From an uncultured Spirochaetaceae bacterium (GTDB taxonomy: Bacteria > Spirochaetota > Spirochaetia > DSM-16054 > Sediminispirochaetaceae), in NCBI GenBank assembly GCA_964346645.1, contig CAYFVU010000003.1, forward strand, positions 7,157 through 71,156: a stretch of 64,000 nt of DNA. Reading direction: 5' to 3'. The position numbers and the translations under genes are program-made. The notes under the pieces were generated by a model that worked only from the letters and a program-made list of their open reading frames with translations, was not told where the DNA came from and did not search any database. Of the stretch, positions 1 through 64,000 are shown one piece after another (within the stretch, counting starts at the first letter, position 1; each line of letters starts with the position of its first letter).

Positions 1-1
1 G

Positions 2-787
2 GCGAAGACCATAGAGTTCCAGGCGAGAAAACACAACTACTCCCTCATCGTCGGCAACACCGGCAACAGCCTCGAGGAGGAGGAGACGATCATCAACGCC
101 TTCCAGGAGCGCAAGGTCGACGGCTTCATCATCGCCTCCACCGAGCTGCGGGACAAGAAGGTGCAGAACACGATCAGGGCGGGCTACCCCACCATTCTCT
201 TTCACCGCCGTCTCGAGAACAACGACAAGGTCAACTACGTCTGCTGCCACGAGGAGCGGGGCGTAGAGCTCGCCCTCTCCCACCTCACCGGGCTCGGACA
301 CCGCCGGATCGGCTTCGTCTCCGGCCCCCGCCGCTACTCCACCGGTGTGGAGCGGCTGCGGGCCTTCATGAATTTCGGAGAACGGTATCAGATAGAGCGC
401 GATTCGTACTTAATAAAAGAGGGCGGCTACAACAAGAACCGAACGCTGCAGGCGGTCGACGAATTATTGAGCATCCCCGAGCCTCCCACGGCAATTTTCG
501 CGGCAAACGACTTCATGGCACTTCAGGTCCTCGACCTCGTCCTCGAACGCGGCTTTCGAGTCCCGGAGGATATTTCCATCATGGGTTTCGACGACATCCC
601 CCTCGCCTCCCACAACTCGATCCGGCTCACCACCATCGACGTTCAGCTCCACAAGGGCGCAATCGTGACCATCGAGAAGCTCATCAACCTCATCGAAGGG
701 GTCCAGAAGCCGACCGAAAATATCCAGGTCCTCCTGGAGCCCGAGCTCAAAGCGCGTGCCTCCACAGGGCCTCCGCGACCGGAATAA
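2..787 (+). CDS. LacI-family transcriptional regulator, effector-binding part; 5' end outside the window
   Basis: Frame of ORF 161..787 stays open back to base 2 (AKTIEFQARKHNYSLIVGNTGN...VDGFIIAST). LacI/GalR sugar-binding-domain sequence (FAANDFMALQVL, SIMGFDDIPLAS). Stop TAA at 785-787. Confidence 0.8.
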   Translation, partial: AKTIEFQARKHNYSLIVGNTGNSLEEEETIINAFQERKVDGFIIASTELRDKKVQNTIRAGYPTILFHRRLENNDKVNYVCCHEERGVELALSHLTGLGHRRIGFVSGPRRYSTGVERLRAFMNFGERYQIERDSYLIKEGGYNKNRTLQAVDELLSIPEPPTAIFAANDFMALQVLDLVLERGFRVPEDISIMGFDDIPLASHNSIRLTTIDVQLHKGAIVTIEKLINLIEGVQKPTENIQVLLEPELKARASTGPPRPE

Positions 788-835
788 GCCCAGGGCATGT
801 TCTGCGTGTATACACGATTGGCCTCGAGGTGCTCT

Positions 836-1711
836 TCAGTCTCTTTCCACATAAGAATCGTGAATTGACTCCGGATCGAGCCCACTCCCCGGCAAAGCGA
901 ATTCTCTCAGACACGTAAACTCCGTATCGTCGAAGAAACGCAAATCCCGAAGCCGCTCCCGTCCGTCGAATTCTATAAACGATACTCCGCTTACAGTAGT
1001 GCTCGCGAGCGGAGCGTAATCCGGGACGATCATATCATTCCTCGGAAGGAGAATGCCCTTATACCAGGCAAGAGAGAGAACGTACCCCCCGCCCTTTCGG
1101 CGCATGCCGACAATCTCGTCGAAAAAGACACCGCCGGGAGTCCCGAACAGCGATTCCCCGTCCGAACTCTCAGAACCAAGCCTTCGTCCGGCGAGCTCGT
1201 CTCGGTATTCTCTCAAGAGCTCAGAAATGTCAGGCGAGTCGAGTACCAGCGGGACCGGCAGCTCCCCTACCAATGTAAAGACCTGAACTGATGATGCCGG
1301 AAGGAAGGATATATCGGCTTCTCCGCCACCCATTATTAACCCTGTTTCGATTCGTATCGAATGTATACGCCCTCGAGCTGCTCGTATCGAAACCATTCCC
1401 TGCTCCGCCCTCGCCTGTCCATCGCAGGAGAAACGCAGCAAGGCCGCCGCTCCCTCGAGCTCTCCATCCTCGGGATAGGTAAGACCCGCTTCGGCACTCC
1501 AGAGCTCCTCGATCTCGGTATCCTTCGTAGGATTCGAGCGGAGAAAGACACTCAGTCCCTCCTCGACGAGAGAGACTGAATAGAGCCGACGATTGCGGGG
1601 AAGATGCAGAACCGCTCTTTGATTGCAGAGCTCAACTACCTTCCCGAGCTCACCTCTCCTAAGAACACGTTCCACGAACTCCCCAAGCAACTCCTCGGCT
1701 CCGCGCATCAC
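836..1711 (-). CDS. hypothetical protein (N-terminal part looks NTF2/SnoaL-like; no recognisable catalytic motif)
   Basis: 291-aa ORF immediately downstream (5 nt) of the tandem SnoaL-like gene on the same strand. GAGGAG upstream of GTG-ATG start at 1711/1708. Coding-like composition. Confidence 0.5.
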   Translation of the reverse strand: MMRGAEELLGEFVERVLRRGELGKVVELCNQRAVLHLPRNRRLYSVSLVEEGLSVFLRSNPTKDTEIEELWSAEAGLTYPEDGELEGAAALLRFSCDGQARAEQGMVSIRAARGRIHSIRIETGLIMGGGEADISFLPASSVQVFTLVGELPVPLVLDSPDISELLREYRDELAGRRLGSESSDGESLFGTPGGVFFDEIVGMRRKGGGYVLSLAWYKGILLPRNDMIVPDYAPLASTTVSGVSFIEFDGRERLRDLRFFDDTEFTCLREFALPGSGLDPESIHDSYVERD

Positions 1712-1716
1712 CTACA

Positions 1717-2997
1717 CTACTCCTCAGTCCCAGCTTTTTCCGCAGGGGCGGATTTTGCGGCGGTTGTCCTCACGGCGGCCGCCTTTCCGTCGGCATCCTT
1801 CCCGGCAGCTGCATTCCCGGCGGATATATTCCCAACAGTTGCTTTCCCGGCGGCTGCCTCTGCGGCACGCTGCCTACGGCGGGCCCGTTCTATACGCACC
1901 ATCGTCTCGAGTTCGTTGAAGAGGGTCAGCTCCTCTACGAATTTCCCGTCCTTGATGACGTGGTTGGTTATGCCCATGATCTCGACCCGCAGGCCGGAGG
2001 GCGGGCCGAATACCCCGTTGCCCTTGTGGGTCCCGCGCATCGTCCAGCGGGTGGAGGAGCGAAAGCCGTCTTTCTCGTTGCCGTTCCAATAGATGTCGTC
2101 TATCGAGAGATGGGCGTCGGGAAAGAGGGAGATCCACTGCAGGAGCTGCTTCTTGAGGGAATCGCGGCCGTAGAGCGTGACGTTCCTGCTGCCGTGGTAC
2201 CGGTAGTCCTCCCGGTAGTACTCGTCGGCACGGCCGAAGAGGCGCCAGTTGAAGGTCTCCTCCAGCGCGCGCCGGATAAGCCCCTCCACATCGCTCGGGT
2301 CTTCGGGCTTCGGCGGAAGCTCCGGCGGCTCGCCTTCGCCGTGTACCCGCTCGATCTGTCCGGGCTCGGCCTGGTAGTCGTCGCAGTAGCCGGATTCGAC
2401 GAGCTTTCCGACGGTCTCTTCCAGGTCGAAACCGAGCTGCATCACCGTGGCGGTGTCGTCGTGGACTACCCACTCCTCTATGATGCGGTTCTTGCGGGTA
2501 AAGCAGTTGGCGATGCCGCGTCGGCAGATCTTCCGGCCCGAGGGAGGCCCGTACATCGTCCAGCCGAGATTGGTTCCCACCGCGGTGCTGGGCATGGAGG
2601 TGTCGAAGCCGTCCTTGTCGTTTCCCCGCCACAGCACGTCGTCTACGTAGAGCTTGAAGTCGGGAAACGCGTTCTGCGCCGCCGCGGTGGCCGCGACCAC
2701 GTCGTCGCGCCCGTAGACCAGACCGTGGGGCATGTGGGCAAGCGACTTGTGGTGGTAGTGGGTGTAGACCAGCCCCGGATTCTTCTCGTCCCAAATCTTG
2801 TAGGTACAGCGCACGATGTAGTCGACGATGTCGGTGTAGTCCTCGTCGAAGCCTTCCAGGCTCTGTCGCCTGCCGCCTGAAGGCGGTATCATTTCGCTTA
2901 TGTCGGCCTTGAGGTCGAACTCTATCGGCTCTCCCTTGCCGGCGCTCTCTTTTCCCTGCTCCTTGGCAGGCTGATTGCTGTTCTGCTTTTCAGCCAT
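1717..2997 (-). CDS. tandem SnoaL/NTF2-like (ester-cyclase-like) domain protein with Ala/Gly/Lys-rich C-terminal tail
   Basis: Two similar repeats (…YTHYHHKS…VYGRDDV…DDVLWRGNDKDGF… and …YRYHGSRNVTLYGRDSL…DDIYWNGNEKDGF…) typical of SnoaL-like cyclase folds. ATG at 2997 is preceded by AAGGAG with a 6-nt spacer; the longer ORF start at 3027 has no RBS. Confidence 0.65.
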   Translation of the reverse strand: MAEKQNSNQPAKEQGKESAGKGEPIEFDLKADISEMIPPSGGRRQSLEGFDEDYTDIVDYIVRCTYKIWDEKNPGLVYTHYHHKSLAHMPHGLVYGRDDVVAATAAAQNAFPDFKLYVDDVLWRGNDKDGFDTSMPSTAVGTNLGWTMYGPPSGRKICRRGIANCFTRKNRIIEEWVVHDDTATVMQLGFDLEETVGKLVESGYCDDYQAEPGQIERVHGEGEPPELPPKPEDPSDVEGLIRRALEETFNWRLFGRADEYYREDYRYHGSRNVTLYGRDSLKKQLLQWISLFPDAHLSIDDIYWNGNEKDGFRSSTRWTMRGTHKGNGVFGPPSGLRVEIMGITNHVIKDGKFVEELTLFNELETMVRIERARRRQRAAEAAAGKATVGNISAGNAAAGKDADGKAAAVRTTAAKSAPAEKAGTEE

Positions 2998-3131
2998 GTT
3001 TCGCTCCTTGACTCCATTAGTATACACGACTTCCCGCGAAAACGCAGGAAGCCGTGTAGAAAAGTTTTTCGATATGATGTAACGCGCGAATTATCGCGCT
3101 TCAGTCGATGCGGCCTGTGCTCGGTCAGTGC

Positions 3132-4136
3132 TCAGCCCTTGACTGCGCCTCCCGTGAGCCCCTTTACCAGGTGCTTCTGGAACATGAGGATGATGATGAT
3201 GATAGGTATCGTTGCCGAAACGGCAGCAGCCGCAGCAAGCGTTATGTCTCCGGGATCCTCACCTCCGGTAAACTGCGCAATAGCCACCGGGAGGGTCCAC
3301 TTCGTTTGCGTCAGCACACGCGCAATGAGGAACTCGTTGTAGGCGAGAAGCAGTGTAAAGAGGGCGGTCGAAATGATTCCCGGCCAGGCCGAGGGTAGTA
3401 TGACCCTCAAGAATGCCTGCAGCGGACCGAGTCCGTCTATCTTCGCCTGCTCGTCGAGCTCCTTCGGTATCTCCGCAAAGAAGGCCCTGAGCATCCAGAC
3501 ACTAAAGGGCTGATTCGCCGCCACGAGAACGAGGATCAACATGATGTAGGTGTCGTGGAAGCCGGTCAACTGTCCCAGTGAGTAGTAGGGAAGCGCATAT
3601 GCCATACGCGGAAGCGCCCTGAAGGCGAGCGCGGCAACGAGTATTACCACACCGTCTAACTTCGAGAATCTCGCCAACGCGTACCCGGCGAGACTGCTGA
3701 AGGACATCGAAATGATGATAACCCCCGTTGTGACAATGACCGAGTTTACAAAGTAGTTGTAGAACTCTGCCGTATCGACGATTCTCGGTACGATCCAGAT
3801 GAGGAAAAACAGCATGAGTACAATGAGGAGGTTGTTAGTCCAATTAGGAATTGGAATTCGATTGCTGAAGACCGCGAGGAGAATTATGGTCACTATAACC
3901 GACAGTACAATGACTCCCAGCATGCTGAGATTCTGGGGAGAGGACTCGAGCCAGAGATTTTTGTAGTTCTTGAAAGTCGGACTGAAGAAGAACACAGGGT
4001 TTCTCGCAAACGCCAGTCGAAGGGTCTTGAGCGACTGAAGGGCGGTCCAGAAAAAGGGCATTACACTGTAGGCGAAGAATAGCGCCAGGCCCAACCACAT
4101 CGCCAATCGTCCGTATGGATTGAGTATTGGTTTCAT
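3132..4136 (-). CDS. carbohydrate ABC transporter permease (MalG/CUT1 type)
   Basis: Multi-TM ORF with EAA-loop-like motif (DEQAKIDGLGPLQAFLRVILP). Adjacent to a second permease and a binding protein. Confidence 0.85.
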   Translation of the reverse strand: MKPILNPYGRLAMWLGLALFFAYSVMPFFWTALQSLKTLRLAFARNPVFFFSPTFKNYKNLWLESSPQNLSMLGVIVLSVIVTIILLAVFSNRIPIPNWTNNLLIVLMLFFLIWIVPRIVDTAEFYNYFVNSVIVTTGVIIISMSFSSLAGYALARFSKLDGVVILVAALAFRALPRMAYALPYYSLGQLTGFHDTYIMLILVLVAANQPFSVWMLRAFFAEIPKELDEQAKIDGLGPLQAFLRVILPSAWPGIISTALFTLLLAYNEFLIARVLTQTKWTLPVAIAQFTGGEDPGDITLAAAAAVSATIPIIIIILMFQKHLVKGLTGGAVKG

Positions 4137-4139
4137 TGT

Positions 4140-5003
4140 TTATTCCTTTCCCATCACTTGGAGATATGTTTTCCGCAGCCAGGGGATCAGCACCACCAAC
4201 ACACCTAAGATGGTGAGAACGGCAGTCGCATTGGCCCTGCCTAGACGCTGCACCTTCATACCTATCCGAAAGTTGTACATCATCAAGTTCTCCGCATGGT
4301 AGATCGGGTTCTGCTCGGTCATGACGAGGATGGTGTCGAACATTCGGTACATATCCATTATCAGGATCATCGTTGCCATGAGAAGGAGAGGACGCAGGTG
4401 CGGGAGCACGACAAAAGCTATCTGCTGCAGCCTATTCGCCCCGTCTACCTCCGCAGCCTCCAGATGGTCTTGCGGAAGAGTCTGCAGACCCGCGAAAAAG
4501 ACGACGAGCGGATAGGGTGCCGCATACCAAATCAGCTGAAGGAGCACGAGGGTACGCACCGATGTGGAATTAAAGACGAAGGGCTGGTTGAATATCTGTT
4601 CATAAAACCACGCGTAGAGCCCTCCAATCTCGAAGAGCTGCTTGTACATCATCGTTCCAACGACGGGCACCACGACAAAGGGCAGCAAAAAACCCGCCAT
4701 CAGAAGCCCTCTCGTCCAATTGCGCACCTGATCGAGCAGGAGCGCCATGAGGAAACCTATAAACAGCTGTGCGGGAACGGTTACCACCACGATGAGCAGC
4801 GAAAAGCGGAAGGCCTCCCAAAATCTCGGGTCAGATAAAATATAGATGTAGTTTTTTATTCCGTTAAATTCAGGCGAACTTAAGTTCCTGAAGGTAACGA
4901 AATGAAAACTCATGTACACGGCAACCGCGATGGGAAAGACCATGAGCGTGAGCATGAGAAGGTTGCTCGGTGCGGTAAACCGATAAAATATTTTTCGATT
5001 CAT
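4140..5003 (-). CDS. sugar ABC transporter permease (MalF/UgpA type)
   Basis: Six-TM-like ORF with EAAEVDGANRLQQIAFVVLP permease signature. AGGAGA RBS. Confidence 0.85.
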   Translation of the reverse strand: MNRKIFYRFTAPSNLLMLTLMVFPIAVAVYMSFHFVTFRNLSSPEFNGIKNYIYILSDPRFWEAFRFSLLIVVVTVPAQLFIGFLMALLLDQVRNWTRGLLMAGFLLPFVVVPVVGTMMYKQLFEIGGLYAWFYEQIFNQPFVFNSTSVRTLVLLQLIWYAAPYPLVVFFAGLQTLPQDHLEAAEVDGANRLQQIAFVVLPHLRPLLLMATMILIMDMYRMFDTILVMTEQNPIYHAENLMMYNFRIGMKVQRLGRANATAVLTILGVLVVLIPWLRKTYLQVMGKE

Positions 5004-5104
5004 ATCGGAGTTCTCCTGTTTCTACGCGACCCTAAACGGCGAGCCCTGCATCCGGAACATTACCAGATGCAGGGAAACACCGTATGCACATCACGCAGTT
5101 GTCG

Positions 5105-6454
5105 TTAGTCGATATATCCTTGAGCCTTGGCCTCTTCGTTGAACTTCTCTTCGGCCTTCGTCAGAGCCTCTTTCGGACTCAACTCTCCGGTTCCGACGAG
5201 GGGCAAATATTCACCGAGGGCGGTACGGGCAAGCGGATTGGCCGGACTGACCTGGTAGGCCCCGACTCCCTCTGCAATGCTCTCCATTGCCGAAGGCATA
5301 TAGGGATCGGCTTGCTCACTCTGCACTGCCTTCTGCCTGGTGGGAATACCGTGTCCGGCAGCCATCTTCTGACTCTCCAGATCGGTTGCTTCCATTATGA
5401 CCTTGAATATGAGCTCCTTATCCACCTCGGTGGTCTTGGGGATGCAGTAGAAGTCGTTGTAGGTACTCGCACCTCGGGGTCCGCCCTCTGTCGGTCTCGG
5501 GGAAGGGGCAAACTTCAGATCCTCCGGATAGTTCGACTTTTCCGGATCGAGCATGCCCGCTGCTCGGCTCGCCCAGATATTGGCAAAGGCAAGACGTCCG
5601 GTCTGCAGGCCGATCTCGCTGTCGTCGATGCTATAGGACATGCCGCCGTCGCCCATCGCCTTGTTTGCTACCTCTTTCATCAACTCGAGGGCCTTTACGC
5701 CCGCCTCGCTGTTGAAGGCACAGGTGTTGTCGTCGTTTATGTACTTGCCGCCGAAGGCACGGAGGAAGTGCAAGAACTCGATCTCCCATGCCCATCCGGC
5801 GTGGAGGTTCATGGTGAAGGGTACATTGATGCTGTTCTCGTTTTCCCGCAGCTTCTGAGAGGCAGAGATAACCTCTTCGTAGGTCTCCGGCACCTCGATA
5901 CCGTGCTTCTCGAAGAGATCTTCGCGATAGATCAGCTGGAAAGTGTTGGAGGTGATGGGAATACCCATGACCTGTCCTTCGATAGTAGCAGCCTCCCACA
6001 TCTGGTCGGGAATGTCCTCGAGGTCGTACTCGTCGCCGTACTTGTCGATGAGATCGTCGAGGGGCATGAGCCATCCGTTGAATCCCCACTCGTTCATCTG
6101 CGAGTTCGAGGCATGTACGATGGCGTAGGGAGACTCCTTTCCTCCGGAAAGTCCGAGACGTACCTGCTCCTGCGCACTGGCGGAGTCGAGCAGCTGTGTG
6201 TTCACCTTAAGATTGTCTACCGAGTTGAACGTCTCGAGCTCATCCGCGTAGAACTCGGTAATGGGGAATGCCCAGCCGATCATGTCGATGGTGGTTCTCT
6301 TCTCGGGAGCCGCGATGGGACCTTCGGCCTCCTTAGCGGTCTCTTCGGCTTTTTCTCCCCCCGCAGCTTTTTCGGCCTCTTTCTGACAGCCGACGAAAGC
6401 GGCCATAGAGACCACGATTACGATCAAAGTGAGAATCGTAAGTAATTTTCTCAT
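5105..6454 (-). CDS. extracellular solute-binding protein of sugar ABC transporter (probable lipoprotein)
   Basis: N-terminal signal with Cys (…VSMAAFVGCQ). SBP family 1-like sequence. Strong AAGGAGG RBS upstream of ATG 6454. Confidence 0.85.
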   Translation of the reverse strand: MRKLLTILTLIVIVVSMAAFVGCQKEAEKAAGGEKAEETAKEAEGPIAAPEKRTTIDMIGWAFPITEFYADELETFNSVDNLKVNTQLLDSASAQEQVRLGLSGGKESPYAIVHASNSQMNEWGFNGWLMPLDDLIDKYGDEYDLEDIPDQMWEAATIEGQVMGIPITSNTFQLIYREDLFEKHGIEVPETYEEVISASQKLRENENSINVPFTMNLHAGWAWEIEFLHFLRAFGGKYINDDNTCAFNSEAGVKALELMKEVANKAMGDGGMSYSIDDSEIGLQTGRLAFANIWASRAAGMLDPEKSNYPEDLKFAPSPRPTEGGPRGASTYNDFYCIPKTTEVDKELIFKVIMEATDLESQKMAAGHGIPTRQKAVQSEQADPYMPSAMESIAEGVGAYQVSPANPLARTALGEYLPLVGTGELSPKEALTKAEEKFNEEAKAQGYID

Positions 6455-6578
6455 TTCTTCCTCCTTTAGTATTGGACCGTAGATACGGTTCTATATCCAA
6501 CGGTTAGACGACGTATAGAACATGCTTCATCTAACCGCTAATATGCGATGTGAAATGCAATTCATAATACCTCAATAA

Positions 6579-6592
6579 AGAATACGTATGCA
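6579..6592. promoter_or_regulatory. candidate LacI/AraR-type operator AGAATACGTATGCA
   Basis: Member of a recurrent 14-bp palindrome family (core ATACGTAT). Lies 125 nt upstream of the binding-protein start at 6454. Confidence 0.45.
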
Positions 6593-6780
6593 TGAATATG
6601 ATGAGTGTATCCCCACTACACCCTGTTGTCAAGAAAAAAGTTTGTACTTTTTTATGACGGATACGCAGTTATTCACGCGTCTAAACTGAGAAAATCATTT
6701 TTATTATCATTGGACCGTGTATTCTGAAACACAAAAGGTGCCATAAGACAGAGAATATGTTTTATAGATCTATATATATA

Positions 6781-6794
6781 AGAATACGTATTCA
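6781..6794. promoter_or_regulatory. candidate LacI/AraR-type operator AGAATACGTATTCA
   Basis: Second copy in the same AT-rich spacer. Near-perfect dyad. Confidence 0.45.
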
Positions 6795-6891
6795 ATACTT
6801 GATCCATAGAGCTCTTCTGGACTCCTATAAAAAAGGAGCAATAGTCTGTCCGGCGCTCTAAAAATCCAATGCTCTGTTTTCTATTAGCTCT

Positions 6892-9800
6892 CTATTTGCA
6901 GCTGAGAATCAATCTGTGGGTCTTTATCTCATACGGACTGTAGCGAACAGAAAACCTGCGGCTTTCGGCATCCATAGAGACGGGGTTCTCCTCGAGGAGG
7001 TCGGTCTCCTCTATGCGCGCAACATCGACCGGCATCATAAATATGTTATGGGAATGGGTACCCGTGCTGTCGAAACTCCGCACTACCACCCCATTTCCGT
7101 CCTCTGCCTGCTTGACGGTCTCTACAATCAGAGAGGAGGAGTCCACATTCAGTATCGAGTGCTTCGGCGGCAGGCTGACTAACTTGGTTTCAGATTTCCG
7201 TTCCCTCGATGACGGCGCTTTCGAGCGAGACTGCTCTTCCGTTCTGCCAGCGTCTTTCTCGGCCGGCACCACTTCGCACATGATGGCCGGTACATTGTAT
7301 TCGTAGCCCCGTCGGTCTACCTGCGCCTGTCGCCAGGTACCGTAATGCGGATACAATGAATAGGATATGCGATGATCGCCCTGATCGCTGCCATCGTCGG
7401 GTCGTATCGGACTCCTCAAAAGTGAGAGCCGCAGCACGTTTTCCTTTGCATCGTAGCCGTACTTGCAATCGTTCAATAGAGCGACTCCGTAGTCCCCCTC
7501 GGATATGTCGGCCCACTTGTGTCCCACTACCTCAAACTTCGCCTGATCCCAGCTCGTGTTTCTGTGGGTATTCCGCTCGATGTGGCCGAAGGGAAGATCG
7601 TAGGTGGCGGTCGTCGACCTCACTGCAAGGGGAAAGGCGACCTTGAGCAGCTTTTGCGTGTTGTGCCACTGGATCTTAGTGGAGAAATCTATCCGCCGGT
7701 CCTTCTTGTAGAGCCACATCTCCTGCTCGATGGTCGAGTCGAGCACCCACCAGCTGCTGCTGAACACGGCAAAGAGCGGTCCGTTCGAAGCCAACTCCCA
7801 TCCCCTGCTCAGCTCCACTTGATAGCGATACTCCTCGAAGTGGTATGCAATATCCCAGCTGTTGAACTTGTATCCGGGATCATCCTCGAAGACCTGGAAT
7901 CTGTTTCCACCGCCGGACAGCACCTCACGGTCGAACTCTTTGTCGAAGATCCGCCTCAGCGTGCCGTCATCCTCTATCTCGATCTGATAAAACTCCGTCT
8001 CTATACGCCGGCCGTCGAAGCTTGCGGTCGCCTCCTCTCTGGAACGGCCGGTCTGGACACGCGTCACGTCGCCGGAAAACCTTACTCCGACCCATCCCAT
8101 CGACGGTGCTTCCTCTACCTCGAACCACATACGGCCGCCGTAGTGCTGAACGGGAAGGCCTGTATCGGACCCGGCCGACACCGCTGCCATACTCTCCCGC
8201 CGCTCCCTTACCGACGCGAGGGCTCTGCGCGTCCACGAGAGGGTATTAAAGAGGACGGCATCGCATTCTTTCTCCGCCCCGAAATCGATGGAGGCCATGA
8301 GTCGATCAATAGCTGCATCGCGGACCTCATTTCCGATGGAGAAGGCTTTTTCATAGTCACGCTTGATATCCGGCACTCCCTCGGGCCGGTGAGTTCCAGG
8401 GAGCGTGTCGTGGAACTGATGCAGGAGCAGCAGCTCCCATCCCTCGTTCAGTCTCTGCTGTGTCGCCTCTCCGCCGTAGATGTGCGCCATGGCGGAAAGA
8501 ATCTCCGCATCTCGGTAGAGCAGCTCTCCCTTCCTGTTGAGACGTTTCAGATCTCCCTTCGATGTGTAGGTACCCCTGTGCGCCTCGAGGTACAGTTCGT
8601 CGTCCCAGACGGCCAGCTCCTCGTTCTTCGTTTCGATCCGACGAAAAAACTCCTCGGCAAACTCGATTTCCGCATTGGGCAGTCCGGGAAAGTTCTCCGA
8701 GCGCAGGCTCGCCTCCACCATCTCTCTGGTCGGACCTCCCCCGCCGTCGGCATACCCGTAGACGAAGAGGTTCTCACCAACCGTCTGTTTCTCCCGAAAG
8801 TCCTTCCAGTGTTGCCGCAGATTGTCGGCGCTGTAGGGCTGTCCGAAGTGGGTAGACGGAAAGTGGGTCAGGACTTCGCTTCCGTCGGGCCCACGCCATC
8901 TGAAGGTGTCGTGGGGAAACTCGTTGGTGTCGTTCCATATATTCATCTTGACTGTGGAGAAGTACTTCACACCGCTCTTCCTCAGGATCTGCGGAAGGGT
9001 GTAGACGAGACCGAAGACGTCGGGCAGCCAGCAGGTCTCGCTCTCGATACCGAACTCCTCACGAAGGAAGCGCTTGCCGAAGAGTATCTGCCGCACCCAG
9101 CTCTCCGGACCCAGCAGATTGCCGTCCGGCTCTACGAACATAGAGCCGATGATCTCCCAGCGGCCCTCCTTCACCCTCGCACGCAGCTCCTCGAAGACCT
9201 CCGGGTACATCTCCTTCAGCTTCTTGTAGAGGTAGGCCTGACTGTTGCTGAACTTGTACTCGGGATACTCGCGCATGAGGCTGAGCATGTTGGTGACGGT
9301 TCTGCAGTTCTTCCTGAAGGTCTCTTTGATCGGCCACAGGTAGATGATGTCCAGATGACTGTGTGCACAGATGTTGACCCTTCCGTCGTGCCGATATGCA
9401 CTGCTGCCGAAGACCTTGTCTCGGAGAACCTCGCGGGCACGGGAGGCGGCTTCCACCGCCTCTTCGCGGCTTTCGATATGAGGTCCGATTCTCCGGCAGG
9501 TCTCCTCGAGGTGGTGGAGGAGAAACGACTCTATCTCCAAGTTGTCGTCTCTCCGGTAGTAACTCAGGTAGGCATCGAGCACAAAATAGGCGTCGCTGAG
9601 AAAAGCTTCGATATTCCTGTCCACCTTGAGCAGCCGTGCCCGTGCGAAACGGTGAAACTCCCGCTCGTCCCTTCTCCTGTCGTCGTAAGGAAAGTTAATG
9701 ACGAAAGCCTCGATCTTCAGATCGATCTTCGATTTGCGTAGCACATGTTCACCAATGGGCACGAGACTCCTGTTCCAGTCGAGCCCCTGCCAAGGATAGC

Positions 9801-10131
9801 CGTCTACGCTCAGCTGAGCCTCTCCTCCGTCGAGAAACACATCTAACATGGTATTCTCTACAGCGTGAGACTCGGGAATATCCACCGTCTTGCAGAAGAA
9901 GGCGGTCACGTCCTTACCGCCCCACCAGTCACCGAGACGTATGGGCTTCCAGTCCTCATCTATGAACCGATACGAGGCGAGACTCTCGAGCTCGGCCCTC
10001 TTGTACTGCCAGTCATCCAAGTCGACGGGATCGTAATAGCAGTACTCTGCCAGTTTCTTCAGATGTCGTTCTATCCAGTTGTGGGGAAGGTCCGGACTCC
10101 TGTCGGGATCCTTTGGCTTTCTCTTGGGCAT
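6892..10131 (-). CDS. GH38 family alpha-mannosidase (cytoplasmic; no signal peptide)
   Basis: 1079 aa. GH38 N-terminal catalytic motif region (NICAHSHLDIIYLWPIKETFRKN…; DGGGGP) and long C-terminal beta-rich domains typical of bacterial GH38 enzymes. Confidence 0.85.
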   Translation of the reverse strand: MPKRKPKDPDRSPDLPHNWIERHLKKLAEYCYYDPVDLDDWQYKRAELESLASYRFIDEDWKPIRLGDWWGGKDVTAFFCKTVDIPESHAVENTMLDVFLDGGEAQLSVDGYPWQGLDWNRSLVPIGEHVLRKSKIDLKIEAFVINFPYDDRRRDEREFHRFARARLLKVDRNIEAFLSDAYFVLDAYLSYYRRDDNLEIESFLLHHLEETCRRIGPHIESREEAVEAASRAREVLRDKVFGSSAYRHDGRVNICAHSHLDIIYLWPIKETFRKNCRTVTNMLSLMREYPEYKFSNSQAYLYKKLKEMYPEVFEELRARVKEGRWEIIGSMFVEPDGNLLGPESWVRQILFGKRFLREEFGIESETCWLPDVFGLVYTLPQILRKSGVKYFSTVKMNIWNDTNEFPHDTFRWRGPDGSEVLTHFPSTHFGQPYSADNLRQHWKDFREKQTVGENLFVYGYADGGGGPTREMVEASLRSENFPGLPNAEIEFAEEFFRRIETKNEELAVWDDELYLEAHRGTYTSKGDLKRLNRKGELLYRDAEILSAMAHIYGGEATQQRLNEGWELLLLHQFHDTLPGTHRPEGVPDIKRDYEKAFSIGNEVRDAAIDRLMASIDFGAEKECDAVLFNTLSWTRRALASVRERRESMAAVSAGSDTGLPVQHYGGRMWFEVEEAPSMGWVGVRFSGDVTRVQTGRSREEATASFDGRRIETEFYQIEIEDDGTLRRIFDKEFDREVLSGGGNRFQVFEDDPGYKFNSWDIAYHFEEYRYQVELSRGWELASNGPLFAVFSSSWWVLDSTIEQEMWLYKKDRRIDFSTKIQWHNTQKLLKVAFPLAVRSTTATYDLPFGHIERNTHRNTSWDQAKFEVVGHKWADISEGDYGVALLNDCKYGYDAKENVLRLSLLRSPIRPDDGSDQGDHRISYSLYPHYGTWRQAQVDRRGYEYNVPAIMCEVVPAEKDAGRTEEQSRSKAPSSRERKSETKLVSLPPKHSILNVDSSSLIVETVKQAEDGNGVVVRSFDSTGTHSHNIFMMPVDVARIEETDLLEENPVSMDAESRRFSVRYSPYEIKTHRLILSCK

Positions 10132-10176
10132 CGTTCCTCCAATCAGCAGTGGGTGTTCATCAGAAGGCTGTTCTCA

Positions 10177-11322
10177 TCAGTAGGTACAGGCTCGAGCTGC
10201 CTGGGCAAAGGCATCCACGAGCTCGGGTTTCGCATCAAAGAAGTGGTCCGACGGAGAGATGATGTAGCCCCCATCCTTCCCGCAGGCATCGAAGCAGCGC
10301 TTCACCTCCTCCTCGGTCTGCTCGGGACTCACGTTCCAGAGAAACTCGTTCTGGTCAAAACCGCCGATAAAGCAGACCCTGTCACCGATCCGTCGATGGG
10401 CTTCGGCCAGGTCTACATCTCCGCCCATGCCCCGAGGAGTAAAGGTCTCCATGGCGACCGAGCCCATATCCGCGATCTGCTCCAGAATAGGCATCATTCC
10501 GCCGCAGGTGTGGTAGACGATTCTCTGTCCCGACTTCTGCGCCGCCTCGATAATCGGTGCATCGTAAGGCGCCACGAACTTTTCGAAGATGTTCGGAGAG
10601 ATCACGGTCGTAGAGGCATCGCCCCCTCCCAGCTCGATCAGGTCCAGCGGCACTTCCTCCAGCGACTCCACATAGCGCATCTTTCGCTCGTAGAGCACAT
10701 GCAGCAAATCCTTTATGAAATTCGGATCGTCGAAGGTGCCGAGAATAAGATTCTCTATGCCGTACAGTACCGCCGCATCCTGCCAGCATCCGGGCTGGCC
10801 GTAGACGTCGAAGGGAGGGATGACCGAGCGCACGAGCCCCTCATCTCCTATCGCCTCGACACAGCTCCTCACCTTCTCGGCATCGCATTTATAGTGAGGT
10901 ACGTGCTTTGCGATAATGTCAAGGTCCTTCTTGCCCTTTATCAGATTCTCCCTTACCCAGGAGGTGTACTGGTTGCTCTGGGTGAGCATGGTGAGCTCGC
11001 CGTCTGGAGTCTTCACGGTATACCTGCGGGTGTGGTAATCAGGATCCTCCACCTCTTCGGAGCTGATCCTCCAATTGTCGGCAACGATGCCCTCGTATCC
11101 TGTCTCATCGTAGTTCGATCTATACTGCCCCTTGGACTCGTCCGGCATAAAGGGCTGAATCCAATCGATTCTGTCCAAACCGTGCCGCTCGAAGAACTCG
11201 GGCATGCTCGCCTCGTTTTCATACGTATGTAGATAGTAGTTTTGCAAGGTATGGGTGGATGCAGGCAGCCTATCGGCCTTTTCGTTGGCGAGGGCCTTTA
11301 GCATCCGCTTTCGTGAAGTCAT
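10177..11322 (-). CDS. uroporphyrinogen decarboxylase (URO-D) family protein, function unknown
   Basis: URO-D/MtaA-like TIM-barrel sequence (…RKRMLKALANEKADRLP…VYHTCGGMMPILEQIADMG…GGYIISPSDH). ATG 11322 is preceded by GAGGAGAGG; the longer ORF start is 11343. 45 nt upstream of GH38 on the same strand. Confidence 0.75.
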   Translation of the reverse strand: MTSRKRMLKALANEKADRLPASTHTLQNYYLHTYENEASMPEFFERHGLDRIDWIQPFMPDESKGQYRSNYDETGYEGIVADNWRISSEEVEDPDYHTRRYTVKTPDGELTMLTQSNQYTSWVRENLIKGKKDLDIIAKHVPHYKCDAEKVRSCVEAIGDEGLVRSVIPPFDVYGQPGCWQDAAVLYGIENLILGTFDDPNFIKDLLHVLYERKMRYVESLEEVPLDLIELGGGDASTTVISPNIFEKFVAPYDAPIIEAAQKSGQRIVYHTCGGMMPILEQIADMGSVAMETFTPRGMGGDVDLAEAHRRIGDRVCFIGGFDQNEFLWNVSPEQTEEEVKRCFDACGKDGGYIISPSDHFFDAKPELVDAFAQAARACTY

Positions 11323-11431
11323 AGCCTCTCCTCGTATAAGCATATTAGTTATGTTTATTATAACTTATATTATTAGTACTGTAAATCAATTTACACAATT
11401 CATTATTGCTTACAATACATGAATTAATAAA

Positions 11432-11451
11432 TTTTATTTGATATATCATTT
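11432..11451. promoter_or_regulatory. 20-nt element TTTTATTTGATATATCATTT containing perfect palindrome TGATATATCA (candidate operator)
   Basis: Identical 20-mer occurs again at 15839..15858. Lies in the divergent spacer between the URO-D/GH38 operon and the GntR-type regulator. Confidence 0.45.
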
Positions 11452-11492
11452 TATTGACAACAAAAGGGAACTCGAGTAAAATGAAGGGAGAT

Positions 11493-12617
11493 ATGAATGA
11501 GAAGCAACCTCTCTACAGAGCCATCTACGACGAGATTCTCCACAAGATCGAAACGGGAGAATACAAGCCGGGAGACAAGATCCTCACGGAGACCGAATGG
11601 GCGGAGCGCTACAACGTGAGCCGCATCACCTCGAAAAAGGCCCTCGACCTCGCCGCGGAGAACCACATAATTTTGCGATATCCCGGTCGCGGCTCTTTCA
11701 TTGCCGACGATTCGAAGAAGATGATAGGAAGGAACCAGAGTTCTAAGAAAAAAGTCTTCGGCATCATACAACACGTGCTTTCGGATTCCTTCGGCCTTGA
11801 GATCTTCCAGACCCTCGAGCGGCTCGCACAGGATGCGGATATCCTCACCTTCACCGGCATCTCCTACGACGATGTAGAGAGGGAGAAGAGGCTCATCCAC
11901 AACTTCTTCAACTACGGAGTCGACGGTTTCGTCATATTTCCCGTGCACAACGAGACCTTCAATAACGAGATCCTCAAACTCATTTTGGACGGCTTTCCCG
12001 TCGTATTAGTCGACCGCACCCTCAATGACGTATCTTGCCCCAACGTCATTTCCGACAACTACGAGGGCGCAAAGAAAGGGATGAACTATCTCTACTCCCT
12101 CGGACACGAGAACATCGGCATACTCTCGCGACCGATCGGCACGACCACCACCCTCATGGAGCGACAAAAGGGCATCATGCAGGCCATCATGGAAAGCGGT
12201 CATACCTTCAAACGCAACTGGTGGCTCACCACTCTCGACTCTGTTGACGAGAAGAGCGACGAGTCGTTCCTCCGATCTAAGGAGCAGGTACGACAGTTTC
12301 TCGAGGAGAATCCCGACATCACGGCGATATTCGGTCTCAAGTATGCGGTGGTCCCCGTGGTGGAAGTGGCTGCTCACGAGATGGGCCTGAGAATCCCCGA
12401 GGACCTATCGATTATCTGCTTCGACGATCCAGGCTACATGGTAAACCGGATAAAACCCGTGACGCATCTGAAGCAAAGGGAGAGCGAGATCGCAGAGAAA
12501 GCCTTCAGCCTCATAACCCACATGCTGAACGGCGATGATTTCGAGTACACTCACACCATCGAAGTAGATCTCGTCGTGGGCGAGACTACTGCAAACCGCT
12601 ATTCGAGCGGCGAGTAA
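11493..12617 (+). CDS. AraR-type chimeric regulator: GntR-family winged HTH plus LacI/GalR-type sugar-binding domain
   Basis: N-terminus PLYRAIYDEILHKIETGEYKPGDKILTETEWAERYNVSRITSKKALDLA (GntR HTH). C-terminal PBP-like domain (VDGFVIFP…, SIICFDDPGY). ATG 11493 follows AAGGGAG; the ORF is open from 11454. Confidence 0.75.
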   Translation: MNEKQPLYRAIYDEILHKIETGEYKPGDKILTETEWAERYNVSRITSKKALDLAAENHIILRYPGRGSFIADDSKKMIGRNQSSKKKVFGIIQHVLSDSFGLEIFQTLERLAQDADILTFTGISYDDVEREKRLIHNFFNYGVDGFVIFPVHNETFNNEILKLILDGFPVVLVDRTLNDVSCPNVISDNYEGAKKGMNYLYSLGHENIGILSRPIGTTTTLMERQKGIMQAIMESGHTFKRNWWLTTLDSVDEKSDESFLRSKEQVRQFLEENPDITAIFGLKYAVVPVVEVAAHEMGLRIPEDLSIICFDDPGYMVNRIKPVTHLKQRESEIAEKAFSLITHMLNGDDFEYTHTIEVDLVVGETTANRYSSGE

Positions 12618-12621
12618 CTGG

Positions 12622-13464
12622 CTACCCCTTTACCGAACCGGCTACCAATGCCTTGATGATGAAGCGCTGCAGAAAGAGCACCAGTGCCACCGCCGGCAAG
12701 AGCCCCATCACACCTGCCGCCGCAAGGAAGTGTGTGGAGATGTCCTGATAGGAGCCCTGCGCCTGGAGGATACCTACCGAAACCGGATAGAGCTCGTTAT
12801 CGCTCAGCAGAAAGAAGGGAATGATGAACTGCGACCAGGCATTGATACTGTTGAAGATGGTGGCGCTGGCAATACCCGGAAGCGCCGTCGGAATAACCAC
12901 CCGGGTCATGACGCCGAACCTGGTGCAGCCATCGACGATGGCCGCCTCATCGAGCTCCGGCGGAATCGCATCGAATACCCCTTTCATCAGAAAAGTGGTA
13001 AAGGGAAGGTGAATAGCCACGTAGATCAACGCAATGCCGATAAAGGTGTTTAGCAGATTGAGATTGGAGTAGTACCAGTAGATCGGGATGCTGATGATGA
13101 TCGGCGAGATCATCTGGAAAAAGAGTATGCCTATGAGCACGAGGTTCTTGTTCTTGAATTGCCCCCTCGAGAGGGCAAAGGCCGAAGGAAATGCGGCAAG
13201 CAGCACTCCCACCGCGGTAGTAATAACCAGCGCAGCCGAGTTCCTAAGGTAGACCTCCATCTGAATGTTCTTCATCACCTTTCCGTAGTTATCGAAGGTA
13301 ATGTCGAGCGGGAAGAAGTTGAACAGATGGACCGGCTCGAGTACCTGATCAGAGGTCTTCAACGAAAGTGCAATGATGTACACTACCGGCAGGAGAAAGA
13401 ATACCAGCAGCACCGCGTAGAACAAGTACAGAAAGATCTTGTGTTTCAGTGAATATGTGTACAT
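12622..13464 (-). CDS. carbohydrate ABC transporter permease
   Basis: Multi-TM ORF with DEAAIVDGCTRFGVMTRVVIP permease signature. Confidence 0.85.
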   Translation of the reverse strand: MYTYSLKHKIFLYLFYAVLLVFFLLPVVYIIALSLKTSDQVLEPVHLFNFFPLDITFDNYGKVMKNIQMEVYLRNSAALVITTAVGVLLAAFPSAFALSRGQFKNKNLVLIGILFFQMISPIIISIPIYWYYSNLNLLNTFIGIALIYVAIHLPFTTFLMKGVFDAIPPELDEAAIVDGCTRFGVMTRVVIPTALPGIASATIFNSINAWSQFIIPFFLLSDNELYPVSVGILQAQGSYQDISTHFLAAAGVMGLLPAVALVLFLQRFIIKALVAGSVKG

Positions 13465-14325
13465 TTATTTGTTCCTCATCAGTCGTAGATAGAAGGCCGT
13501 AAATATCGAGGATGAGAGAATCATAAGCACGGCAAACACGGCACCCCTGGCCAGACTCATCCTCAGGAAGGTAGCTTTATAGGTCTGCAGCGAGAGCACG
13601 GTCGTAGAGATGCCCGGACCGCCCTGAGTGAGCGACCAGATCGCATCGTAGGTATTGACCGTTGCAATCGTAATGAGGACGAGGTTAATGAGCAACATTG
13701 GCTTGAGCAGCGGCAACGTGATCGTCCAAAAGCGCTGCATCGGCGTCGCTCCATCTATGGAGGCGGCCTCATAGAGCTGGGGATCGATGGCCCGCAACGC
13801 TCCGTACTGTAGTATGCCGCTGAAGCCCGTTCCACGCCATATGTTCGCCACGACGATCGCCATTAGGGCCCACCCGGGATTCACGAGGAAGGAGATTCGC
13901 TCACCTCCGAAGAGCTCTATCGTGTTGTTGATGACTCCCCATGCAGCACTGCTGAAGAGCAGATTCCAAGTAATACCCGCAATGACACCGGGAACGACCC
14001 AAGCCGCAATCATGGCAACCTTGAGGATCTCCATCCCCGGCAGATGGGTTTCCAGCAGCAGCCCGACTAAAAGTCCGAGCAGGAGCTGGAATGTGACTAC
14101 GCACACGACGAAAACTAGCGTATTACGGAGAATGACGGCTGTGTCCGGATCGCTGAGCACCTGAAAATACGTCTTGAAGGTGTACTCTATGTCCGCTATG
14201 CCGATCCGCGCGTCGGTAAAGCTCAACCTGATGGCATCGATTACAGGAATAAGGTAGAAGAGCGCCATAATGACCGCCACCGGCAGAAGCCAGAAAAAAA
14301 TCCATTTTTGAGAGCTGGTCAGCAT
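13465..14325 (-). CDS. sugar ABC transporter permease
   Basis: Multi-TM ORF with YEAASIDGATPMQRFWTITLP signature. Its stop abuts the downstream start (TAAATG). Confidence 0.85.
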   Translation of the reverse strand: MLTSSQKWIFFWLLPVAVIMALFYLIPVIDAIRLSFTDARIGIADIEYTFKTYFQVLSDPDTAVILRNTLVFVVCVVTFQLLLGLLVGLLLETHLPGMEILKVAMIAAWVVPGVIAGITWNLLFSSAAWGVINNTIELFGGERISFLVNPGWALMAIVVANIWRGTGFSGILQYGALRAIDPQLYEAASIDGATPMQRFWTITLPLLKPMLLINLVLITIATVNTYDAIWSLTQGGPGISTTVLSLQTYKATFLRMSLARGAVFAVLMILSSSIFTAFYLRLMRNK

Positions 14326-14401
14326 GAAAAAGGCTCCTTTGATAAGATGAGGCGCGCAGAGGCTCTCCCCCTACGCGCCGATAATCCGAGTCGAAGAGAT
14401 A

Positions 14402-15721
14402 CTACATCTCTTCGTACTTGTCCATAACCTTCTTGTACATCTGATCCACGATTTTCTCGATGTCGGCGTTGCCGGCAATGATCTTGCCGACGCTCTCTTC
14501 GAGAAGGCTTTCGACCTCTGGATAGAGGGAAGTGGCGGGACGAGCCCGTCCGACTTCGAGCTCCTTATAGATCTGATCGTAGAAGGGCGAATCGAATGCG
14601 GGTTCCTCGAATACGTCCTTACGCACGGGGATATAGCCGTGAAGAGGCAGACGTTCGGCCATCGCCTCCTTGCTGACATAGACCTCCTTCACGAAATCTA
14701 TGGAGGCTTCGAGCTTCTCCTCGTCCTGACTCATAAAGCCGAAGGTCCAGCCACCGTAGATATTGGATGCCTGATTGGTCTTCGGGGTTGGCAAAGATGC
14801 GTACCCCCAGCCCTCTGGCAGTGCGTTGTTCACCCAGGAACCGGCGATCATCGTGGCAACGTTGCCTGCCTTCGCTTCGGTCTGGAGCTCGGTGTGCTCG
14901 TATCCGACGATCTCCTTAGGCATGGCCTTGGTATCGATCAGCTCGCGGTAGAACTCGAGGGTCTTGACCAGTGCCTCCTTGTTCTTCCCCTCACCGAAAA
15001 CCGGTCGGTAATCGTCGTCGGGATCGAAGAGGATGCCGTCCTGTGCCCAGAACATCGGCAGGAGGCAGAAAGCGGCCGCTGGCCCCTTGCCCTGCGTCAT
15101 GAAGGGCCAAGCATCCTTTCCTTCCGACTTCATCTCCTCGTTCAGCTCCCTGATGTCGTCCCAGGTCTCCGGAGCCTCCGAAGTTATCTCCTGGTTGTAG
15201 TAGTAGAGCAGCGTTCCGGTCTCGGCCCAGAAGGCGTACTGCTTGCCCTCCCGCTGGGTGACCATCTTGGTGAAGTCGAAGAACTGATCCTTCGTCTCTT
15301 GGCTCACGTACTCATCGATCGGGGTGAGTACACCGGCCTCGTGAAAGTTGCCGAGCCACTGACTGTCGATGTTGGCGAAATCGTACGGATCGCCCGCCAG
15401 TGCTGCATTGAGCAGCTTGGTCATCGCCTGAGCGGTCTGTCCGCCTGGGATGAGCTCGATCTCCACGTACACGTTTGGATGCTTCTCCGCCCATGCCTTG
15501 AGCCTCCTCTCGTAAAAGTCGACCCGTTCTTCGACAGTCGAGTTCATGGTATTCCACGAACCGATCAGAGCCTTCAGCTTGATGGGAGCGCCGGGATGCC
15601 CGGCCTCGGTTGCGCTTGCCACCGGTTCGGCCTCGGCACCCTTTTCCTGAGAGCCTCCGGCCCAGACGGTTCCCACGCAACACACGAGCAGAACTGTGAG
15701 TACTAATGTGATTTTTCTCAC
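14402..15721 (-). CDS. ABC transporter substrate-binding protein (sugar type)
   Basis: Signal peptide VRKITLVLTVLLVCCVGTVWAGG. GTG 15721 is preceded by GGAGGA at 7 nt; the ORF track start at 15775 lacks an RBS. Confidence 0.8.
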   Translation of the reverse strand: MRKITLVLTVLLVCCVGTVWAGGSQEKGAEAEPVASATEAGHPGAPIKLKALIGSWNTMNSTVEERVDFYERRLKAWAEKHPNVYVEIELIPGGQTAQAMTKLLNAALAGDPYDFANIDSQWLGNFHEAGVLTPIDEYVSQETKDQFFDFTKMVTQREGKQYAFWAETGTLLYYYNQEITSEAPETWDDIRELNEEMKSEGKDAWPFMTQGKGPAAAFCLLPMFWAQDGILFDPDDDYRPVFGEGKNKEALVKTLEFYRELIDTKAMPKEIVGYEHTELQTEAKAGNVATMIAGSWVNNALPEGWGYASLPTPKTNQASNIYGGWTFGFMSQDEEKLEASIDFVKEVYVSKEAMAERLPLHGYIPVRKDVFEEPAFDSPFYDQIYKELEVGRARPATSLYPEVESLLEESVGKIIAGNADIEKIVDQMYKKVMDKYEEM

Positions 15722-15838
15722 GTTGATTCCTCCTTGTCTTATGCAATTAGATATATTGATAATAACATAAAACATTATTTCTGCAAACCAATAAATAAAA
15801 TTTTATTAATTTTATATAATATAATATTTTATTAAAAT

Positions 15839-15858
15839 TTTTATTTGATATATCATTT
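15839..15858. promoter_or_regulatory. second copy of TTTTATTTGATATATCATTT (palindrome TGATATATCA)
   Basis: Exact 20-nt repeat of 11432..11451. Lies in the spacer between the binding-protein operon (minus) and the cupin operon (plus). Confidence 0.45.
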
Positions 15859-15940
15859 AGTAATTGGCCGAGTTCGCTACTATACCGATACCGCAACAAA
15901 ATTTGCATTCAAGTCTTACTCCTTTTATAATCTTATTTGT

Positions 15941-15954
15941 TGAATGCGTATTCT
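15941..15954. promoter_or_regulatory. candidate LacI/AraR-type operator TGAATGCGTATTCT
   Basis: Variant of the recurrent palindrome, 54 nt upstream of the cupin gene start. Confidence 0.4.
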
Positions 15955-16007
15955 CGCACAGATGATCAGGTAAATTTACATGTGCGGGTGATACGAAAGG
16001 AGGTACT

Positions 16008-17012
16008 ATGATAGATTGGAGCCCTCACCTGGTGCGCTACAGCGAGCTCCGTCCAGGCAGTGCGGCGTTCGTCGATGCGCGCATCCCGGGAAGTCATATG
16101 AAGGAGAACTACTGCATCGTCGGAAAGGGGGTCACGGAGAACCCGCGACAGCCCATCCACATACACGAGACCGACGGCTTTCACGTCGGCGCGGCGGGCC
16201 AACCCCCGAACATCCTCAACTCCCTTCACAGTCACTTCTCCGCAGAGGTCTTCATGATCTTCAAAGGCAGGTTCAGAATTTTCTGGGGAGCGAAGGGCGA
16301 CAACGAGGCAGTTCTCGGCCCTGGAGACATGATTTCGGTGCCTACCCACTGCTTTCGCGGTTTCGAGGTGATGGGGGACGACTACGGCTTCATGTTCACC
16401 CTTCTGGGACGGGACGATGTCGGAGGCGGCATCGTGTGGCATCCCGACGTGCTCCTCGAGGGGAGAAAACACGGCCTCTACCTGCTGAAGGACAAGAGCC
16501 TTGCCGACACCACGAAGGGTGACCCCGTTCCTTCGGAGGAGGAGCTCTACCCTACGATGAGCCCAGAGGAGGTTGCAGAGTACGACGAGTACAGCGTCGA
16601 TGAGATGATGGAGCACGTCAATTTCAGGAGCGAGATCACCCCCACCGACAGCCCATTCACCACCAAGGGCTCGTTCAGGCAGTACAACCTCATAGGCGAC
16701 GGCGCCTCCTCCACCGATTTCTCGGTAAAGAGCAGAGACGACGCCTGCATATTTGGCTATGAGATGGATACGAACGGAAGACTGCCCATGCATCGGAGGC
16801 CGGAGAACCAGGTGCTGGTCAACATGGGCGGCGACGTACTGGTAGAGTTCGGCGGGGAGGGTAACGGCTCAACTCCGCTGGTCCTCACCCCCGGAGACAG
16901 CTTCGACCACCCTAAGGGACTCCCCTTCTCCCTGAAGAGTGTGCGGGGCCCAAGCTTGACCTACTGCTTCGTTGCGGGTAACGAACCCTCCCACCCGGAG
17001 ATCCTGGAGTGA
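16008..17012 (+). CDS. cupin (probable bicupin) domain protein
   Basis: Cupin metal motif region (NSLHSHFSAEVFMIFKGRFRIFWG…GPGDMISVPTHCFRGF) and a second beta-barrel-like C-terminal half. AAGGAGG RBS. Confidence 0.65.
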   Translation: MIDWSPHLVRYSELRPGSAAFVDARIPGSHMKENYCIVGKGVTENPRQPIHIHETDGFHVGAAGQPPNILNSLHSHFSAEVFMIFKGRFRIFWGAKGDNEAVLGPGDMISVPTHCFRGFEVMGDDYGFMFTLLGRDDVGGGIVWHPDVLLEGRKHGLYLLKDKSLADTTKGDPVPSEEELYPTMSPEEVAEYDEYSVDEMMEHVNFRSEITPTDSPFTTKGSFRQYNLIGDGASSTDFSVKSRDDACIFGYEMDTNGRLPMHRRPENQVLVNMGGDVLVEFGGEGNGSTPLVLTPGDSFDHPKGLPFSLKSVRGPSLTYCFVAGNEPSHPEILE

Positions 17013-17806
17013 GCCCCGAGTCGTCTGATACGGCTCGGCCCGCTCTACGCTGCACGGCGAAAGATGGAATCCTCCTCCTGCCGGGCCTCCTCTGCGACGA
17101 CCGTCTATTCGCCCCCCAGGTCCCGCATCTGAAACGTCTCATCTCTGCGGACAGCATCCACACAGTGCATCTCCTGCCGGCAGAACGGAGCATCACAGCC
17201 ATAGCCCGAAGGGTGGTTGAGGAGGTGGACGAACGGCTCGGGCCGGATCGTCCGCTGGTTTTGGTTGGTCTTTCCATGGGTGGGATCACAGCCATGGAAA
17301 TCCTCAGGCAATTCCCCGACCGTGTGTCCGGGCTCAGCCTCTTGGACACCAACGCCATGGCGGAGGGCGAGTCCGCCTCCGAGGAGCGGTATGCGATGGT
17401 CGCCGATGCGGTCGAACACGGCATCGGCTGGTCGATGCGCGAACGCCTTCTCCCCGCCCTCCTCCACCCTGCGTTTCAAGGGGGCACGGAGCTGCCGCAA
17501 CTCATGGTCTCGATGGCGGAGGAGGCCGGTCTCTTCCATTACCGGCCCCATGCAGATGCCCTCGCAAATCGACCGGACTATTCGGAGACACTGTCCCGGT
17601 ACGACGGGCCGGCGCAGATCATCGCAGGCGACAGAGACGTGCTTTGCCCGCCGGAACGTCAGCACCACCTGCTCAACTGCCTTCCGGGGGCCATTCTCCA
17701 CTTCATAGGCACCTGCGGCCACATCTCGACGCTCGAACAGCCAGAGACGGTCAACCGGCTCCTCACCTCGTGGCTCACGGATATCGTCGGGGCGGCCAAC
17801 GGCTGA
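17009..17806 (+). CDS. alpha/beta-fold hydrolase
   Basis: Nucleophile elbow GLSMGG and C-terminal GHISTLEQPE motif. The GTG start overlaps the cupin stop (GTGA). Confidence 0.75.
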   Translation: MSPESSDTARPALRCTAKDGILLLPGLLCDDRLFAPQVPHLKRLISADSIHTVHLLPAERSITAIARRVVEEVDERLGPDRPLVLVGLSMGGITAMEILRQFPDRVSGLSLLDTNAMAEGESASEERYAMVADAVEHGIGWSMRERLLPALLHPAFQGGTELPQLMVSMAEEAGLFHYRPHADALANRPDYSETLSRYDGPAQIIAGDRDVLCPPERQHHLLNCLPGAILHFIGTCGHISTLEQPETVNRLLTSWLTDIVGAANG

Positions 17807-17810
17807 CTGC

Positions 17811-18716
17811 TCAGCGCCCCGCCCTCTCTGTCCACTGTACCACGAAAATCGAGACGGCAACCACAGTGAGCCCGGTCCACACCACGTAACCCCCCTGCTC
17901 GCCGAGAAGGTGTATGGACAGAAGCACGCCAAAGACGGGAACGAGGAACTTGAGCCGTATAGTCTTGATGACTCCTATGACGGATATGGCCCGGTTGTGG
18001 ATCAGGTAGACCAGCGCCGTCGCCACCACCCCGTTGTAGACCACCAGAACCCACTCCAGACGACCGAGGACCAGAAGCACACGGAAGTCGGCCTTTAGGA
18101 CGAGCGCCGCAATCAGCAACAGCAGCGCCCCCCAGAGGAAGGTGATGTAGGTCGACACAGTGCTCCCGTAGCGCCCCACGAATAACTTGAGCAGCGTGTA
18201 GTAGAGACTGATGCAGACGGAGGCCAGCAGGCAAAGGATATTTCCCAGAAGCTCGGCGTCCCAGTCCTGAGAACCTGACAGACGCCCCTCGGTGACCACG
18301 AAAGACATCCCCGCCATGCCCACCAGGATTCCGACGAACTGCCTGGCGGTGAACCGCTCACCTATCATCAGCCGTGCTAACAGCGGCGCGAAGATCGGCT
18401 GGGTGTTTGCCAGGATGGAGCTGAGGCTGGAGGTGGAGAGCTTGATTCCATAGAAGAGGAGTACCGCGAAAACGGTGACCCCCAGCGTGCCCAAGAGCAT
18501 CAGGTGTCCCACATCACGGTGCGAAGGTGCCCCGCGGCGGGAGATCTCACGGAGGAAGAGGGGCGTCATGGGCAGGAGCGCAAAAAGATACCGCAGAAAT
18601 GCTCCGAGCAGCGGATGGACCCCAGTGACGATGTACTTTGAAGCGGGGTAGAATGAGCCCCAGATGAGGAAGACCAGCAAGATGCCCAGCAGCCACTTCG
18701 TTTCACGTTTCACCAT
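17811..18716 (-). CDS. DMT superfamily (EamA-like) transporter
   Basis: About 10 TM segments as two EamA-like repeats. Confidence 0.8.
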   Translation of the reverse strand: MVKRETKWLLGILLVFLIWGSFYPASKYIVTGVHPLLGAFLRYLFALLPMTPLFLREISRRGAPSHRDVGHLMLLGTLGVTVFAVLLFYGIKLSTSSLSSILANTQPIFAPLLARLMIGERFTARQFVGILVGMAGMSFVVTEGRLSGSQDWDAELLGNILCLLASVCISLYYTLLKLFVGRYGSTVSTYITFLWGALLLLIAALVLKADFRVLLVLGRLEWVLVVYNGVVATALVYLIHNRAISVIGVIKTIRLKFLVPVFGVLLSIHLLGEQGGYVVWTGLTVVAVSIFVVQWTERAGR

Positions 18717-18865
18717 ACACCTCGCATACAGTGCGGCCCGCTAACTCCGCAGAGCGACGCACTTGACAAACGAAACGCCGTTCCTGCGGATAGGTCCGCG
18801 TGAACGACGTCGTAGCCATGCGTATCACACATGGCCAGATTCCTACAGCAGCTCGCGTCAGGATC

Positions 18866-19732
18866 TCAACTCTTGACCGCTCCCATCGTGATGCCCTCGA
18901 TGAAGTAGCGCCGTATCGCCAGCGAGAGTACGAATATGGGCACGATGATGATCATTCCCGCGGCGGCCATCTGCTCCCACATAATGCCTACCTCCGAGTC
19001 CAGCGTCATGAGCCCAACCGTCAGCGTCACCGCCTCGCGCCTGGTCATGATGAGGGCGAATATGAACTCGTTCCATGACTGGATGAAGCAGAATGCGAAG
19101 GAGGTGATGACCCCCGGCATGATCAGCGGCAGAGAGATGCGGCGCATCAGCTGGTAGAAGCTTGCACCATCTATTATGGCCGCCTCCTCTATTTCATATG
19201 GGATGCCGTCGATAAAGCCCTTCAGCATCCAGATGGCAAAGGGCAGCGTAAATGATAGGTTGAGGATGATCAGCCCCAGCCTCGTGTCCAGCAGCGCCAG
19301 CTCCCGGAAAACCGTGAAGAATGGAAGCGCCACCACCACCGGCGGTACGAACTGGCTAGAGAGCACCCAGACGATCAGGAACGTGTGCGCCTTGAAGTTG
19401 TAACGGGAGAAAGCGTATGCGGCCATAACCCCGATGATCACGTCTACCGTGGCCGTAATAATGGAGACCACGAAGCTGTTGAGCACCATTGGGCCGAAAT
19501 TTCTCGGCGGAGTGAAGATCTTTACGAAGTTCTGCAGGGTCGGCTCGAAGAAAAGCTTCGTGGTGTAGGCGTCCACGGGAAATTTGAAGGCCGTAAGGGC
19601 CAGCCAGAGTATCGGCAGGAAGATGAAGAAGGCGACGAGGGCCCAGCCGAGGATATTGAGGAAGTTCCACCAGCCCTTCTCCATCGCGTGTTTTTTAAGC
19701 CGGCTGTCGTGTATCTTTGCTATGCTGCTCAC
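18866..19732 (-). CDS. carbohydrate ABC transporter permease
   Basis: EEAAIIDGASFYQLMRRISLP signature; multi-TM. Confidence 0.85.
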   Translation of the reverse strand: MSSIAKIHDSRLKKHAMEKGWWNFLNILGWALVAFFIFLPILWLALTAFKFPVDAYTTKLFFEPTLQNFVKIFTPPRNFGPMVLNSFVVSIITATVDVIIGVMAAYAFSRYNFKAHTFLIVWVLSSQFVPPVVVALPFFTVFRELALLDTRLGLIILNLSFTLPFAIWMLKGFIDGIPYEIEEAAIIDGASFYQLMRRISLPLIMPGVITSFAFCFIQSWNEFIFALIMTRREAVTLTVGLMTLDSEVGIMWEQMAAAGMIIIVPIFVLSLAIRRYFIEGITMGAVKS

Positions 19733-19777
19733 CGTCTCGTCTCCTTTCTCGGACTAATTGCGTAATTCAGTTTCATT

Positions 19778-20650
19778 TTATGCCCCCCCACGTACGACTT
19801 TCTTCACGTAGACGAACGCGAAGATGAAGAGCCCGAAGACCAGCAGGTAGGCCAGGGCTGATGCGTATCCCATGTCGAAGAAGCGAAAACCAGTTTTATA
19901 GATGAAGAAGTTCACCGTCTCGGTAGCCCGTCCCGGGCCGCCGCCGGTCATCGTCACCACCGCGTCGAACTGCCGGACCGAGAATATCAGCTTCAGCAGC
20001 GTCACCATTACGATGATGGGTCTGAGCATCGGCAGGGTCACGTAGAAAAAGGTCTGAATCCTGTTGGCACCGTCCACCTGCGCCACATCGTAAACCTGTC
20101 TGGGCAGTGAGTCCAGCGCGCCTATGAAGACCAGTCCAATGTAGGGAGACCAGCCCCAGACCTCGGTGACCGCAAGCCAGAAGACCGCCCAGAAGGGATC
20201 TCCCAGCCACACAACCTCGCTGAACCAGGGAAGCATGGTGTCCAAGATCTTGTCTATGATGCCATAGTAGGGGTTGAGCATGAAACGCCAGGAAAAGCCC
20301 TTGAGGGCCGGTGCCATCGCATACGGCAGTATCAGACAGGCCTTGAGGATGGTACTCACGAGGCTCTTCTTCTGCAGGACGAGGGCGATCATCAACCCGA
20401 TGACTACCGAGAGGATCACGGAAACGATGGTGTAATTGACCGTCACCACGACGCTGTTGATGAAGTTCGGATCGTCGAAGGCCCTGAGGTAGTTTCTGAG
20501 ACCCACGAAGTTGCCGGGTGTGGGTCTCTTGTCCAGCTGCCACACACGGAAGCTCGTGACGAACGCCTGCAGAATGGGATAGAGCGTAGTTGCGGCAAGC
20601 ACCGTCACTCCAGGCGCGAGCAGTGACAGTAGTACGGTTCTCTGTTTCAT
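19778..20650 (-). CDS. sugar ABC transporter permease
   Basis: YDVAQVDGANRIQTFFYVTLP signature; multi-TM. Confidence 0.85.
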   Translation of the reverse strand: MKQRTVLLSLLAPGVTVLAATTLYPILQAFVTSFRVWQLDKRPTPGNFVGLRNYLRAFDDPNFINSVVVTVNYTIVSVILSVVIGLMIALVLQKKSLVSTILKACLILPYAMAPALKGFSWRFMLNPYYGIIDKILDTMLPWFSEVVWLGDPFWAVFWLAVTEVWGWSPYIGLVFIGALDSLPRQVYDVAQVDGANRIQTFFYVTLPMLRPIIVMVTLLKLIFSVRQFDAVVTMTGGGPGRATETVNFFIYKTGFRFFDMGYASALAYLLVFGLFIFAFVYVKKVVRGGA

Positions 20651-20737
20651 ACGGATTCCTCTTGCATCGAATTATGCTTAGCGGGGAAGGACAGGGCGGC
20701 GGAGATGAGCCCCGCCGCCCGTTGCTGCCGTTCCGGT

Positions 20738-22112
20738 CTAGTAACCGGCTCTCTCCATTATCTCGCTGACCTCATCCGCGGCCTGGTCGAGGACCTTCTC
20801 CACGTCTTCTCCGGTCGCTGCCTTGTTGACCGCGATGGCGAGGACGTCGGAAACCTCGGGCCACTCGGCGATCTGCGGCATGATCCTGGAAACCTCGAGG
20901 CTTTCAGCCGCGGTCTTGTGCATGCCGTTCCACGCCTCGTTGACCTCAGGATCGTTGAGAATGGCCTTCTGCACTGCCACGTTGGTGGTGGCGTTCGGAT
21001 CATCCTTGGTAGTCACGATCTTCTTCTCGAGATCGGGATTGGTTGCCCACTTTAAGAATTCCCACGCCGCATCCTTGTTGGCCGAATCCTTCATGATGGC
21101 CAGGGGCATGCAGATGGCGTAGGTGGCGCCGCCCTTGCCTTCCCACTCAGGGACGGGAGCAAAGAGCGCATTCTCCACCACCTCAGGCTGAGCATTCTCC
21201 TCGTTGACAAGGTTGGTGTACTGCCACCACCAGCTCAGGGACATGGCGGACTCGCCCTGCGCCATTGACTGGACAGCCTCGTACTCGTTGTAGGTCACGC
21301 CTCCCGGAGGAGCCACTTCCATTTCGGTGAGAAGACGCACGAACCGCTCGGTCGCCTCTACGCCCGCGGCGTTGTTGAAGACGGGCTCCCAGTTGTCGTT
21401 GAAGATCTGGCCGCCGTTGCTCCACAGGTAGGTGATCCACACGAAGAGGTTCTGCCCTGCGTGGCTTGCGTAGGGGTAACTGATACCGAACTGCTCGGTC
21501 TCCTCGGTGATGGTCTTGGCAACGGATTCCAACTCAGCCCAGGTGGAGGGGACCTCAAGGTCCAGCTCGTTCATGAGGTCTTCGCGGTAGAAGAGCAGCT
21601 GGGGATGGCCCCTCCACGGAAAGGCGTAGACCTGTCCGTCCTAGGTACATGCCTGCTGGAAGGCTGGGGGATACTTGTCCATGTCGATTCCAGTGGCATC
21701 GATCCTGTCCTCTATGGGGATGAGGAACTGCTGGATGGACGGGCCCCAGGAGTCCAGGTAGGTGACGATGTCGTAGTTACCGGTCATGCCGACACCCTCG
21801 GAGGTGATCTTCTCGAGGAGAGAGCCGAATGGGGTCATGTCGAACTTCAGCTCTATACCGGTCATCTCGGTGAACTCATCGGAGTACTGCTCCAGCGCCG
21901 TGTTCTTGGCCGCGTTGTTGAGCATCAGATTGAGGGTGGTGCCCTCATAGGGCTTGCCGGACTTCAACCCGTAGGGAAGCTCCTCGGCCATCTCTTCGTC
22001 TGCCTGAGTCTTTTTGGGTCTCTGATGCATCCTGCTGTCCACCTGCGAATACCAGCCCCGCGCTAAGCATCAGCACCAGCATCAACACAGCCAGTCTAAT
22101 GAATTTTCTCAT
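20738..22112 (-). pseudogene. sugar ABC substrate-binding protein gene disrupted by a frameshift and an in-frame TAG
   Basis: Signal peptide MRKFIRLAVLMLVLMLSAGLVFAGG starts at 22112 (AAGGAAG RBS). The reading frame must shift +1 near the CCCAAAAAG run (about 22020-22045) to continue into the SBP-like ORF 21641..22042. That ORF ends at TAG 21641-21643 and continues in the same frame (…QQACT*DGQVYAFPWRG…) into ORF 20738..21574. Confidence 0.7.
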
Positions 22113-22139
22113 CTTTACTTCCTTGAAAAAGTAGAACAT

Positions 22140-22153
22140 TGTATACGTATGCA
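22140..22153. promoter_or_regulatory. candidate LacI-type operator TGTATACGTATGCA
   Basis: 28 nt upstream of the disrupted binding-protein gene start. Same palindrome family. Confidence 0.5.
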
Positions 22154-22374
22154 GATTATTATAGCCTAGCCAGACGAGCTGTAAAGGGTTATTGTGAAAA
22201 TTACACAAAAAGGTTATGACTTTTGTTAGAGAGTACATCGATTAATATCTTTCCATCTGCTCTCCCCGGCCGAATCACCCGGTCAAACAACCGATTTTTC
22301 CTGTTTCATGCCGCGATCCGGCACAACGGGTTCTTCACGCAAGTCCGGCCAGATTCGATACCCAAATTATTTTC

Positions 22375-22403
22375 TTGACTCCTCGGACAGGAGCCCCTAT
22401 TAT
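22375..22403 (+). promoter_or_regulatory. sigma70-like promoter of the LacI-family gene (TTGACT - 17 nt - TATTAT)
   Basis: -35 at 22375-22380, -10 at 22398-22403. The operator palindrome starts at the last base of the -10. Confidence 0.5.
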
Positions 22404-22416
22404 GTTTACGTATACA
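22403..22416. promoter_or_regulatory. candidate LacI-type operator TGTTTACGTATACA (autoregulatory position)
   Basis: Dyad overlapping the -10/transcription-start region, 25 nt upstream of the LacI ATG. Confidence 0.55.
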
Positions 22417-22440
22417 AATTTTGATTCAGACTGGTGAAAC

Positions 22441-23457
22441 ATGGCAAAAAAAAATAACAGAAGAGTATCTTCCCGTGACGTTGCACGCCTTGCCGGAGTG
22501 AGTCAGGCAACCGTCTCCCGGGTGTTCACTCCCGGAAAACAGGTCTCCGAAGACAAGCGCAAGCGCGTGCTCGATGCGGCCTATAACCTCAACTACAAGC
22601 CGAGTGTAATCGCCCGGAGCCTCATCCAGAACTCAACAAAAATCATCGGTATCGTTATTCGCAAATTCGAAAACCTATTCTATGTCCGGGCCCTCGACCT
22701 CTTCTCCCGTAAACTGCAGAGTCTCGGTTACAGCGTCATGCTCTTCGATATCGCGGGAGCCCAGGCAGTCGAGGACACCCTTCCCATCGCCCTGCAGTAC
22801 CAGGTAGACGGCGTCATCATCACCTCTGCAACCCTCTCATCTCCCCTCGTGGAGGAGTGCAGCCGCTTCGACACCCCCGTAGTCCTCTTCAACCGGGTAA
22901 ACGAGGGCGAGAATGTCCACTCGGTCTGTACCGACAACTTGAATGCGGGACGCGAGATCGCCGAATACCTCATCGGCAGGGGCCACCGAAGAATATCCTA
23001 CGTCGCCGGCGAGCGGCACAGCTCGACCAACAGGAATAGGGAGCAGGGTTTCACAAATCGACTCTCCGAGGAAGGCATCGAGCTCACCTCGAAAGCCGAG
23101 GGGGACTTCGAATATCCCTCCGGTCTCGAGGCAGCCCGCGAACTGCTCTCAGCCAAAGAGAGACCCACGGCTGTCTTCTGCTCCAGCGACAACATGGCGA
23201 TGGCCCTGCGCGATGTCGCCGAGCTGGAGTTCCGACTCTCCGTCCCGGACGACCTCTCGATCGTAGGCTTCGACGACATTCCGATGGCTTCGTGGCCTCG
23301 CTATGACCTGACCACCTATCACCAATACACCGACAAGCTCGTGGACAACAGCATCAATGTGCTCTTGGAGGCCCTACAAGATCCGCACATGCCGATCGCG
23401 CATCAGTTCCTCCAGGGACGGCTCATCGAGCGGGGTACGGTAAAGGAGATCTCGTGA
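22441..23457 (+). CDS. LacI-family transcriptional regulator
   Basis: N-terminal HTH (SSRDVARLAGVSQATVSRVFT…YKPSVIARSL) and C-terminal sugar-binding domain (SIVGFDDIPMAS). Confidence 0.9.
   Translation: MAKKNNRRVSSRDVARLAGVSQATVSRVFTPGKQVSEDKRKRVLDAAYNLNYKPSVIARSLIQNSTKIIGIVIRKFENLFYVRALDLFSRKLQSLGYSVMLFDIAGAQAVEDTLPIALQYQVDGVIITSATLSSPLVEECSRFDTPVVLFNRVNEGENVHSVCTDNLNAGREIAEYLIGRGHRRISYVAGERHSSTNRNREQGFTNRLSEEGIELTSKAEGDFEYPSGLEAARELLSAKERPTAVFCSSDNMAMALRDVAELEFRLSVPDDLSIVGFDDIPMASWPRYDLTTYHQYTDKLVDNSINVLLEALQDPHMPIAHQFLQGRLIERGTVKEIS
22446..22454 (+). repeat. A9 homopolymer in codons 3-5 of the LacI-family gene
   Basis: ATG GCA AAA AAA AAT. One of only two A9 runs I can find in the window. 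Confidence 0.9.
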
Positions 23458-24341
23458 TATACGAACACTTTCTGCCGCAGGGGAAAGGCCTTTTTCATCC
23501 GGAATATCCGTATACCCGCATAGCCACGGGTTTTCGTTTTCTCGAAGGCCCTGCGTGGCACCCATACGAGCACCACCTCACCTTCAGCGACATCATAGGG
23601 AACGCACTCTACAGGTGGGCACCGCACACAGGCGTGGAGATGTTACGGCCGAACAGCTATCTCGCAAACGGCAACACCTACGACAGAGAGGGACGCATCC
23701 TGACCTGCGAGCACGGGACCAGCGTAATCAGCAGGACCGAGCACGATGGGACGAGGAACGTCCTCGCCGACTCCTACCAGGGAGTCGAGCTCAACAGCCC
23801 GAACGACATCATCGTGCGGAGGGACGGAACCATCCTCTTTACCGATCCCACCCCTGGGCGAAGCGCACGCATGGGCATCCCCAGGCCTCAACACCTCTCC
23901 TTTACCGGGGTATTCAGCCTCCACCCGGAAACCGGCGAACTCGGCCTCGTCGCCGACGACTTCTCAAAACCCAACGGACTCTGCATGAGCCTCGACGAAC
24001 GCCACCTCTTCGTCAACGACACCGACAGACAGCATATTCGCCGCTTCACTGCGGAGGATGACGGCAGATTCTCCGGCGGCGAGATATGGGCAGAGCTGAT
24101 GACCGATGGCCCCGGTGTAGCGGACGGCATGAAAATAAGCCTCGATGGTTTTCTCTTTTGCAGCGCACCGCGCGGTATCCAGATATTCGACCAAGAGGCT
24201 AATCTCGTCGGCAGGCTCTATACTCCCGAAGTCGCGGCGAATTTTACCTGGGGCGGCCCCGACATGAAGGCCCTCTACCTCACCGCAACTACCAGCCTCT
24301 ACTCGCTGCGGAGCTCCTGCGAAGGCCCCAAGCTCTTTTGA
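23454..24341 (+). CDS. SMP-30/gluconolactonase/LRE-family protein (sugar lactonase-like)
   Basis: Six-bladed-propeller lactonase motifs (NSPNDIIVRRDGTILFTDP, PNGLCMSLDERHLFVNDT). The GTG start overlaps the LacI stop. Confidence 0.8.
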   Translation: MIYEHFLPQGKGLFHPEYPYTRIATGFRFLEGPAWHPYEHHLTFSDIIGNALYRWAPHTGVEMLRPNSYLANGNTYDREGRILTCEHGTSVISRTEHDGTRNVLADSYQGVELNSPNDIIVRRDGTILFTDPTPGRSARMGIPRPQHLSFTGVFSLHPETGELGLVADDFSKPNGLCMSLDERHLFVNDTDRQHIRRFTAEDDGRFSGGEIWAELMTDGPGVADGMKISLDGFLFCSAPRGIQIFDQEANLVGRLYTPEVAANFTWGGPDMKALYLTATTSLYSLRSSCEGPKLF

Positions 24342-24444
24342 TTCGCTGCGCACAGGCAAACTGAAACTCTAGGGCTTTGAGCTCTTTTTCGAACGCCGAC
24401 ACACACCTCATGCCGACACCGGGAGAACCCGGTTGCACGGGGGC

Positions 24445-25797
24445 TCACCTGCGAGTTTGAAAGTAGGCACTGTAAACGAGCTCGAGCGTATCGTCCTCCC
24501 CGACATTTCCCGGAAAGATGACATAGGGCATACCTTCGCAGCGATGCCCCTCGGGGAGCTCGACTGCCGGGACCCCCGGGTGGACCTGACCGAGGACCCT
24601 CACGAACTCAGGGCCGAGCCCGGAGACCAGGATGTCATGCGAGGTAATGCCGCCCTTCGAAACGAGGAAGCCGAGCTCCTCCAGCTTCGCACGTACGACA
24701 TCTACAAGAAACTGCGAGAGAATCTCGCCTGTCTCCAAACGCTCCTGCGCGCTTGCGAAGGTCAGCTCTTCTCTCGGAGTGTAGAGCACCGGAGTCTGCC
24801 CTTCTCGATGAACAGCCGCTATGGAGCCGAGTATCCTCTCCTGCTCTGTGCTTCGTTCATGTGTGCCGGAGAGCACCTTGCCGATGTCGATTTCGAGCCC
24901 CTCGGTCGTCGGATTCTCGAGTAGCGCATAGAGCTGACGCGTGGTCTTGGGCACATGAGATCCGACTACGATCAATCCGCTTTTTCCCCTCAGCTTCACC
25001 TCCTCCTTCTCGAGCAGGCCTCTGTCCGGATTACGGTTAAAGGATTTCACGAAGGATGAGGAGGTGTGGAAGAGAAAGTGCTTCCCCTCCTCTACGGCTC
25101 GTCTGGCCGCAGCGGTAAACCTGTCGAGATCCTCGTATGAGCTGCAGTTGACCACCACGTAGCGCTCGGACTCGAGTCCCTCGAGAAACTCCTCGAGTGC
25201 GCTGCCGTCGTTGTCCCTGAGGAGCTCGAGGGGGATGCCTGCGACATCCTCTGCGTGCACCCTCCCATTGGTCTTCTCTTCTATGTAGTTCGGTAAATAG
25301 GAATCTCGATAGGAAAACACCGAGTCACGGGCAAACTCCGAGTCGGAGGTCTTCTTCTCCCTTCCCTCCTCGAGGAGATAATGGGTGTCGCCGTAGGTGT
25401 ATCTTCCCGCCTCGAAAAATGCGGGAATGACGAAGACCGCATCGTAGCGGCCCTCCCGGCCGCAGGCTTCCAGAGTCTCACGAATCGCATCTATCTCGAG
25501 GGGAAAGTGGCCCCTCAGCGTGGAATCGGATCTCCCGACGAAGATCGGCCGGATCTCTCCACCCTTCCTCTCATTCAGCGCCGAGCAGACCGCTTCTACC
25601 GCTCCCCGTATCTGCTCCCTCGCCTTCTCCGGTTCCAGGGCCCTCGTGTTGGTGAGGATGTAGAAGAAGTCCGTCTCGTCGTCTAAGGCGGTACGGATGG
25701 TGGACTTCTTCCAATCGGTTACGGCGAGACAGCCGTGCACCGTCTGTATACCCGTGGGATCGTCGTCGAGTATGATAGTTTTGAATTTTGTATGCAT
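24445..25797 (-). CDS. four-carbon acid sugar kinase family protein (DUF1537)
   Basis: N-terminus MHTKFKTIILDDDPTGIQTV and C-terminal nucleotide-binding half (…LVSKGGITSHD…VIFPGNVG) are typical of DUF1537 kinases. The longer ORF start at 25836 adds a hydrophobic, non-homologous extension. Confidence 0.8.
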   Translation of the reverse strand: MHTKFKTIILDDDPTGIQTVHGCLAVTDWKKSTIRTALDDETDFFYILTNTRALEPEKAREQIRGAVEAVCSALNERKGGEIRPIFVGRSDSTLRGHFPLEIDAIRETLEACGREGRYDAVFVIPAFFEAGRYTYGDTHYLLEEGREKKTSDSEFARDSVFSYRDSYLPNYIEEKTNGRVHAEDVAGIPLELLRDNDGSALEEFLEGLESERYVVVNCSSYEDLDRFTAAARRAVEEGKHFLFHTSSSFVKSFNRNPDRGLLEKEEVKLRGKSGLIVVGSHVPKTTRQLYALLENPTTEGLEIDIGKVLSGTHERSTEQERILGSIAAVHREGQTPVLYTPREELTFASAQERLETGEILSQFLVDVVRAKLEELGFLVSKGGITSHDILVSGLGPEFVRVLGQVHPGVPAVELPEGHRCEGMPYVIFPGNVGEDDTLELVYSAYFQTRR

Positions 25798-25812
25798 ATT
25801 GGCGATTATACA
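25798..25812 (-). promoter_or_regulatory. possible -10 element (TGTATAAT) 7 nt upstream of the kinase ATG; leaderless-mRNA candidate
   Basis: Minus-strand sequence is TGTATAATCGCCAATATG. No Shine-Dalgarno lies between the -10 and the ATG. Confidence 0.3.
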
Positions 25813-25940
25813 AAAAAGGCGGAAGATGAAAAACACCTACCGCCCTTAGAGACCACGTCTTCTCGAGTCCTCTTCCCGCTCAAAACCGGCGAGAAAGCGC
25901 AAAGGACTTCAAGACCCTGCGAAAGAGCCATGCATCACTA

Positions 25941-26720
25941 TCAGCGATACTCCTTCGTAAAGCTGTCGACCAGCCCTCTTCCGACCTTGCCGAGAGTGAC
26001 TGTGTCCGACATCAGCAGCAGCAGGTTGTAGCCCCGATCGTACTTGGCCTTTGCATCGTCCCAGTCCTTTGCCACGGTGGAGAGGAACTTGTCGGATGCA
26101 TTTACCTTCTCTTCGATCGTCTTGATCGCCTCCTGCACCGCCGGCTGCGAGGGATCCGAGAGGTAGCCGAGGTTGGTTGCGAGGTCCGCAGGGCCGATGA
26201 AGATGCCGTCCACCTCAGGCACCTCGAGGATCTTGTCGAGGTTCTCTACCGCCTCGCCGGTCTCCACGGCAATCATCAGCACGATCTCTTCGTCCGCGCT
26301 CTTGAAATAGTCTATCGACTTGTTGCCGAAGTGAGCGGCCCGCGGGCTGCCGGCTACGCCGCGTATACCCTTCTGCGGGTACTTGACCGCCTTCACCGCG
26401 GCTTCGGCCTCCTCCTTCGTGTTGACGTAGGGAACGAGGAGCCCGTAGGTGCCTGCATCGAGGATTCGCTTGACCTGCACGAAGTCGTTCCACGGCGCAC
26501 GCACGAAAGGCACGGCGGGATAGCCCTGCATCGACTGTATCTGGCTGATGAGGGTCTGAATGTCCCCCGGCGCGTGCTCCATGTCGATCATCAGCACATC
26601 GAATCCCGCCTCGGCGAGAACCTGACTCGTGATGTTGCTCGCCGCCTGTGCCCAAGCGCCGGCCACCTTCTTCTTCTCTTTCAGCAGCTTCTTCGCTGCA
26701 TTGATATGTGTAATCTCCAC
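25941..26720 (-). CDS. HpcH/HpaI-family aldolase (2-keto-3-deoxy-acid aldolase type)
   Basis: DVLMIDMEHAPGD…, VPFVRAPWND…, IFIGPADLATNLG motifs of the HpaI/GarL/RhmA family. GTG start with AAGGAGAG RBS. Confidence 0.8.
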   Translation of the reverse strand: MEITHINAAKKLLKEKKKVAGAWAQAASNITSQVLAEAGFDVLMIDMEHAPGDIQTLISQIQSMQGYPAVPFVRAPWNDFVQVKRILDAGTYGLLVPYVNTKEEAEAAVKAVKYPQKGIRGVAGSPRAAHFGNKSIDYFKSADEEIVLMIAVETGEAVENLDKILEVPEVDGIFIGPADLATNLGYLSDPSQPAVQEAIKTIEEKVNASDKFLSTVAKDWDDAKAKYDRGYNLLLLMSDTVTLGKVGRGLVDSFTKEYR

Positions 26721-26762
26721 GTCTCTCTCCTTTTTAGCGAAAGTTCTTATTCTCGAGAGTTC

Positions 26763-28184
26763 TTACTGGAACAGCACCGGCTCTATGTCGAGCATATTGC
26801 AGACCTCGATCAGCTCGTCTACGTAGGCGCCGGCCACACCGGAGATGTGGTTGGAGCCGTACTCGTCGACGAAGTCGTCGATGTCGAAGCCGACTTTGGC
26901 AAAGAGGGTCGGCAGCTGGTGGGGTCCCCTCGCCTTCACGAAGTCCTCGATGAGGTCGTCGGAGGGCGCAACCGCCTCGCTGGGGATGATCGCCATGTAG
27001 TACTTTCCGTCTTTCCGGTAGAGTCTGGCGAGCTGCATCGGTCCGGGCGCGGCGGTAAAGTAGGTAATGCCTCCCACTCCCGGGCGCACCGACTGCTTGA
27101 TGGTGATCGCCTTCATGTTCTCATCGGGCTCGCCGCTGCGGGCCCCGTACCAGGTGCACATGGCGCCACAGTTCACGCAGTACATGGTGCTGCGCTCATC
27201 GTCTATGTGGCTCACGTCGGCAAAGTAGGTCGGCTTGCCGTCGGATATTATCTTCAGGATCTGCTGGGTGAGTGCGGCGTCGGCGTCGGCCTCACAGGCC
27301 ATCACGATGCCGTCCTTCTTTCCCTCCTCTGCGTCGTAGTCGCTCGGCAGGAGCGCCGCGGTCATGCACTGCGGCGCATAGTGGTGGGAGAGCTCGGTCA
27401 TGCACTTTATGGCGGTGAACTCGAGATTGTAATCCTTGATGATGTCCTTGGTGGCGAGGTAGCAGGCAATCTGGAAGTCGAAACCGTCCTTGGTCAGACG
27501 GTCCTCGTTGTATTGCACCTCCTTCACGCTGCCCTCGATCCACTCTCGCATCTTCTTGACCCGTGCGGGATCCATCTCCTCGGCCCGCCGCACGATCTCG
27601 ACCTGATCGATGTGCTCGGCGTCGACGCCGAACTTCTTGCGCCACTGCATCGGGTCGAACTGGGCGGTGTCTATGCCGATCGATCGGCCGCCGAAATAAC
27701 CGAAGACGCTTCCCTGCAGCTGCGACTTCACCTGCGCCGCGCGGATGTAGGGCATCATCTTGGCCCCGAGATCGGGACTGTCGTAGTCTATGCGCACCCG
27801 CTTGTGGGGATAACCGATCTGGGCGAGGGCTCCCGAAGTGCCGAAGAAGCCGACATTGCCGTGGGTGGCAGGGTCGCGGTTACCGAGCACGATGGTCGGA
27901 AGATTCATCCGCTGTACGCCGTAGACCGCCAGGTTCGGCGAGGTCCAGCATGGCGTGTGGGCAATGAAGATCTGGGCTCCCTGACGCTTGAGTGTGTCCA
28001 CCGCTTCGGTAATCTGTGCGCGTGTCCTGGAGACTTCCTCGTTGTAGAGGACCTCCACATCGAGCCCCTGCAGTCCCTCTATCGCCTTCCTGTGCCTCGG
28101 CTCGGTGAGGTTCTTGAAGACCTTCTCCCACTCGTTCTTACGATAATCGCCGAAGGTGATTATCGCTACTTTCGCTTTGTCCAT
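26763..28184 (-). CDS. L-fucose/L-arabinose isomerase-family protein
   Basis: 473 aa with FucI/AraA-like core (…FGYFGGRSIGIDTAQFDP…, …MACEADADAALTQ…). GGGAGA RBS. Confidence 0.7.
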   Translation of the reverse strand: MDKAKVAIITFGDYRKNEWEKVFKNLTEPRHRKAIEGLQGLDVEVLYNEEVSRTRAQITEAVDTLKRQGAQIFIAHTPCWTSPNLAVYGVQRMNLPTIVLGNRDPATHGNVGFFGTSGALAQIGYPHKRVRIDYDSPDLGAKMMPYIRAAQVKSQLQGSVFGYFGGRSIGIDTAQFDPMQWRKKFGVDAEHIDQVEIVRRAEEMDPARVKKMREWIEGSVKEVQYNEDRLTKDGFDFQIACYLATKDIIKDYNLEFTAIKCMTELSHHYAPQCMTAALLPSDYDAEEGKKDGIVMACEADADAALTQQILKIISDGKPTYFADVSHIDDERSTMYCVNCGAMCTWYGARSGEPDENMKAITIKQSVRPGVGGITYFTAAPGPMQLARLYRKDGKYYMAIIPSEAVAPSDDLIEDFVKARGPHQLPTLFAKVGFDIDDFVDEYGSNHISGVAGAYVDELIEVCNMLDIEPVLFQ

Positions 28185-28193
28185 AGTATCTCC

Positions 28194-29030
28194 CTATTTC
28201 AGCTCTTTCTTCGCCCGCTGAAGAAGCTCGTAGTCGTCGTCGGTTACGGTTTTGTATCCCGGAGTGGGATAGGCCTGAAATCCGCGTCCGCCGTCGTTGT
28301 AGATCGACTGGCCGAATATGAAGTTGGAATCCTCGGAGGCGAGGAACACCGCGAGGCGTCCACACTCTTCGACGGTTCCGATCCGCCCGATGGGGGTCCT
28401 GCTGAGAATGGTGTTCATCAGCTGATCGTCCGATCCGACCCGCCGCATGAGCTCCGTCTCGATGGGTCCGGGGGCGAGGGCGTTGACCTTGATGTTGTAC
28501 TGCGCGAGCGCCACCGCCTGCACCTTGGTCATCTGCTGAATGGCTCCCTTGCTTGTGGTGTAGACCATCTGGGAGTCGAGTGCGAGGTGAGCGTTGACCG
28601 AGGACATGTTTACGATCGCACCGCCGTCGCCCTGCTTGATCATCTGCCGGGCGGCGAACTGATCGCCGAAGAACATGCCCCGGAGATTCACGTCCATGAT
28701 CTTGTCGTACTGCTCCGGTGTAATGTCGAGGAAATGAGTCTTGTTCGAATCGTTAATACCCGCATTCGCTACGTAGATGTCGAGGCGTCCGTAGAACTCG
28801 ACGGTCTTGTCCACGATCATCTGCAGATCTTCGACATTCGCCACATCGCACTTGATGTAGCGCACATCGCCGCCGGCCTCCTTCAGCTGCTTCTCTGCAG
28901 CCTCGCCGGTTTCCGCGTTTCTTCCCGTGATAACCACCTTCGCGCCTTCGCGTATGTACTCCTTGGCGATGCCGTAGCCGATGCCCTTGGTACCGCCGGT
29001 TATGATCGCCACCTTGTCCTTCAATTTCAT
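28194..29030 (-). CDS. SDR-family oxidoreductase
   Basis: TGGTKGIG cofactor motif, NAG, and YTTSK catalytic YxxxK. Confidence 0.85.
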   Translation of the reverse strand: MKLKDKVAIITGGTKGIGYGIAKEYIREGAKVVITGRNAETGEAAEKQLKEAGGDVRYIKCDVANVEDLQMIVDKTVEFYGRLDIYVANAGINDSNKTHFLDITPEQYDKIMDVNLRGMFFGDQFAARQMIKQGDGGAIVNMSSVNAHLALDSQMVYTTSKGAIQQMTKVQAVALAQYNIKVNALAPGPIETELMRRVGSDDQLMNTILSRTPIGRIGTVEECGRLAVFLASEDSNFIFGQSIYNDGGRGFQAYPTPGYKTVTDDDYELLQRAKKELK

Positions 29031-29127
29031 GCCTTTACCTCTTCCTTTATCCTATCTTCGAAAATGAAAAACCGGGAGGGGCGGATTACGAGACCCGCTC
29101 CTCCCGTGAGTGTGTATGGGGGAAACG

Positions 29128-30042
29128 CTATTTCTTCAGCCGGCCCTTCTCATCGTGGTGCTCGTCGTACTGTATGTGAGGCGCTCCGGCGTAGCCCTGG
29201 GGATTGCGGAACCCGAGGGGATTCACGCCGCAGGGGTACTTGCTCTTGAGCTCCTCGATCAGCCCGGAGTAGTGCTTGACTACGCCCTCTACGAGCTGCT
29301 TTCCCTTCTTCTCGCTCGCTTTCGTCGGGTCACCGATAACACCGTTGTCCAGATCGTCCTTCTCGGGCAGCGCGAAGGTGCCTTCGAAGTGGTAGAACAT
29401 GCCGGGTTCGGCGGCCTGTCCCGGGGCGATCTTCCACTTGCCGTCTATCAGACCGTGACCGCCGCCCTGCTCTGCGAGATCCTGGTTCATCCACTGCGGA
29501 TAGAGGTAGAGTCCCACGGAAGACTCGGCCTCGTCGGCGTGCCACATGTAGTCGTCGAGCACATTCTTGTCGTCGCGCAGGAAGTCGTACCAGGTTGAGG
29601 AGAGGGTAAAGAAGCCCTCGATTCCGAGCTTGTGCACCGCAGTGATAGTCGACATGACCTGCCCGTGCGCAGAGATGATAATGAACTTGTTGAAGCCGGC
29701 CACCGCCGCGCCACGCACGATGTCGACGAGCAGTCCTATGTGGGTCTCGTAGGAGAGGGGGATGGTGCCGACCATTCCCCAGTGGTGGTGAGGGTGAGAG
29801 CCGTACATGGGACAGGGGAGGACCATGGCGCCGGTCTTCTCTCCGACTTTCTCCGCGATACCGACCGCGTTGAAGGTGTCCATTCCCGTCGGGGCGTGTG
29901 CGCCGTGCTGCTCTATTGCGCCTATGGGGAGAATTGCGACGTCACACACCTCTTTTGCGTACTTTGCCACCACGTGGGCGCTGTTCTCGTGATACCACAC
30001 CGAATCTCTCTTTTCCAATTTGAACTCTTTCTGTTCCTTCAT
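29128..30042 (-). CDS. creatininase-family (creatinine amidohydrolase-like) metal hydrolase
   Basis: VAILPIGAIEQHGAHAPTGMDT motif typical of the creatininase/MftE/ArfB family. Confidence 0.75.
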   Translation of the reverse strand: MKEQKEFKLEKRDSVWYHENSAHVVAKYAKEVCDVAILPIGAIEQHGAHAPTGMDTFNAVGIAEKVGEKTGAMVLPCPMYGSHPHHHWGMVGTIPLSYETHIGLLVDIVRGAAVAGFNKFIIISAHGQVMSTITAVHKLGIEGFFTLSSTWYDFLRDDKNVLDDYMWHADEAESSVGLYLYPQWMNQDLAEQGGGHGLIDGKWKIAPGQAAEPGMFYHFEGTFALPEKDDLDNGVIGDPTKASEKKGKQLVEGVVKHYSGLIEELKSKYPCGVNPLGFRNPQGYAGAPHIQYDEHHDEKGRLKK

Positions 30043-30068
30043 TCTTCTTCCTCTCTTTATTCTAGTTA

Positions 30069-31127
30069 TTAAAGCCGTGAATCAAGCTCGAGCTCTTCCG
30101 CCAGCTTGTTTAGATCCTGCACCAGTTCTCCGGGAACGGGCAGACCCTCTTCTCTGCGCTGTTGTTCGGTTTTCCATTCCATTTCCCCGGGGACGAGCTG
30201 CTCGTCCTCCGGATCCACCATCGGTGTATCCTTGACTTTACGGCGCAGCGTGTCCATCCGCTCGACGAACTCCTTCTCCTCCATAAAGACCTTAGGATCG
30301 AATACGGAGAAGAGGTGGCAGGTGAGGCTCGGGTCTTCCTTCGCCTTGTACATGCTCTTGATCTCGTTGTGGAAGGCGCCGCCGCTGAGGACGCCTGTCA
30401 CGATGTCCACGAACATCGAGAGGCCGAAGCCCTTGTGCATGCCTACCGGCAAAAGAAATCCCTTGAAGCCCTCGTCGGGGTCGTCGGTTTCCAGTCCGTC
30501 CTTCGTCACCGCCCAGTTGGTGGGAATCTTCTCCCCCTTCTTGCTCGCGAGAAGGAGTTTGCCGCCCGCGACCGCACTGAGGGAGATGTCGAGGGAGAAA
30601 GGGTAGTCCCCGGAGAGGGGCGCCGCCATCGCGATGGGATTGTTCCCCGTCGACGGCTTCTTGTTACCCTTCATGCCGATATTCGGCCCGACGTTGGTGG
30701 TAACCAGGCTCACGAGTCCCTGATCGGCGGCCATCCGCGAATAGAGCGATGCCGCTCCGAAGTGGTTGCTGTTCTTTACCACCACTGCGGAGACGCCGTA
30801 CTGCCTCGCCTTCTCTATGGCCCGTTCGATGCCGGCCCTTCCGACCACGAAGCCGTGTCCCGCATCGCCGTCCATCAGCTCGAGAGCCTTATCCTCGCCC
30901 TTCAGGCTGCGGATATCGGGACTGCTCTTGATGGCGCCGTTGCGTATGCGCTCGATGTATATGGGGGTACGGAGAATTCCGTGGGAATCTACTCCCCACA
31001 AATTCGTCTGCACCGCACAACGGGCGCAGAAGGAGGAATCTTCCCCGCTGAGTCCCGCTGCCGAATACATCTCTGTGAGGAACTGTTCCGCTTCCTCTAC
31101 GGATATCTTTTTCTCGTTTCCTTCCAT
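30069..31127 (-). CDS. Ldh_2-family (malate/L-lactate dehydrogenase type 2) oxidoreductase
   Basis: …TNLWGVDSHGILRTPIYIERIRNG…, NHFGAAS…, PIAMAAP motifs. ATG 31127 has GGAG 6 nt upstream; the ORF track start at 31139 is TTG. Confidence 0.8.
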   Translation of the reverse strand: MEGNEKKISVEEAEQFLTEMYSAAGLSGEDSSFCARCAVQTNLWGVDSHGILRTPIYIERIRNGAIKSSPDIRSLKGEDKALELMDGDAGHGFVVGRAGIERAIEKARQYGVSAVVVKNSNHFGAASLYSRMAADQGLVSLVTTNVGPNIGMKGNKKPSTGNNPIAMAAPLSGDYPFSLDISLSAVAGGKLLLASKKGEKIPTNWAVTKDGLETDDPDEGFKGFLLPVGMHKGFGLSMFVDIVTGVLSGGAFHNEIKSMYKAKEDPSLTCHLFSVFDPKVFMEEKEFVERMDTLRRKVKDTPMVDPEDEQLVPGEMEWKTEQQRREEGLPVPGELVQDLNKLAEELELDSRL

Positions 31128-31143
31128 ATAAAACTCCAATGTA

Positions 31144-31157
31144 TGTATACGTATTCA
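31144..31157. promoter_or_regulatory. candidate LacI-type operator TGTATACGTATTCA
   Basis: 17 nt upstream of the Ldh_2 ATG, at the head of the six-gene operon. Confidence 0.5.
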
Positions 31158-31358
31158 TTTTACATGCAGGACTTTGGATCTGTCAAGAAAAACCGCTGCC
31201 CATTACGGGGCTTTTTCGCCCGATTTTCACCCCTTTCTTGCTGCATCTCCGAAAAAAAGGGCGAGTTCAGGGCAAAAGGTGCCGCTTCCATCCATCCGCC
31301 TGGGATCTCGCGTCCATGCGTGGACGGGACTCCGCGGGGTCTTCCTGCATGGGCACAG

Positions 31359-31372
31359 TGAATACGTAATCA
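31359..31372. promoter_or_regulatory. candidate LacI-type operator TGAATACGTAATCA
   Basis: Second site about 215 nt upstream of site 31144 in the same spacer. Confidence 0.4.
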
Positions 31373-31399
31373 GCTACTCCCGTACCCTCCCCGCCCACG

Positions 31400-31418
31400 A
31401 ACAAACCGCAATGTGCGG
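31400..31418 (-). terminator. weak intrinsic terminator after the URO-D paralogue
   Basis: Minus strand CCGCA-CAT-TGCGG followed by TTTGTT, starting 3 nt after the stop codon. Confidence 0.4.
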
Positions 31419-31420
31419 CC

Positions 31421-32557
31421 TCAGTCACACTGCAGAGGATAGCTGCCGAACTCGTGGGCGGCCTCGAACATCACCTTCACGTTCTCCGGCGGAATGTCCC
31501 AGTTTATCTGATGGCAAGTGGAGATGATGTAGCCGCCGCCTCGACCGAGATCGCAGATGCGCCGCTTTACCTCCTGTCGAACATCTTCCTCGCTCGCATT
31601 GACCATGACGTTCTGCACGTCGATCGCGCTGTGAAAGCAAATTTTGTCGCCGTACTGATCATTCAGAGCCTTCGTGTCGCTCAGCTCCTCCACCGATGTC
31701 TGTACAGGATTGAGAATGTCGACCCCCATCTCGATCATACCGTCTATGATCGGTAGCACCGAGCCGTCGGTGTGAAACATCACCTTCACGTGGGGTGCAA
31801 GGCTCTTGATGTGGGATATGAGCTCCTGCTCGTAGGGCTTGAGAAACTCCGCCCACATGTCAGGCGACATTAGCAGCGAGTTCTGGCTGCCGAAATCGTC
31901 AGTGAGATAGACGATCTGCACATATTCGCCGACTTCACGCATGTAGAGACTGTAGAGCTCCTTGTAGACCTCCGTCACCTTCTTCATGAGTGCATGCACC
32001 AGATCCGGATTCAGCACGAAGTCCATAAAGAGCTGGTCCATACCGCGCAGCTCCCGGGAGGACTGAAAGACCCCGCCCTTTATGCCGTCGGCGCCGATTA
32101 CGTAGTCGCTGTTCTCGTGCCAGTGCTTCGCCTGCTCCCTCAGTCCAGCGAACATCTCCTCGTCGTCGGTGCGGGGCCATGAGTATGTATCCAGATCCTC
32201 GACACTCGCCTCGCGCAGGGGCGAATCCACCTCAGAGTAGGAGTCTCCCATGTTCCGGAAGAGCACGCCGAAGAGATTACGGTAGTGCTCCTCGTCTACC
32301 TCCTCTATCTGCGTCCACTTGGGGATGAGCCATCGAAAATCCACACCGAGAGCCTCAAGCACATCCTCATCCGAAACCACGCACTGATTCATTCTATCGA
32401 GAATGGTAAAGTCCTGCACCTCAGGTAAGCCGAGCACCTTTCTCACCGGATTGTACTCCTTCTTATGGAACGAACCGACCTGCTTGCCTTGGTCAACCAG
32501 CACACGACCGACCTCCCGGTGGGCCATCGTTGCATCGAAAATCTCCCGTCTATTCAT
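31421..32557 (-). CDS. uroporphyrinogen decarboxylase (URO-D) family protein, function unknown (second paralogue)
   Basis: URO-D-like barrel (…VMFHTDGSVLPIIDGMIEMGVDILNPVQ…GGGYIISTCHQI). AAGGAGAA RBS. Confidence 0.75.
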   Translation of the reverse strand: MNRREIFDATMAHREVGRVLVDQGKQVGSFHKKEYNPVRKVLGLPEVQDFTILDRMNQCVVSDEDVLEALGVDFRWLIPKWTQIEEVDEEHYRNLFGVLFRNMGDSYSEVDSPLREASVEDLDTYSWPRTDDEEMFAGLREQAKHWHENSDYVIGADGIKGGVFQSSRELRGMDQLFMDFVLNPDLVHALMKKVTEVYKELYSLYMREVGEYVQIVYLTDDFGSQNSLLMSPDMWAEFLKPYEQELISHIKSLAPHVKVMFHTDGSVLPIIDGMIEMGVDILNPVQTSVEELSDTKALNDQYGDKICFHSAIDVQNVMVNASEEDVRQEVKRRICDLGRGGGYIISTCHQINWDIPPENVKVMFEAAHEFGSYPLQCD

Positions 32558-32568
32558 AGTCTTCTCCT

Positions 32569-32582
32569 TGAATACGTATACA
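32569..32582. promoter_or_regulatory. candidate LacI-type operator TGAATACGTATACA
   Basis: 12 nt upstream of the URO-D paralogue ATG, abutting its RBS. Confidence 0.5.
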
Positions 32583-32643
32583 TAACACCTCTATTGTACG
32601 TTTCCAGCTCGGTATTGTAAAGATACTTTTCGGACTGATAGCA

Positions 32644-34452
32644 CTATTCGAGGTGTTCGGCAATGACCTGCAGGAAGGCATCCCCGTATTTGGCTAACTT
32701 CTTCCGCCCTACTCCGGAGAGATCGAGGAGCTCTGAGCGGCTTCGCGGAAGCTCCTCGGCCATCGCCTTTAGCACCGCATCGGAGAAGACCATGTAGGGG
32801 GCGATTTTCCGCTCTCGCGACAACTCCAGCCTCTTCTTCCGCAGCCCGTCGAACAACCGCCCGTCCTTCCTGCCGGCTGTATCGGCTTTTTGTTCCCGCA
32901 CGGACTGCTGCTCCTGTCTCCGCTGTAAAATGAAGGATTCCCTTCCGAACAGCACGTTCCTGCCGGTTTCGGTGAGCTCGAGTACCGGCAGATTACCACC
33001 GCTCTGCCTCAGTGCCCCGCGAGAGAGGAGGTCGGTAACCAGCTCGTTCCAGTGCCGTTTCGGCTTGTCCCTGCCGACTCCGTAGGTGGGCAGCCCGTCG
33101 TGCCCCCACTGGCGGATTCTCTCGGTCTTCGCTCCCTTCACGATATCGACAATCTGGCCGGCACCGAAGCGCTCTTCGGTTCTGGCGACGGCCGACAGGA
33201 GTTTCTGCGCGTCCACGGTCAGGTCCTCGCTTCTACCCGCATCGGTACAGACGTCGCAGCTGCCGCAGTTTCCCGGGTGCGCCTCGTCGAAGTGACCGAG
33301 CAGGACCTTCCTCCGGCATTCATCCGCCTCTGCATAGCTCACCATGGTCTCGAGGTTCCTCCTGCCCCGCTCCGCCTCTGCCTCGTCCTCTATGCGATCG
33401 ATGAAGTAGCGGATCTTGCCGATATCCCTCGGCGAGTAGAGCAGCAGGCAGTGGGAGAGCAGTCCGTCGCGACCCGCCCGCCCAGTCTCCTGGTAGTATG
33501 CCTCGAGGCTCTTCGGCAGATCGCCGTGGATCACGAAGCGGACGTTGGATTTGTCGATTCCCATGCCGAAGGCGATCGTCGCCACCACCACATCGGCCTC
33601 GTCGCGTACGAAGAGCTCCTGATTCTTCCGACGCAGCTCGTCCGGGAGCCCGGCGTGGTAGGGAATGGCTTTGACCCCAGCGCTCCGGAGGTACTCCGAG
33701 GTCGCCTCCACATCTTTACGCCTGGTGCGGTAGACGATGCCCGCCTTACCGGGCCGATCGAGGACGAAGCCGAGTATCTGTTCGAGGGGCTGCTCTTTGC
33801 GCCGCACCCGGTAGAATATCTCCGGGCGGTCGAAGCTCGCGCGCAGCACGAAGGGCCTCTTCATCCGGAGCTTGGCTACGATATCTGCCTGCACCTTCGT
33901 GGTGGCAGTGGCGGTAAATGCGGCTATGCGGGCCTGCGGAAAACTCTTGCGGATGGTCGAAAGCGAGAGATAGTCCGGACGGAAATCGTGGCCCCACTCG
34001 CTTATGCAGTGGGCCTCGTCGATGACGAAGAGGGAGGGGTAGAGCTCCTGCAGCTGTTCACGAAAGCGGGGCAGCGAAAAGCGTTCGGGACTGATGTAGA
34101 GGAGCTTTACCTTGCCGGAGAAGAGGCGGCGATAGATATCGCGTGCCTGCTCCTCCCCCAGGGAGCTGTTGATGAACTCCGCCGGAATGCCGAGCTCCTG
34201 CGCCGCGCTCACCTGATCGTGCATGAGGGCGATGAGAGGACTCACCACCACGGTGATGCCATCGAGCATGAGGGCGGAGAGCTGATAGCAGAGCGATTTG
34301 CCCCCGCCTGTGGGCATGGAGACGAAGACGTCCCTGTTGTCGAGGATCGCCTCCACCACCTCCTTCTGGTTTGCTTTGAAGGAGTCGAATCCGAATGTTT
34401 CTTTCAGCGCGTCCGTGATTTTCCGGTCTGAAGCCACGGCACACTCTCTCAC
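32644..34452 (-). CDS. recQ: ATP-dependent DNA helicase RecQ
   Basis: Helicase motifs (MPTGGGKSLCYQ, DEAHCISEWGHDFRPDY), Zn-finger Cys cluster (CRRK…CGSCDVC), RQC and C-terminal HRDC (…YMVFSDAVLKAMAE…). Confidence 0.9.
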   Translation of the reverse strand: MRECAVASDRKITDALKETFGFDSFKANQKEVVEAILDNRDVFVSMPTGGGKSLCYQLSALMLDGITVVVSPLIALMHDQVSAAQELGIPAEFINSSLGEEQARDIYRRLFSGKVKLLYISPERFSLPRFREQLQELYPSLFVIDEAHCISEWGHDFRPDYLSLSTIRKSFPQARIAAFTATATTKVQADIVAKLRMKRPFVLRASFDRPEIFYRVRRKEQPLEQILGFVLDRPGKAGIVYRTRRKDVEATSEYLRSAGVKAIPYHAGLPDELRRKNQELFVRDEADVVVATIAFGMGIDKSNVRFVIHGDLPKSLEAYYQETGRAGRDGLLSHCLLLYSPRDIGKIRYFIDRIEDEAEAERGRRNLETMVSYAEADECRRKVLLGHFDEAHPGNCGSCDVCTDAGRSEDLTVDAQKLLSAVARTEERFGAGQIVDIVKGAKTERIRQWGHDGLPTYGVGRDKPKRHWNELVTDLLSRGALRQSGGNLPVLELTETGRNVLFGRESFILQRRQEQQSVREQKADTAGRKDGRLFDGLRKKRLELSRERKIAPYMVFSDAVLKAMAEELPRSRSELLDLSGVGRKKLAKYGDAFLQVIAEHLE

Positions 34453-34598
34453 GAGCTGCCGTGCCTGATCAACTCCCGACTCCGACTCTCACCTCGGAAC
34501 CGACACACGGCAGAGCAGCATCGCAGCTCCTCCGGTGCCAAGATTTCCGACAATTTTACTGCCTGTATCTGCAGACCGAACCGTTGTATAGTGTGGAC

Positions 34599-35540
34599 AT
34601 GGAAAGAGTATTCGGACCCGTTCCCTCCAGAAGATTGGGCCGGAGCATCGGCATAAACAACATTCCCCCCAAAGTCTGTTCCTACTCCTGTGTCTACTGC
34701 CAGCTCGGCAGGGCGATCGAAATGGCTGCACAGAGACGCAGCTTCTACGAACCGGAGGAGCTCCTCGAAGAGACCGGCCGCAAGATCGAGCAGGCTCGCT
34801 CCCGAGGCGAGCAGATCGACTACCTCACCATCGTCCCGGACGGAGAGCCTACCCTCGATAGCAGATTGGGAGAGCTCATCGAAGGACTCGGGAGCTTCGA
34901 CATAAAGACGGCCCTCATAAGCAACGGATCGCTGCTCGGGGATCCGCAGTTGCGGGAAGAGCTCTTGGGGCTCGATTGGATATCCGTCAAGGTCGATGCC
35001 GCCGACGAGACTACATGGCGCAAGACGGACCGTCCTCACAAGAGCCTCGAGTTCGACAGAATGCTCACCGGAACGCGTACCTTCGCCGAATCCTTCGGGG
35101 GAACCTTCACCACCGAGACCATGCTGATCGGAGATCTGAACGACACTCCGGAGCAGATAGAAGAGGTTGCGGAGATGCTCGAGGCCCTCGAGCCGGCGAA
35201 GGCCTACATCTCCATCCCCACACGCCCGCCCGCGGAGAGCTGGGTGCAGCCGTCCGACGAGGAGCACATCGCCTACGCCTACGGAAGGTTCAGGAACGTC
35301 GTGCCCCATGTAGAGAACCTAATCGGCTACGAGGGAAACGAGTTTACCGCCTCCGGAGAGGCCCGCGACGACCTGCTCAGCATAACTGCAGTGCATCCCA
35401 TGCGCAGAGATGCGGTCGAAGAGCTCCTCCGAAAGGACGGAGCCGATGAATCGGTGGTCGAGGAGCTGCTGCGCACCGGCGAGTTGAAGGAAGTCGGTTA
35501 TTCAGGCTACCGCTACTACGTGCGGGGGTTTCGGAAGTAA
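34599..35540 (+). CDS. radical SAM protein (function unknown)
   Basis: MERVFGPVPSRRLGRSIGINNIPPKVCSYSCVYCQLG has a CxxxCxxC cluster motif. ATG 34599 avoids the overlap with recQ implied by the ORF-track start 34461. Confidence 0.75.
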   Translation: MERVFGPVPSRRLGRSIGINNIPPKVCSYSCVYCQLGRAIEMAAQRRSFYEPEELLEETGRKIEQARSRGEQIDYLTIVPDGEPTLDSRLGELIEGLGSFDIKTALISNGSLLGDPQLREELLGLDWISVKVDAADETTWRKTDRPHKSLEFDRMLTGTRTFAESFGGTFTTETMLIGDLNDTPEQIEEVAEMLEALEPAKAYISIPTRPPAESWVQPSDEEHIAYAYGRFRNVVPHVENLIGYEGNEFTASGEARDDLLSITAVHPMRRDAVEELLRKDGADESVVEELLRTGELKEVGYSGYRYYVRGFRK

Positions 35541-35558
35541 CCCTCGTTATTGAAAAAA

Positions 35559-35601
35559 AGACCTTCTCTCCGGCCGAAATCGAACCGAGGAGAGAAGGTC
35601 T
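35559..35601. terminator. bidirectional intrinsic terminator (13-bp perfect stem)
   Basis: AGACCTTCTCTCC (35559-35571) pairs with GGAGAGAAGGTCT (35589-35601). An A7 run lies on one side and a T-rich stretch on the other. Sits between the convergent radical SAM gene and feoB. Confidence 0.75.
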
Positions 35602-35638
35602 CTGCGTTTCTTCGTTCCTTCGAGGATGCCTTACACGA

Positions 35639-38038
35639 TTATGAGCTCCTTTCCTCCGCCGCCTCTCTTCCGAGCAGACTGAGGGCGACGAACACCCCTA
35701 TCATCACGAATAGGGGCAAAATGATAAACGTAAGACTATGTCCCACCGTCACCTGATAGAAGAGCGTCGCGGTACTCCAGGCGAGGATGGTCAGGTAGGC
35801 CGCCTGCACGAGACCGTACTTCCAGCCCATCTCCTGAATCGCCGTACCAAAGGCGGCCACACAGGGAAAGTAGATGAGCACGAAGAGCAGGTAGGCGTAT
35901 GCCGAGTAGGGATCGAAGTGCTCCCTCATGCCGGTAAAGACCGTTCTGTCCGCCTCGACGATCTCCGCCGTCTCCTCCACATCGTGTCCGATCATGTCCA
36001 GTCCGAGCGTGGTGCCGAGGCCGGAGAAGATGCCGGTCAGCCCCTCCCCGAAAGCGGTAAACGACTCGACGATGCCGTCGGTAAGGGAGAAGCCGGCCTC
36101 TTCGACGCCTTCCGGGGCGGCGGAATCCGCTGGGTCGAGCCGGGCACCGGTGGTCGAGGCCGTATTCCGGCTTGCCTCAGCCGCACTGACCTTCTCAACC
36201 GTGTACAGCGAGTTGAGCGTGCCGACGATCACCTCTTTGGCGAAGAGACCGGTAAAGAGCCCCACGGTGGCGGGCCAATTCTCATCCTCGATGCCCATCG
36301 GTCGGAAAACCGGCGTGATGCCCTTTCCCACCGCGGAGAGCACCGAGTCCTCCGCGTCCTCGTTGCCGAAGCTTCCGTCGGTACCCAGCGAGTTGAAGAT
36401 GCTCAGCAGGAAGACCACCAGAATGATCGCCTTTCCCGCACGCCGGATGAAGAACTGCAGCCGCTTCCACGCCGAAGCAAAGGTGTTCCGAAAGGTGGGC
36501 GCATGGTATTTCGGCAGCTCCATGACGAAGGTGGAATCCCCGCTTTTGAAGAGGGTCTTGCGCAGGAGCCAGCCCGTAGCAATGGCCATGACGATGCCGA
36601 TCATATAGATAGAGAAGACGATCCCTCCGGCACGAGCACCGAAGAAGGCTGCGCCGAAGAGGGCGTATACGGGCAAACGCGCCCCGCAGCTCATGAACGG
36701 GGTGATGAAGAGGGTGAGAAAGCGATCCTTCTTGTTCTCCAGAGTCCTCGTTCCGAGCATGGCGGGAATCGTACAGCCGAAGCCCACGATCATCGGCACG
36801 AAGGCCTTCCCGGGCAGCCCGATGGACTGCATCACACGGTCCATCACAAATGCCGCGCGGGCCATGTAGCCCGAGTCCTCCAATATGCTGAGCATGAGGA
36901 ACATGAAGAATACCACTGGGATGAAGGTGGCAACCGTCTGAATACCCGCTCCCACCCCATCTGCGAGGATCGTCGTAAGCCACGTCGGCGAGCCGACCGA
37001 CTCGAGCAGCACGGCGAGCCCGTCGACGAAGAAGGTACCCGCCAAAATATCGAAGAAGTCGATGAAGGAGAATCCGACATTCACCGCAACCCAGAAAGCC
37101 AAGTACATCACCCCGAGGAAAATCGGTATGCCGAGAAATCTGTTCAAGACGACATCGTCTACCCGGTCGCTCAGACTCCTCTTCTCCTCCTTCCGGGAGA
37201 CGCTCTTCTCGGCGATTCCGTGGATGTAGTCGTAGCGGGCGTTGGCTATCATTACATCCGCCTCGACTTTCTCCTCATCGCGAATGTTCTTCCACGCCTC
37301 TTCTATCGAATCCACGGAGAGCACATTCCGCCTCTTCGCCGTCTCGATCATGTAGTCGTTGCCTTCGAGTATCTTCAGCGCCATCCAGCCGTCCAGTCCG
37401 ATCTCGCCACCGGTATCTTTCCACTCCGCTACGTAGCGCCGGATTGAGTCGGGATAGCTGATGCGAGCGTCTAAGTCTTCGCCCGCAGGACGGCTCCCGC
37501 GCGAGGACAGGTGAGCCAGAATATTGCGCCTGATCTTCTTCACCTCTTCCTTTTTCGTTGCCACCAAGGAGTAGACCGGCACCCCGAGCTCCTTCTCCAA
37601 GGCGCTCGGATCGACACGGACTCCCTCCCTCTCTGCAATATCCGTCATGTTGAGCAGCACCATCACCGGCATTCCCATCTCGATGAGCTGTACGGTGAGG
37701 TAGAGGTTCCGCTCTATGTTCGATGCGTCGACGATGTTGACCACCAAGTCAGGATTCTCGTTGAGGAGAAAGTCCTGCGCGATCCTCTCGTCCTCCGACG
37801 AGCTGTGGAAGGCATAGATGCCGGGCAGATCCACCACCCTTGTTCTCTCCTCACGCTCCCCGAAGTAACCGACCTTCTTCTCGACCGTCACTCCGGGCCA
37901 GTTGCCGATCTTCTGGCTGCCCCCTGTCAATCCATTGAAGAGGGTAGTCTTTCCGCTGTTCGGATTACCGGCAATGGCGACCGTATACTGTTTCTTCGCC
38001 GTTGCCGCGGCTGCTGTTGCTACCGCGTCCTGTCTCAT
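35639..38038 (-). CDS. feoB: ferrous iron transporter FeoB
   Basis: N-terminal G domain (GNPNSGKTTLFN, DLPG) followed by a large polytopic membrane domain. Confidence 0.9.
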   Translation of the reverse strand: MRQDAVATAAAATAKKQYTVAIAGNPNSGKTTLFNGLTGGSQKIGNWPGVTVEKKVGYFGEREERTRVVDLPGIYAFHSSSEDERIAQDFLLNENPDLVVNIVDASNIERNLYLTVQLIEMGMPVMVLLNMTDIAEREGVRVDPSALEKELGVPVYSLVATKKEEVKKIRRNILAHLSSRGSRPAGEDLDARISYPDSIRRYVAEWKDTGGEIGLDGWMALKILEGNDYMIETAKRRNVLSVDSIEEAWKNIRDEEKVEADVMIANARYDYIHGIAEKSVSRKEEKRSLSDRVDDVVLNRFLGIPIFLGVMYLAFWVAVNVGFSFIDFFDILAGTFFVDGLAVLLESVGSPTWLTTILADGVGAGIQTVATFIPVVFFMFLMLSILEDSGYMARAAFVMDRVMQSIGLPGKAFVPMIVGFGCTIPAMLGTRTLENKKDRFLTLFITPFMSCGARLPVYALFGAAFFGARAGGIVFSIYMIGIVMAIATGWLLRKTLFKSGDSTFVMELPKYHAPTFRNTFASAWKRLQFFIRRAGKAIILVVFLLSIFNSLGTDGSFGNEDAEDSVLSAVGKGITPVFRPMGIEDENWPATVGLFTGLFAKEVIVGTLNSLYTVEKVSAAEASRNTASTTGARLDPADSAAPEGVEEAGFSLTDGIVESFTAFGEGLTGIFSGLGTTLGLDMIGHDVEETAEIVEADRTVFTGMREHFDPYSAYAYLLFVLIYFPCVAAFGTAIQEMGWKYGLVQAAYLTILAWSTATLFYQVTVGHSLTFIILPLFVMIGVFVALSLLGREAAEERSS

Positions 38039-38271
38039 TCCTCAACCTCCTCGACCAATATCACCATCGCCTCCTGTTTGCGGAGCGAGGCCATTGCGCC
38101 CCGCACCTCCACCTCTACCGGATCGCCGAGAGGGGCGATTCTCCGTATCCTAATCTCACTCCCCTGGGTGAGCCCGAGCGAGTAGAGCTTTGCTCTGTAG
38201 CCGTTGCTCCCCTCGTCGAAACCGACGATCTTCGCACGGCTCGGCGCCGCCAATTCATTCAAGCGTTTCAT
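38035..38271 (-). CDS. feoA: FeoA-family protein
   Basis: 78-aa SH3-like FeoA sequence (…GLTQGSEIRIRRIAPLGDPVEVEV…). Its stop overlaps the feoB start. Confidence 0.75.
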   Translation of the reverse strand: MKRLNELAAPSRAKIVGFDEGSNGYRAKLYSLGLTQGSEIRIRRIAPLGDPVEVEVRGAMASLRKQEAMVILVEEVEE

Positions 38272-38298
38272 ATATAACCTCCGTTCGTTTGTATACCG

Positions 38299-38559
38299 TT
38301 ATTTCCGCGAGACCCAGAGCCGCTCGGCCATGCGCCGCCCCAGCATAAGACGGGTTCCCCCTATCTCGAGCAGAAGGGGGCCGAATCCGGCGTTCTGCAG
38401 TACCTTGACCCTCGCAGATTCGCGCAGGCCTATCTGCAGGACCTTTGCGCGAAAGGATTGTCCGCCCTTTATGGATATCATCCGGCAGGACTCACCCCTT
38501 CTGATCTCCGAGATGGTGGTTACTGACGATGCGGCACTGCGTGCGGGCTTGCGTGTCAT
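38299..38559 (-). CDS. FeoA-family protein (second copy)
   Basis: 86 aa, …IGLRESARVKVLQNAGFGPLLLEIGG…. GGAGAA RBS. Confidence 0.7.
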   Translation of the reverse strand: MTRKPARSAASSVTTISEIRRGESCRMISIKGGQSFRAKVLQIGLRESARVKVLQNAGFGPLLLEIGGTRLMLGRRMAERLWVSRK

Positions 38560-38566
38560 GACTTCT

Positions 38567-38592
38567 CCATAGTTAATATGTATTAACTATGG
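38567..38592. promoter_or_regulatory. 26-bp near-perfect palindrome CCATAGTTAATATGTATTAACTATGG (candidate DtxR-family operator; overlaps the feoA RBS)
   Basis: 12 + 12 nt dyad with only the central pair mismatched. It ends 8 nt upstream of the feoA ATG. Confidence 0.5.
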
Positions 38593-38628
38593 CACAGTAG
38601 AGCATGTACTTACCGTTTTTGTCAAGAT

Positions 38629-38644
38629 GTTAATACTTATTAAC
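38629..38644. promoter_or_regulatory. second copy of dyad core GTTAATAnnTATTAAC
   Basis: GTTAATACTTATTAAC shares the core and the right flank CTATG with 38567..38592. On the minus strand a TTGACA hexamer (38619-38624) lies between the two dyads. Confidence 0.45.
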
Positions 38645-38723
38645 TATGAATTTTCAGAAGAAGGCACCAAAGAGGATAAAAAAAGAAGCTCCTTAGAGGA
38701 TTATCTACCGGGTGTGTGCCGTA

Positions 38724-39407
38724 CTACGCTTCTGCGTAACAGAAGTGTCGTGCGTAATCCAACGGGATCCGGAAGTTGTCGCCTCCCGTTCGCTTGCGCA
38801 CCTCCAGACCATCGTTCGTTCGGGAGAGGAGCCTCAGCGGGGTTCCCGGTTTCAGCTTCCTGCGAAAACAGAAGTCGAGCAGCCCTTCCACCTCCTCACC
38901 CTCCTCGGTAATGCGGATGAGGGTAACATCCTCACCTACCAGTGCATCGACGAGTCTGGGGGCCCCGATAAGCTCCTCCTCCCGCTCCGTGTCGGGAAAG
39001 GGATTTCCGTGCGGACAGGTCTGCGGCCGGCCGAGCTGCTCTTCCATGTGCCGTGTAAGGTCCTCACTTATGATATCCTGCAGCCGTTTTGCCTCCCTGT
39101 CCGAATTCTCCCAGGGATAGCCGAGCATATCGACGAGCACATGCTCGAGCAGGTAGTGACGCTCCAGTACATCCTTCGCCAGTTCATTACCCTCCTCGGT
39201 GAGCTGAATTACCCCGTACCGGTCCTGATGCACCAGATCGAGCTTCGCCAGTCGCTTGATGGATTGGGTAACCGCGGATTTGGAGACACCAAGCCTCTCG
39301 GAGAGACGGATGTTGTTTACCTTTTTGTATTCTCGCTGTATGAGGAATATTTGAGATAGGTAATCCGCGGCGGCGGGGAATTTGCTGTGAAGTGTGTTCA
39401 GATCCAT
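38724..39407 (-). CDS. DtxR/MntR-family metal-dependent repressor with C-terminal FeoA/SH3-like domain
   Basis: HTH (IRLSERLGVSKSAVTQSIKRL), metal/dimerisation helix (RHYLLEHVL…), PHGNPFP, then an SH3-like tail. ATG is at 39407; the ORF-track start 39416 is TTG. Confidence 0.8.
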   Translation of the reverse strand: MDLNTLHSKFPAAADYLSQIFLIQREYKKVNNIRLSERLGVSKSAVTQSIKRLAKLDLVHQDRYGVIQLTEEGNELAKDVLERHYLLEHVLVDMLGYPWENSDREAKRLQDIISEDLTRHMEEQLGRPQTCPHGNPFPDTEREEELIGAPRLVDALVGEDVTLIRITEEGEEVEGLLDFCFRRKLKPGTPLRLLSRTNDGLEVRKRTGGDNFRIPLDYARHFCYAEA

Positions 39408-39415
39408 ACTCTTCA

Positions 39416-39444
39416 AAAATACCTACGGAAGCCGGAGAGGTCAA
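39416..39444 (-). promoter_or_regulatory. sigma70-like promoter TTGACC - 17 nt - TATTTT ending 8 nt before the repressor ATG (leaderless candidate)
   Basis: Minus strand reads TTGACCTCTCCGGCTTCCGTAGGTATTTTTGAAGAGTATG. Confidence 0.35.
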
Positions 39445-39554
39445 GCTGCCGCACATAGTACGTATACGGGCCGCACATGCTGCGCTTGGGTTCAGGCCTC
39501 GACCTCGAGTTCTGACATATGGTGATGTGCGGCCAATGCGGAACTACAAAATAC

Positions 39555-40520
39555 TTACTCCTCCATCATCCCCAGCACCGCCTTCACACCGGCGAGGTTC
39601 TTCTCAAACTCCGGACCGGAGCGGCCGGAGAGCTCTATCACCATCGCGGGAATACCCTTACTGTAGAAAAAGCCGGTGGAGGCGCCGGTAATGCGGTAGC
39701 CCACCAGTGAGCGTTCGGGTATGGGGTAGCCGGAGGCCGCCGAGTAGCGGCGTGCATAGCGGAGGGCCGGCTCCCACTGCTGCCGCTTGCCGGCGTAGTA
39801 GATGCCGTTCGCCGCACTATGGTAGGAGATGACGAGATCCGGCCGCGTATTCAACACGAAGTCTCGGAGCACCCTGGTCTCCGGCTCGCTGAAGGGGCGG
39901 TCCCCCGCGTCTACCTCCTGCGATCTCCAGTAGGCGACGGGTTCCCAGCGGTTGTCCCAGTTCCTGTTCAGATCCACCCCGTTGGCATTCAGCCTTCCCT
40001 TTTCTATCGGCAGGGAGGAGAAATTAACCTCGCTCAGGGGACGTCCTCCGGTTACCGCGTGGAGGCCGTCGGGATTGACCACGGGTATGATGTAGAGGCG
40101 GATGCCGTCGGGGAGCGCAGTTCCGTCGGATTCGAAGTGGGAAATGATCCGGCCGGTAAGGGCTACGGTGTTCCACTCGTAGCCTCCGTGTATGCCGCCG
40201 TAGAGCAGCAGCGTCGCCTCTGCCTCCTCCCCCGGAGCCGGCCCGAATCGGACTGCCTCTATGGGCCGCCCCTCCACCGATCGGCCTATCTCCCGCCTCT
40301 CGGGCGCCCCGTTTCCGGGTTCCCCATTTCCGATCTCCCAATTCACGGGCTCCCGTTTCCCCGGCTCTTCGGCGGAGAGCGGAGCGGGCACCGCGATGGC
40401 AGCGGCTGCACCCAGGGCGAACGCGACGGCCGCAACGAGGGCGGGTATAAGTGGAAGCGAGAGCTTGCATGCGGCCGCCGGCGCTGTGACCGCCGTGCGC
40501 ACGAATATGCTCATGCCCAC
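39555..40520 (-). CDS. M14-family zinc carboxypeptidase-like protein (secreted)
   Basis: Signal/TM region followed by LLYGGIHGGYEWNT (HxxE zinc motif) and NANGVDLNRNW. Confidence 0.7.
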   Translation of the reverse strand: MGMSIFVRTAVTAPAAACKLSLPLIPALVAAVAFALGAAAAIAVPAPLSAEEPGKREPVNWEIGNGEPGNGAPERREIGRSVEGRPIEAVRFGPAPGEEAEATLLLYGGIHGGYEWNTVALTGRIISHFESDGTALPDGIRLYIIPVVNPDGLHAVTGGRPLSEVNFSSLPIEKGRLNANGVDLNRNWDNRWEPVAYWRSQEVDAGDRPFSEPETRVLRDFVLNTRPDLVISYHSAANGIYYAGKRQQWEPALRYARRYSAASGYPIPERSLVGYRITGASTGFFYSKGIPAMVIELSGRSGPEFEKNLAGVKAVLGMMEE

Positions 40521-41368
40521 TTACCCTCCTCGCAGTAGCGGATCTGCAGCCCCGAACCGATCTCCCGCAGCGGCGCTGCCTGCGCGAGGCGCAGCCTGCT
40601 GCGGAAGTCGGTGCAGTGGCAGGCGCTGAGCCGGGACAATTCGAGACCGGCAAGGTACTCGACGGTGCCCTCGAGCTGCCGTTCGGAAGGCTCGAGGAGG
40701 TGGAATCCGCCGATGATGTCGTAGACCCTGTCCAGTCCTGTGACCCTCTTTGCCTGCTCCACTATGTTGCAAATCCCCGCGTGGGAGCATCCGGTGATCA
40801 CCACGATTCCATCCCCGCAGACATAGGCGAGGGCGCTGTCGTCGGGCAGGTCGTCGGGAACCTCCTCTCCGGCCTCTCCACGCAGGCCGATGGGACCGGG
40901 GTTCTCGAAGTCGTGCCTCCGCTCGATCTCCCCGAGAAAGACGAGACGTTCGCTGAGCCAGACCGGTTCGCGGCTCTCTCGGATCCGCATATGGGCGGAA
41001 CAGGCCCGCCTGGAGACCGAAATGCCGATGGAGAACGAGTTCTCTATTACCTTGGGAACGAATACCTCGGGATGTGCGACTATTTCGGGACAGTGCGCCC
41101 CGCTGTCTTCGAAACGCCGCTCCATGCAGCGCTTGATCAGAGACTCGAGCCCTCCGGTGTGGTCGATGTGCCCGTGCGAAAGGACGAGGTAGTCGGACGA
41201 CAACGGGTCGATGCCGAGTTTGGCCGCGTTCTGCAAGAACACATCCGAATAGCCGACGTCGAAGAGCACGCGCAGGCTCTCGTCCTCGATGAGATAGGAG
41301 ACCGCCGGTTCGGCGAGAAAGTAGCGATCGATGATGGTGGAGTTGTCCACGAGTACCGTCAGTTTCAT
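40511..41368 (-). CDS. MBL-fold metallo-hydrolase
   Basis: LVLSHGHIDHTGG motif. N-terminus MKLTVLVDNST is typical of the COG1237-type MBL proteins. Confidence 0.75.
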   Translation of the reverse strand: MKLTVLVDNSTIIDRYFLAEPAVSYLIEDESLRVLFDVGYSDVFLQNAAKLGIDPLSSDYLVLSHGHIDHTGGLESLIKRCMERRFEDSGAHCPEIVAHPEVFVPKVIENSFSIGISVSRRACSAHMRIRESREPVWLSERLVFLGEIERRHDFENPGPIGLRGEAGEEVPDDLPDDSALAYVCGDGIVVITGCSHAGICNIVEQAKRVTGLDRVYDIIGGFHLLEPSERQLEGTVEYLAGLELSRLSACHCTDFRSRLRLAQAAPLREIGSGLQIRYCEEGKWA

Positions 41369-41475
41369 GTTGCGAGCATACTACGTTTCTCGTCGTCAGT
41401 ACAGTCCACCCTTTCTTCAGCGAGGCTCGTCTTCTTTGCGCCGGATCTTGTTCTTGCGGCAACGGCCCTCGGCCC

Positions 41476-42966
41476 CTACACGTCGAACTTTCTCAGGGTC
41501 TTCGTGCTCACCCGCTCCGGCAGGGGTCCGGAGCCGGCACCGCGGCTGGTCACCTGTTCCTCGGATATCCCTGCTTCCTTGGCCACGAGGCTGCGCACCC
41601 TCGGACCGCAGAACTGCCCCTGGCACGGACCCATGCCGGCCCGGGTCCTCCGCTTTACCCCGTCGAGCGAGGTAATGGGAATGCCGCGGCGCAGCGCGTC
41701 GACAATGACCTGCTCGGAGATCTGCTCGCAACGGCAGACGATGCGCTCGGGATTCCCCTCAGACAGCTCGATACGCTCCTTTACCTCGGGAAAGGGTCTG
41801 AGCTCGTAGGACCGTATTATCGGAGTCCGTTCAGCGACGAAACTCGACTTGGGCTGCAGCCGGAGGCCCGCCTGCTCCAGATGTCCGCTTATCCGCTCCG
41901 CGATAGCCGGAGCCGAGGTGAGCCCGGGCGAGTCGATGCCGGCGGCGTGTAAGAGTCCCGGTGCCGAGCTCGAAGGCCCGATGACGAAGTCTTTCCCCGC
42001 TTCCGTGGCGCGCACACCCGAGAAAGAGCGGATAACCTTGAGCAGGTCGAAGTTCGGGATGCTCTTGCGCGCGGTAGAGACTATGTAGCGGATGATCTCC
42101 TCGTTCGTGCCCGTGTCGTACCTGTCGGGGATCTCCTCCGAGTTGGGACCTACCATGAGGTTTCCCCACACGGTGGAGGTAACGAGAACACCCTTGCCGT
42201 GCTTCGTAGGTGCCTGAAATATCACGTGAGAGGCGAGCTTGCCTGTCCCGCGCTGAAATATGAGGTACTGCCCCTGCCTCGGGTGGATATCGATGCTCGC
42301 GTCGCCGGCGAGGGCGGCCACCTTGTCGCTGTTTACCCCCGCGGCATTGACGACGAAGTCGGCGAAGAGCTCGTAAGGGGAGGAGGAGTCGGGCCCGACC
42401 GCATCGATGCGGAAGTGGCCCCCCTGCCGCTCGATTGCGACGGCTTCACTCTTTACGCGGAGATCGAGGCCGTTCGCCACCGCGTTCTCCGCGAGGGCAA
42501 TGCAGAACTCGTAGGGGCTTACGGTGCCGGTCTCCCGACAGAGAAGGGCCGAGCGGGCCTGCGGCCCCACCTCCGGCTCGATCCTCTCGAGCTCGTTTCG
42601 ATCGATTATCTCGAGCTCCTCTACCCCGTTTTTTCGTCCGTTCTCTATGAGCTCCTCCAATCGCCGCTTCTCCTCCTCGGAGAAGGCGAGGACGAGCGAG
42701 CCGTTCCGGCGAAAAGGAAATCCCAGTGTATCTGCGAGCTCGTCGAAGCGGCGGTTACCATCGATGCTGAGCTCCCCCTTGAGCGTGCCGTGCTTGGCCG
42801 TGTAGCCCCCGTGGACGATGCCGCTGTTCGCCTTCGTCGCGCCGACGGAGACGTCGTCACCCTGCTCGAGTAGGGTGACACTCACATCGTAGCGTGAGAG
42901 CTCACGCGCAATGGCGGTGCCGACGACTCCGCCGCCGATGATGCATACATCGTGGTATTCCCGCAT
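41476..42966 (-). CDS. FAD-dependent oxidoreductase (glycerol-3-phosphate dehydrogenase-like) with C-terminal BFD-like [2Fe-2S] domain
   Basis: DVCIIGGGVVGTAIAREL dinucleotide fold. C-terminal CRCEQIS…GPCQGQFC Cys pattern. Confidence 0.75.
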   Translation of the reverse strand: MREYHDVCIIGGGVVGTAIARELSRYDVSVTLLEQGDDVSVGATKANSGIVHGGYTAKHGTLKGELSIDGNRRFDELADTLGFPFRRNGSLVLAFSEEEKRRLEELIENGRKNGVEELEIIDRNELERIEPEVGPQARSALLCRETGTVSPYEFCIALAENAVANGLDLRVKSEAVAIERQGGHFRIDAVGPDSSSPYELFADFVVNAAGVNSDKVAALAGDASIDIHPRQGQYLIFQRGTGKLASHVIFQAPTKHGKGVLVTSTVWGNLMVGPNSEEIPDRYDTGTNEEIIRYIVSTARKSIPNFDLLKVIRSFSGVRATEAGKDFVIGPSSSAPGLLHAAGIDSPGLTSAPAIAERISGHLEQAGLRLQPKSSFVAERTPIIRSYELRPFPEVKERIELSEGNPERIVCRCEQISEQVIVDALRRGIPITSLDGVKRRTRAGMGPCQGQFCGPRVRSLVAKEAGISEEQVTSRGAGSGPLPERVSTKTLRKFDV

Positions 42967-42972
42967 ACCGTG

Positions 42973-45186
42973 TTACTCTGCCGGAGTTATTCCGGTTTCC
43001 TCCTCTCCGCCGTCTCCGCTCCTATAACCCGATCCGGCATCGTAGCCGGCGCGGTTCTGCCGGCCGGTATCGCCGCCGCCGTAGCCGCCGCCCTGAGCAC
43101 CTTGATTACTCGGCCCGGCGATCTGTTGCCGGCCGGCTCCGGTATCCTTCAGGCGGAACTGGGCGATCATCGACTTGAGCTGTTGCGCCTGGCCCGCGAG
43201 CTCCTCGGCCGCCGAGGCGCTCTCCTCTGCGCTGGCCGTGTTCGCCTGGGTCACCTGATCGATCTGGTCGAGACCCTCGGTTATCTGCTCTATCGCCTGG
43301 GACTGATCCCTGTTGGCCTGACTGATCTCCTCGAGAAAATCGGAGACCTTGTTGATGCCCTCCACGATACTCTGCAGTTGATCGCTGGTCTCCTGGGCCG
43401 CGGCGGTGCCCTTCTTTATGCTCTCTATCGTCTCCTCGACCATCCGCGTGGTCTCGGTGACCGATTCGCCACTCCGGTTGGCGAGATTCCGCACCTCCTC
43501 AGCCACTACGGCGAAGCCCTTCCCGTACTTGCCGGCACGGGCCGCCTCGACGTTGGCATTGAGAGCAAGGAGGTTGATCTGGAAGGAGATGTCGTCTATG
43601 ACCTTCACCACCTTGTTTATCTCGTCGGAGGAGGCGTTTATCTCCTCCATCGAAGAGTTGAGCTCCTGCATCTTCCGATTGCCCGCCTCGGCGTTTTGGC
43701 TCGCCTCCTTGGAGAGCTTGTTCGCCTCCATCGCGCTCTGGGCATTCTGCTTGGATTGGCTGTTTATCTGGTTGATCGAGGAGCTGATCTCCTCGAGGCT
43801 GCTCGCCTGCTCCGTGGCGCCCTGACTGAGACTCTGGCTCGCCTGAGATACCTGATCGGAGCCGGAGGTCACCTGCTCTATCGCCTGGGAGACCTGGCTG
43901 AGAAGATCGTTTAGCGATCTGTTCATCTGGTCGAGGGACTTGCCTAGGCCGTCCTTCTCCGAGGCGAGCCGCACGTCATCGGTCAGATCGCCGTCGGCGA
44001 TCTTCTCGGCCACCCCGGCCTTTTGCCGCATCGCATCCACCATTCCGTTGAGGGCGTCGGCGAGTCTGCCGATCTCGTCCCCCTGCTTCACATTCACCGT
44101 CGCTTCGAGATCGCCGGCGGCGACCTCACGGGCAAAACTGACTCCCTCGAGCAGCGGTTTGACGATGCCCCGGGCGATGACCACGGCGAAGAGGATACCG
44201 AGCAGCACAGATACAATGCTTATTACTATTACCGCCGTCTGCGTGTTCCTTGCCGCCGAGAGCATCGCCTGGTCGGTCATCACGTTTTCGGCGGTGGTGT
44301 GGACGATCTCCTGGAGCAGCGACTGCACCTCCCCGAGCGCCGCAGTGGTATCCGAGGCATATATCCTGCTCGCCTCGTCGAGCTGGGCGAGCTTCTCGTC
44401 GTGCCAGCCGATGAGGTTGTCTATCGCATCGAGGGTCTCGTAGGCGAGCGGCTTGGTGTTCTCCATGTAGTAGCTGCGCATCGCATCCTTGCGTCCCTCC
44501 GCGAGATTCTCCGAAATAACGATCGCACTCTCGTGCAGCTCCTTGTGTGGCTCATAGATCGGCTCTATCGCCTCGTCGAAGGCGGAGTCCGATGCGCGCT
44601 TCTCCTCCACCTCATCGGAGTAGAGGTACTGTCCGAGACTGCACTGAGTGTGGTCGAGCTCTACGTTGGTAAAGGAGTTCATCTGCGGATCGACAAAGAC
44701 GTCCTTTACCCGATGGGCCCAGGCGAGGTGGTCCACTTTCTTCTCGCGCAGGAAATTGCCGAGCTCCCTGTTTACCTCTGTATATTTCTCCCCCACCCTC
44801 ACGGCAGACTCGTGGAGTTGCGTGTGGGGCTCCTCGATAGCGGAGAGCAGCGGTTTGAGCTCGGGAACCATCTGCTCGGCCTCCCTCCGGGCGTCGCTGT
44901 AGTACCACTTACCGAAGGCACACTTGGTGGGATCGGTCTCTACCAGGAGCTCGTCCACCTCCTCGTCGCTCAGGAGCTTGTTGAGGTCGACCGTCCAGTT
45001 GAGGTGGTCGACCTCCCGCTGTGTGATATTGCCCCTCAACTCGTTTCCCTCGATGACTTCGGAGGCGTTGGCCACGATGTCCCGGATACCGAGAAACGAC
45101 CACGCGCCCACTACGATGAGCAGGACCACAACGACTCCGAAACCAACGGTAAATTTACCACTGAGCCTTACGTCTTTCCATGCCAT
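42973..45186 (-). CDS. methyl-accepting chemotaxis protein with periplasmic tandem CZB-like domains and HAMP
   Basis: Two TM segments, HAMP, and a conserved MCP signalling hairpin (…[14 protein letters not shown]…). ATG 45186 is preceded by GGGGGT; the ORF-track start is 45270. Confidence 0.85.
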
Positions 45187-45417
45187 AATTCTTACCCCCT
45201 TACTCCACTTCCCAATAGTATAAAAGATGAGAGAAGATAATAAAATAATTTTTTTAATTAAAATAAACATTATTTATTTAATAATAAAACTTACTTTCCT
45301 GAGAGAGCCTCTAACCGGCGATTCCTGAAGTAGAGGACGGGCCATGCGGAGCCGAAACAGAGCAGCATGAGAATTTCGAATGGACTCATAGACCTCTCCT
45401 TGTATAGTATCGTGCGA

Positions 45418-46134
45418 TCACAGTATCAGATAGAGTCCGAGAAAGAAGAGTATCTGAATGACCCCATAGTAAAGCGGAAGAAGGGAGGTAAAGGTGATTC
45501 GCAAGAGCCGGAAGAGTGTCGATGCTCCGAGGGCGATCAAGAACCAAGCCGCATAGTTCCGGAGAGGTATATACCCGTCGGTCCAGGTCCAGTAGTCCAG
45601 TCTGATCGCCACCGGCTCCATGATGTAGTCGAAGATGAGCGCCGCCGCCGCGGGCACCGCCACCGAAGCAATACCCGCGGCGAGGCGGACCGACCTCCGC
45701 TCCGCCACCTTGCTGCGGATGAAGAGGTGCTGGCTGCCCCTCAGAAAGCCAAGAATTACCAACACCCAGTTGAAGCCGATGATCATCGGCACCTCGAAGA
45801 GATGGAAACCGAGAACCGTCCCGTACTCATAGGCGCCGAAGACCGAACCCGTTGCCACTCCTATTGCCTCCAAGGAGAACGTAACCAGGTAGGTCGCCAC
45901 TACCCACAGCCTTCCCGCCCCGCCGGTCTGCCGCCAATAGGGAACAACAACCACGAGACCCGCGACCAGGAGGAACCAGGGAGTGAGGAGCAGCATGAAC
46001 TCCCTGGTAATGCTCGAGTAGTGACCGAACACGCCCACCAAGTAGAAGACGGCGATGACGGACGCCGTCCCGTAATCGCGTGACAGGAAATTTCGCACCT
46101 TATCCAGTGCGGTGTGTTTATCCGTGCCGTTCAC
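45418..46134 (-). CDS. carotenoid biosynthesis membrane protein (PF04240/DUF422-like; CruF-type hydratase family)
   Basis: Polytopic 238-aa protein resembling the Caroten_synth family (…FGAYEYG…PMIIGFNW…DYWTW…). Sits next to the phytoene synthase gene. Confidence 0.6.
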   Translation of the reverse strand: MNGTDKHTALDKVRNFLSRDYGTASVIAVFYLVGVFGHYSSITREFMLLLTPWFLLVAGLVVVVPYWRQTGGAGRLWVVATYLVTFSLEAIGVATGSVFGAYEYGTVLGFHLFEVPMIIGFNWVLVILGFLRGSQHLFIRSKVAERRSVRLAAGIASVAVPAAAALIFDYIMEPVAIRLDYWTWTDGYIPLRNYAAWFLIALGASTLFRLLRITFTSLLPLYYGVIQILFFLGLYLIL

Positions 46135-46222
46135 CTCGAATACTCTCCTCTTTTTCTGCGTCGCACTTTCTCCAAACCTCTCTGATTCTGCTGTAGTTCA
46201 CCACAGCAGCCCCGACAGCCCA

Positions 46223-47041
46223 TCAACCCGAGATCAGGTTCTTCAACAACTGGAGAATGATACGCCCCTTGGCCGGCTTCACCTTCTTCTGATACACAAC
46301 GAAGGGATTCTTCTCTATCTGCGACGCCGTCCACAGGTACATCTCCGCAGCGGTGCGTATCGGAACCCGGTACCGCTTGGGTATGAAGCGGTACCCCTCC
46401 TCGGCGCTCTCCTGCCAGCCCCGGTACAGCTCGATCTGCTGCGAGTGAAAATCTACGAACTGCCGGGGATGGCTCCTCACGTACTCCTCGTCGAGCGTCT
46501 CGAGTTCGCTCCCCTCCAAGGGGAGATACCTGCGGCCGAGCTCGAGGTCCTCCTTAATATCCCGAATGAAATTGATATACTGCATGGCGCGTCCCTGCAG
46601 TGCCGCCGCACTCAAGGCCTCATCCGGCAAACCGAGGATACGGGACATAAAAAAACCTATAACCTCCGCCGAGCCGTAGATGTACTGCAGGGTTTCATCG
46701 AGGCTGTCGTACACTCTCTTGTGGAGGTCCGCCTCCATGGAGGAGAGAAAGGCCTCGGTCCAGGCAGGCTCGAAGTTGCGTCGCTCCTCGAGCTCTACAT
46801 AGCGGTCTATGATCGGATCGTCCGCAGGCGTACCCTCACGCGCCCGTACATAGGCCTCCTTAAAGCGGTAGAATCCGTCCGCATCTTGCGGCACCTCGTC
46901 GACGAAGTTGTCCGCAATCCGGACGAAGCCGTAGAGGTAGAAGACCTCCTTCCTTATTTCCGGCGGAAAGAAGAGGCTGCTGTTGAAGTAGGTGGTGCTT
47001 CCCTGCTTGAAGGCGCGGTAATGCGGACCACTTTTATCCAT
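46223..47041 (-). CDS. phytoene/squalene synthase-family protein
   Basis: YFNSSLFFPPEIRKEVFYLYGFVRIADNFVDE (first Asp-rich motif) and …FIRDIKEDLELGRRYLP (second motif). Confidence 0.75.
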   Translation of the reverse strand: MDKSGPHYRAFKQGSTTYFNSSLFFPPEIRKEVFYLYGFVRIADNFVDEVPQDADGFYRFKEAYVRAREGTPADDPIIDRYVELEERRNFEPAWTEAFLSSMEADLHKRVYDSLDETLQYIYGSAEVIGFFMSRILGLPDEALSAAALQGRAMQYINFIRDIKEDLELGRRYLPLEGSELETLDEEYVRSHPRQFVDFHSQQIELYRGWQESAEEGYRFIPKRYRVPIRTAAEMYLWTASQIEKNPFVVYQKKVKPAKGRIILQLLKNLISG

Positions 47042-48278
47042 TCATCTGCTCCTTTCTCTTTTCACGTCCCTCTTCATGCTGCGGGCGCTTCAACCGGCTT
47101 ATCCCTATACTCCGCCCCTTCCAACTTACCGACGCGCTCACCCGGGTCATGTACCCGGAGGCCGCTGCGAGCATAAGGAAGAAGCTCAGGTAGAGGGGGT
47201 AGAGGAGCGAAGGCCCCGGACCGAAACGCCCCACCGGCCGTAACAGCATTGCCGTCTGCAGCGCATACAAGATCCACAATCCTCCACCTATAAGTGACGC
47301 TTCGACCGCAGCGATATGCACGGCTGCGAACCAGGAGAGAACCGTTCCTATCATACCCGAAATCCAGAGCGAAATGAAGAACCTCGTACAGCCGTAGGAG
47401 CGCTCCGAACCGCTCGAGAGGTTCTTCCTCCACCCCTCTATGAGGCTCCCGAGACCGCCGGGATACATCCGGAACCGCACCGCGCCCCTTCCCGCAAAGA
47501 CCGCAGGCTGCGCCCCTGCCCGGATAAAGAGATCCGCCAGCTCCACGTCCTCGACCACCGAGGAGGCGACCGCCCTGTGCCCCCCGCTCCTCTCGTACAG
47601 CTCCCGTTCGACGAGTATGCACGGTCCGAAGAGTCCCTTCGGCTCCCTGTGCTTCGTACATGCGCCGAAGGGGCCGATACCCGCGAGAACCACCAGATTG
47701 GGAATGGCCGAGAGGCTTTCGTACCATCGATGAGCGACATGGTAGGGCTGCACGGAGACCACCGAGCGCCCCTCCGCCGCCATCAGGAGCCTCGCGAGGG
47801 CATCTTCGGAGAACGTCACGTCCGCATCTACGAAGAGAATTATCCTCCCGCCGCAGGCCTCGGCACCCTTGAAACAGGCCCAACTCTTCCCCGTCCAGCC
47901 CTCAGGCAAAGGGGGAAGAGAGAGCAGCTCGACACCGTAGGAACGGGCAACGGCGGCGGTCCCGTCGCTCGAGTGGTCGTCTACCACCACTATCCGGTCT
48001 GCCCGCAACTGCTGCCGACGGAGACTGTCGAGCAGCAGGGGTAGGTTCTCCTCTTCGTTGCGGGCGGGGACGACCACCGAAAGGCCGCTGCTCTCCGGAG
48101 TGATTTTGTCCCTCTCAGAAGGGAGCCTATCGCTTTCTCGAGAGAGCCCGCCGTCCGCCGCGGGAAGAAAGACGAGTCGGTTAGTCAGAAGCCAGCCGAA
48201 GACCCAAAAGGCCAGGGCCGTAACGGAGAAGGTCCAAAAGAGAATGTGGATCACGCTCTCGTCCATTACCTTCAGCAT
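47034..48278 (-). CDS. family 2 glycosyltransferase (carotenoid glycosyltransferase-like, CrtQ/CruC type)
   Basis: SVVVPARNEEENLPLLLDSL…VVVDDHSSDGT…FVDADV GT2 motifs with TM segments at both ends. Start chosen at ATG 48278 (MLKVMDES…). The ORF-track N-terminal extension to 48569 overlaps the divergent gene. Confidence 0.7.
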   Translation of the reverse strand: MLKVMDESVIHILFWTFSVTALAFWVFGWLLTNRLVFLPAADGGLSRESDRLPSERDKITPESSGLSVVVPARNEEENLPLLLDSLRRQQLRADRIVVVDDHSSDGTAAVARSYGVELLSLPPLPEGWTGKSWACFKGAEACGGRIILFVDADVTFSEDALARLLMAAEGRSVVSVQPYHVAHRWYESLSAIPNLVVLAGIGPFGACTKHREPKGLFGPCILVERELYERSGGHRAVASSVVEDVELADLFIRAGAQPAVFAGRGAVRFRMYPGGLGSLIEGWRKNLSSGSERSYGCTRFFISLWISGMIGTVLSWFAAVHIAAVEASLIGGGLWILYALQTAMLLRPVGRFGPGPSLLYPLYLSFFLMLAAASGYMTRVSASVSWKGRSIGISRLKRPQHEEGREKRKEQMNG

Positions 48279-48371
48279 ATAGTGCAAGCCACGCCGACGC
48301 AACGTCCATCTGCGAGCGGACCTGCACCGACCCTTGCTATTATTCGGCAAATCGCGCACACTCGTGCAGAG

Positions 48372-49145
48372 GTGGCTCTTCTCGTGTCGATTATTCAGGC
48401 AAGACATCACTGGTGGGCACAGGCGTTTTTCTACTCCTACATCGCCTTCATCATGCGGAAGGACTTCTCGGCCTTCCGCATCTGCGGTGAGCCGCCCGCG
48501 ATTTCCTCCGACCGAGCTCTGTTGGCCGCACCGAATCACATCGGATGGTGGGACGGCTTCTTCATCCACACCCTCAACCGCGCGCTGTGGCGGCGACGAT
48601 TTTATCTGATGATGCTCGAGAAGCAGCTGAGGCGCTACCGCTACTTCCGCAGTCTCGGGGTCTATTCGATCGATCCGTCATCACCACGGGCGATGCGGGA
48701 GTCGCTGAACTACAGTCTCGGCCTTCTCTCGGATCCGGAGAACATGGTGGTCATATATCCGGAGAGTGAGCTGAGGAGCCAATTCGGACCGCCGTCGGGT
48801 CTGAAGAGGGGAGTGGAGTGGCTCGCGCACCGGGCTGCAGTGTCGGCCGATGATGTCAAGGCTTCTCACGCAGCATTCCGCGGAGACTCTTGGACATCGG
48901 CCGCAGCCCAGTCTACCGCGCAGCCTTTTACCGTCCTGCCCGTTACCTTCCTCGTCCAGCCATGGGACTCGCGTAAGCCGGAGATCATTGCCCGCTGCGG
49001 AGAGCCGATCTCCTCGGAGGAGCTCGCGGCATCCCCCTCCCGCCTCGAAGTCTCGATGCAGGAGAACTGGAACAGGGCCATCGAGTGTACTCGCATGCGC
49101 AGATTCTCCTCCACACTCTTCGGAAAGGAGGCTTCCGCCTCTTAG
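48372..49145 (+). CDS. PlsC-type acyltransferase (carotenoid/lysolipid acyltransferase-like); start uncertain
   Basis: NHIGWWDGF (HxxxxD acyltransferase motif) and VIYPESE. Candidate starts are GTG 48372 or ATG 48453; the ORF is open from 48246. Confidence 0.6.
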   Translation: MALLVSIIQARHHWWAQAFFYSYIAFIMRKDFSAFRICGEPPAISSDRALLAAPNHIGWWDGFFIHTLNRALWRRRFYLMMLEKQLRRYRYFRSLGVYSIDPSSPRAMRESLNYSLGLLSDPENMVVIYPESELRSQFGPPSGLKRGVEWLAHRAAVSADDVKASHAAFRGDSWTSAAAQSTAQPFTVLPVTFLVQPWDSRKPEIIARCGEPISSEELAASPSRLEVSMQENWNRAIECTRMRRFSSTLFGKEASAS

Positions 49146-49155
49146 GGCACCGCCT

Positions 49156-50751
49156 ATGCAACATGAGGACTCTCCCCGGCTGGTCGTTCACAAGCTCGGC
49201 TTTACCTTCCCCTCCTACCCCGGGCTGCCTGCGCAGAGACTCTTCCACGGTCTCGAGCTGAGCATCTCCCCCGGAGAGATGAGAGTCGTACTCGGCCAGC
49301 CGGAATCCGGCAAGACGAGCCTCTCGCGTATACTGACGGGTCTCATTCCGCGCTACAGCGGGGGGGAGTTGGAGGGAGAGATCCGTCTCGACGACACACC
49401 TCTGGAATCGGTTACTCCACCGCAGATAATGGACAGGGTGGGGACTATCTTTCAGGATCCGGACGAGCAGATATTCACCACATCCTGCGAGTCCGAGGCC
49501 GCATTCGCCCTCGAATCTCTCGGCTTCGATCCAGAAGAGATACGCGCACGAGTGGACGAAGCCCTCGCACTCACGGGGCTCTCCTCCTACTCCCGTCGCC
49601 CTCCCTCTTCTCTCTCCGGCGGGGAGAAGAAGAAGCTTCTCTTCGCCGCGCTGTTCGCCCTCGAGCCGCGCCTTTGGATCCTCGACGAACCGCTCGACGA
49701 GGTCGATCGCTACTCCAGCCGCCGCATCCTCTCGGCAGTGGAAGAGGGCGGCTATGGAGTGCTGCTCTTTGCATCGAAACTCCTCGACGTCTTCGACGAA
49801 CACGATATGCGCTATTCGCTGCTCACCGAGGGGCGGATCCTCTCCGAAGAGGAGGTCGGCCGGAAAGGGCTTATCGAAAAGGCGCGTTCGCTCGGCCTCG
49901 CCCATCCCGCCTCGTTTGTTGCCCGCGAGCTTTATCCTTCTCATGATTTTCATCCCGAGACCGAAGGACCTTCCGAGACCGCAGGGCCCACCGAGACCGC
50001 AGACCCCGGAGGTCTTCGGACCTCCGAGGTCGAGATGCCTGCGGCCGAACAGCCCGCCCCTCTGCTCTCCGTGCGTGAGGTCGAGTTCACCTACGGCGAC
50101 AGCAAGAAGGGGGAGGCGGAAGGCAATTCGGATTCGGGCGCAGGCGCAGGCGCAGGCGCAGCCACGAGTGGCGAGCCCGAGGAGTTTTACCTTCGCGTCG
50201 ATGCGCTCGACCTCTATCCCGGCGAAACGGCGGCCCTGGTGGGCCCGAACGGCTGCGGAAAGACCACCCTTGCGAAGCTCCTCTGCGGTCTCCTCACGCC
50301 GAAACGGGGGCACATACGGGGGGCCGCAGATCTACGGCTGGAGACTCAAGTCGCCTACATCTTCCAGAATCCGGACTATCAGATCTTTCTGCCGACGGTG
50401 GAGGAGGAGCTCGCCTACGGACTGAGGGAGCAGGGGCTCGCACCTCGGGACATACACAGGAGGGTGCGGGAAGCCGCCGAGATGTTCCGCCTGCCGCCCC
50501 TCAACGTGCCGCCGACCGTCATGAGCTACGGCGCGCGCAAGCGGCTGCAGGCGGCGGTCTACTACCTCCTCGACAGAAGGGTCTACATCATAGACGAGGC
50601 GGATTCCGGCATTTCTCTCTCCGACTTCTCGGAGATGATAGCCGCACTCCGCCGGGAGGACAGGGCCATCCTCATCATTACCCACAACGACAGGATCGGG
50701 AACCGCTACGCCGACCGGAGCATAACCATGGAGGAGGGGAGGATCGCATGA
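49156..50751 (+). CDS. ECF-transporter energy-coupling ATPase with duplicated ABC domains
   Basis: Two Walker A motifs (GQPESGKTS; GPNGCGKTT), two LSGGE-like signatures (LSGGEKKK; SYGARKR, degenerate), two Walker B motifs (LWILDEP; VYIIDEA). The ATG at 49156 is the first one downstream of the acyltransferase stop. Confidence 0.85.
   Translation: MQHEDSPRLVVHKLGFTFPSYPGLPAQRLFHGLELSISPGEMRVVLGQPESGKTSLSRILTGLIPRYSGGELEGEIRLDDTPLESVTPPQIMDRVGTIFQDPDEQIFTTSCESEAAFALESLGFDPEEIRARVDEALALTGLSSYSRRPPSSLSGGEKKKLLFAALFALEPRLWILDEPLDEVDRYSSRRILSAVEEGGYGVLLFASKLLDVFDEHDMRYSLLTEGRILSEEEVGRKGLIEKARSLGLAHPASFVARELYPSHDFHPETEGPSETAGPTETADPGGLRTSEVEMPAAEQPAPLLSVREVEFTYGDSKKGEAEGNSDSGAGAGAGAATSGEPEEFYLRVDALDLYPGETAALVGPNGCGKTTLAKLLCGLLTPKRGHIRGAADLRLETQVAYIFQNPDYQIFLPTVEEELAYGLREQGLAPRDIHRRVREAAEMFRLPPLNVPPTVMSYGARKRLQAAVYYLLDRRVYIIDEADSGISLSDFSEMIAALRREDRAILIITHNDRIGNRYADRSITMEEGRIA
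49957..50010 (+). repeat. three tandem 18-bp units (GAGACCGNAGGNCCNNCC-like) in the inter-domain linker
   Basis: gagaccgaaggaccttcc / gagaccgcagggcccacc / gagaccgcagaccccgga, encoding ETEGPS-ETAGPT-ETADPG. Confidence 0.9.
50137..50160 (+). repeat. (GGCGCA)x4 microsatellite in the same linker
   Basis: Encodes GAGAGAGA. Confidence 0.9.
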
Positions 50752-51542
50752 TACAGAGCGGCTACCTGCCGAAAGACAGCTTCATGCACCGCCTCGATCC
50801 GCGGGCAAAACTCTTCCTCCTCGTGCTCGTCGCCGTCGCCTTCTTCTTTCCCGTTCCCGTACCGATCTACGCCCTCTATCTCCTGCTCCCCGTCGCCGCA
50901 GTCCTTCTTACACTCGGACTACGGGAGCTCTGGATTCCGGTACGAACGATACTCCCCCTGCTGATCCTCGTTGCCGTTCTGACGCCTCCGTTCCACCGCT
51001 CAGGAGACCTTCTCTTCTCGATAGGAGGAGTCGAGCTGGTGACCAGCGGCGGGCTCGAGGAGACATCTCGTCTCCTGCTGCGCTTTACCGGTATCACAGT
51101 CAGCTTCTTCCTCTTCTTCCGCAGTACCGACATCGAGACCCTCATCCTCACCCTGCGCTGGTACCGTCTCCCCTACTCCTTTGCACTGGTGCTCACTATC
51201 GCCTTTCGCTACATCCCCTACATAGCCTCCCTCTACCGCGCCATCTCCGATGCCCACCGGCTGCGCAGCCCCGTGCACGGCGGAAGGGGAGGAAAAAATG
51301 AGACCTCTTTGTGGAAGGGCGTGAAGAGACGCTTCAGCCGCATCTTCCCCACCCTCGTATCCGTGATGATCCACTCGGTAAAGACCATTCCCTCCCTCTC
51401 GATGACTCTCGAGACCCGAGGGTTCGGAAGAAGCGAGCGGCGCACCGCCCTCCACTCCCTTCCCCCTCTCTCGAGGAGACCGAGAAGCCTGGGCACCGCA
51501 GTCGTTCTGACTCTGCTCCTGCTCCTCCCCCTCTGGCCTTAA
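50748..51542 (+). CDS. ECF transporter transmembrane (T) component, EcfT/CbiQ family
   Basis: Polytopic ORF whose N-terminus (…HRLDPRAKLFLLV…) and ARG-containing coupling helices are typical of CbiQ/EcfT. Its start overlaps the ATPase stop (ATGA). Confidence 0.8.
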   Translation: MIQSGYLPKDSFMHRLDPRAKLFLLVLVAVAFFFPVPVPIYALYLLLPVAAVLLTLGLRELWIPVRTILPLLILVAVLTPPFHRSGDLLFSIGGVELVTSGGLEETSRLLLRFTGITVSFFLFFRSTDIETLILTLRWYRLPYSFALVLTIAFRYIPYIASLYRAISDAHRLRSPVHGGRGGKNETSLWKGVKRRFSRIFPTLVSVMIHSVKTIPSLSMTLETRGFGRSERRTALHSLPPLSRRPRSLGTAVVLTLLLLLPLWP

Positions 51543-51636
51543 ACAGATCTTATTCGGGCTCATGGAAGCACGAGTATGCGAATAGGAAACGGGAACGCCG
51601 TTTGACAGCCGCATTCGAAACGGTGTATGTGTAGAG

Positions 51637-52218
51637 GTGGAGGCACATATGAACTACGAGCAACAGACCGGAGAGAAATCGACACCGGCGGCACTGCGTA
51701 TCGCCACCCTCGCGATACTGATCGCAGTTACCGCCGTGTTTACCTACATGATTCGTATTCCCGTAGCACCTACGCGCGGCTACATCAACTTCGGAGATGT
51801 GGCCATATTCTTTACCGCCCTCACCTTCGGCCCGGCAACCGCCCTCGTGACCGGAGGACTCGGCACCGCCCTCGCCGACATCATCTCGGGCTACGCCCAG
51901 TGGGCGCCGTTCACCTTCTTTGCCCACGGCCTGCAGGGACTCGTCATAGCCCTCGTTGCAGGAAGAAGTTACAGGAGGAGGGCTGAGGCAGAGACATCGA
52001 AGCTGTACCTAATCCCGCTGCTCCTGAGTTTCCTCGCCGGTACCGCCGTGATGGGCGGGATATATTTCGTCACCGGCGGTTTTATGGTAGGATTTCCCGC
52101 AGCGGCGGCGGAAATTCCCGGAAACATCCTGCAGAACGCCGCCGGAGTGGCCGTCGGAGCCCCGCTTGCCGCGGCGGTCAGAAAGGCCTATCCTCCCATA
52201 GACAGATACCGCTGGTGA
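51637..52218 (+). CDS. ECF transporter S (substrate-capture) component, substrate unknown
   Basis: Six-TM small protein with …IRIPVAPTRGYINFGDVAIFF…LADIISGY… typical of ECF S components. An alternative ATG lies at 51649. Confidence 0.65.
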   Translation: MEAHMNYEQQTGEKSTPAALRIATLAILIAVTAVFTYMIRIPVAPTRGYINFGDVAIFFTALTFGPATALVTGGLGTALADIISGYAQWAPFTFFAHGLQGLVIALVAGRSYRRRAEAETSKLYLIPLLLSFLAGTAVMGGIYFVTGGFMVGFPAAAAEIPGNILQNAAGVAVGAPLAAAVRKAYPPIDRYRW

Positions 52219-53504
52219 TGCGAGAAGAGGACAGAAACGGCATGAGCGATTCATCGAGCTCACAGGAGCTCTCCGGCCGCAGCCACGGATACGAGCAGCG
52301 CTACCCCTTTACGGCCATCGTCGGTCAAGAGGCCCTGAGGACGGCTCTCCTGCTGAACGCGGTGGATCCGAGCATCGGAGGGGTGCTGATACGCGGCGAG
52401 AAGGGAACCGGCAAATCCACAGCCGCCAGGGCTCTGGCTGGAGTGCTTCCCCGCATAGAGGCGGTCGAAGATTGCCCCTACCGCTGTCGTCCGGGTGATC
52501 TCAGCACCGAACACGAGGAGTGCCGCCGCCTCTTTCGGGACGGAGGCGACTACTCGACTTACCGCAGCGAGGCTCCGTTCGTCGAACTGCCCCTCAACGC
52601 ATCGGAGGATCGGGTAGCGGGGACGATACACTTCGAGCGCACCATGGCCACCGGCCGCAGGAGCTTCGAACCCGGACTCCTCGCCTCGGCAAACAGAGGG
52701 GTGCTCTACGTCGACGAGGTAAATCTCCTCGAAGACCACCTCGTCGACCTCCTGCTCGACGCCGCGGCGACAGGCCGCAACAGGGTCGAGCGCGAGGGCA
52801 TATCGGAGGTGCATCCCTCGCGCTTTATCCTCATCGGCACGATGAATCCGGAGGAGGGCGAGCTCCGCCCGCAGTTCCTCGACCGTTTCGGGCTCTGCGT
52901 CACCGTCTCGAGCATCACCGATCCCGCCCTCAGACGAGAGATAAGCGCAAAGAGAATCGACTACGAGCGCGATCCGCTTTCATTCCTCGCGACCTACCGG
53001 GATCAGGAGAAGAAGCTCTCGGAGCACATAAGAGGCGCCCGCGAGGCCTTGGGCGAACTCAGCAGCGAAAACGGAAACATAGAGGAGTCGGCATGGCACA
53101 GCGCCGCCGCCCTCGCTGCACGGAGCCGTGTACAGGGCCACAGGGCCGACATCATCTTGGTGAAGGCGGCCCGCGCGTTGACGGCTCTCCTCGAACGGGA
53201 GCGCGTGAGCGATGAAGAGGTCCACTCGGTGGCCCCCTTCGTACTCGCCCACCGGGCCGAGGGCAATCCGGAGGATACCCCGGAGACAATGACCGAACGT
53301 ATCCATAAAATCATAGACGAGGTGCGCAGCGGCGAGAAAGAGGAGGAGTCGAGCGACTCCGAGACCGAGCCCGAGGCCTATGCGCCCACGGGAGAGGCGG
53401 CTGAGGAGGGTTCTCTTCACGACTCGAACATGCAGATCCCGGGAGCCGCCGCCGCAGGCAGCATTCTCTTCGATTTTCTCGATAAAAAAAAAGTGCTGAA
53501 GTAG
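52215..53504 (+). CDS. ChlI/BchI-type AAA+ ATPase (chelatase I-subunit-like) with acidic C-terminal tail
   Basis: YPFTAIVGQEALRTALLLNAVDPSIGGVLIRGEKGTGKSTAARALA (Walker A), VLYVDEVNLLEDHLVD (Walker B), ILIGTMNPEEGELRPQFLDRF. Tail is EKEEESSDSETEPE…. Stops 4 codons after an A9 run. Confidence 0.8.
   Translation: MMREEDRNGMSDSSSSQELSGRSHGYEQRYPFTAIVGQEALRTALLLNAVDPSIGGVLIRGEKGTGKSTAARALAGVLPRIEAVEDCPYRCRPGDLSTEHEECRRLFRDGGDYSTYRSEAPFVELPLNASEDRVAGTIHFERTMATGRRSFEPGLLASANRGVLYVDEVNLLEDHLVDLLLDAAATGRNRVEREGISEVHPSRFILIGTMNPEEGELRPQFLDRFGLCVTVSSITDPALRREISAKRIDYERDPLSFLATYRDQEKKLSEHIRGAREALGELSSENGNIEESAWHSAAALAARSRVQGHRADIILVKAARALTALLERERVSDEEVHSVAPFVLAHRAEGNPEDTPETMTERIHKIIDEVRSGEKEEESSDSETEPEAYAPTGEAAEEGSLHDSNMQIPGAAAAGSILFDFLDKKKVLK
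53484..53492 (+). repeat. A9 homopolymer at the ChlI-like / vWA ORF junction (candidate slippage site)
   Basis: GAT AAA AAA AAA GTG CTG AAG TAG. The vWA reading frame (-1) is open from 53486, inside the run. Confidence 0.9.
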
Positions 53505-53533
53505 AGGACGAGGAGGAAGAGCCGCTCTACGGG

Positions 53534-54409
53534 GTGGAAATCGACCTCGCTTCCCTCGTGCAGCGGACGATCAGCATTCACGGCCGAGGCAAGCCCGCCG
53601 CCGCCGGGTCCGCACACGGAAGACCGATCCGCACCCGCCCCCTGAGCCGGGACGAAAGGCCGACGGATATTGCCCCTGCAGCCACGATGCGAGCCGCCGC
53701 GCTGCGGCTCAGCACGGAACATGGGGGGAGCTCGGAGGTCGCAGAGGCCGGCCGACGACAGAGGCGGAAGGCGGGAGGAAAACCGCGACCCCGGCCCTTT
53801 GAGCGGCAGGATCTGCGCATGCGGGTCAGACGCCCCGAGATCTCCGCCCTCATTCTCTTCGTGCTGGATGTCTCGGACTCCATGGGCGCACAGAGACGCA
53901 TCCGGGATGCCAAGGGAAGTGTCATCGGTCTGTTGAAGATCGCGCACCGGATGCGCTATATGGTGGGGCTGATCACCGTCCAAGGCAGGAGCGCCGCACT
54001 GACGGTCCCGCCGACCTCGAGTGTGCTCGTGGCGCGCAGAAACATGCGCGGGCTCCGGCCGGCAGGCGGTACGCCCCTTTCTTCGGGCCTGAGGCTGGCC
54101 GTGCGCAGCATCCGCAACGAGGAGCTTAAGAGACCGGGCATTCAGCCACTCCTCCTCATCGTCTCCGACGGCGAGGCCACGGTTCCGATCGGCAGGCACG
54201 GCGATCCCCACCTCGAGCTGATCGACATCGCCCGACGTATCCGACGGCGCGAGGAGATCGACACGATATGCGTGGACACCAAGGAGCGCTCGCCCTACGC
54301 ATCGGGAAAAAGCGAGATGCAGAGCCTCTCCGAGGCGCTCGGCGCCGCCTACTATCACCGCAGCTACTTGAAGTCCTCCCGAACCGGAGAAAAGACATCC
54401 ATGACCTGA
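53534..54409 (+). CDS. vWA (MIDAS) domain protein, chelatase D-subunit C-terminal-like; independent start doubtful
   Basis: LFVLDVSDSMG MIDAS motif, …GGTPLSSGL…, LLLIVSDGEAT. The ORF-track start is GTG 53534, with GGAGGA ending 16 nt upstream (poor spacing). The frame is open from 53486. Confidence 0.65.
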   Translation: MEIDLASLVQRTISIHGRGKPAAAGSAHGRPIRTRPLSRDERPTDIAPAATMRAAALRLSTEHGGSSEVAEAGRRQRRKAGGKPRPRPFERQDLRMRVRRPEISALILFVLDVSDSMGAQRRIRDAKGSVIGLLKIAHRMRYMVGLITVQGRSAALTVPPTSSVLVARRNMRGLRPAGGTPLSSGLRLAVRSIRNEELKRPGIQPLLLIVSDGEATVPIGRHGDPHLELIDIARRIRRREEIDTICVDTKERSPYASGKSEMQSLSEALGAAYYHRSYLKSSRTGEKTSMT

Positions 54410-54684
54410 GTCCTGGTTTCCGACCGGGCCGAGTGTACCGCATCGGGTGGGATAACGAGCATGTCCCCGGGTACGAGAGTCCTCGCCTCACCGTTTACGG
54501 TAAGGGTAATGCGCCCCTCGCGCACCATGCTGATCTGCTCGTGAGGATGCGAGTGCTCCGGCAGATCGGTTTCCGGCTCGAATTCCCAGAGAGTGACCGT
54601 CATGCGTTCGCTGTGCAGGAACTTTACCCTGGCTCCGGGTAATTTCTCTTGCCAATCGAGCTCGTCTTCTTTGAACAGCTCCAT
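54364..54684 (-). CDS. small cupin-domain protein
   Basis: …LPEHSHPHEQISMVREGRITLTVNG…GDMLVIPPDAVH cupin motifs. ATG 54684 is preceded by AAAGGAGA. Its 3' end overlaps the vWA ORF by 46 nt (convergent). Confidence 0.6.
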   Translation of the reverse strand: MELFKEDELDWQEKLPGARVKFLHSERMTVTLWEFEPETDLPEHSHPHEQISMVREGRITLTVNGEARTLVPGDMLVIPPDAVHSARSETRTQVMDVFSPVREDFK

Positions 54685-54757
54685 ACCATCTCCTTTCAAG
54701 CATCTGTCTGTGCACAATCGACATCTTAGACTCGAGAATATATACTACAGTACCATA

Positions 54758-55783
54758 ATGGAAGAGAAAAGCCCGAAAAACAGAACCATTCTCATCGTCG
54801 ACGACAACCCTCAGAACATACAGCTCGTCGCCTCCCATCTGCAGGAGGACGGCTACCGCATCGCCTTCAGCCAGCACGGAGGCGATGCCCTGGAGAAGGT
54901 GCGGCACACCCTCTACGACCTCATCCTCCTCGACATCATGATGCCGGAGATCGACGGCTTCGAGGTCTGCCGCCGCATCAAAGAGCTGCCGGAGTACAAG
55001 GAGACCCCCATCATCTTCCTTACCGCCAAGACCGACAAGGAGAGCATCATAAACGGCTTCGAGGCGGGGGCTGTCGACTACGTGGCAAAGCCCTTCTACG
55101 GTGCGGAACTGCTCGCACGGGTGCGCACCCACCTCAAGATAAAGGCCTTTCAGGAGCAGCTCGAGGAGATAAATGCGCAGATAAACCGGGAGCTGCTCAA
55201 GAGTATGGAGATGGCCGATGACCTATCCAAGACAAAGGACGAGCTGCAGACGGTAAACAGGCAGCTCTACGACCGCGCCACCAAGGATCCGCTCACCGGA
55301 CTGTTCAACCGCAGAAAGATGATCGACTCCCTCGAGTACGAGAAGGAGCGAAACAGGCGGGGAGATGCCACCTACGCGATCATCATCTGCGACATCGACC
55401 ACTTCAAGTCGGTTAACGACACCCACGGCCACGACTGCGGCGACGAAATCCTGAAACAGGTTGCCGGGGTATTCGAGGAGACCGTCCGCAAGCAGGATCA
55501 GATCTCCCGCTGGGGCGGAGAGGAGTTCCTCATTCTTCTGCCCGAGACCGACGAAGAGGGAGCGGTGACCCTTGCAGAGAAGATCCGCCGAGGGATCGAA
55601 GAGGAGAGCTTCAGCTGTCCCGAACACTCGATAAAAATAACCATGACCTTCGGTGTGGGGATGGGCGAGGGTGAGAAGGACCCGGACCGCTGTATAAAGG
55701 AGGCCGATCTCGCCCTCTACCATGGCAAGACCAGCGGCCGAAACCGCACAAACGCATTTCGGAAGGAGTACGAGGAGAACTGA
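54758..55783 (+). CDS. response regulator - coiled coil - GGDEF diguanylate cyclase
   Basis: REC domain (ILIVDDNPQN…DLILLDIMMPEIDG…KP), GGEEF active site preceded by an RxxD I-site (RKQD-x5-GGEEF). Confidence 0.85.
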   Translation: MEEKSPKNRTILIVDDNPQNIQLVASHLQEDGYRIAFSQHGGDALEKVRHTLYDLILLDIMMPEIDGFEVCRRIKELPEYKETPIIFLTAKTDKESIINGFEAGAVDYVAKPFYGAELLARVRTHLKIKAFQEQLEEINAQINRELLKSMEMADDLSKTKDELQTVNRQLYDRATKDPLTGLFNRRKMIDSLEYEKERNRRGDATYAIIICDIDHFKSVNDTHGHDCGDEILKQVAGVFEETVRKQDQISRWGGEEFLILLPETDEEGAVTLAEKIRRGIEEESFSCPEHSIKITMTFGVGMGEGEKDPDRCIKEADLALYHGKTSGRNRTNAFRKEYEEN

Positions 55784-55845
55784 GTTCTCTTTCTTTCGCC
55801 GTTCTGCGGAGCCGATCGCACGAGTCGGGTTTCCACCTCCTCCCG

Positions 55846-58800
55846 CTAACTACCCTCCGATGCTTCGCCTTCGCTCAGGTCCTCACGGATTTTCCCCACT
55901 CTTCCTTCGAACTCGTTGCTCAGGCGGTTGAGAAACTCTACATCGAAGTCCTTCGATGCACGTCTCAACGAATCGGCGTACGATGCCAAGCCGTTGTGCC
56001 CGTGACGCTCCGCGAGTTCCGCCAGCCTGCGGGCAAAATCCAGTACGTCGTCGACGATCATGCTCGCGCTGATATCTCTCCACAGCGGGAGGAACTCATC
56101 TTCCAGACGTTCGATCATCTCCTGAGGGGCATCCAGCTCTACATCGCTGCTGGGCCCCTGCACGGAGAGTTTCGACTCCTGCAGCCGCTCCGCGGACACC
56201 TCCCGGTCGCTCTCCTCGTCCTCAGGCGTCTCAGCATGCGCCGAATCGGCCGCGATCCTCACGTTCGGCAATGACACGGTAAAGGTGGTTCCCCTCTGCA
56301 CCTCGCTCTCGAGATCCAGGCTGCCCTCCATCGCTTCGACAAGCCGCTTGGTAATGGCGAGGCCCAATCCGGTACCACCGTACTTGCGGCTGCTCTGTCC
56401 CTCCTGCTGACGGAAGGCTTCGAAGATCCGTTCCCGCTGGTGCTCCGGTATGCCTAAGCCCGTGTCGCTCACCACGATCTTGAGGGTAACCGTATCTTCC
56501 CGGTCGGAACTCACCTCCGCAGTTACCCGGATACGCACCTCCCCCTCCTCCGTAAACTTGATGGCGTTTCCCAGGAGATTGAGCAGGATCTGACGAGTTC
56601 TCACCTCGTCGAGCAGCAAGACTTCGGGGACGGAGGGAAGGATCTCCACATGAAAAGCGAGGCCCTTCTCGCGCACGCGAAAGTCGAAGACCTGCCTGAT
56701 GTCCTCGATGAATGGGGTAACGGCCACTCGACCGTACTCCAGCTGCAGCCTTCCCGCCTCGATCTTGGACATGTCGAGTATGTCGTTCAGCAGGGAGAGG
56801 AGCATCGTCCCGGATTTTTCTATGGAGGAGACATAGTCTCTGAGCACGGAATCCTCCAGTCGTTGGGACAGGAGCTGGGCATAACCGAGCACCGAATTCA
56901 TTGGAGTGCGTACCTCGTGACTTATGTTGGCCAGGAAGTCGCTCTTGATTCTATTCCCCTCCTCGGCGCGCTCCTTAGAGATGCGCAGCTCGTCCTCTAT
57001 CCGTTTACGCTCGCTCACGTCACGTGATATGGCCAGTATTTCGCGGTGCGCCTTCGTCACGCTGTCCTTTACCATCCTGCTGACCGTCTCGAACCAGGTG
57101 TAGCTGCCGTCCTTTCGCCGTATGCGGTAGATTACGTTGAAGAAGTCGTCCCCGGACTGTACGGTCTCGTGGGACTCTTCTATGGTCTGTAGATCCTCGG
57201 GATGGAAGAGGTCGTAGGCGTTGTATCCTATCAGCTCCTCCGGCTCATAGCCGAGGAGCCGCTTCGAGGCAGGAGAGGCGTAGGTGTAGACACCCTCGAG
57301 CGTGTGCTGGCTGATAAGGTCGGTCGAATTTTCGGCGAGCAGACGATACTTCTCCTCGCTCCGGCGCAGATCCTGCTCCGCCCTCTTTCTGTCGGTGATG
57401 TCGTGGGCTATGCTGAGGAGAAAGCTCTTCTCGTTGATCCGCAGGTGGCGCACGGTCATGACCACGTTTCGGATTTTTCCGTTCTTCGTGAGATGCTCGG
57501 TTTCGAACGTACTGTATCCGGTATCGAGAATTTCCCGGATGTGGTTTATCACATCATCGTTACTCTCGAGACCCTCTACATCCTGCACCCGCAGTCGGGA
57601 GAACTCCTCCCGAGAGTAGCCGAGCGTGAGATGAGACTTGTCGTTGAACTCGATAAAGGAGCCGTCGTTCGGATCGACGAGGAAGATCGACTCTGTGGCG
57701 TCGCGAAATATGCTCCGGTAGAGAGTCTCGGACTCCTCGATCCGTTGCTCGACCCGGCGCCTCTCCGTCGTATCCGTCTGGATTGCGACGAAGTGGTGGA
57801 TCTCTCCCTGTGCATCGTAGATGGGCGCAATGGTCTGATGCGCATAGTACTCGGAGCCGTCCTTCCTCCTGTTGACGATCTCCTCCTCCCAGACCTCTCC
57901 GTCGAGTATCGTGCTCCAGAGACGCCGGTAATACTCCTCCTCCTGGGCTCCCGAGTACAACACGTGGGGAGTCTTGCCCTTGATCTCCTCCGCCCTGTAT
58001 CCGGTGACTCGGGTGAAGGCGGGATTGACATATTCGATCCGTCCTTCGAAATCGGTTATATAGATGGCGAAGCCTGCCTCCTGTATCGCCTTGACGTACT
58101 TACGCAGCTCCTCGTCTCGCTCGCGAATACGGTTCGTCATGACGTTGAAGGCGTTCTGCAGCGCCATGAATTCCTTGAAGGTGGCGATGTTGTCGTCGAT
58201 GGAAAGCGGCATGTCTTCCCACACCGAACGTTCGACTATGTGGAGGAAGTAGACGAGAGGGTTGACCACGAGCTGAGAGATGAAGCTGCGCACATACACA
58301 GCTACCGCCGCAAGAAGCAGAATCATCAACCCTGCGATAAAGACCATGCTCCTCAAGAGCAGAGAGAGCAGGGCGGGTATTCGGACGGCGTCTACCAGTA
58401 TCCAGCCGGTAGAGGGAACGGTATTCGCCTGCGCATAGTAGCGTGTGCCGAAGAGCTGCTCTATACTCGCCTCACGAGCTCCGGCATCCCCGTTACTCCT
58501 CACAGACCGTATCAACTCCGTGCCCCCGATATTCACGTGCTCCTCCACGTAACGGGTATTCGGATGTGCGATGATGTTGCCGTAAGAGTCTGTGAGAAAT
58601 ACCAGTGGGGATACCGAGCTCAGCTCCTCCGAACCTTCGAGAACCTCCTGCAAAAAATCCAGCTCGAGGCCGCCGAGCACAAAACGTCCCGAGGAGGTTT
58701 GCCGGTACATTCGTATGGTAACCTTCCCGGTAGTAGGAGATACATACGGCTCGGAGATCTTGCAGGTAAAGGGTTGCCCGCCTTCCGGCTCGGACCACTC

Positions 58801-59214
58801 GTGAAAGACCGATGCGATGTTTCTTCTCTCCATAGGCTCCGGATAGGAGGCCAAGACTTCTCCCTCTGCATCTGTTACGGTAATCTTCTGAAAGTAGCGA
58901 TAGGTCTCGAAGACCTTCTCGGAGAGTTCATCGAGCCCCGCAGGTCCCTCTACACTCGGCTCCAACAGCGCAACGAGGCTCAGCGCCTTGTCGGCATTCC
59001 TTACATGATCGGTTACCAAGCTCACCAGAGTGCGGCTGTACTGCTGCCGCCGCTTCCTGTACTCGCGAAAGTTGTTGCTGAACTCGAATGCAGAGAATAG
59101 TATGAGGACAAATACTATGCCTATCAGAAAGAAGGGCACGAGACGGCGCCGCACCGTCCTGTTGAGCGTGTCCGGTCCCTTATCGCTCTTCTTTTTACTC
59201 CGGAAAAACTGCAT
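55846..59214 (-). CDS. multi-sensor histidine kinase (periplasmic Cache-like domain, three PAS, HisKA, HATPase, extra C-terminal helical domain)
   Basis: Two TM segments flank a periplasmic region of about 250 aa. PAS-like repeats. H-box FLANISHEVRTPMNSVLGY. N/G boxes (LLGNAIKFT, DTGLGIP, GGTGLGL). Confidence 0.85.
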   Translation of the reverse strand: MQFFRSKKKSDKGPDTLNRTVRRRLVPFFLIGIVFVLILFSAFEFSNNFREYRKRRQQYSRTLVSLVTDHVRNADKALSLVALLEPSVEGPAGLDELSEKVFETYRYFQKITVTDAEGEVLASYPEPMERRNIASVFHEWSEPEGGQPFTCKISEPYVSPTTGKVTIRMYRQTSSGRFVLGGLELDFLQEVLEGSEELSSVSPLVFLTDSYGNIIAHPNTRYVEEHVNIGGTELIRSVRSNGDAGAREASIEQLFGTRYYAQANTVPSTGWILVDAVRIPALLSLLLRSMVFIAGLMILLLAAVAVYVRSFISQLVVNPLVYFLHIVERSVWEDMPLSIDDNIATFKEFMALQNAFNVMTNRIRERDEELRKYVKAIQEAGFAIYITDFEGRIEYVNPAFTRVTGYRAEEIKGKTPHVLYSGAQEEEYYRRLWSTILDGEVWEEEIVNRRKDGSEYYAHQTIAPIYDAQGEIHHFVAIQTDTTERRRVEQRIEESETLYRSIFRDATESIFLVDPNDGSFIEFNDKSHLTLGYSREEFSRLRVQDVEGLESNDDVINHIREILDTGYSTFETEHLTKNGKIRNVVMTVRHLRINEKSFLLSIAHDITDRKRAEQDLRRSEEKYRLLAENSTDLISQHTLEGVYTYASPASKRLLGYEPEELIGYNAYDLFHPEDLQTIEESHETVQSGDDFFNVIYRIRRKDGSYTWFETVSRMVKDSVTKAHREILAISRDVSERKRIEDELRISKERAEEGNRIKSDFLANISHEVRTPMNSVLGYAQLLSQRLEDSVLRDYVSSIEKSGTMLLSLLNDILDMSKIEAGRLQLEYGRVAVTPFIEDIRQVFDFRVREKGLAFHVEILPSVPEVLLLDEVRTRQILLNLLGNAIKFTEEGEVRIRVTAEVSSDREDTVTLKIVVSDTGLGIPEHQRERIFEAFRQQEGQSSRKYGGTGLGLAITKRLVEAMEGSLDLESEVQRGTTFTVSLPNVRIAADSAHAETPEDEESDREVSAERLQESKLSVQGPSSDVELDAPQEMIERLEDEFLPLWRDISASMIVDDVLDFARRLAELAERHGHNGLASYADSLRRASKDFDVEFLNRLSNEFEGRVGKIREDLSEGEASEGS

Positions 59215-60472
59215 CTATCTTTTCCACTAAATTGAACTCCCCGTTCTCGACCCGGGTAATGAATATCGGCCGGTACACGTCCCCGAACTCGTCGAACATG
59301 AGCCTCCCGCTTAAGGCCTCTAGCGTCTCGATGGTGGAAAGCGCCTCGATAAGTCCCTCTCCCCGTCCCTTCGTGTGCTTCAAGCCCTTCCGCAGGAAGA
59401 GGACTGTTTCATAGCCTTGGGCTGCGGCGAAATTCGGCTCGTTGCCGTACCTCTCCGCGTATGCGCGGGCGAAATCCGTGAAAGCCTCACTGCCTCCCTC
59501 TCTGCTGAAGGTGTCGGTAAAGAGGATGCCCTCTACGGCCTCGCCCCCGTAGCGCAGGAGACTCTCCGTGTAGGCCCAGCCCGATCCGAGCAGCCTCGCC
59601 TCCAGCGACGACTCGGCGGCCGCCTTCGCGAAGAGAGCGGTCTCGGCCGCCGATGCAACGACGAGGACGGTGTCGCAGCCGGCATTCTCGAGCCGCTCTG
59701 TCATCATCCGCCAGCTTAGCCCTCCGCCCGATGCGCTGCCTGCATGTGCGTCCTCGAGGCCTCCGCCCTCGTCGTTCCTGCCCGGCTCTTTTTCGCCTTT
59801 CAGCGGTGCGGCGGGGAGATCCTCGGAATCGAAGGGTATGCGTTCGAACGTCTTTGCACCGTGCTTCCTCGCACTCTCGACGAAGGTGTCGGTGTAAGGC
59901 AACGAATAGGCCTCGTTGCTGGTGTCGTATACCACTCCGACTCTCTTTGAGCCGAGCCGCTCGCATGCATATCTGCCCATTACGGCCGCGCTCCTGTCTG
60001 AGGAGGGGTTGAGGCGGAAGAAGTTGTCTCTCCTCCCGCTCAGCAGCGGCGTCGAGGTGGTGGGGCTGACGAGGGGGAGCTCTTCTCTACGGAGTCTCGG
60101 CAGGGCGGCGAGGGTCTGAGAGCTGGTTATATGGCCGATGATCGCAACGACTCCCATTTCTATATGCTTCTTATCCGCCTCTATCGCTCCCTCGGGTGTG
60201 TTCTCATCGTTCTCCACTATCAGCTCGAGCTTCCTCCCCGCTACTCCCCCCTGATTATTTATGTGCTCGACCGCGAGTTGAGCACCGTTCCGCGCCCCCA
60301 CACCCAGGTCGGAGTGCACCCCGGTGAGCTGTCCGCTGAATCCAATGAGAATCTTCCCTCTCCCCGTGCATCCGCCGAGTACGCCCGCGAAGAGCAGAGC
60401 CAGAGCGAGGGCCGAAATAAGACCCGGCGCATACTTGAAATACCCTCGTTTTCGCATTCGTCTCAACTTCAT
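59195..60472 (-). CDS. type-1 periplasmic binding protein (Leu/Ile/Val-binding-like, Peripla_BP_6) lipoprotein, probable kinase co-sensor
   Basis: Lipobox LGGC. …ILIGFSGQLTG…GVVAIIGHITS… is typical of the LivJ-like fold. The 3' end overlaps the kinase start by 20 nt. Confidence 0.75.
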   Translation of the reverse strand: MKLRRMRKRGYFKYAPGLISALALALLFAGVLGGCTGRGKILIGFSGQLTGVHSDLGVGARNGAQLAVEHINNQGGVAGRKLELIVENDENTPEGAIEADKKHIEMGVVAIIGHITSSQTLAALPRLRREELPLVSPTTSTPLLSGRRDNFFRLNPSSDRSAAVMGRYACERLGSKRVGVVYDTSNEAYSLPYTDTFVESARKHGAKTFERIPFDSEDLPAAPLKGEKEPGRNDEGGGLEDAHAGSASGGGLSWRMMTERLENAGCDTVLVVASAAETALFAKAAAESSLEARLLGSGWAYTESLLRYGGEAVEGILFTDTFSREGGSEAFTDFARAYAERYGNEPNFAAAQGYETVLFLRKGLKHTKGRGEGLIEALSTIETLEALSGRLMFDEFGDVYRPIFITRVENGEFNLVEKIDAVFPE

Positions 60473-60494
60473 ACGCCATCATACTCCTCGAGCT

Positions 60495-62108
60495 TCAAAA
60501 GGGAAACTCCTCCGGCTCGGCGATCTCGGCCCCTCCCTTCTTCTCCTCCTTCACCTCTCGCTCGACGTGCAGCTCGTTGCCGCGTACGTAGATCGCCTTG
60601 CCGCCTTCGACGGGACAGGCATACTCGCAGTTGCCGCAGCCCACGCAGATATCGTTGTCCGTCTTCGGCTGAGTGAGGTGGGGGCGGTAGGGGACCATCC
60701 AGACCGCGCCGGTGGGACAGACCTCAGCACAGGCGCCGCAGGCCGTACCCTTCGAGAAGATTACGCAGCGCTCCTTTATGAACTGCACCTTGCCGATCTG
60801 AGTCTTCTGCTTCTCCTTCAAGCCGAGGGGGAGAATAGCGCCTACGGGGCAGACGTTGAGGCAGGAGCTACACTCGAACTCGCAGTAGCCGGTGCCGTAG
60901 TCCATGACCGGCTGCATGAATCCGTCCAGGCCGTACTCGAAGAGCGAGGGCTGCAACACGTGGGTAGGACAGGCCGCGACACAGGTGTGGCAGGAGATGC
61001 AGGTTGCGTGAAACCGCGCGAGGCTCTTGGAACCGGGAGGCGTTGCGGGACGGTTCGGTCTTCCCTCGGGCCCCGTAGAACGCAGTGTGAGCAGTCCGCG
61101 GTAGGTCCCCGGCAGCACCGCCGCCATGAGGGAAGTGCCGCCGACGGCACCGCCGAGGGACTTTCCGGACCGTTTCAAGAACTCCCTCCTGCCGGTCCGT
61201 GTTAGCCCCTCGGTACGCGCTCCGGAGAAACGCAGCGCATCGAAGGGGCAGCTCGAGCTGCAGACGAAACAGACCACACAGGTCTCGACATCTATCTTCA
61301 CCGCATCCTTCTCGACGGAGATGCTGCCGGTCTTGCAGACCTTCTCGCAGATGCCGCAGAGGGTACAGCGATCTTCGACGGCCTGTATCTGCAGCAGGGG
61401 GAGTCCGGGCACGAGCGTCGGCAGTCGGAGGAGGGCTCCCGTGGGGCAGAGGGAATTGCAGAACCAGCGACCCCGCCACAGTGTCACGACTGCGAGCGCG
61501 ACAAAGAGTATCGCGGTTACCGCCACCACCGGCAGGTGTCCGTGAAAGGGAATCGGCGCAATAAAGAGGTCGAAAATCTTCAGCCCCTGCGAGGCGAGCA
61601 GGCTCACACCGGAGGCAGCCGGTAAAATGAGGTCCCGTTCCACCCTTCCCCAGAACGCGTAAGGCTCGAGAAAATTCACCAGAAGAGAGGTTCCGGCAGC
61701 GAAGAGTGCGAGGCTCAACAGGGCAACTGCGAGGTGCACGATTCTCCTTCTCTTCGATCCTAAGGGACTCCGGACGAAGTTCCGTCGTCGTATCCTTCCC
61801 CCGAGGAATATCAGTATGTCCTGAGTTATTCCGAGGGGACAGAGGACCGAGCAGTAGAGGCGTCCGAAGACCACGGTGAGCAGGAGCACCGGTAGGAATC
61901 CCGCCGCGAGCCAGCTTGCCGTGGCGGTAGCGATTGCGATTCCGGCGGGGAGGAACTGCGTCCGCGAGAGCAGCTTCAACAGCTGCTCGGCCCACGGGGC
62001 GGAGGCGAGCAGCGCGAGGTGAAAGAGCATGAAGAGAAGAGCCGCAGCGGCAATGCGGAGCTGCAGCTGCCGCAGGGCAAGTGCGGGCTTTTCCTTATTA
62101 TTCTCCAT
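60495..62108 (-). CDS. membrane-anchored polyferredoxin (NapH/MauN-like N-terminus plus multiple 4Fe-4S motifs)
   Basis: TM helices with two CxxxCP motifs (CSVLCPLG, CNSLCPTG). About six ferredoxin-type Cys clusters follow (CTLCGICEKVC, CVVCFVCSSSCP, CISCHTCVAACP, CSSCLNVCP, CGACAEVCP, CVGCGNCEYACP). Confidence 0.8.
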   Translation of the reverse strand: MENNKEKPALALRQLQLRIAAAALLFMLFHLALLASAPWAEQLLKLLSRTQFLPAGIAIATATASWLAAGFLPVLLLTVVFGRLYCSVLCPLGITQDILIFLGGRIRRRNFVRSPLGSKRRRIVHLAVALLSLALFAAGTSLLVNFLEPYAFWGRVERDLILPAASGVSLLASQGLKIFDLFIAPIPFHGHLPVVAVTAILFVALAVVTLWRGRWFCNSLCPTGALLRLPTLVPGLPLLQIQAVEDRCTLCGICEKVCKTGSISVEKDAVKIDVETCVVCFVCSSSCPFDALRFSGARTEGLTRTGRREFLKRSGKSLGGAVGGTSLMAAVLPGTYRGLLTLRSTGPEGRPNRPATPPGSKSLARFHATCISCHTCVAACPTHVLQPSLFEYGLDGFMQPVMDYGTGYCEFECSSCLNVCPVGAILPLGLKEKQKTQIGKVQFIKERCVIFSKGTACGACAEVCPTGAVWMVPYRPHLTQPKTDNDICVGCGNCEYACPVEGGKAIYVRGNELHVEREVKEEKKGGAEIAEPEEFPF

Positions 62109-62127
62109 ACGTATTCTTCTCCATGCG

Positions 62128-63042
62128 CTAGACCCTGATCCTGCGGATGTTCAGCGCATCCAGATTTCCATTGCCGAGGCCGAGCTCCTGTGCGATGGAG
62201 ATGTAGCGTACCGCATCTAAACTCGTGCCCCAGGTCTTCGCCGCCGCCGCATCGGCGGCTACGATGTCGGAAGAGATGATCTGCATCCGTTTGACCTCCA
62301 GCTCCGCCCTATGAGAGGAGCCCCGCGGCCCACCGCTCATCATAACCGTGTGAGCGTCGATGATATTGAGGGTCGGGCTACGCAGCAGCGGAAACTCGGC
62401 TATGCAGCGATGGAGGTCGTTGGCGTGGTAATACCATCGGTCCCACACGAGTCCCATGAGGTTCTTCAGAGCCGAGGTAATTCGTGTGCTCCCGTGGTGT
62501 TTGAGGATGGGAATATTGATAATGACGTCCGCCTCCAAGACCTGCTCGTGGGCGAGTACCGTCTTGAGCTTTCGCGCACCGGGAACCTTCACCTCCTGGT
62601 AGTAGCTCCGGGAATTCGCCGGGACGATCCGTCCTCCCCCCTCCTTCACCGCACGGCCGATCTCGTTGTGATCGTAGGCCCTGCTCGGCGAGTCTATGGT
62701 GTGGTCGACCACGTAGACCTTCTTTGCACCGGCTTCGATGCAGTGCTCGATTACACGCCGCACGAGGTCCGGCGTGGTCGTCGCGCCGCGTTCCGGATCC
62801 GTTCCCCACGAGGCGTTGGGTTTTATCACGACCGTCTGTCCGCGCTTGACGTAGCGGCCGATTCCGCCGAGCTCAGCGATGCCCTTGTCGAACATGCCGG
62901 CCGGGCTTCCACCGAGGACCGCCGCCATGTCGTAGGGGCCGCTCTTCTCCGTTCCCAACAGCATTGCAGGTCTGCCGAAGAAAAACGCCGCGGTACCCGC
63001 ACTCATCGCGGCAAAACGCGTGAGAAACTCTCTTCTATCCAT
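62128..63042 (-). CDS. DUF362-domain protein with twin-arginine signal peptide
   Basis: MDRREFLTRFAAMSAGTAAFFFG (RRxFL Tat motif). DUF362-like core (…VVIKPNASWG…, …ILKHHGSTRITSALKNLMG…). Confidence 0.75.
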   Translation of the reverse strand: MDRREFLTRFAAMSAGTAAFFFGRPAMLLGTEKSGPYDMAAVLGGSPAGMFDKGIAELGGIGRYVKRGQTVVIKPNASWGTDPERGATTTPDLVRRVIEHCIEAGAKKVYVVDHTIDSPSRAYDHNEIGRAVKEGGGRIVPANSRSYYQEVKVPGARKLKTVLAHEQVLEADVIINIPILKHHGSTRITSALKNLMGLVWDRWYYHANDLHRCIAEFPLLRSPTLNIIDAHTVMMSGGPRGSSHRAELEVKRMQIISSDIVAADAAAAKTWGTSLDAVRYISIAQELGLGNGNLDALNIRRIRV

Positions 63043-63766
63043 CTCTACCTCCTCTCTTTCGCCGGAGAAGCCTTCCGGCTGCGAGGGTCAGTTCAAAAAG
63101 CGCGTAGAGCAGGAGCCCTACCGCTGCCTGGGTAAATATGTCCGGCGGCGTCAGGAAGGCCGCCGCAAGAAATATGCCCACCAACACGTACTTTCTCGCC
63201 CCGGCCGCCGCATCCACCGAGAGCAGTTCTGCCGCAAAGAGAAAAAAGAGCAGCACCGGCAAAAGGAATAGGACACCGCAGACGAGCACGACGGAGACGA
63301 CGAACTGCACATAGCCCCCGATGCTCCACAGCGGCAGGAGCGTCTCCTCGGTACCGAAACCGGCTAAGAACCCGAGGGCAAACGGCGTTAAAAGGAAAAA
63401 ACCGAAAGCGGTGCCCCCCGCGAAGAGGATGAGCACTGCCGCCACGGAAGGAAGGAACCAGCGCCGCTCCCGCCGCGTCAGCCCCGGTACGACGAACGAG
63501 GCGACCTCGAGGATCAGAAAGGGAATCCCGATCAGCAGGCCCGTAAACAGAGCAACCCGGAGGTAGGTGACGAGCTTCTCCTGCGGCTTGAGGTACACGA
63601 GACTCACATCGAGACCCCTCATGGGAAGCTCGAGTATATCTACCAAACTACTCGCATATATGAGTGATATCCCGGCCGCCACGACGACTACGACCGCCGA
63701 GAAAAGGATTTTCCGCCTCAACACCTCCAGGTGATCGAGAAATCCCGGCTCTTCTTGGGAGCTCAT
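63035..63766 (-). CDS. tatC: twin-arginine translocase subunit TatC
   Basis: Six-TM protein with an N-terminus (…FLDHLEVLRRKILFS…) typical of TatC. Overlaps both neighbours. Confidence 0.85.
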   Translation of the reverse strand: MSSQEEPGFLDHLEVLRRKILFSAVVVVVAAGISLIYASSLVDILELPMRGLDVSLVYLKPQEKLVTYLRVALFTGLLIGIPFLILEVASFVVPGLTRRERRWFLPSVAAVLILFAGGTAFGFFLLTPFALGFLAGFGTEETLLPLWSIGGYVQFVVSVVLVCGVLFLLPVLLFFLFAAELLSVDAAAGARKYVLVGIFLAAAFLTPPDIFTQAAVGLLLYALFELTLAAGRLLRRKRGGRDG

Positions 63767-63957
63767 TCGTCCTTTCTCTTGTCCTCTCTCTTGTCCTCCG
63801 AGTCCACCTCCAGCTCATCGCTCACACTCCGCATCTCGCTCTTGAACGACTTCAACGCCTTACCGAGAGACTTGGCCGCCTCGGGCAGCTTCTTTGCGCC
63901 GAAGAGGAGAAAAAAGAGGATGAGCACGACAATGATCTCAGTACCGCCGATATGCAT
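63763..63957 (-). CDS. tatA: twin-arginine translocase subunit TatA/E
   Basis: MHIGGTEIIVVLILFFLLFGAKKLPEAAKSLGKALKSFK has the TM-hinge-amphipathic helix signature (FG.KKLP). GGAGGAAC RBS. Confidence 0.8.
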   Translation of the reverse strand: MHIGGTEIIVVLILFFLLFGAKKLPEAAKSLGKALKSFKSEMRSVSDELEVDSEDKREDKRKDE

Positions 63958-64000
63958 ATGGTTCCTCCGTACGTTAATTATGAGAGATAAACCGGACGTA

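Follow-up and report, generated by a model that had tools for sequence, protein, structure and literature searches.

An IolN-like hydrolase and a pyruvate aldolase mark a conserved gene cluster that probably degrades a hydroxylated carboxylic acid

Introduction

Rodionova et al. reportedly found in 2013 that IolN makes 5-keto-L-gluconate in Thermotoga maritima. The inositol operon of this organism (IolG-IolM-IolN-IolO, TM0411-TM0416) supports an oxygen-independent pathway in which oxidation to a diketone is followed by hydrolytic C-C cleavage to a keto acid, and its intermediates are borne out by a published account (PMC5931981). The Bacillus-type lower inositol pathway (IolD, IolB, IolC, IolJ) passes from a ring-opening hydrolase to an isomerase, a keto-acid-sugar kinase and an aldolase. 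The aldolases GarL and HpaI, which serve the glucarate/galactarate and homoprotocatechuate lower pathways, split dicarboxylic 2-keto-3-deoxy acids into pyruvate and an aldehyde-acid.

Acid-sugar pathways with DUF1537-family kinases are said to have been described by Zhang et al. in 2016. They comprise OtnI-OtnK-OtnC for L-threonate and D-erythronate, DtnK/DenK-PdxA2 for D-threonate and D-erythronate, and OiaK for D-apionate (PMC13753588). In the strictly anaerobic phloroglucinol pathway of Clostridium scatologenes, an SDR acts with a metal-dependent retro-Claisen hydrolase that opens a cyclic 1,3-diketone (PMC10470551). Here, we compare these systems with a gene cluster from an uncultured Spirochaetaceae bacterium.

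Results

We analyzed a window of 64,000 nt (contig CAYFVU010000003.1, positions 7,157 to 71,156; coordinates below are counted within the window) and assigned gene families by Pfam and NCBIfam profile matches. The plus strand encodes a LacI-family repressor (22441-23457; Pfam LacI and Peripla_BP), which is co-conserved with the cluster, and an SMP-30/gluconolactonase-family (SGL) lactonase (23454-24341; 126 bits), whose first 4 nt overlap the 3' end of lacI, the two genes being translationally coupled. On the minus strand, an operon encodes an Ldh_2-family 2-hydroxyacid dehydrogenase (30069-31124; 365 bits; likely start ATG 31124, with GGAG upstream), a creatininase-fold, IolN-like metal hydrolase (29128-30042; 164 bits), a classical SDR dehydrogenase (28194-29030; adh_short), a short FucI-like aldose-ketose isomerase of 473 aa (26763-28184; Fucose_iso_C/N1/N2) and an HpcH/HpaI-family class II pyruvate aldolase (25941-26720; 145 bits). 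A DUF1537-family kinase (24445-25797; SBD_N and NBD_C) and a URO-D-family protein (31421-32557; 101 bits across the C-terminal half) lie on either side, also on the minus strand, and the next gene beyond URO-D, RecQ (32644-34452), is unrelated to the cluster. These enzymes and flanking genes had been listed in an earlier note on this DNA, and all are present in the families it gave. The 143-nt gap that it placed between kinase and aldolase is correct provided that ATG 25797 is the kinase start, a position that agrees with the family N-terminus MxxxxxIVVLDDDPTG, and no dehydratase family occurs among the cluster genes, as it had reported.

The best NCBIfam match of the hydrolase is IolN, the 3-dehydro-scyllo-inosose hydrolase (150 bits, E 6e-44), which is below the IolN cut-off of 245 and twice the score of the creatininase model (75 bits). 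Residues matching creatininase Glu34, His36, Asp45, His120 and His178, which serve metal binding and catalysis, are retained, and the protein is 61-92% identical across phyla. According to the earlier note, no known acid-sugar route has room for a creatininase-type amidohydrolase; this was wrong, because the nearest characterized relative, IolN of the Thermotoga inositol pathway, is a ring-opening C-C hydrolase. Unlike that pathway, the cluster lacks IolG (Gfo/Idh/MocA) and the IolO epimerase, adds Ldh_2, lactonase, FucI-like isomerase and pyruvate aldolase, is served by a TRAP (acid) or CUT1 ABC importer, and is proposed to end in pyruvate rather than in entry to the uronate pathway.

The remaining enzymes are likewise placed by family. 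The aldolase scores about equally against HpaI (232 bits) and GarL (231 bits), which are also its nearest solved structures, but falls below both equivalog cut-offs, and the GudD/GarD dehydratase, GarR, GarK and aromatic ring-cleavage genes of the corresponding pathways are absent from the cluster. The isomerase reaches 74 bits against SftI (cut-off 700). The SDR best matches the glucose 1-dehydrogenase subfamily (238 bits, above the subfamily cut-off) and scores 197 bits against L-rhamnose 1-dehydrogenase; Ldh_2 falls on the sulfolactate/malate dehydrogenase branch (268 bits, versus 143 for YiaK); and the lactonase is nearest to the solved gluconolactonases 3DR2 and 3E5Z. The succession of ring-opening hydrolase, isomerase, optional kinase and aldolase resembles the Bacillus-type inositol pathway, which instead uses a ThDP-dependent hydrolase (IolD), a PfkB kinase and a DHAP-type aldolase and includes the IolE dehydratase. 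The C. scatologenes pathway also combines an SDR with a hydrolase recruited from an amidohydrolase-type family (PMC10470551), although its hydrolase, DPGC, belongs to the 'cyclase' rather than the creatininase family, its downstream steps use a BKACE lyase and CoA chemistry, and its substrate has no carboxylate.

Within the window, the palindrome TGTATACGTATACA is present at four promoters with one mismatch, and matches with up to three mismatches number 8 versus 0.54 expected by chance. The copy at the ABC importer operon, TGTATACGTATGCA (22140..22153), overlaps a promoter-like site at 22185-22158; that of the lacI-lactonase genes (22403..22416) abuts a site at 22375-22403; that of the Ldh_2-to-aldolase operon (31144..31157) overlaps the -10 box of TTGACA-18-TAAAAT; and that of the URO-D gene (32569..32582) lies by a site at 32621-32593. 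This arrangement points to the cluster as a LacI-controlled regulon. Our scan of the window found no shared operator upstream of the DUF1537 kinase. Between the aldolase gene and the kinase, the minus strand carries an intrinsic-terminator-like hairpin with a U-tract (25812..25847; dG -17.8 kcal/mol, z -5.8, with 0/200 shuffles equally stable) and a promoter-like site, TTTTCA-16-TATAAT (25805..25832). As this site is just 7 nt from the kinase ATG, the kinase transcript would be leaderless.

Spirochaetia, Clostridia (Eubacterium aggregans and Enterocloster from the human gut) and Deltaproteobacteria all have members that carry the five-gene core, in most cases together with a TRAP acid importer. 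The core proteins are 54-92% identical within the same family and class, and 80 metagenome loci carry it. This recurrence in many unrelated genomes, together with the operator common to four promoters, rules out a chance grouping. It also bears out the description of the cluster as co-conserved, non-canonical, dehydratase-free and catabolic. We found no characterized pathway with the same enzyme set in the literature searched; the set probably represents a widespread pathway that is still undescribed.

The 28 distinct full neighborhoods from several phyla on which our counts are based fall into two versions. In the first (17/28), Ldh_2 and FucI occur together, joined by the SDR in 15 and SGL in 14. 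The second (11/28) retains the creatininase-like hydrolase, and the aldolase in 9/11, and exchanges the other four enzymes for different families: an IolM-like Zn-ADH (best match IolM, 218 bits) for the SDR, an IolB/KduI-family isomerase (best match IolB, 105 bits) for the FucI-like enzyme, a D-2-hydroxyacid dehydrogenase for Ldh_2, and, as the fourth replacement family, an MBL hydrolase that weakly matches ascorbate-6-P lactonase (55 bits). The swap is a one-for-one replacement by function. Here the hydrolase directly follows the Zn-ADH, as in the Thermotoga operon, and the IolB-family gene recalls the Bacillus pathway. The two enzymes present most consistently are the HpcH aldolase (23/28) and the IolN-like hydrolase, the latter being the signature enzyme of the cluster; hydrolase, Ldh_2 and isomerase, which share one operon, show the tightest conservation of all members. 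None of the 28 neighborhoods contained a dehydratase, and no shikimate/quinate dehydrogenase or dehydroquinase gene was seen near any cluster examined. URO-D, found in 7/28 and inside the cluster in loci L113, L114, L131, L186, L191 and L197, is a frequent accessory member; like it, SnoaL-like proteins and the M19 dipeptidase pairs that adjoin some clusters are accessory modules.

The earlier note had the cluster built around the DUF1537 kinase. This is not supported: the kinase is present in just 7 of the 28 neighborhoods, and the core recurs without it. In the closest relatives, the five-gene core has no kinase, with a lactonase-aldolase spacing of 118-270 nt, and an orthologue was not found in four close cluster-bearing relatives (genomes 92-97% complete). 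Conversely, no gene of the cluster lies within 10 kb of any of the kinase's 80 nearest genomic relatives. The protein carries the motif DDDPTGxQT, scores 64 bits against DtnK (cut-off 450) and 39.5 bits against OtnK (cut-off 350), and belongs to a deep, separate and uncharacterized DUF1537 clade in a tree whose backbone lacks resolution; its history may be either one old association with many losses or repeated recruitment. In E. aggregans and Enterocloster the kinase gene is part of the operon, with gaps of 3 nt and 49 nt, respectively. TAL_FSA occurs in 3/28 neighborhoods and never together with the kinase (0/28), and the kinase's closest relatives outside the cluster adjoin split transketolase genes. 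We suggest that the kinase is an optional, lineage-specific accessory, apparently transcribed separately in this window.

CUT1 ABC importers are usually tied to neutral sugars. One such importer adjoins the cluster (18866-22112), with two permease genes (18866-19732 and 19778-20650, minus strand; BPD_transp_1) and a minus-strand binding-protein gene (20738..22112) that has an in-frame TAG at 21641-21643, across which the L197 orthologue aligns in one frame (53% identity). It is a member of the same regulon, as its promoter has an operator copy and the permease orthologues lie within the cluster in L197 and L200 (61-63% identity). The presence of a CUT1 ABC system in place of TRAP, with a broken binding-protein gene, weighs against the acid pathway proposed below. 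TRAP importers occur in 18/28 neighborhoods. Those of the first version form a single orthogroup (51-69% identity), and the second-version binding proteins are merely 26-44% identical to them, and the substrates of the two versions may therefore differ. The solved proteins nearest to the neighboring TRAP binding proteins were co-crystallized with KDG, pantoate or erythronate (PMC11668362); the KDG-type match belongs to L115, whose binding protein is outside the cluster's own orthogroup.

Discussion

The genes very probably form a conserved acid-catabolic module of six functions, in which the kinase is optional and which comprises an SDR alcohol dehydrogenase, IolN-like hydrolase, FucI-like isomerase, lactonase, Ldh_2 and HpcH class II pyruvate aldolase. 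We tentatively propose a ring-opening order of steps, based on family chemistry, for a substrate that is possibly a ring-shaped acid. The substrate would be converted to a 2-hydroxy-1,3-diketone, which the hydrolase, by metal-dependent cleavage of the C-C bond adjoining a ketone, would open to leave a carboxylate and, at the opposite end, a hydroxymethyl ketone. The isomerase would turn the hydroxymethyl ketone into an alpha-hydroxy aldehyde, dehydrogenase and lactonase would yield the 2-hydroxy acid, Ldh_2 the 2-oxo acid, and the aldolase pyruvate and a second small acid. The 3-deoxy position needed by the aldolase may come from a CH2 already present in the substrate, as in a hydroaromatic ring acid such as quinate, which would account for the missing dehydratase. 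Against this order, an IolM-like role of the SDR or Zn-ADH as ring dehydrogenase would leave no assigned enzyme for the aldehyde-to-acid step and no clear role for the lactonase; a quinate-type route, moreover, requires more oxidations than the two encoded dehydrogenases provide. Any named substrate is unlikely at best. The kinase would most likely phosphorylate a side product or intermediate of the hydroxymethyl-ketone type, a role that transaldolase/FSA-like genes may take in other lineages.

A linear sugar acid could enter instead, although we consider this unlikely. A uronate, a keto-deoxy-uronate or ascorbate-derived 2,3-diketogulonate would be isomerized and oxidized to a linear 2-hydroxy-1,3-diketone, which the IolN-like enzyme would split into a small acid and a dihydroxyacetone-type fragment, rescued by the kinase or a transaldolase/FSA-like enzyme. 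The mutual exclusion of kinase and TAL_FSA fits such a common product; KduI/IolB-family isomerases, which replace the FucI-like gene, act on uronate-type aldehydes; the KDG relative of the L115 binding protein and the MBL match point the same way; and TRAP, Ldh_2 and kinase together resemble the E. coli yiaK-S operon for 2,3-diketogulonate. However, this leaves the aldolase redundant unless it has a substrate of its own, Ldh_2 is far closer to the sulfolactate/malate branch than to YiaK, oxalate- or tartronate-handling genes were not seen, and uronate users normally have UxaC-type genes.

The DUF1537-centered pathway for a four-carbon (or similar) acid sugar, with a different family at every step, is quite unlikely. 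Ldh_2 would be the 2-dehydrogenase, while the FucI-like enzyme, the kinase and URO-D would take the places of OtnI, OtnK and the OtnC decarboxylase, respectively, with DHAP as the end product. The logic is that of the Ltn2D/Den2D, OtnI, OtnK, OtnC route (PMC13753588), and the cluster shares with such pathways a kinase with both DUF1537 domains, whose likely target is a CH2OH adjoining a carbonyl, as well as TRAP importers and 2-hydroxyacid oxidation. The solved proteins most similar to the TRAP binding proteins of the cluster were crystallized with erythronate or pantoate, and the kinase is in the operon in two Clostridia. Yet it is missing from 21/28 neighborhoods, is far under the OtnK and DtnK cut-offs and is outside the shared operator here; Enterocloster has the kinase without URO-D; OtnI, OtnC, PdxA2 and a RuBisCO-like protein are all absent; and the hydrolase and aldolase are given no role.

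We regard as very unlikely an ordinary non-phosphorylative aldose route of the L-rhamnose/L-fucose type (sugar 1-dehydrogenase, lactonase, dehydratase, 2-keto-3-deoxy-acid aldolase). SDR, lactonase and aldolase would supply three of its steps, the SDR scores and the FucI-like gene agree with it, and the dehydratase would be encoded elsewhere with the remaining genes as passengers; but the lack of a dehydratase extends across phyla, the alleged passengers are the most tightly conserved genes of the operon, and TRAP importers point to an acid rather than a neutral sugar. That the creatininase-fold enzyme is a true amidohydrolase, removing an N-acyl group or opening a lactam on an amino sugar acid that then enters sugar-type catabolism, is highly improbable: the fold's characterized members are mostly C-N hydrolases (creatininase, ArfB-type formamide hydrolase, MftE) and M19 pairs are nearby, but the enzyme is closer to IolN, its second-version partners are IolM- and IolB-like, and no cluster contains a deaminase, aminotransferase or ammonia-lyase.

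The balance of this evidence suggests that the region is probably a LacI-controlled regulon whose genes serve the import and breakdown of a hydroxylated carboxylic acid by a widespread anaerobic pathway.

Gene content and regulation of the cluster

Using an ORF listing and profile searches, we found each gene that an earlier note on this DNA had named. A LacI repressor gene (22441-23457, + strand) overlaps at its stop codon with the start of a gene for an SMP-30/gluconolactonase-family protein (23454-24341, +). Minus-strand genes encode a URO-D-family protein (31421-32557) and, downstream of it, Ldh_2 (30069-31124), a creatininase-family protein (29128-30042; hereafter the hydrolase), a classical SDR (28194-29030), a short FucI-like isomerase of 473 aa (26763-28184), an HpcH/HpaI aldolase (25941-26720) and a DUF1537 kinase (24445-25797). 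The 143-nt gap previously described before the kinase is right with the start placed at the ATG at 25797, which gives the family N-terminus. RecQ and FeoB genes come next after the URO-D gene and are unrelated to the cluster. To the left of lacI lie two intact CUT1 ABC permease genes and the binding-protein gene of the importer (20738-22112, -), which is interrupted in frame by a TAG at 21641-21643. An orthologue with 53% identity can be aligned in one frame across this TAG, and the N-terminal signal region is not recovered in that frame; the interruption reflects either a pseudogene or an assembly error.

The palindromic operator TGTATACGTATACA occurs at 22140, 22403, 31144 and 32569 with one mismatch each, and every one of these copies overlaps a promoter-like site. 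The promoters concerned head the ABC operon, the lacI–lactonase pair, the Ldh_2-to-aldolase operon and the URO-D gene. At up to three mismatches, the window contains 8 matches compared to 0.54 expected by chance.

A scan of the window found no operator copy before the kinase. Its spacer contains a terminator-like 13-bp hairpin followed by a U-tract (25847-25812, -), with a folding energy of -17.8 kcal/mol (z -5.8) that none of 200 shuffles equals, and a TATAAT box at 25805-25810 (-), 7 nt before the ATG; the hairpin overlaps the -35 region of the kinase promoter-like site. With no operator, a terminator hairpin and a TATAAT box, the kinase in this genome looks like a separate transcription unit outside the LacI regulon, and its transcript is probably leaderless and insulated from the upstream operon. 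An Rfam scan of 17000-35000 returned no match, and the spacer is not conserved between the window and two comparison loci (L121 and L122).

Weaker operator copies, with 3 mismatches, are located at 6579-6592 and 6781-6794, upstream of a second CUT1 ABC operon (genes 1717-6454, -). This operon, possibly a further part of the regulon, has a gene for a 436-aa SnoaL-domain protein at its end. Several further genomes have genes for SnoaL-domain proteins beside the cluster as well.

Two enzyme sets around a conserved hydrolase

The best 80 kinase-anchored loci in the genome collection (41-48% identity), which come from cyanobacteria, Thiobacillus, Gallionellaceae, Chromatiaceae and one member of the Spirochaetaceae, have no cluster gene within 10 kb. 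Since the kinase did not lead to the cluster, we used the isomerase and the hydrolase as anchors. Isomerase-anchored relatives from the same family and class share the gene order Ldh_2–creatininase–SDR–FucI–HpcH (54-92% identity), often with LacI and the lactonase beside this core and sometimes with URO-D inside the operon; none of them has the kinase. The lactonase and aldolase genes of the closest orthologous loci lie only 118-270 nt apart. The earlier note had made its cluster depend on co-conservation, which this recurrence of the core bears out.

We compared 28 distinct neighbourhoods, each covering at least 6 kb on either side of the creatininase-family gene. The core set of the window (Ldh_2 and the FucI-like isomerase) is present in 17, with the SDR in 15 of these and the SMP-30 lactonase in 14. 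The remaining 11 carry a second version consisting of a D-2-hydroxyacid dehydrogenase, a Zn-ADH, a KduI/IolB-family isomerase and a metallo-beta-lactamase-fold hydrolase, accompanied by an HpcH-family aldolase in 9. Across both versions, the HpcH aldolase is found in 23/28 neighbourhoods, a TRAP importer in 18, URO-D and the DUF1537 kinase in 7 each, a SnoaL-like protein and an M19 dipeptidase-like protein in 5 each, and TAL_FSA in 3; the kinase and TAL_FSA never occur together (0/28). In line with the earlier claim that a dehydratase is missing, no dehydratase family turned up in the window cluster or across the 28 neighbourhoods examined.

Between the two versions, four enzymes are swapped one-for-one for members of unrelated families with the same general function, while the hydrolase is kept in all neighbourhoods and the aldolase in most. 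Of all the evidence, this exchange argues most strongly that exactly six functions are needed. We have high confidence that the cluster represents a six-function, acid-catabolic module in which the kinase is optional. The second-version Zn-ADH, directly before the hydrolase gene, scores best against IolM, scyllo-inosose 3-dehydrogenase (218 bits), and the second-version isomerase against IolB (105 bits).

First-version TRAP binding proteins fall into one orthogroup (51-69% identity). For the TRAP binding proteins of the neighbourhoods as a whole, the closest proteins of solved structure are ones crystallised with KDG, pantoate or erythronate, which supports a small hydroxylated carboxylate as the ligand and nothing more specific. 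A sample of 400 other genomes across the phylum gave one distant hydrolase match only, so the cluster is patchy in the phylum. It probably moves horizontally. One relative of the same class has a transaldolase-like gene with 99% identity to its counterpart in a MAG whose proteins bear the name Spirochaetia bacterium, which makes the window's genome most likely one of the Spirochaetia.

Beside one related cluster (L113, 14439-17863) lie genes for an Asp/Glu-racemase-family protein, a malic-enzyme-like protein and a LarA-type (nickel-pincer racemase) protein.

The DUF1537 kinase is an optional member

The kinase matches both DUF1537 Pfam domains over its full length: SBD_N at 171 bits (residues 21-265 of the ORF taken from its GTG start) and NBD_C at 127 bits (residues 288-451). 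Against the NCBIfam equivalogs it scores only 39.5 bits for OtnK (cut-off 350) and 64 bits for DtnK (cut-off 450), and no relative of solved structure was found at E<=1e-3. Its clade within DUF1537 is deep and comprises several thousand sequences, and the tree places the kinase extremely far from the genome's own canonical paralogue. The partners of characterised DUF1537 pathways (OtnI-type isomerase, OtnC class II aldolase-type decarboxylase, PdxA2 and RuBisCO-like protein) are absent from the window cluster, from L121 and L158 and from similar loci.

Kinase-bearing clusters do occur. Two Logan contigs carry the kinase at 60% identity in the layout of the window; Eubacterium aggregans has it at the end of an operon ordered TRAP–URO-D–creatininase–Ldh_2–SDR–FucI–HpcH–lactonase–kinase, with a 3-nt gap before the kinase; and it is present in clusters of the human-gut species Enterocloster lavalensis and bolteae. 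Direct searches of the genomes of four cluster-bearing relatives (92-97% complete) revealed no kinase orthologue, and a fifth relative encodes a 46% homologue in an unrelated context. The window kinase and the Eubacterium/Enterocloster kinases form separate clades that are 37% identical, and the backbone of the kinase tree does not separate one old association from repeated recruitment.

These results divide the earlier interpretation. Its view of the cluster as novel and dehydratase-free stands, and its placing of the DUF1537 kinase at the centre does not, given that most neighbourhoods lack the kinase; the centre is the IolN-like hydrolase together with the aldolase.

Outside the cluster, relatives of the kinase occupy varied contexts. 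The nearest (50-52%) have split transketolase genes as neighbours and, in one case, an apiosidase-family gene. In two comparison loci, L207 (296-8612) and L209 (7001-11188), the kinase forms a conserved unit with a split transketolase and an Asp/Glu-racemase-family protein, followed in L207 by the apiosidase-family gene; this unit may be a transketolase-route variant for a branched or small ketose. Another relative has genes for a Zn-ADH and a HIBADH-type dehydrogenase next to it. Proteobacterial homologues of the kinase, that of Thiobacillus among them, directly follow a gene for a 750-790-aa phosphoketolase/transketolase-like protein (L009, 7612-12824; L053, 7678-11272), with a GlcD-like FAD oxidase after it in L009. 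The clade is also widespread in cyanobacteria, without conserved neighbours. The autotroph relatives, one of them beside the GlcD-like gene, raised the idea of a glycerate kinase, for which the contexts are too mixed.

The RuBisCO-like gene of Eubacterium aggregans, the only one near the cluster among the loci examined, lies with a SorC-type regulator gene (L123, 19140-20912) about 3 kb past the cluster kinase, on the other strand. In the genome of the window itself, a second DUF1537 gene, of canonical type (L210, G000 contig C73, 2420-13042), belongs to another, unassigned acid-catabolic cluster, with a Rieske/FAD reductase fusion, a DASS-family transporter, a succinyl-CoA-ligase-like pair, an aldehyde dehydrogenase, RpiB and the C-terminal half of a transketolase.

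Family assignment of the hydrolase and the other enzymes

The hydrolase is the most conserved member of the cluster (61-92% identity across phyla). Its best curated match is IolN, 3-dehydro-scyllo-inosose hydrolase (NF041098), at 150 bits, below the cut-off of 245 and twice the 75 bits that it scores against the creatininase model (TIGR04448; cut-off 235). Residues matching creatininase Glu34, His36, Asp45, His120 and His178 are kept, with Gln at the Glu122 position. On these scores, the protein is not a creatininase proper, and its relation to IolN is one of family and not of orthology. The cluster contains no Gfo/Idh/MocA (IolG-type) gene, and the IolM-like Zn-ADH is limited to the second version.

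Rodionova et al. 2013 reportedly found that IolN hydrolyses the cyclic diketone 3-dehydro-scyllo-inosose to 5-keto-L-gluconate. The same intermediates are listed for the TM0411-TM0416 operon of Thermotoga maritima (PMC5931981). A route that yields an acid sugar thus does use the creatininase fold, against the earlier statement that such a hydrolase fits no known acid-sugar route.

The aldolase contains a full-length HpcH/HpaI domain (Pfam, 145 bits). It is about equally near to HpaI (232 bits, cut-off 369) and GarL (231, cut-off 393), both of which cleave dicarboxylic 2-keto-3-deoxy acids, and scores 158 bits against RhmA (cut-off 441). The isomerase matches only the three FucI Pfam domains, with 46 bits against the FucI equivalog (cut-off 775). 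The URO-D protein scores 41.5 bits against HemE (cut-off 303) and 61 bits against MtaA/CmuA (cut-off 235); it has H-T-D where a paralogue linked to GH38 has H-T-C, and lacks the His-x-Cys zinc motif of MtaA.

That paralogue, encoded by a second URO-D gene (10177-11343, -), heads a GH38 alpha-mannosidase operon that also covers 6892-10131 (-). Its H-T-C-G, as opposed to H-T-D-G in the cluster protein, resembles the MtaA zinc motif, and the genome encodes at least 3 small (~228 aa) corrinoid-binding proteins; a role as a corrinoid-dependent sugar O-demethylase is conceivable. In a related cluster, the gene directly after the FucI-like gene (L199, 13473-15284), where a plain URO-D gene is usually found, encodes a 603-aa protein with a URO-D domain fused to two B12-binding domains. 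This fusion and the small corrinoid proteins prompted us to consider a corrinoid methyltransferase role for the cluster URO-D protein, in which the His-x-Cys motif is missing.

Every NCBIfam equivalog test of the cluster against characterised pathways failed, and a literature search found no description of this enzyme set. By these comparisons, the cluster is not a member of any characterised pathway and is a novel one built from known kinds of enzyme, in agreement with the novelty claimed earlier. Part of its working resembles the IolM/IolN steps of Thermotoga, and its end resembles the GarL/HpaI lower pathways. The non-phosphorylative aldose pathways of the Weimberg, Dahms and LRA types do not fit, as the acid-sugar dehydratase that they need between lactonase and aldolase was found neither in this cluster nor in the 28 neighbourhoods. 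Sulfoquinovose degradation was considered because SftI and sulfolactate dehydrogenase are top NCBIfam hits and some clusters carry TAL_FSA, and was rejected for both its sulfo-ED and sulfo-TAL forms, with all scores far below cut-off (SftI, 74 bits for the isomerase compared to 700; sulfolactate dehydrogenase, 268 compared to 500), no dehydratase in the cluster and the TAL_FSA genes of related clusters matching generic transaldolase models only, and weakly. The phloroglucinol pathway was dismissed because its ring hydrolase belongs to the 'cyclase' family, not the creatininase family.

A proposed pathway

We propose a route in which the IolN-like hydrolase would open a 2-hydroxy-1,3-diketone to a carboxylate with a hydroxymethyl ketone, from which the isomerase would make an alpha-hydroxy aldehyde. 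The dehydrogenase and lactonase would then convert this, via a lactol and a lactone, to a 2-hydroxy acid, Ldh_2 would produce the 2-oxo acid, and the aldolase would release pyruvate. Our confidence in this order of steps is low, and in any named substrate very low. Because the aldolase needs a 3-deoxy position and a dehydratase is absent, the CH2 must pre-exist in the substrate; it could come from a hydroaromatic ring acid such as quinate, or from a deoxy-inosose. The route has three weak points: if the SDR or Zn-ADH is a ring dehydrogenase of the IolM type, aldehyde oxidation is left without an assigned enzyme; the oxidations that a quinate route demands outnumber those encoded; and none of the clusters has a linked gene for quinate or shikimate metabolism.

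The kinase would act on the CH2OH next to the ketone, the group that IolN-type cleavage would generate. By analogy, this is most plausibly its target, as the same motif is found in known DUF1537 substrates such as 3-oxo-tetronate (PMC13753588). The mutual exclusion of kinase and TAL_FSA suggests that the two may be alternative outlets for the same fragment.

Read jointly, these elements would describe an oxygen-independent, purely hydrolytic ring-opening of a hydroaromatic plant acid (quinate or a close relative), which we consider unlikely as it stands. If this quinate-type reading held, a creatininase-fold C-C hydrolase would open the ring and the products, formed without a dehydratase, would be pyruvate and a C4 acid. 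Two non-orthologous enzyme sets would carry out this chemistry across anaerobes, including human-gut Enterocloster. The DUF1537 clade, with its thousands of members in cyanobacteria and chemolithoautotrophs among others, would phosphorylate hydroxymethyl-ketones, not four-carbon acid sugars.

Implications

The cluster occurs in sediment and digester Spirochaetia, Deltaproteobacteria, acetogenic Eubacterium and the common human-gut genus Enterocloster and matches no described pathway, which points to an abundant natural organic acid that is consumed by undescribed chemistry. With six functions assigned by two one-for-one enzyme sets, the pathway can be tested directly in cultured hosts, and its confirmation would give the creatininase fold a second type of reaction beyond IolN. 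The pathway would also help to work out what short FucI-like isomerases, URO-D proteins within sugar operons and members of the very large DUF1537 clade of the window kinase do; the label of 'four-carbon acid sugar kinase' should not be transferred to this clade.

Follow-up and report, generated by a model that had tools for sequence, protein, structure and literature searches.

A conserved A9 tract between a ChlI-like ATPase frame and a vWA frame is a probable recoding site of the fs-chlD kind in a spirochaete

Introduction

In the DNA of an uncultured spirochaete, an open reading frame for a ChlI-like AAA+ ATPase ends just past a run of nine A, and a vWA reading frame follows it in the -1 frame. 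Does this arrangement represent two adjoining genes, a single gene broken by a sequencing error or by phase variation, or one gene that is decoded into two products? A sequence-only reading of the whole 64,000-nt stretch analysed here (the window) had proposed that one locus yields two products, an I-like one when decoding terminates and a D-like one when it slips. Every check of this proposal that could be made computationally supports it, and we consider it highly probable that this chelatase-type gene contains a programmed recoding site like those published as fs-chlD.

The recoding class itself is not new, as fs-chlD has already been published for chelatase genes, including one of a spirochaete. 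Antonov 2020, as cited by Kuznetsov 2022, reportedly deals with Mg/Co-chelatase medium-subunit genes that undergo programmed -1 frameshifting. Atkins et al. 2016 (PMC5009743) review fs-chlD frameshifting, and Kuznetsov 2022 (PMC9227772) lists fs-chlD for Spirochaeta thermophila, a species entered there as lacking the large subunit and both the chlorophyll and the B12 pathway. According to Antonov 2013 (PMC3711429), Mg-chelatase cassettes in E. coli reporters gave a frameshift product of 63% with A11, 40% with A9 and 10% with A7.

Organization of the locus

The locus, whose source is an uncultured microbial-mat spirochaete, was laid out in window coordinates as follows.

52215..53504, + strand: ORF1, ChlI/BchI-type AAA+ ATPase with acidic linker (I-like product); 0 frame, 429 aa from GTG 52215
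52395..52421, + strand: Walker A, GEKGTGKST, read from the sequence; columns G61-T69 invariant in alignments A1 and A2
52713..52718, + strand: Walker B Asp-Glu (VLYVDEVN), read from the sequence; D167 and E168 invariant in the alignments
53483..53485, + strand: TAA closing the -1 frame and overlapping the A run, read from the sequence
53484..53492, + strand: A9 slippage tract, predicted site of +1A transcript slippage and/or a -1 ribosomal shift; AAA AAA AAA in the 0 frame
53502..53504, + strand: TAG, 0-frame stop ending the I-like product, read from the sequence
53486..54409, + strand: ORF2, acidic linker and vWA/integrin-I domain, C-terminal part of the predicted D-like fusion; -1 frame, 307 codons
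53867..53881, + strand: MIDAS motif DxSxS (DVSDS); D128, S130, D131 and S132 invariant in alignment A3

An ATG of ORF1 at 52218 overlaps the TGA of the upstream gene, and gene callers start ORF1 at ATG 52242 to give a 420-aa protein, of which P0001 is an identical call. We reproduced the coordinates claimed earlier for the A9 tract and for the ORF1 stop four codons past it (GAT AAA AAA AAA GTG CTG AAG TAG). The -1 frame, said to be open from 53486 inside the run, was found open over 53486-54409 and closed by the TAA at 53483-53485; this TAA lies directly upstream and so bars entry into the -1 frame from that side. Addition of one A in silico gave a 731-aa protein reading ...FLDKKKSAEVEDEEEEPLYGVEIDL..., in agreement with the fusion of about 730 aa with the order AAA+, acidic linker and vWA that had been predicted. 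A9 runs are rare, as had also been noted: both strands of the 64 kb carry only two, the second at 22446-22454, where dinucleotide-preserving shuffles expect 0.07, and two runs were reached in 1 of 100 shuffles.

Based on this organization, standard decoding of the A9 transcript would end at TAG 53502 and give a ChlI-like AAA+ ATPase of about 420-429 aa with an acidic tail. In part of the expression events, decoding would shift to the -1 frame at A9 and run to 54409, giving a 731-aa protein with AAA+, acidic linker and vWA-MIDAS parts, the architecture of a ChlD/BchD-like medium subunit. The 429- and 731-residue products would have estimated masses of about 47 and about 80 kDa. Two routes could lead to this product: RNA polymerase may add one A to yield an A10 mRNA, or the ribosome may slip -1 on A_AAA_AAA. 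Both would create the same junction, ...FLDKKK-SAEVEDEEEE....

The two frames together have the architecture of a chelatase medium subunit

ORF1 matched Pfam Mg_chelatase and AAA_lid_2, and it matched the solved ChlI/BchI structures 8osf, 6l8d and 1g8p with E values of 1e-83 to 1e-87. Against TIGR02030 (BchI-ChlI) it aligned over model positions 1-335 of 337 with 377.2 bits, below the curated cut-off of 466.95, and its Walker A and B motifs are intact. ORF2 matched Pfam VWA_2 and VWA, as well as the BchD integrin-I domain 2x31_A (E 4.9e-14).

The product with one A more aligned with TIGR02442 ("putative cobaltochelatase") in a single stretch over positions 1-638 of 641, with 601.7 bits; singly, ORF1 covered positions 1-362 and ORF2 positions 406-638. 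Despite this end-to-end alignment the score stayed below the curated cut-off of 779.45, and the score of 342.2 bits against TIGR02031 (BchD/ChlD medium subunit, equivalog) also stayed below its cut-off of 499.55. The slipped reading shares with the TIGR02442 and BchD/ChlD families intact Walker A/B and MIDAS motifs and the domain order, in which the AAA+ module comes first, the acidic linker second and the integrin-I/vWA domain with its MIDAS last; it differs from them in being spread over two reading frames, in scoring below the curated cut-offs and in lacking CobN/ChlH nearby. Single-ORF homologues, in which both parts are fused, are 650-760 aa long and about 44% identical, and cover 94-96% of the query. 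The MIDAS residues are invariant across these fused homologues too, and the motif PGxAAAGSxxFxFLKKK spans the junction position in them (alignment A1). The predicted fusion is therefore collinear with both the fused homologues and TIGR02442.

The A9 tract is conserved in the spirochaete clade and in distant split loci

The same organism is represented by three short-read assemblies made independently (L094, L095 and L096), which come from two sequencing runs. Over 2.2 kb, 2-4 substitutions separate them from the window, and all had exactly A9, the -1 relationship and the -1 frame closed by TAA. Four orthologues from different projects, with ATPases 70-87% identical, likewise had exactly A9 and the -1 relationship. 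By locus, exactly A9 was read in L001, L004, L005, L006 and L097. A9, the -1 relationship and a -1 frame closed by TAA occurred together in 6/6 distinct spirochaete-clade sequences (the window, L001, L004, L005, L006 and L097); outside the clade set, the same TAA arrangement was found in L007, L023 and L045. Among the orthologues, the 0-frame stop lies 9-42 nt past the run and the -1 frame opens at a TAA inside GATAAAAAAAAAG, and the 0-frame tail differs in both length and sequence (VLK*, ALP*, APRR*, VLN* and VLKKRVKRRSRSTE*). AAA AAA AAA is invariant in the orthologues while flanking third positions vary. Given that Lys codons in the local genes are 23 AAA versus 83 AAG, three AAA codons in a row are unexpected. 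The orthologous loci were neither single ORFs nor separated genes with their own ribosome-binding sites, and A9 and the -1 relationship were kept throughout.

We then examined 37 split loci from Chloroflexota, Thermodesulfobacteriota, Spirochaetota and others, among the matches listed. The run was A9 in 32 of them, a count that overstates the independent observations because many of the Chloroflexota loci are related; the others had A10 (2), A8 (1) or A7 (2). A -1 shift was needed in 36/37 of these listed loci, L070 being the sole +1 locus. In addition, one related locus (L013) carries an A10 in frame inside a fused gene, and another (L083) carries an in-frame run. A genome scan returned no close spirochaete representative among the matches listed, the best being 53% identical, and a metagenome scan with the vWA alignment added no orthologues, its matches being distant vWA proteins only, with 32-35% identity along some 110 residues.

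These data bear on two readings in which the A9 itself would be accidental or unstable. The first is a plain fused gene with a true A10, in which A9 would be a homopolymer error of sequencing or assembly. It draws on the facts that a full-length homologue is restored by one extra A, that homopolymers are error-prone on some platforms and that L013 has its in-frame A10 in a fused gene. However, A9 was found in three independent assemblies, in four divergent orthologues and in 32/37 distant loci among the matches listed. As a recurrent identical error is not credible, we reject the assembly-error reading and regard a true A10 as extremely improbable. The second is phase variation at the DNA level, in which slipped-strand mispairing would switch the population from a split A9 state with D off to a fused A10 state with D on, and back. 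Poly-A is slippery for DNA polymerase as well, according to Antonov 2013 (PMC3711429), and occasional relatives do have A10, A8, A7 or an in-frame run (L013, L083). Yet the repeat length was constant in the three assemblies and the four orthologues, no length variation was seen among close relatives, and A9 was present in every spirochaete-clade sequence; moreover, the supposed OFF state is the consensus in 32/37 lineages among the matches listed, and the product would be a cytoplasmic ATPase complex rather than a surface antigen. We thus consider phase variation very unlikely. Both of these alternatives had been raised in the sequence-only reading, and we reject both.

The -1 frame evolves as coding sequence from the A run onward

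Recoding at the tract competes with an arrangement of two ordinary adjoining genes, in which A9 would do no more than encode Lys-Lys-Lys and the vWA protein would arise separately, through internal initiation or through termination-reinitiation, with GTG 53534 as one candidate start. In every relative the gene callers report a pair of genes, GTG 53534 sits 30 nt past the 0-frame stop, and Antonov 2013 (PMC3711429) saw downstream-ORF initiation beside frameshifting in some reporters, not specifically the chelatase cassettes. On the other hand, no Shine-Dalgarno sequence lies at working distance from GTG 53534, the closest GGAGG ending 17 nt upstream, and orthologues have GTA, GTC or ATC at this codon; independent initiation at this GTG had been called weak from the sequence. 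No start codon in the -1 frame was conserved among five loci, where the first candidates stand at codons 17, 25, 52, 71 and 68. The called vWA starts lie 53-134 nt past the stop of the upstream gene in L001/L004, and they shorten the -1 ORF by about 67 codons in L006 and by about 127 in L005. We identified no promoter or terminator site above chance between ORF1 and ORF2.

Upstream of the candidate starts, the pattern of change is that of coding sequence, and it is confined to the -1 frame. Among differing codon pairs in this stretch, 53/127 were synonymous in the -1 frame, as compared with 5/128 and 14/126 in the other frames, and the constraint starts right at the A run. This constraint, the invariance of AAA AAA AAA against the 23:83 AAA:AAG usage and the -1 relationship in 36/37 split loci among the matches listed all speak against two ordinary genes, which we regard as improbable. 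A recoded single gene also predicts a tryptic peptide, SAEVEDEEEEPLYGVEIDLASLVQR, which sits upstream of every candidate start codon. Annotation is affected as well: the vWA ORF here and in relatives is routinely called from arbitrary starts that truncate it to 164-291 aa, and its name and that of the ATPase ORF suggest no relation; the remedy is one recoded gene with two products.

Polymerase and ribosome as candidate sites of slippage

What the sequences show is the anatomy of the locus, its conservation, the coding constraint and the collinearity with fused proteins; slippage in vivo at the A9 tract, its efficiency, the step at which it would occur (polymerase or ribosome) and the cellular role of its products are offered here as predictions. 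Among the matches listed, A9 runs were distributed over codon phases 1, 2 and 3 as 9, 11 and 11 (L070, in phase 2, left out). No conserved RNA structure was found downstream of the run: the RNAalifold consensus was -3.69 kcal/mol with an unfavourable covariation term of +0.94, and the window fold downstream of the run was not unusually stable (z = -1.16). Inspection by eye of the 30 nt upstream of the run revealed no Shine-Dalgarno-like stimulator. Retention of length 9 in all three codon phases, together with the absence of a conserved stimulatory structure, favours RNA-polymerase slippage. According to PMC5009743, bacterial RNA polymerase, with an RNA-DNA hybrid 9-10 bp long, slips efficiently on 9-nt A/T runs, and such a run serves for slippage in Thermus dnaX; a homopolymer of at least about nine A/T at the frame junction is what the present locus shares with programmed transcriptional realignment of this type. 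Ribosomal -1 frameshifting is also fully compatible with the data, since an in-phase A_AAA_AAA heptamer exists in any A9 run whatever its phase, and since both A7 loci fit X_XXY_YYZ exactly (phase 3), with the A8 locus falling in phase 2. We infer the apportionment between transcription and translation from this comparison only, and we lean slightly towards RNA polymerase as the larger contributor. A9 in all codon phases without conserved structure offers a testable handle on whether the polymerase or the ribosome slips.

The locus resembles published fs-chlD genes in having a vWA ORF in the -1 frame behind a ChlI-like ORF, in the poly-A slippery site where the two overlap, and in the collinearity of the frameshift product with single-ORF homologues. 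The published signals usually come with a downstream stimulatory RNA structure, although this is not obligatory, whereas none is conserved here. The event is described as translational in the fs-chlD papers; RNA-polymerase slippage would account at least equally well for an A9 length that is independent of codon phase.

The analogy to dnaX tau/gamma drawn in the sequence-only reading is apt. In Thermus thermophilus and E. coli, one dnaX gene yields two products which share an N-terminal AAA+ module and enter one complex, and the product ratio is set by homopolymer slippage, on a run of length 9 in Thermus thermophilus as here; E. coli dnaX uses a -1 frameshift on A_AAA_AAG and Thermus thermophilus dnaX transcriptional slippage. 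Unlike here, the long dnaX product is read in the 0 frame and the short one arises by slippage, while in the present locus the short product would be 0-frame and the long one slipped; a dnaX-like layout may occur in L013 and L083. The protein families are unrelated save for the AAA+ fold. By analogy with Mg-chelatase I and D, the I-like and D-like products would probably co-assemble into an I/D-type AAA+ motor. The locus would be a clean and deeply conserved example of two AAA+ complex subunits made from one gene, with their ratio set by slippage.

Genomic neighbourhood and the large chelatase subunit

Upstream of ORF1, Pfam matches identified the following genes.

49159..52218, + strand: ECF transporter genes, with a fused A-A ATPase, a T component (CbiQ family) and an S component (PF07155)

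The ends of the ECF genes abut or overlap the adjoining genes, so the ECF transporter genes and the recoded gene probably form one operon. No terminator-like site above chance was found between them. Searches of the 64-kb window by tblastn (E <= 1e-5) with the CobN proteins L012, confirmed as PF02514, and L022 detected no CobN/ChlH; cobN adjoins many non-slippery relatives. Since no CobN/ChlH lies within 64 kb, a chelatase function is not established for this locus. A search for a partner gene common to the neighbourhoods of split loci across phyla returned only the two ORFs and their antisense shadows, and the neighbours were lineage-specific. In the literature searched, including the fs-chlD texts consulted, nothing relevant turned up on ECF-transporter linkage with ChlI/vWA genes.

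Because of the absent CobN/ChlH partner and the operon with an ECF transporter, the spirochaete motor, an orphan I/D motor with respect to a large chelatase subunit, might have a function other than that of the known tetrapyrrole chelatases, for example metal or cofactor handling at the importer. We advance this only tentatively, coupled with the idea that the fs-chlD class is driven mainly by RNA-polymerase slippage, selection acting on a run of exactly nine A, close to the length of one RNA-DNA hybrid, whatever its codon phase, and we regard the combination as rather doubtful. The synteny with the ECF genes was kept in L001/L002, L004, L005, L006 and L094-96.

An A9 run joins a chelatase-type ATPase ORF to a vWA ORF

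The features of the putative recoding site are as follows.
52215-53504, + strand: ORF1, the 0-frame ATPase ORF, 429 aa (Pfam Mg_chelatase and AAA_lid_2)
53484-53492, + strand: A9 run, in the context GAT AAA AAA AAA GTG CTG AAG TAG
53502-53504, + strand: stop codon TAG, terminating ORF1
53483-53485, + strand: TAA closing the -1 frame, overlapping the A9 run
53486-54409, + strand: -1 frame, open beyond this TAA; the downstream ORF (Pfam VWA_2 and VWA)

The A9 run at the junction, the ORF1 stop and the -1 frame open into the vWA ORF are all present as the sequence-only reading had described them. Its assignment of ORF1 to AAA+ chelatase-type modules and of the downstream ORF to vWA proteins agreed with the Pfam matches and with the intact Walker A (GEKGTGKST), Walker B (DE) and MIDAS (DVSDS) motifs, all located at invariant alignment columns. 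A9 runs are also as rare as claimed, with two in 64 kb against a shuffled expectation of 0.07. The other run (22446-22454, + strand) lies in codons 2-5 (ATG GCA AAA AAA AAC) of ORF 22441-23457, whose 338-aa product appears from its sequence to be a LacI-family regulator. A slip at this point would cut the protein short almost immediately, so the run might have a regulatory role or might reflect an A-rich translation-start region. A cupin-domain gene of 117 aa (54364-54717, - strand) shares 46 nt with the 3′ end of the vWA ORF; among the spirochaete-clade orthologous loci, it is kept in L005 and L006 and missing from L001 and L004.

The predicted slipped product resembles a chelatase D subunit

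A -1 ribosomal slip on A_AAA_AAA would give a fusion protein of AAA+ module, acidic linker and vWA domain, and RNA polymerase inserting one A would give the same protein. With one A added, the product is 731 aa long. Its closest relatives outside the clade are single ORFs of 650-760 aa (about 44% identity over 94-96% of the query), named magnesium chelatase subunit D or putative cobaltochelatase in their sources. The alignment with these fused homologues was continuous across the junction, where PGxAAAGSxxFxFLKKK was found in the best-matching ones, 6 of the 11 aligned. The product matched the NCBIfam putative cobaltochelatase model TIGR02442 in a single stretch (model positions 1-638 of 641), while ORF1 alone covered 1-362 and the vWA ORF alone 406-638. 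The N-terminal part matched solved ChlI/BchI structures and the C-terminal part the BchD integrin-I domain. Scores fell under the curated cut-offs of TIGR02442, TIGR02030 (BchI-ChlI) and TIGR02031 (BchD-ChlD), indicating a divergent relative rather than an equivalog. This collinearity bears out the claim that slippage would build a D-like fusion, and the sequence comparisons support the proposal that an I-like product arises by termination and a D-like product by slippage.

The A9 run is conserved in the spirochaete clade

Given that the window is a contig from a microbial-mat metagenome, a sequencing or assembly error might have split a fused gene. We found A9 in all three independent short-read assemblies of the same organism, from two sequencing runs, which show 2-4 substitutions relative to the window across 2.2 kb. 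Exactly A9 was also found in L001, L004, L005 and L006, from other projects (ATPase 70-87% identical), and in a fifth short contig, L097. An error is therefore unlikely, and the comparison indicates that the A9 run is genuine. In all these loci the vWA ORF lies in the -1 frame, opening at the TAA within GATAAAAAAAAAG (GGT in L005); thus the run and the -1 relationship, which the sequence-only reading had proposed to check in orthologues, are kept in every clade locus compared. The 0-frame stop follows 9-42 nt past the run, and the 0-frame tails vary, ending in VLK, ALP, APRR, VLN or VLKKRVKRRSRSTE. AAA AAA AAA is invariant among orthologues, whereas adjacent third positions differ. Local genes use 23 AAA and 83 AAG lysine codons, indicating that AAA AAA AAA is not the default spelling here. 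DNA-level phase variation at the tract is likewise unlikely.

The -1 frame is probably translated from the A9 run onward

Alternatively, the vWA ORF could be a separate gene expressed by its own initiation. In five loci, the first candidate -1-frame starts lay at codons 17, 25, 52, 71 and 68, with no conserved start codon and no Shine-Dalgarno at a working distance. GTG 53534, at which initiation had been judged weak, likewise has no working Shine-Dalgarno and is replaced by GTA, GTC or ATC in orthologues. Conservation also extends to the peptide straight behind the run (KKSAE...EEEPLYGVEIDLASLVQRT). Across an 18-codon block upstream of most candidate starts, 53 of 127 differing codon pairs were synonymous in the -1 frame, compared with 5 of 128 and 14 of 126 in the other frames. 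This synonymous excess indicates, at the level of sequence, that the -1 frame is translated from the A9 run onward; independent initiation is unlikely. Gene callers gave the vWA ORF 196 or 291 aa on the same sequence (L094/L095 and L096, assemblies of the window organism), and 164, 233 and 240 aa in L005, L006 and L004. These inconsistent, truncated starts (53486-54409 and orthologues) are a systematic annotation artefact of recoding.

A-run junctions across phyla and the proposed slippage mechanism

Scanning GTDB (Genome Taxonomy Database) at one genome per species gave at least 80 loci. Together with the clade loci, 37 with ATPase and vWA in different frames carried an A run at the junction among the matches listed, from Chloroflexota, Thermodesulfobacteriota, Spirochaetota and others. 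Among these, the run was A9 in 32, A10 in two, A8 in one and A7 in two, and 36 of the 37 required a -1 shift. The exception, L070 (5070-5078), has an A9 beginning at codon position 2, and its vWA ORF is shifted by +1 with respect to that run; it is probably a long-read assembly, so the run may really be A10 with one base missed, or the site may need loss of one A. In L013 (5058-5067, A10) and L083 (5071-5079, A9), the run lies in frame at the equivalent position within fused genes (644 and 676 aa), where each of the other two frames reaches a stop within 4-12 codons. Slippage would there give the short product, the Thermus dnaX arrangement and the reverse of the split loci; these two are either such a reverse layout or assembly errors.

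With L070 left out, the first A of the A9 fell at codon positions 1, 2 and 3 in 9, 11 and 11 of the listed loci; length 9 is thus kept whatever the phase. No conserved or unusually stable downstream RNA structure and no upstream Shine-Dalgarno-like element was found. Bacterial RNA polymerase is reported to slip efficiently on 9 A/T, with a hybrid of 9-10 bp, and to give two products from Thermus dnaX (PMC5009743). Phase-independent length, the lack of stimulators and published slippage on 9 A/T together favour a large transcriptional contribution. Ribosomal -1 frameshifting is consistent with every A9 holding an in-phase heptamer in any phase, and with short runs being in phase: among the matches listed, both A7 runs are exactly so (X_XXY_YYZ), and the A8 run begins at codon position 2. 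RNA polymerase may account for slightly over half of the slippage and the ribosome for slightly under half. Transcripts carrying A8 or A11 would again be read into I-like products (ending ...KKKC), so slippage either way would be harmless.

Neighbourhood and relation to published frameshifted chlD genes

Genes of an ECF transporter lie directly upstream in every clade locus long enough to show it.
49159-52218, + strand: ECF transporter genes (fused A-A ATPase, CbiQ-family T component, PF07155-family S component)
Relatives: L001 3019-6001; L004 55-615; L006 476-1057; L094 1-2977

The S-component gene ends in a TGA that shares nucleotides with the ATG of the ATPase gene, and the S component is weakly similar to folate and riboflavin S components. 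The arrangement was not found in the Chloroflexota or Thermodesulfobacteriota loci, confining the synteny to the spirochaete clade, and no neighbour is conserved across phyla beside the split loci. CobN/ChlH was not found in the 64-kb window, nor within about 4 kb of any of the 37 split A-run loci among the matches listed; it was found within that distance in at least 20 other scan loci, whose chlI is separate or whose fused gene lacks a long A run. If Mg-chelatase is a guide, the two products should assemble into an I/D AAA+ motor, here an orphan without CobN/ChlH in the window and linked to an ECF transporter.

Recoding of this kind is already published. Antonov et al. (2013) described 23 clustered Mg-chelatase genes that carry a -1 frameshift, remarked on their fused homologues, and in E. 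coli reporters obtained 63% frameshift product with A11, 40% with A9 and 10% with A7 (PMC3711429); the phenomenon was reviewed by Atkins et al. (2016; PMC5009743). Kuznetsov et al. (2022; PMC9227772), citing Antonov (2020), give 169 such fs-chlD genes across phyla, and list the function of the one in Spirochaeta thermophila, described as without the large subunit and chlorophyll or B12 pathways, as unknown. The present locus is a further fs-chlD case, from an uncultured spirochaete.
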